From: an uncultured virus (IMG/VR IMGVR_UViG_3300030107_005396)
Lineage: Duplodnaviria; Heunggongvirae; Uroviricota; Caudoviricetes
Length of the DNA: 20,000 nucleotides
Reading direction: 5' to 3' (one strand)
Virus record (IMG/VR): IMGVR_UViG_3300030107_005396
Shown here: piece by piece, positions 1-20,000 of the stretch
Layout of the letters: every line of letters begins with the position of its first letter
Numbering within the stretch: the stretch's first letter is position 1
Translations under genes and position numbers: made by a program
The notes under the pieces: generated by a model
The model's input: the letters and a program-made list of their open reading frames with translations, nothing else
What the model was told of the DNA's origin: nothing
Databases searched by the model: none

Positions 1-249
1 CAACCTCAACCTCAAGTGGTTACTCCTCAGGAAGTCGATACTTTAAACGAAGCGTTACGAATTATCCAAAAAATTCAAGAGGCTACAACAGTAGGAAACC
101 TTGGGGTTAACATGGCTGGTCCGAGTGGGGATGCTAAATCCGTAAAACTTCCGGGGGATACTAACACGTCCACCCCTAAAAAGCGAGTCAAAAAAAAGAC
201 TAACAAACAACCCCTAGGAAATGATTTTCTTTCCTATTTAAAAGCCTAA
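1..249 (+). CDS. Head-module hypothetical protein, 5'-truncated (possible prohead core/internal protein)
   Basis: Frame 1 is open from base 1 (QPQPQVVTPQE...), so the true start probably lies upstream. It ends 1 nt before the protease gene, has a basic C-terminus (KKRVKKK) and shares EATTVGNLG with the major capsid protein. Confidence 0.7.
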   Translation, partial: QPQPQVVTPQEVDTLNEALRIIQKIQEATTVGNLGVNMAGPSGDAKSVKLPGDTNTSTPKKRVKKKTNKQPLGNDFLSYLKA

Positions 250-250
250 C

Positions 251-850
251 ATGTTATTAAGAGATTTCAACGATTTTCAACCGTTACAAATTCTAAGTGA
301 AGCTAAAGGTACCAAGACTATGAAAGTCCGAGGAATCTTTAGTGAAGCTGAAAAGAAAAATGGTAACGGACGTATTTATGCCAAAACCCTTTTAGAAAGG
401 GAAGTGCAAAAACTAGCCCCGCTTCTCGCTGAACGCAGATTATGCGGGGAACTGGACCATCCGAATGATGAGGTGGTACACCTTGCAAACGTATCTCATA
501 TCATTACCAATTTACAAATGGAGGGAAATAAGTTAATTGGAGAAGCAGAATTTTTGGATACACCATCTGGTCGAATATTGCAGGAACTTGCTAAAGCGGG
601 AGTTCGTATTGGAATATCTTCTCGCGCTACTGGTTCTGTGGAGCATGACATGAAAGAAGATGCTTACATGGTGCAAGACAACTTACGTATGATTACCTGG
701 GATATGGTAGCCGACCCCTCCTGCCAGAACGCATTTCCGCAGTTAGTCGAGCATAAACAGCTTATGGAAAACCGTTCACAACTAGATTCCGCAGATGCAC
801 TCGTATCTGAAAGATTATATATTGAGGGATTAAGGAGACTTTTAGGCTAA
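251..850 (+). CDS. Prohead core protease (T4 gp21-like)
   Basis: Motifs KNGNGRIY, GELDHP, VSHII, LDTPSGRIL, GISSRATGS and WDMVADPS are typical of gp21-family proteases. It lies directly upstream of the scaffold and capsid genes. Confidence 0.95.
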   Translation: MLLRDFNDFQPLQILSEAKGTKTMKVRGIFSEAEKKNGNGRIYAKTLLEREVQKLAPLLAERRLCGELDHPNDEVVHLANVSHIITNLQMEGNKLIGEAEFLDTPSGRILQELAKAGVRIGISSRATGSVEHDMKEDAYMVQDNLRMITWDMVADPSCQNAFPQLVEHKQLMENRSQLDSADALVSERLYIEGLRRLLG

Positions 851-878
851 AAATAATGTATTTTTTCCCTAAGCCCAG

Positions 879-897
879 TAGATATAAACAGTAGGAG
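879..897 (+). promoter_or_regulatory. Putative late-promoter-like element (TAGATATAAA) plus RBS (AGGAG) for the scaffold gene
   Basis: AT-rich TAnATA element in the 54-nt intergenic gap, with AGGAG 7 nt before ATG 905. It resembles the T4 late promoter TATAAATA. Confidence 0.4.
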
Positions 898-904
898 TTT
901 TTCC

Positions 905-1489
905 ATGAAAGATAAATTACAACAAATTGCCCAACTTCTTCCTGATGGATTTTCACAGACCGGACTGGAGGAGGTTCGTGCTATTGTGGAAAGTGCCGTC
1001 GAGGAACGCGTGGCTGCAGAAGTAAAACTTCTGGAGACAAAAGTAAGTGGTTTTCTTCGCACCAAAATTGACAACCTTAAAGAGGTTGCTCGCGAAGAAC
1101 TAGAAAGCAACGATGAAATATTACGCGGTTACCGCATGTACGAATCTATTCGTGCAATGGTAGCTAGCGAAGCAGAGGCTCAAGATGTAGACTCAACCGT
1201 CGCTAAACACGAAGCCACTATAGATGAATTACAAGAGAGCGTCAAAACTTTGAATGAAAAGTTAGGAACCTCTCTTCAGCAAAACTCAATGCTTGTTGAT
1301 AAAGTAGAGAGTTTGAACGAAGCAAACGAACAGTTGACTGAGAGCGCGAAATTACCTTTCAAATCCTCGGAATCTGCCGTCGTAATTACTAACGAAACCG
1401 ATTCGAGAGGTACTTCCCCGGAAGCCTCTAACAATATCTTCCTCACAGAAGATGTAATTAACCTTGCTCAGCAAGAAAAAATTAAATAA
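905..1489 (+). CDS. Prohead core scaffolding protein (T4 gp22-like)
   Basis: Acidic coiled-coil protein with many L/I-x-E sites, positioned between protease and major capsid genes. Confidence 0.8.
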   Translation: MKDKLQQIAQLLPDGFSQTGLEEVRAIVESAVEERVAAEVKLLETKVSGFLRTKIDNLKEVAREELESNDEILRGYRMYESIRAMVASEAEAQDVDSTVAKHEATIDELQESVKTLNEKLGTSLQQNSMLVDKVESLNEANEQLTESAKLPFKSSESAVVITNETDSRGTSPEASNNIFLTEDVINLAQQEKIK

Positions 1490-1491
1490 TT

Positions 1492-3141
1492 ATGTTAAAT
1501 CCTGAACAAACACGTTCTTTATGTGAGAAGTGGGAGCCTATCCTGGAAGGAATCACCGATGACTCTACTCGTCAGATGACTGCCGTTCTTCTGGAGAACC
1601 AAGCAAAGAGTATTCTTACTGAGAACGCTCGTGAGCAAGGTACTCTTGAGGAAGCAACGACTGTCGGTAACCTCGGCACTTTCCAAAAATTCGCTTTCCC
1701 TCTCGTTCGCCGGGTATTCCCGGAACTGATTGCCAACAAGATTTGTGGCGTCCAGCCTATGCAAGGTCCTGTTTCCCAGATTTTCTATCTAGGTTACAAC
1801 CGTGCTGGCAACAGCGGCTATTATGGCGGACCGCCGAACAACGAAGTTGTTTACAGCCGTTACCGCATGGTATACGGAGGTCGCTTCGGTGAAACTCAAA
1901 GCAACATTGGTACTTTGGATAACAACCTAGGTTGGGCTGCTGGTAATGACGGTGGTGTATCTGGTAACTTCGCTTACTCTGGTCTTTCCGGTGGTAATAT
2001 TACTACTTGGACCTCTGGTACTGCTGGTGGTAAGATTGCTGCTTTCCCAAATGAAAACTGGGTTGGTGCACAGTACTTCGTGTCTGCTGGCGAGCGTTTA
2101 ACTGGCTCAGGTATTCCTGAAGTTAACTTCACTATTGAGCAACAAGCTGTAACTGCACGTACTCGTAAGTTCCGCGCCCTATGGACGTTGGAAGCTTCAC
2201 AAGACCTTCGTGCTTATCACAACTTGGACCTTGAGCGTGAATTGACTGAGCTTCTTTCTAAGGAAGTTGCTTTGGAAATCGACCGTGAATTGGTAGAATC
2301 TTTACGTAACATCGCTTACGCGTGGGGCAATGGCTCTGCGATTGGTGGTGGCTTGTGGGATTATCAAAACCAAGGAAACTCCAACAGCTTCCCGAGTGAC
2401 GGCGCCCCTGACGGCGGCCAAGGCACTGGGGCTACCATTAGTGCTCCTGGCTCGTTTACTTACGGCCAACCTGCGGGTAATGACCCAGTAGGTCAAGGAC
2501 ACGTATCTGGTGTTGTTGCAGGGTCTAACCCTGGTGAAACCACAGTGACAATGCCGACTGCAGAACAAGGTTCAAACGTGTTCTATGTAGACTTCGGTAC
2601 TACTGCACTTGGATTAGCTCCTCGTCACGTTGGTGAAGTGTACAGTAACTTAGTTGCTGTCATTAACTTTGCTTCGCAAGACATCTACCGCACGACTCTA
2701 CGGGGTGCCGCAAACTGGATTGTTTGTTCACCTTTCGTCGCTGCAATGCTACAATCAGCTGCTAAACTAGAAGGCGGTATTGGTATGGACCAAGCTGGCC
2801 AGCTAGGTGCTACGATTGAGTATAAAGGTAAATGGATGGGACAGTATGACGTATATGTTGACCCGCTTTATCCTGAAGATGAAATCATGCTTGGTTACAA
2901 GGGTGGTTCTCCGATGGATGCAGGTTTTGTGTACGCTCCGTACATTCCGCTCCAAATGCTACCAACTATCACGGACCCAGAAACGTTCCAGCCAAGAAAA
3001 GGTTTAATCACTCGCTATGCGACTGCTCAGATTAACCCTGCTTCTAGGTTCTATCGTATCATCCGTATCGTTGGCGCTGATAGCCGTTACCTAATCACTC
3101 CGTTCGCGAAGGCGGGACGTAGTGGGGATGCTCTTTACTAA
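1492..3141 (+). CDS. Major capsid protein (T4 gp23-like)
   Basis: Motifs EKWEPILEG, AVLLENQ, PLVRRVFPELIANKICGVQPMQGP, TARTRKFRALWTLEASQDLRAYH, EIDRE, YAPYIPL and FQPRKGLITRY. Confidence 0.97.
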   Translation: MLNPEQTRSLCEKWEPILEGITDDSTRQMTAVLLENQAKSILTENAREQGTLEEATTVGNLGTFQKFAFPLVRRVFPELIANKICGVQPMQGPVSQIFYLGYNRAGNSGYYGGPPNNEVVYSRYRMVYGGRFGETQSNIGTLDNNLGWAAGNDGGVSGNFAYSGLSGGNITTWTSGTAGGKIAAFPNENWVGAQYFVSAGERLTGSGIPEVNFTIEQQAVTARTRKFRALWTLEASQDLRAYHNLDLERELTELLSKEVALEIDRELVESLRNIAYAWGNGSAIGGGLWDYQNQGNSNSFPSDGAPDGGQGTGATISAPGSFTYGQPAGNDPVGQGHVSGVVAGSNPGETTVTMPTAEQGSNVFYVDFGTTALGLAPRHVGEVYSNLVAVINFASQDIYRTTLRGAANWIVCSPFVAAMLQSAAKLEGGIGMDQAGQLGATIEYKGKWMGQYDVYVDPLYPEDEIMLGYKGGSPMDAGFVYAPYIPLQMLPTITDPETFQPRKGLITRYATAQINPASRFYRIIRIVGADSRYLITPFAKAGRSGDALY

Positions 3142-3169
3142 TAAACTGTAAAGTTTAGCAGACTATAAA

Positions 3170-3200
3170 AAGAAGCCCAGCTGTTTTGGCTGGGCTTCTT
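3170..3200 (+). terminator. Stem-loop after the major capsid gene (probable intrinsic terminator or RNA-stabilising hairpin)
   Basis: AAGAAGCCCAGC-tgttttg-GCTGGGCTTCTT is a perfect 12-bp inverted repeat. The U-tract on the + strand is weak and an A-tract precedes it. Confidence 0.8.
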
Positions 3201-3214
3201 CCATATATAAGTGT

Positions 3215-4096
3215 ATGGCGCAGAATCCCGTTAAACCCAATTTCGCATGGGGACCATTTGTAGTGGACCGCTATGGCTCGGGGAGTAATACTTCCTCGTT
3301 CACCGCTCCGTCTGGAGATATCCCTTACGATTCTTTAAACCGACGTTACTTCTCTGAAAACGTTGAGTTTAATCGGTTTTATACTTTAATTAAGGATTTT
3401 GTAAAGTCTAGATTAGGTCATCCTGTAGTAAGGGTAGAGCTAGACGATTTTCAAATTTTAACCGCAATTGATGAGGCTATTAGTAAGTTAGATTATCATT
3501 GTCCCGATTGGTGTACCCAGCTCGCAGCCTTCGCCACTCAAGCAAATGTTAATATGTATGAATTACCTTCGTTTATGGTAAACAACTTTCGGTACTCCGC
3601 TTATAAGAAATCATTGTTGAGCGTTCCTTTGGCAGGACAAAGCCTAGAAATGGATTTCTTTATTAAATATTTTCAAGACAACTTCTTATTTCAAGACTTT
3701 GCGGTCAGCGACTTCTTGTTATTGAAAATGCATCTCAAATCCATCCGCAAAATTTTGGGAAGGGAGGGGTCTTTTCAAATTGTAAATAACAAGTACTTGA
3801 TGGTATACCCTACGCCCGCAACTGATGATGGAGAAGATGTGGTTATTGAATACAAATGTTTAAACTCTGACACACTCCATCATTATTTTATTAATTGGAT
3901 TCAAAGATATGCCTTAGCTATATCCAAAGGTATTCTAGGGGAGATTAGGGGTAAGTATGCCACACTTCCATCCCCTCAAGGTGGAGCACAGCTAAACGGA
4001 CCTGCTCTTATCGCTGAATCTCAAAGAGAATTGGAACTGCTGGAAAACCAATTGCTTCAAGAAATTGAAGAACCTGCTGTCTTTACTACGTACTAA
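3215..4096 (+). CDS. Neck/head-tail adaptor protein (T4 gp13-like)
   Basis: RLGHPVVRVELDDFQILTAIDEA at the N-terminus and WIQRYALAISKGILGEIRGKY..LPSPQGGAQLNG at the C-terminus match gp13-type neck proteins. Confidence 0.85.
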   Translation: MAQNPVKPNFAWGPFVVDRYGSGSNTSSFTAPSGDIPYDSLNRRYFSENVEFNRFYTLIKDFVKSRLGHPVVRVELDDFQILTAIDEAISKLDYHCPDWCTQLAAFATQANVNMYELPSFMVNNFRYSAYKKSLLSVPLAGQSLEMDFFIKYFQDNFLFQDFAVSDFLLLKMHLKSIRKILGREGSFQIVNNKYLMVYPTPATDDGEDVVIEYKCLNSDTLHHYFINWIQRYALAISKGILGEIRGKYATLPSPQGGAQLNGPALIAESQRELELLENQLLQEIEEPAVFTTY

Positions 4097-4965
4097 TGAC
4101 TCTACTTTCAGGTCCTCCGTATGGATATCATTATCCACCCGAAATCGATGGTGCTACTGCTGTCGAATATCAAGGGTTTAGAGTACCTAATATTTTTGAT
4201 ATCAAAAGACAGATTTTTGAAAGAGAAAACGCAAATTTTAGAACGTTACAGTTTTTTAGGGATACTTCCAAAGAGCTTCTTAGTTTATTAAGCACCGCTC
4301 AGATTCTCGGAGAGGATTTAAAAATAGCTCAAGTTCCTATATTTTATGCGAATTATGAACGGGCAATAGCCAAATTATTTAAAAGTAGAAACCTAACCCT
4401 TCCTGTAATGTCGTTGGCTATTGCTGATACTGAAGAAGATGCGGATAGACGGCGTCCTAATTATGATATTGAGTTTTGGACCATCAAAGATGAAAAAACA
4501 AAGCGTTATACTCGGGTAGCCTCATTAGCTCCTAAGGCGGTGAATGTTTCGTATCAATTATATTTATGGGCACGTTATACGGAGGATATGAATCAATTGG
4601 TAGAATATGTAATGGCTCAATTTAGACCGCACCTGAGAATAGAAACGAATTTTAATACCAATGGACATGGATTCATTACCGCTGTATCTGATAATTCCAC
4701 AGTAACGGCTCCTGACAGGGAAGATAGAGTTTTGAGGAAAACCGTTACTATTAATGTAGAAAGCTATATGCCGACGAGACAGTATATGATTCAATCAAAT
4801 GGAGCAATTACTGAAATGAATTATGAAACTACCGTTGACCCTGGGCTACCTTTTGATACAAGTGGAGGTCAAGGGGGTCCTCCGGCTGCATCTGCCACAG
4901 AAAACCTGGTGATTAAGCCTGGCTCAGGAACTTGGTATAATCCCAAAGACCCCGATAACGCATAA
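4096..4965 (+). CDS. Tail sheath stabiliser/completion protein (T4 gp15-like)
   Basis: VPIFYA, TLPVMSL and PKAVNVSYQLYLWARYTEDMNQLVEYVMAQFRP resemble gp15 motifs. TAATG stop/start overlap with the neck gene. Confidence 0.75.
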   Translation: MTLLSGPPYGYHYPPEIDGATAVEYQGFRVPNIFDIKRQIFERENANFRTLQFFRDTSKELLSLLSTAQILGEDLKIAQVPIFYANYERAIAKLFKSRNLTLPVMSLAIADTEEDADRRRPNYDIEFWTIKDEKTKRYTRVASLAPKAVNVSYQLYLWARYTEDMNQLVEYVMAQFRPHLRIETNFNTNGHGFITAVSDNSTVTAPDREDRVLRKTVTINVESYMPTRQYMIQSNGAITEMNYETTVDPGLPFDTSGGQGGPPAASATENLVIKPGSGTWYNPKDPDNA

Positions 4966-5029
4966 TTAAAAAGGTAAATAATTACACTTTCACGACGGTG
5001 ATGTGCTAAATAATCATAGAGGAAGTGTA

Positions 5030-5206
5030 ATGAAAAATAAAACTATCATCAACGTTGCTGGGCAAGGATTAGAGATTATTCTCAAATCCGGCGGAGCATA
5101 CAAACATATTCATCTTAATGCGGGGAGCTCGATTAGCGTCCCCGAAAAATCAATCACAGATACTTGTCTGGAGCTTCAAAGGCGACAACTTCTTCAAATT
5201 CTATAA
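5030..5206 (+). CDS. Small hypothetical protein (58 aa) upstream of tail sheath
   Basis: ATG 5030 is preceded by an AGAGGA RBS and fills the gap between gp15-like and sheath genes. This start is preferred to the track's 5003. Confidence 0.7.
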   Translation: MKNKTIINVAGQGLEIILKSGGAYKHIHLNAGSSISVPEKSITDTCLELQRRQLLQIL

Positions 5207-5214
5207 GGTAAAAA

Positions 5215-7698
5215 ATGGCTAATTTCGTTTCCCCCGGTGTATACACGATTGAAAAGGACGTATCAGACTACGCTCCATCTCTCAATCCTTCGATTGTTGG
5301 TTTGGTTGGATTTGCTTCACGCGGTCCAGTTGACAAGGCAACTTTAATTACTACTCCCGCTGACCTACTGCGTACGTTCGGAACTCCGGATTTAGTTACA
5401 GGTGGTCAAGGTATTTTTGGTGCTTTGGAAATCCTTCAAAAAACCAATCAAGTGTACTATGTGAGAGCTGCTACTGCTGAGAGAAAAGAAGCGAACAACG
5501 TTCTTAGTCTCGCCACAGCACCCCACGCGGCAGTTAATATGGGAAGCATGTCTTCCAACATTGTTTATCGATTTGATTGCCAAGCTTTTGATAAAGCAGG
5601 CGTACAAGCTGGTGACAAAACCGAAGTTTATGTATACCGTGAACGTCCTTACGTTTCGGGGGTTGAAGGAGCGTCTCCTTACCCAACCACCCCTTCTGGC
5701 TCTTGGACCAATGCTGATTGGAACCAAGCCTTCGCTGCTGGATTTGGAAACGCTTTTGACCCTGCAACAGGTCAGTTAAGTTTTATTCCTAGCGGTTATG
5801 GAGCTGCTAGTGGATTGGTAGTAGCTAGAGAAACTGGAGCACAGTCTAACCGTGTAGGTTCTTACTTCACAGTTGACACGTTTATATCTTCAGGTTCATT
5901 AGACGACAATTTCTACGAAGATACTTACTTATCTGCGACCCCGATTGATGTTACAGATTTGACCTTCACTTCTACTTCCAAAATCGACTACGAAATGAGA
6001 GCTGCATCTGCGGCCAATATAGTTGGTGCTGGCGATTGGGGAGATTTCTCTGGCAATACAACGTCTGCAATTTATAATATTTGGCAAGGTGTTGGAGGTC
6101 CTGAAGATAACTTCCTTACTGTAAACAACTTTAGTGGAGGCGGTGTTGGTATTACTGACATCACCGTTCAAATGTCGGGAAGCCTCGCTTTAGGAATGAA
6201 TGCTCCTAGTGGTGTTAGCTTTATCACTTCGGGACAGCAAGGAGGTTACCAGATGGCATCCTTATATCCTGGACTAGGTTATAACTACTCAGCTATTAAC
6301 TATGCTGGAGGTCTTCAATATCGCGGTCTTCAGTATGAAGTTGTTAACAAGAACAACGGACGAAGTGATGTTGTCGTTAAATCTGATGGAGGAACCCAAG
6401 AATCTTATGAAATGGGTCTTTGGAAACCACTATCTACCACTTCCGCGACAAGCGTTTTCCCAGAAGACGTACTAAACAAAGGATTAGATAACGCCGTTTC
6501 CCAATACGTTAAAGGTAACTTCTATAACTTTGATATATCAACGTTCTTACCTACCAGCCTCGCTGGTAATGATTTAGCGTTCTCCGCGACTGTTTCTGGA
6601 ATTCCTTTATGGGTTTCCAATATCGCTGAAAACTTTGGTGATGAAAATACTTTTGTGGGAACCTATATGGGTGGTCTCTCAAGTACAGCTAACTATGTAA
6701 TCGATACTTCTAAAACTTTCCGCTGTTTAACTTTCGAAGAGCAAACTGCTCTAGATGCAAAAGGCGGTAAAAACGGTGACGCATCTGATTATGGTGGAGA
6801 TATGAGTAACGCTAAAATTAGAGAAGCGTTGGTAGGTAGTACAGGTCTCAAGACAGGTATGCAAGCCTTGGATTCTGAAGCAGTGGATGTAACAATCGCA
6901 GCAGTCCCAGGTGTTACGGACCAAAATGTACAAAACGAACTAATCTCTTTGGCTGAAACGACTCAAAACTTCTTAGCAGTTGTGTCGCCCCCAGTCGGAT
7001 TCACTAACTCGCAAATGGCGATTGATTGGACGAACGGTAAAGCAACCGGGCGTACAGCATCTATTAACAGTAGCTACGCTGCTGTATATTGGCCATGGCT
7101 AAAACAGTTTGATGCTTACACAGGCGCTGATAGATGGTATGACCCTTCTATTTACGCTATCGGTCAAATGTGCTACACTGACGAAGTTGCTGACCCATGG
7201 TTCGCTCCAGCAGGACTTACCAGAGGTCGCTTAACTAAGCCGGTTGATGTCGAAGTTACTTTAGGACAAGGTGATAGAGACGCACTTTACGGACCAGGAA
7301 ATATCGTTAACCCGATTACTAAATTCACTACTGACGGAATCGTAATCTACGGTCAGAAAACTGCTCAAAGAGCGGCTACAGCACTAGACCGAATTAACGT
7401 TCGTCGTATGATGATTTTCCTACGTAGGTTAGTTCTAACTTCAACTCGCAGGTTTGTTTTCGAACCTAATGACCCTGTAACTTGGGAAGCAGTACGAAAT
7501 GTGCTGAGCCCAGCTCTAGCAGATATTCAACAACGTAGAGGTATTACATCTTTCAAAGTTGTTTGTGACGCTACTACTAACACCCCCCTTCGCGTTGACC
7601 GCAACGAATTATGGTGCAAGGTTATCATTAAGCCCACCAAGACCGCTGAAATGCTTATATTCGAATTGAATTTAACAAATCAATCAGCATCCGTCTAA
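5215..7698 (+). CDS. Contractile tail sheath protein (T4 gp18-like)
   Basis: FVSPGVYTIEKD, GFASRGPV, SSYAAVYWPW, PWFAPAGLTRG, GQKT, LDRINVRR and FEPND, with a large central insertion. Confidence 0.96.
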   Translation: MANFVSPGVYTIEKDVSDYAPSLNPSIVGLVGFASRGPVDKATLITTPADLLRTFGTPDLVTGGQGIFGALEILQKTNQVYYVRAATAERKEANNVLSLATAPHAAVNMGSMSSNIVYRFDCQAFDKAGVQAGDKTEVYVYRERPYVSGVEGASPYPTTPSGSWTNADWNQAFAAGFGNAFDPATGQLSFIPSGYGAASGLVVARETGAQSNRVGSYFTVDTFISSGSLDDNFYEDTYLSATPIDVTDLTFTSTSKIDYEMRAASAANIVGAGDWGDFSGNTTSAIYNIWQGVGGPEDNFLTVNNFSGGGVGITDITVQMSGSLALGMNAPSGVSFITSGQQGGYQMASLYPGLGYNYSAINYAGGLQYRGLQYEVVNKNNGRSDVVVKSDGGTQESYEMGLWKPLSTTSATSVFPEDVLNKGLDNAVSQYVKGNFYNFDISTFLPTSLAGNDLAFSATVSGIPLWVSNIAENFGDENTFVGTYMGGLSSTANYVIDTSKTFRCLTFEEQTALDAKGGKNGDASDYGGDMSNAKIREALVGSTGLKTGMQALDSEAVDVTIAAVPGVTDQNVQNELISLAETTQNFLAVVSPPVGFTNSQMAIDWTNGKATGRTASINSSYAAVYWPWLKQFDAYTGADRWYDPSIYAIGQMCYTDEVADPWFAPAGLTRGRLTKPVDVEVTLGQGDRDALYGPGNIVNPITKFTTDGIVIYGQKTAQRAATALDRINVRRMMIFLRRLVLTSTRRFVFEPNDPVTWEAVRNVLSPALADIQQRRGITSFKVVCDATTNTPLRVDRNELWCKVIIKPTKTAEMLIFELNLTNQSASV

Positions 7699-7702
7699 AC
7701 AC

Positions 7703-7718
7703 TATATAATATAGAGGT
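7703..7718 (+). promoter_or_regulatory. Putative late-promoter-like element (TATATAA) plus RBS (GAGGT) for the tail tube gene
   Basis: The same TATATAA lies just upstream of the neck gene at 3204-3210. GAGGT is 9 nt before ATG 7728. Confidence 0.45.
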
Positions 7719-7727
7719 AAAAATAAT

Positions 7728-8399
7728 ATGGCAGATGGCAAATTTTACGTAGAGAGAGCAGCAGAACTAATTGCTGACTCCCCTCGTTTATCACATGCTT
7801 TGGACTCTTTCCGTGCTTATGCGTGGCAGATTCAAATTCCTAAGATTGCTGGTGCATTAGGAAATGTGCCAAGTTTAGCTAATCAAGAAAGACTTACACT
7901 TGCAGCAAAACAAGTCACTCAACCAGGGTTTACTGTTGAAGATATAGAAGTTCATCGTGTTAATGAGAAGTTCTATTACCCAGGTAAACCAACACCTGAT
8001 GAAATTACAGTTACGTTTGATAACTTAATTAAGGGGGATGTTGCTGACGCTTTGTTTGCATGGATGAGAACTGTATACGACCCTGTATACGGAATTCATT
8101 ACGCAGGTCTAGGAAATGGTACGACTGCTGTTGCCCAAAGCCCGGAAGGTCTCCCTGGTCTGACAGAATCTCCACTTTTCAAGAAGACGGTTACTATCTG
8201 GCAACTTGATGCTCACCGTAACCCTATCACTCACGTAAACCTTTATGGTTGTTATCCGAAAGGATGGAAGCTTGGGGAATTTAATTATGCAACGAACGAT
8301 TTCCACACTATTGAAATGACCCTGCGATATGACTTTGCAGTTCAGTTTACTGAAACTTCTGATATTGATTCAGTGTTGTCACCAATAGCAATCCCGTAA
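7728..8399 (+). CDS. Tail tube protein (T4 gp19-like)
   Basis: Follows the sheath gene. Motifs IEVHRVNEKFYYPGK, ITVTFD, AWM, LYGCYP and IEMTLRYD fit gp19-like tubes. Confidence 0.9.
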   Translation: MADGKFYVERAAELIADSPRLSHALDSFRAYAWQIQIPKIAGALGNVPSLANQERLTLAAKQVTQPGFTVEDIEVHRVNEKFYYPGKPTPDEITVTFDNLIKGDVADALFAWMRTVYDPVYGIHYAGLGNGTTAVAQSPEGLPGLTESPLFKKTVTIWQLDAHRNPITHVNLYGCYPKGWKLGEFNYATNDFHTIEMTLRYDFAVQFTETSDIDSVLSPIAIP

Positions 8400-8420
8400 G
8401 TATAATTTAAAGATTTTTTA

Positions 8421-8453
8421 TAGGCTTCTCTGGTAAATAACTAGAGGAGCCTA
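8421..8453 (+). terminator. Stem-loop after the tail tube gene
   Basis: TAGGCTTCTCTGG-taaataa-CTAGAGGAGCCTA is a 13-bp stem with two G-U pairs, followed by CTTT. Confidence 0.65.
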
Positions 8454-8465
8454 CTTTAATATATC

Positions 8466-10880
8466 ATGAATTTTTTTACCGAAGCATACGTTAAATCTGG
8501 AGGAACTTTGTTTGAAGGAAAGCCTGCAGTGGCTAAGCCTGCAGACCAGTATGTAGATATACTTAAACCTTATGCTCCTGGTGACCTACCTCCCGGAGTT
8601 CTTAAACCAGAAGCAGCGACTAATGCAACAGATGCTGCAGCTAATGCTAGGAAAAATCGAGATAACGCATACTCTTATAATGTAAAAATTAAAAACCCCC
8701 AAACTGAACAAGAGGAACAACGACCTATGGTTCGTTACGCGGGAACTAATCCACAGTACTCTCAAGGAGAATCCTTTACCGCCGCTGAGTGGGCTGCGAT
8801 TACCCAGCTGTACGGACAACAAAAAGACCAGTTAGCCGCTGAAACTCCAGATGGTGGGGATGAGAATAAAAAGAAACAACAACAGCAAGTAGAACCTTTA
8901 TTAGATGAGCCAGCCATAGGACAGGAACAGTATTTAGCTCAAGCAGCCGAAGCAGCTTCTGAAGCCCAATTAAAGTTATTGGAAGAAGCTGGAGTTGCTA
9001 TTACTCCCGATGTAAAAAAATGGTCGAAATCCTTTTGTCGTCAAGTTAGAGGTTTGGGAGAGAGGACTTTAATTTGGAAAGCCGCTCAAGAGGCTTTAGA
9101 ACAGAATCCAACTCTGCAAGAAGTAGAAGATTCTGCTCGTGATGCGACCGAGGCTGTCACCACTATATTTAAGTTAGCTCACAAGACACAACAACCAGGG
9201 TTTAACATGCAGGACTTCCCTGAAAACGATAGAGATTTTTTACAGAAGTGTGTCCGGCTACGAGGGACCGGTCAATCCAGAGGGGTTTATATAAAAGGAG
9301 GAAGTGAATGTGGTGGAGATTTAGCTGCTATAGGAGGAGACCAGTTAACCAGTGGAGGAGAAATATACGGACTTAAATTAGGAACTCAAAACTCCCCCTT
9401 GTACGTCGCCGTCCAAGGTCTCAGCGGGATACAAGCGGATAACGACAAACCTTTAGTCCCGTTAGGAAGATTAGGGTCGGCAGCCGCCAACCAATTTAAC
9501 GCTATAAATGGGGAGATGAATGAATGGTATCCTGCTTTAGCTCATGCCTTGTTTATAGATAAAAATACTCGCGACTTTAAAAAGCTGTATAAGGCTATGG
9601 TTGAACAGATGGGCACTAAACACAATTTAAAATTGTTTTTAGAGGTGGCTAAAGCTAAATCTGCAGGAGATTTAGACCAATTAGAAATTGCTAGTATGGC
9701 GGAGGAAGGTTCTATAGAACTTATAGATGATATTACCGAGGAGTTCGGGGAAACTCCGGATGAGAAAAAAGCGTTGCAATGGCTTATAACCCGTAATCTG
9801 ATGAATTGGAAAAACGTTGTCGAGAATCTTCCTTCGTGTATGAAATATGAAAAAGTAGGAGATAAAGGCGCAGGAATCCTGGCTGGCGGAAGAATAGTTA
9901 ACGCCGATATACAAGGAGATTGTGGAGGGTACGATGTTCAAAAGCTTTACTCAGACCTCGCTCAAAACCGTAGATTAGATGTTAAAGGAGAGCGGGACGA
10001 AGAGATAGATGCTGATTTACGCGCTAGTGTTAAAGATGACAGGCATGGTAGGTCGATTGATTTAGGGAAAAGGAGTCTATGGAAGACGCGTGATTTAAAT
10101 AATGCTGATGTTACAGAAGCTAGAAACCGTCAAATGGATTATATTGATGCGGTAGATAAAGGAGAAGTACTTCCACCGGAGTGGCGAGAGAAAGCTGATG
10201 CTTACCGTGAAAAAGAAACAAAGGCTATTGATGGGTGGTTAGCTGCCGTAAGCAATTTAGAACGAGGAGCGTTGAAAGATATCGCCAACAGTAAAACTCG
10301 TTTAATGCCTTATGATAAATTTTTAACATCTAAAAAATTGTACGATAAGTTAGAGGCGTACAACAGCGCGACGGATGACAAAGAACGCAAACAACTTTAT
10401 GCTGAGTTAGTTCCGGAGCTTACTAACGCCTACCGAGCCAAGCACAAGGGTGATGAGGGGATGCGTTACAACATGGCGGTAGAAGCAGCTATCAGTGGGA
10501 TGTCCACTGAACGTCAAGCATTTATTTTAACTGGTAGTAAGGGTACTTATATGAGTATGGAAAGTGATGTAGCCGGTAAAGCTATAGCCGGTATTTTAGG
10601 GATTGGCGGAGAACCCCCTATGAAGATGAAGTTCACTCAAAACCAAACTCAGTTTTTAGATGAAAATGGAAAAATAATATCCTCTGTAAGCTTACGTCGA
10701 AAAGGAACGACGCCTTCACAATTTTTTATCGTGGATAAGGAGTTTGCTAAGAATAATATGAAGCGGGTAGAAAGCAACGAAGAGCCTGTAGGTAATTCTT
10801 CTCTAACCGCCGAAGACATCGTCGGGCAACTTCAAGAACTTTTCCAACGGATAAATGAAATAGGTCTCATCAAGAACTAG
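8466..10880 (+). CDS. Large hypothetical protein (804 aa), possibly virion-internal, with a possible PD-(D/E)xK-like nuclease core
   Basis: Long uninterrupted ORF with no family recognised. It has a low-complexity Q/E/A-rich N-terminal part and a weak E...AD...SVK motif arrangement. Confidence 0.75.
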   Translation: MNFFTEAYVKSGGTLFEGKPAVAKPADQYVDILKPYAPGDLPPGVLKPEAATNATDAAANARKNRDNAYSYNVKIKNPQTEQEEQRPMVRYAGTNPQYSQGESFTAAEWAAITQLYGQQKDQLAAETPDGGDENKKKQQQQVEPLLDEPAIGQEQYLAQAAEAASEAQLKLLEEAGVAITPDVKKWSKSFCRQVRGLGERTLIWKAAQEALEQNPTLQEVEDSARDATEAVTTIFKLAHKTQQPGFNMQDFPENDRDFLQKCVRLRGTGQSRGVYIKGGSECGGDLAAIGGDQLTSGGEIYGLKLGTQNSPLYVAVQGLSGIQADNDKPLVPLGRLGSAAANQFNAINGEMNEWYPALAHALFIDKNTRDFKKLYKAMVEQMGTKHNLKLFLEVAKAKSAGDLDQLEIASMAEEGSIELIDDITEEFGETPDEKKALQWLITRNLMNWKNVVENLPSCMKYEKVGDKGAGILAGGRIVNADIQGDCGGYDVQKLYSDLAQNRRLDVKGERDEEIDADLRASVKDDRHGRSIDLGKRSLWKTRDLNNADVTEARNRQMDYIDAVDKGEVLPPEWREKADAYREKETKAIDGWLAAVSNLERGALKDIANSKTRLMPYDKFLTSKKLYDKLEAYNSATDDKERKQLYAELVPELTNAYRAKHKGDEGMRYNMAVEAAISGMSTERQAFILTGSKGTYMSMESDVAGKAIAGILGIGGEPPMKMKFTQNQTQFLDENGKIISSVSLRRKGTTPSQFFIVDKEFAKNNMKRVESNEEPVGNSSLTAEDIVGQLQELFQRINEIGLIKN

Positions 10881-11312
10881 TTCAGGCTTTACGTTGTAAG
10901 CCTCAGGAACGATTACTAGAGCCATTCGTCTTGTTTTCTGATAGATTACCATCCAACTCTTCTTCGCGGCCTTAGCATCACTCTGTGCTTGTTTGATGAA
11001 AGAGAAGAAATCACTTTTCCTTTTGAACAAGTCGTCAAGCTGAACGTCATACCCGTTCTTACATTCAATAATGAAAGGAAACCCTGAAGGGGTTATTAAA
11101 TCGCCCTGAATCTTCATGTGGTCAGGCAGCCCTTTGTGAGTAGTAGCGAACGCTCCTGACCCCGGGGTCCGACTAAATTCTTTGGTATTCAACCTTTCAT
11201 TCAACATTTTAGCAATCTTTCTTTCGAAGTTGCTTCCTTTGCGTTTACTATTAACGCGCTTCTTTTTGGAGAATTCTCCAAAACCTAAAAGAGATTCGTA
11301 ATTTTCTGACAT
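10803..11312 (-). CDS. Holliday junction resolvase (Hjc-like PD-(D/E)xK nuclease)
   Basis: NSKRKGSNFERKIAK, RTPGSGA, GDL and IIECKN motifs. Confidence 0.85.
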   Translation of the reverse strand: MSENYESLLGFGEFSKKKRVNSKRKGSNFERKIAKMLNERLNTKEFSRTPGSGAFATTHKGLPDHMKIQGDLITPSGFPFIIECKNGYDVQLDDLFKRKSDFFSFIKQAQSDAKAAKKSWMVIYQKTRRMALVIVPEAYNVKPELVLDETYFIYPLEKFLKLPDDVFGG

Positions 11313-11330
11313 GGTGTACTATAATAATGC

Positions 11331-11705
11331 ATGACTTCCGAAAAGGAAAAAATCACATTTGCCTTAGACGGCGAAAATTTTGGTAACTTTAAACTCCGCG
11401 AAGGAGAAAGACGTATGAAATTATATATCAAATTAAACAAAGAAGAAACCCAGCAATGGGAAACCCTCAAACAAGCGATGACCGGAGGAAAACTCTCCAA
11501 TGATGTTTTCGCAAGAATTCTTTTCTTTAAAGGCATCCATGCCATTACCCAAGAACTCAATGAACGCATAGAAAATCTAAGCAATGATGAGAGGGAAGAG
11601 ATACTTCGTTCTATGAACGAAGAGGATGCAGAAAAAGCGATGGAACTGGCTGAAGAAGAATTTGGAGTTGATATCGATGAGGACACTGAAGAAACTGTCA
11701 AGTGA
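11331..11705 (+). CDS. Hypothetical protein (possible ribbon-helix-helix-like DNA-binding core, acidic tail)
   Basis: 124-aa ORF. MKLYIKLNKEETQQWETLK..LSNDVFARILF suggests a strand-helix-helix pattern. TATAAT lies 5 nt upstream of the ATG. Confidence 0.6.
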   Translation: MTSEKEKITFALDGENFGNFKLREGERRMKLYIKLNKEETQQWETLKQAMTGGKLSNDVFARILFFKGIHAITQELNERIENLSNDEREEILRSMNEEDAEKAMELAEEEFGVDIDEDTEETVK

Positions 11706-12003
11706 GAAAGAATTAAACGAGGTTTTAAAACATCGTAAAAAGAAAAACTTCTCTGTGCTCTATTATTCCAAATGGGATAAATGGTCACAAAGAATATTAA
11801 ATCTAACAGATGAATGGACCTCGCAAGAAGGCAACGAAACAGTTTACTTGGTAAACAGTTGGGATTTGCCTGCTGCTTTTGCATCTTTCTCCATAACGAA
11901 TGCGCCTTCATTGGTTCATTTAATAAATGGTCGAGTAAGGGTGGATGTAGAGTATCCGAAAATTTATAATTATTTTTCAGTTACTCCTCCAGAAAAGACT
12001 TAA
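11677..12003 (+). CDS. Thioredoxin-fold protein lacking the CxxC motif
   Basis: Trx layout: SVLYYSKW-DKWS (for FxAxW-CGPC), VYLVN, FSITNAPSL (cis-Pro loop) and INGR. It contains no cysteines. Start taken at ATG 11677 after GGAG. Confidence 0.65.
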   Translation: MRTLKKLSSEKELNEVLKHRKKKNFSVLYYSKWDKWSQRILNLTDEWTSQEGNETVYLVNSWDLPAAFASFSITNAPSLVHLINGRVRVDVEYPKIYNYFSVTPPEKT

Positions 12004-12343
12004 TTTTCTTGTCCCTGTACTCAGCCATCTTTTCTTGATATTTCTTATTTTTGGTGTAAATAAGCTTCAGGTTGTTTACTATAACAGTAGTGAAGTAATT
12101 AAATGCCGAACCCTTTTCTCGGGTAAAGTTTTTAAGAACTTTTAAACATAGGACATAGCACTCTTGCTTTGCATCATCAAAATCCACTTTAAATTTAAAA
12201 GAAGTTAAAATGCTTGAAATTAATAAATCCAATTGAGATATGAGTTCTTCCTCATATTTTTCTCTATCTTCTAGGTAGTTGAAAATAGCTTCCTCAAATT
12301 TGGCATTATCAATGTAGTGTTTCTTTTTTCTTTTTCTCGCCAT
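11981..12343 (-). CDS. Late-transcription sigma factor (T4 gp55-like), short form
   Basis: HYIDNAKFEEAI and NFTREKGSAFNYFTTVIVN..KNKKY parallel gp55 HYVNNKEF and NPFAYFT motifs. Confidence 0.75.
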   Translation of the reverse strand: MARKRKKKHYIDNAKFEEAIFNYLEDREKYEEELISQLDLLISSILTSFKFKVDFDDAKQECYVLCLKVLKNFTREKGSAFNYFTTVIVNNLKLIYTKNKKYQEKMAEYRDKKIKSFLEE

Positions 12344-12355
12344 AACTCATAATAG

Positions 12356-13330
12356 ATGAACGACTTAGAAAAAATATTAGAATCTTTTGATAAAGATGAA
12401 AAAACAAAAGACTATTCTGCAACTGATGTTGGAGATGAAAAAATTGTTTTTATTACAACTTGTCAATATCGTGAACAAGGCTCTCTATATGATTTCAATG
12501 ACCATGAATATGGTATTGTAACCGCTTTATTAAAAGAGACGAGCTTACCCAAAGGTCATTATCAGTTTATCCCCGCCATCCGACAACCTAACGTTAAGGA
12601 AGATGATTTAACCACGACTGATTATAACGAGCACCGACCTTTTCTATATGAAGATTTAGAGCAGGTACAACCTGACCTCATTATCCCTTTAGGGAATGTA
12701 GCCATGAAAACGCTACTAAAAAAATCTGGACTCTTCAATAAGAGAGGAAGAGAGTTTGTTTATGAAGACTGTCCGGTTGTTCCGACATACAGCTCAGACC
12801 TCGTGTTCCTTGAACCTAAGTTACGTAAGTTGTTCGTTCAGGATATAAACAACGCATATGATAAGTTTGTATTAAATAAGAATAAATTTGATGGTACAAG
12901 TTATGTGTTATGCAAAACTGTTGAGGAGGTTAAAGAGCAGATGGCGCTAGCCCTTCAATCTGAGGTGCTTGGAGTCGATATAGAAACGACAGGTCTTGAT
13001 TTTAAGAAGGATGTTATGTCCACTATCGCGTTTTCGTATGGAGAGACCCAAGCCTTTACAATCCCTATTTATCATCGAGAGAGCCCGTTTGATGATATAG
13101 ATATGAAGGTTATTAAATCCGAGCTCGCTTCGTTAATGGAGAACGAAGATATTGAGAAAGTTTTTCATAATTGCCAATTTGATTTAAAATTTTTGATGAC
13201 ATTTGGAATTACCAACTTTAATAACATTGGAGATACAAAAATTATGCATTCACTGCTCGATGAAAATCTTCCACACGGTCTTATGGACTTGGTGAAAGAG
13301 TACTTCCCACAAGAATTGGAGAAATTTTAA
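12356..13330 (+). CDS. polA: DNA polymerase A, N-terminal subunit: degenerate UDG-like domain plus 3'-5' exonuclease motifs I and II
   Basis: UDG family 4-like fold (QPDLIIPLGNVAMKTLL, RG, PVVPTY), then ExoI GVDIETTG, ExoII HNCQFD and DTKIMHSLLDEN..HGL. It stops before ExoIII. Confidence 0.85.
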   Translation: MNDLEKILESFDKDEKTKDYSATDVGDEKIVFITTCQYREQGSLYDFNDHEYGIVTALLKETSLPKGHYQFIPAIRQPNVKEDDLTTTDYNEHRPFLYEDLEQVQPDLIIPLGNVAMKTLLKKSGLFNKRGREFVYEDCPVVPTYSSDLVFLEPKLRKLFVQDINNAYDKFVLNKNKFDGTSYVLCKTVEEVKEQMALALQSEVLGVDIETTGLDFKKDVMSTIAFSYGETQAFTIPIYHRESPFDDIDMKVIKSELASLMENEDIEKVFHNCQFDLKFLMTFGITNFNNIGDTKIMHSLLDENLPHGLMDLVKEYFPQELEKF

Positions 13331-14295
13331 TGATTACTGTAGAATATATTTGGTTAGACGGGGCGGAAGACATGCCCCAAATTCGTTCTAAGACTCGCGT
13401 CTTTAAAGAAAAACACGGTTTACATCAATTGCCTGAATGGTCTTTTGATGGAGGCAGTACATGGCAAGGAACTTTGCGCGATTCGGACAGGATTCTCAAG
13501 CCAGTAAAACTTTATAAAAACCCTTTTTCTGAAGGTAATTATCTTGCACTGTGCGAGGTAATGAATACAAATGGGAAACCCCACCAATCAAACCACCGTC
13601 ATCAATTAGTTAAAGATAACGACCCTGATGTATGGTTTGGGTTTGAACAGGAATACACTTTAACGGACCCAATGCAAAAACCACTAGTTCCTGCCGAGAT
13701 AGAGCAGGGAGAGTTTTATTGTGGGAACGGCACCGGTAGAGTAATGGGAAGGGGTGTTAGTCTCGACCATCTGAAGCACTGCGACAAAGCAGGTATCAGA
13801 CTATTTGGAGCAAATGCGGAAGTAATGCTTTCTCAATGGGAGTATCAAACTAACCCTGTTAACGCTGTAGATGCGGCTGATGATTTATGGGTTACTCGTT
13901 ACCTGTTGGAGAGGGGAGCGGAGTTTTATAACCTTCGAATCTCTTATCACCCAAAAATTTATACCGAGTTAAATGGTGCTGGCTGTCATGTAAATATTTC
14001 GACTCCAAGCACTCGCGAAGACTATAATAATATTAAACCTATTATGGCTAAGTTTAGAGAGTTTCACGATTTGCATATGGAAGTATACGGAATCGGCAAT
14101 GTTCTTCGGTTGACAGGAGAACACGAAACATCTTCTTATGACGAGTTTACTTGGAATGTTGGTGACCGAGGTGCTAGTGTCCGCATCCCTTCTTCTGTTA
14201 AAAAGGAAGGTAAAGGCTACTTTGAAGACCGCCGACCCGCCGCTACCTGTGACCCTTATCGTGTAACCGCTAGAATATTAGAGACGTTACGGTAA
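13330..14295 (+). CDS. glnII: Glutamine synthetase type II
   Basis: EYIWLDG, RSKT, PEWSFDG, WFGFEQEY, NAEVM..QWEYQ, NGAGCH.N.ST, RLTG.HET, RGASVRIP and GYFEDRRPA.CDPY. At 321 aa it is GSII-sized. Confidence 0.95.
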   Translation: MITVEYIWLDGAEDMPQIRSKTRVFKEKHGLHQLPEWSFDGGSTWQGTLRDSDRILKPVKLYKNPFSEGNYLALCEVMNTNGKPHQSNHRHQLVKDNDPDVWFGFEQEYTLTDPMQKPLVPAEIEQGEFYCGNGTGRVMGRGVSLDHLKHCDKAGIRLFGANAEVMLSQWEYQTNPVNAVDAADDLWVTRYLLERGAEFYNLRISYHPKIYTELNGAGCHVNISTPSTREDYNNIKPIMAKFREFHDLHMEVYGIGNVLRLTGEHETSSYDEFTWNVGDRGASVRIPSSVKKEGKGYFEDRRPAATCDPYRVTARILETLR

Positions 14296-14546
14296 TGGAT
14301 ACCGAACTCCAAAAAACCTATGATTCTCTCCAAGATATTATTGAGTGGGACCCTAGCGTAGTTGCGCGAGGATTTAAGATTCGTCCCTTGGCACGTTATT
14401 TCGGTGTTGAAGAAGAGAGAATGAAGACTATGATAAAGGACCTAAGGAATCATCTTGATGAATATGTCGATGATAATGATTTTTGTAATTACATCCAATG
14501 GTGCCAACCTAGAAAACCATATAATCACTTGGGATACGAACAATAA
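14295..14546 (+). CDS. Small hypothetical protein, possible helix-turn-helix
   Basis: TAATG-coupled to the glutamine synthetase gene. IRPLARYFGVEEERMKTMIKDL resembles an HTH. Confidence 0.6.
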   Translation: MDTELQKTYDSLQDIIEWDPSVVARGFKIRPLARYFGVEEERMKTMIKDLRNHLDEYVDDNDFCNYIQWCQPRKPYNHLGYEQ

Positions 14547-14547
14547 A

Positions 14548-16062
14548 ATGCTAACAGTAACGGACGGAGGAACACATGATTGGGAGAATATGCCGCTGGA
14601 TGAAATGGCGTTGGGCAATGCTATGGACGCTGATTTCACTTTACGCGCACACCAACAAATGGAAAAAGAGATGAAGATAAAAGGTGTACAGCATGTGTAC
14701 ACCAAACTTCTCAAAAAAATATTGGTCGTAGCTTCCGACATTGAACACAGGGGTATTTTGGTAGACACCAATTGTGTGTCCAAGTTTGATGAACTTCTTG
14801 ACCAAGAGATTGCAGATATGGAGAAGAAGTTATCAGAGCTTTCAGTTATAGATGGGGTAAATCCAAGGTCTAATGCAGACATGGGATTACTTCTCTTTTC
14901 TAAAGAAGGTTTCGGGTTGAGGGCAGTTGAGTTTTCTAAAAAAACAAAAGCTCCTTCTATTTCTGAGGCTCATTTACAAAAAGTAGCGGTCACTGCCACA
15001 GGAGCAGCTAAAGAGTATATTGAGTTGTTATTGAAGTACAAGTTCCGAGTAAAGCAACACAAGACTTACGTAAAGGGCGTAGAAGCCGCTGTAGAGTACA
15101 ATGAAGATGGTAGAGTCTACTCTAGCTATAACTTCGGAAACGTTGTTACAGGGCGTCTGAGCTGCTCTACGTATGCAGCAGGTCCTAAAAAGAAAAAAGG
15201 TATTTCGTTTCACACCTTACCACGTCCTGATGAGAATGATGAGGTAAATTTGAGAAGCATGATGACAGCTGATGAAGAGAAGGTGTTCTTAGCTGCGGAC
15301 TTCTCTCAAGCTGAGTTAAGGGTATTAGCTCAATGCTGTAGGGATAAAAATTTAATTGAAGCGTTCAACTCTGGACAAGATTTGCACAGCTTCACTGCCT
15401 CCTTAGTGTTCGGTAAAGAACCTGAGAAGGTAACCAAACAAGAAAGGCAGATTGCAAAGAGTGTTAGCTTTTTGATTGTGTATGGAGGTGGTCCCAATAA
15501 ATTAGCAGAACAAATAGGTAAGGACGTAGGGTATTGTAAAAATATTTTTCGGGCTTACCAAGATGCGTTCCCAAAAGTTTTTAATTGGATTAACTTCGTA
15601 CATAAGTTTGTGAGAGAAAACGGATATGCTGTAAGTATTTTTGGTCGTCGTAGACATTTACCTAATGTGAAGAGCCCGAACAAGAAGTATCAGTATCGTG
15701 CGTTACGTCAGGGCATGAACTTTGTTATTCAAAGCTCTGCTTCCGACCTCATGCTACATTCTATCTTACGTCTGCAAAAGTATATCGAAGCTACGGGCTT
15801 GGATGCGCAGATTCTTGCCACTGTCCACGACTCTGTAGAAGTTCAGTGTTCTAAAAAAGACATGAAAAAAGTAATCGAAATGATGAAGTATGTTTTAGAG
15901 AGCACTGAGGATTTTAAAACATTGTATGGATTGGATTTTGTTGTTCCGTTTTTAGTAGACGTTGAAGCCGGTCGTTCTTTTGGGGACTTGATTGAGGCTG
16001 AGTTTGAATCGGGAGGACATCTGCTTAATGAAGCAGAAATATTTGATTATGTTAAAAAATAG
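14548..16062 (+). CDS. polA: DNA polymerase A, C-terminal subunit: ExoIII plus polymerase domain
   Basis: GNAMDADFTL (ExoIII), TGRLS, motif A AADFSQAELRVLA, motif B RQIAKSVSFLIVYG, NFVIQSSASD and motif C VHDS. Start placed at ATG 14548, 1 nt after the upstream stop. Confidence 0.93.
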   Translation: MLTVTDGGTHDWENMPLDEMALGNAMDADFTLRAHQQMEKEMKIKGVQHVYTKLLKKILVVASDIEHRGILVDTNCVSKFDELLDQEIADMEKKLSELSVIDGVNPRSNADMGLLLFSKEGFGLRAVEFSKKTKAPSISEAHLQKVAVTATGAAKEYIELLLKYKFRVKQHKTYVKGVEAAVEYNEDGRVYSSYNFGNVVTGRLSCSTYAAGPKKKKGISFHTLPRPDENDEVNLRSMMTADEEKVFLAADFSQAELRVLAQCCRDKNLIEAFNSGQDLHSFTASLVFGKEPEKVTKQERQIAKSVSFLIVYGGGPNKLAEQIGKDVGYCKNIFRAYQDAFPKVFNWINFVHKFVRENGYAVSIFGRRRHLPNVKSPNKKYQYRALRQGMNFVIQSSASDLMLHSILRLQKYIEATGLDAQILATVHDSVEVQCSKKDMKKVIEMMKYVLESTEDFKTLYGLDFVVPFLVDVEAGRSFGDLIEAEFESGGHLLNEAEIFDYVKK

Positions 16063-17065
16063 TAAAGTCGTCATCCTCACGGATTTGCATCTAAGGTCTG
16101 ATTACCTTCCGGGGTTTTTAGAAAGACAAGTAGAAACGCTTTTAGACTTGGTTAACAAGAAGCCATGTTCTCACGTCGTTATTAATGGGGATATCTTTGA
16201 ACGTAGAAACCCTAACTCTGAGGAGATACTTGCGTTTGATTATATGTTGGACCAAATGAAAAACAAGGAGGTTATCATCAATAGAGGTAACCACGACACA
16301 ATGAGAAAAGATGGTACGTCTGATACCATACTCTCTGTGTTCTCATCTAAAGCCCACGTAGTTAAGGACACTGAAACGGTTCGGATTGGCTCGGTAGATT
16401 TTGATATCATCCCTCACTATGAAGATGAAGACCGAATCATCGAGGATTTAAAAGCCACGAAGAACCCGGTGTTCGGTCACTTTGGTTATGACGGGTGTAT
16501 TGATGGAGCTTACGCTATGGAAGCACGAGTAAAGCATTGGCACTTTAAGAAAAAGCCTTGGGCTTTCTTAGGTCACATTCACAGACCTAACATATACAAG
16601 AACGTAGTCATCCTAGGTACTCAGTACTCTAATACGTTCGGGGAACCTAATGCTCAGAAGTATATTCACGAACTTGTTATTCGTGATGGCGAGGTAGAAA
16701 TGATTAGAAAGACAATCGACAAAGGTATCAAACATTTAGTGTGTACCTTAGATGAGTTACCTAAACTAGCGAAGAAACATAGAATAGAAAATTTCTTCAC
16801 GTTGCTAAGAGTCAAACTTGACCGTTTAGATTCGTACACGGAAGAACGTCTGAAAGAAGAGCTGTTTGCTCAGTACCCAATTCAAAGCTTGGACTTGGTG
16901 TTTGAAGATGTCTTCCCTAAGTTTGAGTCCGACTACACCCCCGAGCAAAAAATATTTACTTTGGACGATAAGATTATAGATGATTACATCAATGCTAGTG
17001 AAACTGTCTTTACTAAACCTGAACTACTAGACGCTTTAGAGGAGATTAAACATGCAGCTAAATAA
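16049..17065 (+). CDS. Mre11/SbcD-like recombination nuclease subunit (T4 gp47-like)
   Basis: Metallophosphoesterase motifs DLH, GDIF, GNHD, GHF and GHIH. Start at ATG 16049 overlaps the polymerase end. Confidence 0.92.
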   Translation: MLKNSKVVILTDLHLRSDYLPGFLERQVETLLDLVNKKPCSHVVINGDIFERRNPNSEEILAFDYMLDQMKNKEVIINRGNHDTMRKDGTSDTILSVFSSKAHVVKDTETVRIGSVDFDIIPHYEDEDRIIEDLKATKNPVFGHFGYDGCIDGAYAMEARVKHWHFKKKPWAFLGHIHRPNIYKNVVILGTQYSNTFGEPNAQKYIHELVIRDGEVEMIRKTIDKGIKHLVCTLDELPKLAKKHRIENFFTLLRVKLDRLDSYTEERLKEELFAQYPIQSLDLVFEDVFPKFESDYTPEQKIFTLDDKIIDDYINASETVFTKPELLDALEEIKHAAK

Positions 17066-18662
17066 AATCGAGATACATAATTTTCTTTCTATTAAACAAG
17101 CAACTGTGGATTTCGATTCCTATGGAAACCTTGTTAGGATTATAGGAAAGAACTTTGATACGAAGCCCACAGGTTCTAACGGAGCAGGCAAAAGTTCTAT
17201 TATAGAAGCGGTTATGTTTGCTTTGTTTGGAAAAACAATTAGAACTACAAATGACAAAAGTTTAAAAAATTATCATACAAAAGGTAAGTGTCGTGTCGTT
17301 CTTACTGTTAACGGGGATACTGTTATTGAACGTATTAAGAAACCTTCACGTCTTGCTGTTACGGTAGGGGATGAAAACTGTACTAAAGAATCGATGAAGG
17401 CTACCCAAAAATACTTGGAGCAGATTCTAAATATCAACCACCAAGTGTTCTTAGCTTCTATTGTATTTGGTCAACAGAACTCTTCTAACTTCTTAACAGC
17501 TACCCCTGAAGAGAAGAGAGCTATTATCCAAAACTTCTTATCTGTGGGGGACTTGTTTAAGAAACGGTCTACCATTAAATCATTGAAGTCTAGTTATCTT
17601 GGCGATAAAAAGATAAATCTTACTTTACATAATGATGGTGCAAGTAAAATTGAAAAATTAGATAAGAAAATAAAGAAGTTACGTCAACTTAAAAAACAAT
17701 CGAAAAGCCTTTTTACTCCTGAGCAATTTAAATTTATTTTTTCTCATTCGTTGAGTGAAATACAGGAGAAAGAAAGAGCTTATCACCAGAAAGATTTAGA
17801 GTACGAGACCGCCATAACCCACCGAGAAGTTTTACGCGAACGTATACTCAGAACTCACTCAGTCGCTAAAGGCTTGAAAGAAACAAATTGTGAGCATTGT
17901 GGGGAGTTGTCCACAGCTAACACCACCAAGCTTAAAGAACTAGAGGATGATATGCAAGAGTGGTCCCAAGAAGAACGGGCTAAAGTAAAAGAAATACAAA
18001 AGCTCGGCAAAGATGTAGATGCTATGCGTATACCTGTCACTGTAGCTGAGTTTGAAAGTGTAGAAAAATTTAAAGAAGTTGACACAGAGATAAAGATATT
18101 GAGTAAACAGCTGCGTGGAGAGAAAGCTCTCGTCAAGAAGTACGGAGACCTCTCTACCGAAGCACAAAAACATTATGACCTGATGAGGTATTGGGAGTAC
18201 GCTTTCTCAGAAGTTGGATTAATTAAATATGTTATTAGAAACATTTTGGATTATCTTAACGAACGATGTAACTCGTATCTCAGCAGTATAACTAAAGGAA
18301 ATTTTTCTATAAAATTTGATGACTCTCTTGATGAAACCATCTATAATAATGGGAACGAATCACATTTCGATTCTCTTTCAGGAGGAGAAAAGAAAAGGGT
18401 ATCACTAGCCGTGATGCTTGGTCTCAACGACCTCCTACTTCTGACTGGAAAAGAGAGGTCGAACATCATCTTCTTTGATGAGGTAGCTGAATCGTTAGAT
18501 GAGGACGGCGTAAAAGGTTTGATTGAACTGATTCACCAACTCACAAAACACAAAAAATTGTTCTTAATTACTCATAATGAATATTTAAATTCACTACTTG
18601 AAGAATATTCTGAAACTTTAACGGTGGTAAAACGTAATAATCTTACCAAAATTACTAAATAA
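17052..18662 (+). CDS. Rad50/SbcC-like ATPase (T4 gp46-like)
   Basis: Walker A GSNGAGKSS, Q-loop FGQ, zinc hook CEHC, signature LSGGEKKR, Walker B IIFFDE and H-loop ITH. Confidence 0.95.
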   Translation: MQLNKIEIHNFLSIKQATVDFDSYGNLVRIIGKNFDTKPTGSNGAGKSSIIEAVMFALFGKTIRTTNDKSLKNYHTKGKCRVVLTVNGDTVIERIKKPSRLAVTVGDENCTKESMKATQKYLEQILNINHQVFLASIVFGQQNSSNFLTATPEEKRAIIQNFLSVGDLFKKRSTIKSLKSSYLGDKKINLTLHNDGASKIEKLDKKIKKLRQLKKQSKSLFTPEQFKFIFSHSLSEIQEKERAYHQKDLEYETAITHREVLRERILRTHSVAKGLKETNCEHCGELSTANTTKLKELEDDMQEWSQEERAKVKEIQKLGKDVDAMRIPVTVAEFESVEKFKEVDTEIKILSKQLRGEKALVKKYGDLSTEAQKHYDLMRYWEYAFSEVGLIKYVIRNILDYLNERCNSYLSSITKGNFSIKFDDSLDETIYNNGNESHFDSLSGGEKKRVSLAVMLGLNDLLLLTGKERSNIIFFDEVAESLDEDGVKGLIELIHQLTKHKKLFLITHNEYLNSLLEEYSETLTVVKRNNLTKITK

Positions 18663-18674
18663 AACGGATAGAAA

Positions 18675-18962
18675 ATGGAATATACCCCTAATGGAAAAAG
18701 ACTCATCGTCTCTCGTAAGAAGCACGATATAAAGACCAAATCAGGTATTGTACTACCTGATGCTGTAACTGAAAAAAAGCTTAGCGAAGGATATATAGAA
18801 CGTATAGCAATCGGATGTGAAGGAGAGCATTGGGAAGAAGGAATGCATGTCATCTTCGCCCAATTTGCAGGACAAGAAATTAGTGTAGACGGGAATGTGT
18901 ACTTAGTTCTTCCTGAAGATGATGTTCTCGTATACGGTTGGGATAAAGACGGAGCAGAGTAA
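18675..18962 (+). CDS. groES: Co-chaperonin GroES (cpn10)
   Basis: PNGKRLIV, mobile loop KTKSGIVLP, G..VIFAQFAGQEI.VDG..YLVL.EDDVL; 95 aa. Confidence 0.9.
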   Translation: MEYTPNGKRLIVSRKKHDIKTKSGIVLPDAVTEKKLSEGYIERIAIGCEGEHWEEGMHVIFAQFAGQEISVDGNVYLVLPEDDVLVYGWDKDGAE

Positions 18963-20000
18963 TGGGTTACGAGATTCCAGAAAACTCCCTTGCGGAGACT
19001 ATCTTCATGGATAAATATGCTTATCCAGGCGAGAAGTCGTGGAAGGAATGCGCAAAGCGAGTGGCTAAAGCCGCCTCTGACCCTGAATTCCCTGAGAACA
19101 GGGAGAAGTTTGAACATAAGTTTTATGAGGCTATTAACAGCGGGGACTTCTGTCCGGGCGGACGTATATTATTTGGCTCAGGAAGAAGCCACCAGAACAT
19201 GTTAAATTGTTATGTGTTGGACCCTGAGGACTCAGTAGAAAGTATTGGAAAAGTTATTTCTGATATGTACAAAATTTCATGCGGTGGAGGGGGTATCGGC
19301 TTCAACTTCTCCAAAATTAGACCTAAAGGGGATAACATTCAAAATATTAAGAATTCTGCGCCCGGTTCTATTTCGGTTATGAGAATGATTAACGAGATTG
19401 GTAATCATGTCAGAGCAGGAAAGAACCGTCGTACAGCGTTAATGTCTATTTTAGATATTACGCACCCAGATTTTTTAGAGTTTTTACACGTAAAACTTGA
19501 CCGAAATGAACTAACTAATTTCAATGTCTCCGTAGCAATCACTAAACGATTTGTGGAGGCGGTTGAAAGAGATGAAGAATGGTACTTTACTTTCGGGGGT
19601 AGGCAAAATAAATACTTTGTCTACGAAGTTGAGCGCATATCGGAGTCAGGCAATGATGTCATCGATGTCGTGGCTAAAGACGAAGAAGACGCACTTGGTA
19701 GAGCGCAGCTTCATAACCTTAAACATTACGCGGATACATTTACAGGAGTTAAGAAGAAGGAAATCCGCGCTCGTGAACTTTGGGAACGCATTGTGGACAA
19801 TGCTATTGAATCAGGGGAACCGGGCATCTTCAACATTGATTTTGCTAACGAATACACTAACGTCTCTTATTTCGAACACATGCCTGCTACTAATCCTTGC
19901 GGGGAAGAAGTCCTCCCTGCTTACGGTAACTGTTGCCTTGGTCACGTCAATCTTGCTAATATGGTTGATATGGATGGCAATGTCGATTGGCGCAGGCTTG
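18962..20000 (+). CDS. nrdJ: Ribonucleotide reductase large subunit, probably class II (B12-dependent), 3'-truncated
   Basis: Not in the ORF track; translated manually from ATG 18962 (TAATG overlap with groES): MGYEIPENSLAETIFMDKYAYPGE, FCPGGRILFGSG, NCYV, GGGGIGFNFSKIRP, NFNVSV, SGEPG, TNPCGE, NCCLGHVNL. There is no N-terminal ATP cone. Confidence 0.88.
   Translation, partial: MGYEIPENSLAETIFMDKYAYPGEKSWKECAKRVAKAASDPEFPENREKFEHKFYEAINSGDFCPGGRILFGSGRSHQNMLNCYVLDPEDSVESIGKVISDMYKISCGGGGIGFNFSKIRPKGDNIQNIKNSAPGSISVMRMINEIGNHVRAGKNRRTALMSILDITHPDFLEFLHVKLDRNELTNFNVSVAITKRFVEAVERDEEWYFTFGGRQNKYFVYEVERISESGNDVIDVVAKDEEDALGRAQLHNLKHYADTFTGVKKKEIRARELWERIVDNAIESGEPGIFNIDFANEYTNVSYFEHMPATNPCGEEVLPAYGNCCLGHVNLANMVDMDGNVDWRRL

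What the first reader, a model, noticed from the sequence alone, without database searches (positions are those of the whole stretch)
12356..16062. Family A DNA polymerase split inside its proofreading domain, with glutamine synthetase and a small ORF inserted between the halves
Seen: gene 1 (12356-13330) carries ExoI and ExoII and ends ...KEYFPQELEKF. Gene 2 (14548-16062) starts MLTVTDGGTHDWENMPLDEMALGNAMDAD, which is the ExoIII helix, followed by an intact polymerase domain. The 1.2 kb between them is fully occupied by glnII and an 83-aa ORF, joined by TAATG, TAATG and TAAAATG junctions. There is no room for an intron and I see no intein ends. Known: the 3'-5' exonuclease site needs acidic residues from ExoI, II and III, and split family B gp43 genes with intervening DNA occur in some T4-like phages. 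Inference: this is a heterodimeric PolA whose proofreading site is assembled from two polypeptides, with translational coupling across the cargo genes setting stoichiometry.
Basis: partly seen in the sequence, partly recalled or inferred. Interest (0 to 1): 0.85.

Follow-up and report, generated by a model that had tools for sequence, protein, structure and literature searches.

The report
Naturally split phage DNA polymerase A
An uncultured marine phage encodes its family A DNA polymerase as two separate genes cut inside the proofreading domain, and the gap between them is a slot that holds a glutamine synthetase gene here and other genes or nothing in related phages.

Summary
Four tightly packed + strand genes lie at 12356-16062. 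They are a UDG-like/ExoI-ExoII half, a full-length type II glutamine synthetase (GS), an orphan 83-aa ORF, and an ExoIII + polymerase half. The junctions read TAATG, TAATG and TAAAATG.

It is not an assembly artefact, intron, intein or pseudogene. N-half–GS–C-half recurs in 24 distinct IMG/VR contigs. The same break point is shared by 67 diverged cluster representatives, which sit on one side of a single tree branch (SH-aLRT 100).

In 22 non-GS relatives the slot is empty (15) or holds ThyX, small ORFs, or an opposite-strand gene. Many relatives cut the polymerase a second time, in the thumb.

A co-fold supports binding of the halves (0.91; best control 0.30), though this may reflect likeness to solved one-chain PolAs.

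The break differs from the published PolA split in T7-like cyanophages, which lies after a complete exonuclease domain. All 16 split forms checked replace the ExoIII tyrosine by Gly-Asn; all 30 contiguous relatives keep it.

Two claims are not supported: that GS caused the split (unresolved), and that translational coupling sets stoichiometry.

Verdict: a new variant of a known kind, of moderate to high interest.

The parts
12356..13330 (+). PolA N half (324 aa): degenerate family-4-UDG-like domain followed by the first two thirds of the 3'-5' exonuclease fold. ExoI is DIETTGL at 12977-12997 and ExoII is HNCQFDLKFL at 13166-13195. It ends ...PQELEKF.
   Evidence: PF01612 positions 4-134 of 173; UDG 23.4 bits, cutoff 24.3; D208, E210, F275 invariant and D276 >=90% in 60 sequences.
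13330..14295 (+). Cargo gene 1: type II glutamine synthetase (321 aa), full length.
   Evidence: E 2.5e-85 to yeast GS 3fky, residues 2-320 on 24-352. NF041605 GlnII 307.7 bits, residues 3-319 on 4-327 of 333, below the 500-bit equivalog cutoff. Pfam; invariant columns in 34 homologues include E106, E108, E164, E171, H220, R280, R285, E299, R301; motif blocks.
14295..14546 (+). Cargo gene 2: orphan 83-aa ORF, present in only some relatives.
   Evidence: No Pfam, PHROG or NCBIfam match. Only 2 other clusters among 5.8 billion proteins. Homologues in L103 and L107-L109. dN/dS 0.2 against L103. Replaced by 4-13 letters in contigs of runs X1, X5 and X6 (table 5c). Weak, low-confidence winged-helix-like structural hits only.
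14548..16062 (+). PolA C half (504 aa): ExoIII helix (GNAMDAD, 14614-14634; D27 is the ExoIII Asp, with Gly in place of Tyr), then thumb, palm and fingers. Motif A is DFSQAELR at 15298-15321, motif B is RQIAKSVSFLIVYG at 15445-15486, and motif C is VHDS at 15823-15834.
   Evidence: PF00476, 276 bits; Klenow alignment.
13328..13332 (+). Junction 1: TAATG. The stop of the N half overlaps the start of GS. A GGAG lies 8 nt upstream, inside the conserved ...ELEKF codons.
14293..14297 (+). Junction 2: TAATG (GS stop / orf83 start).
   Evidence: Bridged by an error-free 1302-nt contig of run X1.
14544..14550 (+). Junction 3: TAAAATG (orf83 stop / C-half start).
   Evidence: Bridged by the same X1 contig.

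Best explanation
This is a naturally split family A DNA polymerase of the UDG-PolA type, in an uncultured marine phage with T4-like head and tail genes.

The enzyme is made as two proteins:
- The N half (UDG-like domain plus ExoI and ExoII).
- The C half (ExoIII helix plus the whole polymerase domain).

The ExoIII helix and the following helices of the C half pack onto the incomplete exonuclease fold of the N half. This rebuilds one exonuclease site from carboxylates of both chains and gives a heterodimer equivalent to a one-chain PolA (inferred).

The cut lies in a surface loop and is an old, inherited trait of a whole clade (shown). The resulting gene boundary behaves as a cargo slot, in which genes are gained, exchanged and lost (shown). 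In this lineage the slot holds a type II glutamine synthetase and, in this strain, an extra orphan ORF.

The GS is most likely an auxiliary metabolic gene co-expressed with the replication module. It would supply glutamine, the amide-nitrogen donor of purine and pyrimidine synthesis. It is probably not a part of the polymerase (inferred). The same slot holds thymidylate synthase ThyX in a sister lineage.
For: Real and inherited:
- N-half–GS–C-half is seen in 24 distinct IMG/VR contigs with both flanks.
- All 23 GS loci have GS in this slot as far as the DNA reaches. The N half lies directly upstream in 22. The C half lies downstream in 20. L101 starts inside GS, and L102, L104 and L115 end inside it.
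- Of the 150 best representatives of 1.84 billion proteins, 138 cover the region. Of these, 67 end at the same point as the window's N half, 66 are contiguous and 5 are other.
- The 67 form one side of a branch with SH-aLRT 100, one change on the tree.

Clean cut: one-chain profiles are covered without extra residues. No Hint or intein domain was found. No Rfam intron was found at E<=1.

Selection: dN/dS is 0.04-0.07 for the N half, GS and C half where dS is computable. The catalytic carboxylates are invariant or nearly so.

Binding: the co-fold scores 0.91 against a best control of 0.30. That mark was reached by 116 of 157 solved complexes and 2 of 215 mismatched pairs. The three runs share >=97% of their contacts and the partner's pLDDT is >=83. 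The interface joins C-half residues 1-2 and 12-67 to N-half residues 181-324, and the new termini touch.

Slot behaviour: 22 non-GS split contigs were examined. Fifteen have no cargo (stop and start overlap or lie 1-3 nt apart). Two hold ThyX (Pfam Thy1, 1e-49). Two hold a 91-aa ORF, one a 62-aa ORF, and two a 330-aa ORF on the opposite strand. After GS there is nothing, a 62-aa ORF, orf83, or orf83 plus more.

GS: full-length match to solved GSII enzymes. None of 80 cellular GlnII loci is flanked by PolA halves.
Against: - No biochemical or RNA evidence exists for this enzyme.
- The co-fold may pass because contiguous PolA structures are solved, so it shows likeness rather than binding of this copy.
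- The ExoIII tyrosine is missing in every split form (Gly-Asn instead). Proofreading could therefore be weakened, altered or lost, with the N half kept only for stability.
- The GS role is inferred from its family and its neighbours alone. GS stays in the slot across lineages whose N halves are only 50% identical, so a tie to the polymerase is not excluded.
- In the Logan contigs listed, junction 13330 is not bridged by 31 or more letters on both sides. Its support comes from the IMG/VR contigs.
Confidence: 0.85

Rival explanations
1. The two halves work apart. The C half would be an exonuclease-less polymerase, and the N half an independent UDG-like or nuclease accessory or a structural remnant. 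No shared proofreading site would form.
For: The ExoIII tyrosine is lost in 16 of 16 split forms but kept in 30 of 30 contiguous relatives. The UDG-like domain of the window lacks the His-Pro motif that the family consensus keeps. In L020/L022 the halves are separated by an opposite-strand gene.
Against: The N half stops at PF01612 position 134 of 173. It aligns to only residues 25-140 of a 211-aa stand-alone nuclease, so its fold is incomplete alone. D208, E210, D276 and C-half D27 stay conserved down to about 28% identity. The co-fold places the ExoIII helix against ExoI. According to passages read in PMC10201439, PolAs need the exonuclease domain for stability.
Confidence: 0.08
2. GS, alone or with orf83, is a functional partner of the polymerase. 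It would be comparable to thioredoxin for T7 DNA polymerase and would be kept between the halves for co-assembly.
For: GS occupies the slot in both branches of clade B, in lineages whose N halves are only 50-53% identical to the window's. Every phage GS locus found lies in the slot.
Against: Sister lineages hold ThyX or nothing in the same slot, and clade A is mostly empty. GS diverges faster than the polymerase halves: 64-71% identity against 74-84% (N half) and 80-93% (C half) in the loci. GS keeps the conserved blocks of an enzyme.
Confidence: 0.05
3. The gene is restored at the RNA or protein level by an intron, a split intein or recoding, so that one polypeptide is made.
For: Introns occur in other phage PolA genes, and split inteins occur in 'fractured' metagenomic polymerase genes (PMC10580990, passages read; PMC2677866, abstract only).
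Against: The 1218 bases between the halves are coding apart from 1 base. No Rfam match was found apart from a chance-level snoRNA hit inside the C half. There are no intein-sized extra residues and no Hint domain. The cargo differs in gene, length and even strand among relatives.
Confidence: 0.01
4. The arrangement is an assembly chimera or a decaying pseudogene.
For: None beyond the oddity of the arrangement. Junction 13330 is not bridged by 31 or more letters on both sides in the listed Logan contigs.
Against: The same order is seen in 24 distinct contigs from many samples. dN/dS is low. The catalytic motifs are intact.
Confidence: 0.01

Closest known systems
Split exo|pol PolA of T7-like cyanophages (S-SBP1, S-TIP37, P-SSP7; Czernecki et al. 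2023, PMC10201439, passages read; PMC12695635, passages read)
   Same: A family A phage polymerase encoded by two adjacent genes, predicted to reassemble into the one-chain fold. There is no intein or intron.
   Different: In those phages the first gene holds the whole exonuclease domain. P-SSP7's 177-aa subunit covers PF01612 positions 20-171 of 173 and carries ExoI, ExoII and YCVQD, and no cargo is annotated between its two genes. Here the cut falls before ExoIII, so the active site itself is divided. The lineage is a UDG-PolA, not T7-like. The junction carries cargo, and many relatives are cut a second time.
Split family B polymerase gp43 of some T4-like phages; split PolB of RM378 and PhiKZ (PMC3061061, passages read; PMC13648687, abstract read)
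   Same: A replicative phage polymerase in two genes, separated by 2 bp to 3 kb of other DNA. For PhiKZ a stable 1:1 complex has been shown.
   Different: [quoted passage not shown] From my own recollection, not from a call, the intervening DNA in T4-like phages is linked to mobile endonuclease cassettes. No endonuclease gene was seen in the slots examined here.
MEP401-type OM43 phages (PMC10580990, passages read)
   Same: A marine phage PolA in two ORFs with a small unknown ORF between them.
   Different: There the cut lies inside the polymerase domain, and the first ORF has the exonuclease plus the N-terminal part of the polymerase. The authors leave an intron open as an explanation.
Contiguous UDG-PolAs (N4-like cluster 17; SPO1, SP-10; PMC10201439, passages read)
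   Same: The same domain order, family-4-UDG-like, then exonuclease, then polymerase. These are the nearest one-chain relatives by sequence. Motif C reads HDS in most of them too (43 of 57).
   Different: They are one polypeptide and keep the ExoIII tyrosine (30 of 30).
Bacterial and eukaryotic type II glutamine synthetase (GlnII)
   Same: Full-length alignment to solved GSII enzymes at E 1e-72 to 1e-85, with conserved catalytic blocks.
   Different: It is a short form of 321 aa. The best cellular match is 48% identical. It scores below the NCBIfam equivalog cutoff. It is encoded by a phage, inside a polymerase operon.

Membership tests
Family A DNA polymerase (PF00476) | Polymerase domain match above the curated cutoff | tested here: met
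   C half scores 276.2 bits against a cutoff of 34.3, residues 77-479 on profile 4-380 of 381. Klenow fragment matches at E 2.8e-48.
Family A DNA polymerase (PF00476) | Catalytic motifs A, B and C (motif names and roles recalled) | tested here: met
   DFSQAELR, RQIAKSVSFLIVYG and VHDS are invariant in 9 relatives. Motif C reads HDS rather than HDE, as it does in 43 of 57 contiguous relatives.
DEDDy 3'-5' exonuclease domain of PolA (PF01612) | ExoI (D, E) and ExoII (D) carboxylates | tested here: met
   D208 and E210 are invariant and D276 is >=90% conserved in 60 N halves. Pfam score 69.9 bits against a cutoff of 23.6.
DEDDy 3'-5' exonuclease domain of PolA (PF01612) | ExoIII aspartate on the same chain | tested here: not met
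   The N half ends at profile position 134 of 173. The ExoIII Asp is D27 of the C half.
DEDDy 3'-5' exonuclease domain of PolA (PF01612) | ExoIII tyrosine (Y-x3-D) | tested here: not met
   The motif reads G-N-x-x-D in 16 of 16 split forms and Y-x3-D in 30 of 30 contiguous relatives.
Family 4 uracil-DNA glycosylase | Domain match above cutoff, with catalytic motifs | tested here: not met
   PF03167 scores 23.4 bits against 24.3. TIGR00758 scores 26.3 against 125.3. The window has ...VVPTYSSD... where the family consensus has ...VVPxxHP.... The role of this His is recalled. Many relatives do carry a precomputed PF03167 hit.
Type II glutamine synthetase (GlnII) | Full-length similarity to characterised GSII | tested here: met
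   3fky matches at E 2.5e-85 over residues 2-320. In all, 16 GSII sequences match at E<=4.4e-72. Gln-synt_C scores 60 bits against a cutoff of 24.
Type II glutamine synthetase (GlnII) | NCBIfam equivalog cutoff | tested here: not met
   NF041605 scores 307.7 bits against a cutoff of 500.
Type II glutamine synthetase (GlnII) | Enzyme activity | not testable with these tools
   Only conservation of the blocks FGFEQEY, NAEVM..QWEYQ, NGAGCH, RGASVRIP and YFEDRRPAA can be shown. Their roles are recalled.
Split exo|pol PolA of T7-like cyanophages | Cut after a complete exonuclease domain; T7-like lineage | tested here: not met
   The P-SSP7 exonuclease subunit covers PF01612 positions 20-171 of 173 and includes YCVQD. 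The window's N half covers 4-134. The nearest relatives of the window are UDG-PolAs.
Split-intein 'fractured gene' | Intein halves at the new termini | tested here: not met
   No Hint or intein family was found in either half. Only 8 and 10 residues at the termini are unaligned to phrog_17.
Group I/II intron | Structured non-coding RNA between exons | tested here: not met
   No intron family was found at E<=1 in 11900-16500. There are 0-1 non-coding bases at the junctions.

The most novel reading that the evidence does not exclude
Fission of PolA at permissive loops has created insertion slots inside an essential, strongly expressed replication operon. The loops are the one before ExoIII and, in many relatives, the thumb. 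Marine phages use these slots to capture and exchange nucleotide-supply genes, namely GS, ThyX and a dNMP-kinase-like gene. In parallel, the trans-assembled exonuclease site swaps its tyrosine for Gly-Asn. This would give a new catalytic variant of the DEDD nuclease, whose proofreading depends on the supply of a separate subunit and could therefore be tuned.
Probability: 0.25. Interest if true: 0.75.

Novelty: new variant of a known kind. Interest (0 to 1): 0.6.

Why it matters
Split replicative polymerases are rare. In passages read from PMC10201439, Czernecki et al. 2023 call the exo|pol split of T7-like cyanophages the first split seen in PolAs.

This finding shows a second, independent and much more populated case:
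- There are 67 clusters at 50% identity among the best 150 hits. They appear abundant in marine metagenomes (many Tara, ENA and JGI members).
- The cut runs through the proofreading site itself, not between domains.
- Relatives are often cut again in the thumb.

It gives a natural system for three questions:
- How far can a PolA be fragmented and still work?
- Can proofreading be supplied in trans?
- How do gene boundaries inside essential operons become landing sites for auxiliary metabolic genes?

Practical consequences:
- Annotation pipelines label the N halves 'hypothetical' or 'uracil-DNA glycosylase family 4'.
- PolA marker-gene surveys of virioplankton may mis-handle these two- and three-piece genes.
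- A phage-borne GSII is uncommon. In the phage record collection it matched only 4 huge-phage records at 43-46% identity, plus one weak 24% match in a fecal phage record.

Tried and rejected
- Near and distant DNA search of the phage records: no match.
- Protein searches of isolate phages: only contiguous PolAs at <=32% (N half) and <30% (C half) identity, so no cultured member of the split clade was found.
- Whole genome of the window: none is held.
- Rfam: only a chance-level snoRNA hit.
- Promoter and terminator scan: not above shuffles, 16 against 13.3±3.4 and 6 against 3.8±2.3.
- Far-T4 lead: the paper has no mention of a split or of GS (term search). My recollection that RM378 has a split PolA was wrong; it is a PolB.
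- Nasko 2018: the words 'split', 'two ORFs', 'uracil' and 'interrupted' do not occur (term search).
- Literature searches for GS between polymerase halves or for a split UDG-PolA found nothing (with passages). Supplements were not read.
- Sequencing runs: no RNA holder was listed, so nothing can be said on transcription.
- Logan contigs: no listed record bridges 13330 with 31 or more letters on both sides. Several 'skip' joints at 85% likeness were left uninterpreted, as they probably come from relatives.
- orf83: the Atlas gave only sub-threshold winged-helix-like structural hits on a low-confidence model (pLDDT 0.53), so no function is assigned.
- dN/dS: dS was saturated and not computable in 4 of 9 pairs.
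- Donor of GS: the best cellular GlnII is 48% identical and the top hits span many phyla, so no donor or host can be named.
- Order of fission and GS insertion: not resolved by parsimony.
- Motif C reading HDS was considered as a peculiarity of the split forms and rejected, because the contiguous relatives share it.

Full report
**What is in the window.** One search lists four abutting + strand ORFs.
- 12356-13330: 324 aa.
- 13330-14295: 321 aa.
- 14295-14546: 83 aa.
- A frame ending at 16062. Its conserved start is the ATG at 14548 (MLTV...), shared by 9 aligned relatives and 16 further split forms.

The junctions read TAATG, TAATG and TAAAATG.

Pfam gives the following.
- The first protein has PF01612 (3'-5' exonuclease) on residues 186-323, but only on profile positions 4-134 of 173. 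It also has a sub-threshold family-4 UDG match.
- The second has both glutamine synthetase domains.
- The third matches nothing.
- The fourth has PF00476 at 276 bits.

One-chain polymerase profiles are divided cleanly. On phrog_17 the halves cover 481-785 and 794-1240. On NCBIfam DNA polymerase I they cover 286-432 and 446-886.

The alignment to Klenow fragment places C-half D27 on the ExoIII aspartate and G23 on the ExoIII tyrosine (Klenow numbering recalled). The one correction is that the ExoIII helix lacks its tyrosine.

**The phage.** The window also encodes T4-like head and tail proteins: gp23, prohead protease, sheath, tube and gp15-like. It further encodes SbcCD-like nucleases, a PDDEXK nuclease, GroES and ribonucleotide reductase.

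No isolate phage is close. There is no DNA match, the C half is <30% identical and the N half <=32% identical, and all of those hits are contiguous PolAs. No whole genome is held for the window.

**Not an artefact, intron or intein.**
- The order N half–GS–C half occurs in 24 distinct IMG/VR contigs in which both flanks are visible.
- All 23 GS loci found in IMG/VR have GS in this position. The N half is directly upstream in 22. The C half is downstream in 20. The remaining loci end inside GS.
- Rfam finds no intron at E<=1.
- No intein family is found, and there are no surplus residues at the new termini.
- Where synonymous change is not saturated, dN/dS is 0.04-0.07 for both halves and GS, and 0.2 for orf83. 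Four of the 9 pairs were saturated.
- In public runs, an error-free 1302-nt contig of run X1 bridges the second and third junctions. X1 may be the source sample. The first junction is not bridged by 31 letters on both sides in the listed records, and no RNA run was listed.

**The cut is old and family-wide.** A full HMMER search with the N half found 2585 proteins at E<=0.001. The top of the list consists of 320-360-aa proteins that end where the window's N half ends. One-chain forms of 780-1300 aa appear only from E of about 1e-29.

Of the 150 listed proteins, 138 cover the region (12 fragments were dropped). Of these, 67 are split, 66 contiguous and 5 other. On their tree the 67 split forms are one side of a branch with SH-aLRT 100, a single change.

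The word-index search shows that these proteins come from Tara, ENA, JGI and Logan marine data, on contigs of up to 118 kb. They are named only 'hypothetical protein' or 'uracil-DNA glycosylase family 4'.

**The junction is a cargo slot.** IMG/VR gave 190 confirmed relatives of the N-half alignment, and the best 80 were examined. Twenty-two distinct non-GS contigs show the same cut.

| Content of the slot | Contigs |
|---|---|
| Nothing (stop and start overlap or lie 1-3 nt apart) | 15 |
| ThyX (Pfam Thy1, 1e-49) | 2 |
| 91-aa hydrophobic ORF | 2 |
| 62-aa ORF | 1 |
| 330-aa ORF on the opposite strand | 2 |

A near-identical sister of the opposite-strand pair (L021) has no cargo.

Within the GS group, the sequence after GS varies.

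| After GS | Contigs |
|---|---|
| Directly the C half | 6 |
| Short spacer | 1 |
| 62-aa ORF | 8 |
| About 230 nt, not examined | 2 |
| orf83 homologue | 1, plus the window |
| orf83 plus more | 3 |
| About 90 nt, then a three-piece polymerase | 3 |

In three runs from three studies, contigs replace 14276-14547 (orf83) by 4-13 letters (table 5c). orf83 is therefore a presence/absence polymorphism.

Nucleotide identity to L001, L009 and L002 is about 72% upstream of the slot and 82-86% downstream. This hints at recombination there, although gene-specific constraint contributes to the difference.

**Order of events.** On a tree of 47 split loci rooted with 8 contiguous relatives, the split forms are one clade (100) with two branches.
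- Clade A (19 rows) is mostly empty, with sporadic cargo.
- Clade B (28 rows, SH-aLRT 97) holds GS in 25 rows, with the ThyX pair and one empty locus nested inside it.

GS was therefore present at or near the base of clade B, and was later replaced or lost. Whether the original fission was caused by an insertion cannot be decided, because both histories cost two events.

**Further fragmentation.** In 18 loci the C half is itself two ORFs. An M piece of about 158-164 aa carries ExoIII plus part of the thumb. A piece of about 370 aa carries the rest (PF00476, 264-278 bits). The two usually overlap by 8 nt.

The cut maps to window C-half residues of about 130-157. By the Klenow alignment this is the thumb (the subdomain assignment is recalled). 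L018 holds a 184-aa P-loop, dNMP-kinase-like ORF at this second junction, with matches below the Pfam cutoffs. Three-piece forms occur in clade A and in one GS lineage of clade B.

**How the two proteins work.** The co-fold of the two chains, with alignments of 60 and 9 rows, scored 0.91 against a best control of 0.30.
- That mark was reached by 116 of 157 solved complexes and 2 of 215 mismatched pairs.
- The three runs agree in >=97% of contacts, and the partner's pLDDT is >=83.
- C-half residues 1-2 and 12-67 touch N-half residues 181-324, including the ExoI strand. The new termini touch each other.

Because one-chain PolA structures are solved, this pass may reflect likeness. It shows that the pieces fit the known fold, not that they bind.

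The N half cannot be a complete nuclease. It lacks the last 39 positions of PF01612. It aligns only to residues 25-140 of a 211-aa stand-alone nuclease.

The four carboxylates are conserved. The ExoIII tyrosine, however, is Gly followed by an invariant Asn in 16 of 16 split forms, while 30 of 30 contiguous relatives keep Y-x3-D. Proofreading is thus probably retained but chemically altered. That is an inference.

Motif C reads HDS, but so do most contiguous relatives.

**The cargo.** The GS aligns end to end with solved type II enzymes (yeast 3fky, E 2.5e-85) and keeps their conserved blocks. It scores below the NCBIfam GlnII equivalog cutoff.

Its nearest cellular homologues are only 48% identical and are scattered over many phyla. 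None of 80 such loci is flanked by polymerase halves. In the phage record collection it matched only four huge-phage records at 43-46% identity, plus one weak 24% match in a fecal phage record.

The slot holds ThyX elsewhere, and the neighbours include RNR. I therefore read GS as an auxiliary gene feeding nucleotide synthesis. That is an inference.

orf83 has only two other clusters in 5.8 billion proteins and no assignable fold.

**Comparison with what is known.** Czernecki et al. 2023 describe an exo|pol split in T7-like cyanophages as the first in PolAs. They treat UDG-PolAs as one-chain enzymes (PMC10201439, passages).

I checked P-SSP7. Its exonuclease subunit contains ExoI, ExoII and ExoIII. 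That cut therefore lies between domains, not inside the active site.

MEP401-type phages cut the polymerase domain itself, with a small ORF between the pieces (PMC10580990). Split PolBs occur in T4-like phages, RM378 and PhiKZ.

Searches for a split UDG-PolA, or for GS between polymerase halves, found nothing. Supplements were not read.

**Verdict.**
- The heterodimer reading is well supported by comparative evidence.
- The 'insertion' and 'translational coupling' parts are not supported.
- This is a new variant of a known kind: an abundant, uncultured clade whose PolA is cut through the proofreading site, often cut again, and used as a slot for metabolic genes.

Noticed in passing
L018, L020-L022, L025-L027, L029-L034, L036, L037, L057, L111, L112 (for example L030:6918-7412 and 7390-8502): In 18 related loci the polymerase is in three pieces. 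The C half is cut again in the thumb into an M piece of ~160 aa and a piece of ~370 aa, usually overlapping by 8 nt. L018 carries a 184-aa P-loop, dNMP-kinase-like ORF at this second junction.
   Followed up: partly
window 14614-14634; split loci: The ExoIII motif is G-N-x-x-D in all 16 split forms checked and Y-x-x-x-D in all 30 contiguous relatives checked. Loss of the catalytic tyrosine goes with the split.
   Followed up: partly
window 12356-12870 (for example 12776-12799): The UDG-like domain of this lineage lacks the N-terminal CxGC motif and the His-Pro motif that the wider split family's consensus keeps. It is probably not an active glycosylase.
   Followed up: partly
window 14276-14547: Contigs in three runs from three studies replace orf83 by 4-13 letters, so strains with and without orf83 coexist. 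One of these runs is also the best holder of the window's own sequence.
   Followed up: partly
window 10458-14297 versus 14547-18999: Nucleotide identity to L001, L009 and L002 jumps from about 72% upstream of the slot to 82-86% downstream. This is not so for L005 (72% and 74%). It may mark a recombination break at the slot.
   Followed up: no
L020:6929-7921 (- strand), also L022: A 330-aa, very basic ORF with no Pfam family sits between the polymerase pieces on the opposite strand. The near-identical relative L021 has nothing there.
   Followed up: partly
window 251-8399: The phage has T4-like structural genes (prohead protease, gp23 capsid protein, gp15-like, sheath, tube) but a family A polymerase, not the family B gp43 of T4.
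   Followed up: partly
window 8466-10880: An 804-aa ORF between the tail-tube gene and the replication block has no significant family in Pfam or PHROGs.
   Followed up: no
window 11981-12343 (- strand): A 120-aa ORF, divergently oriented just upstream of the N half, is conserved at 78-86% in the closest relatives and 64-67% in the deeper GS lineages. It has no family match.
   Followed up: no
L063 versus L064; L045: In more distant, otherwise contiguous PolA lineages, L063 is interrupted by about 1.2 kb where L064 is continuous. L045 has about 2 kb between an N-terminal 731-aa ORF and the last polymerase part. These are other, unrelated interruptions.
   Followed up: no
window 16028-17065 and 17052-18662: The SbcD-like and SbcC-like genes overlap the end of the C half and each other. 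Tight packing is therefore a property of the whole block, not of the split.
   Followed up: no
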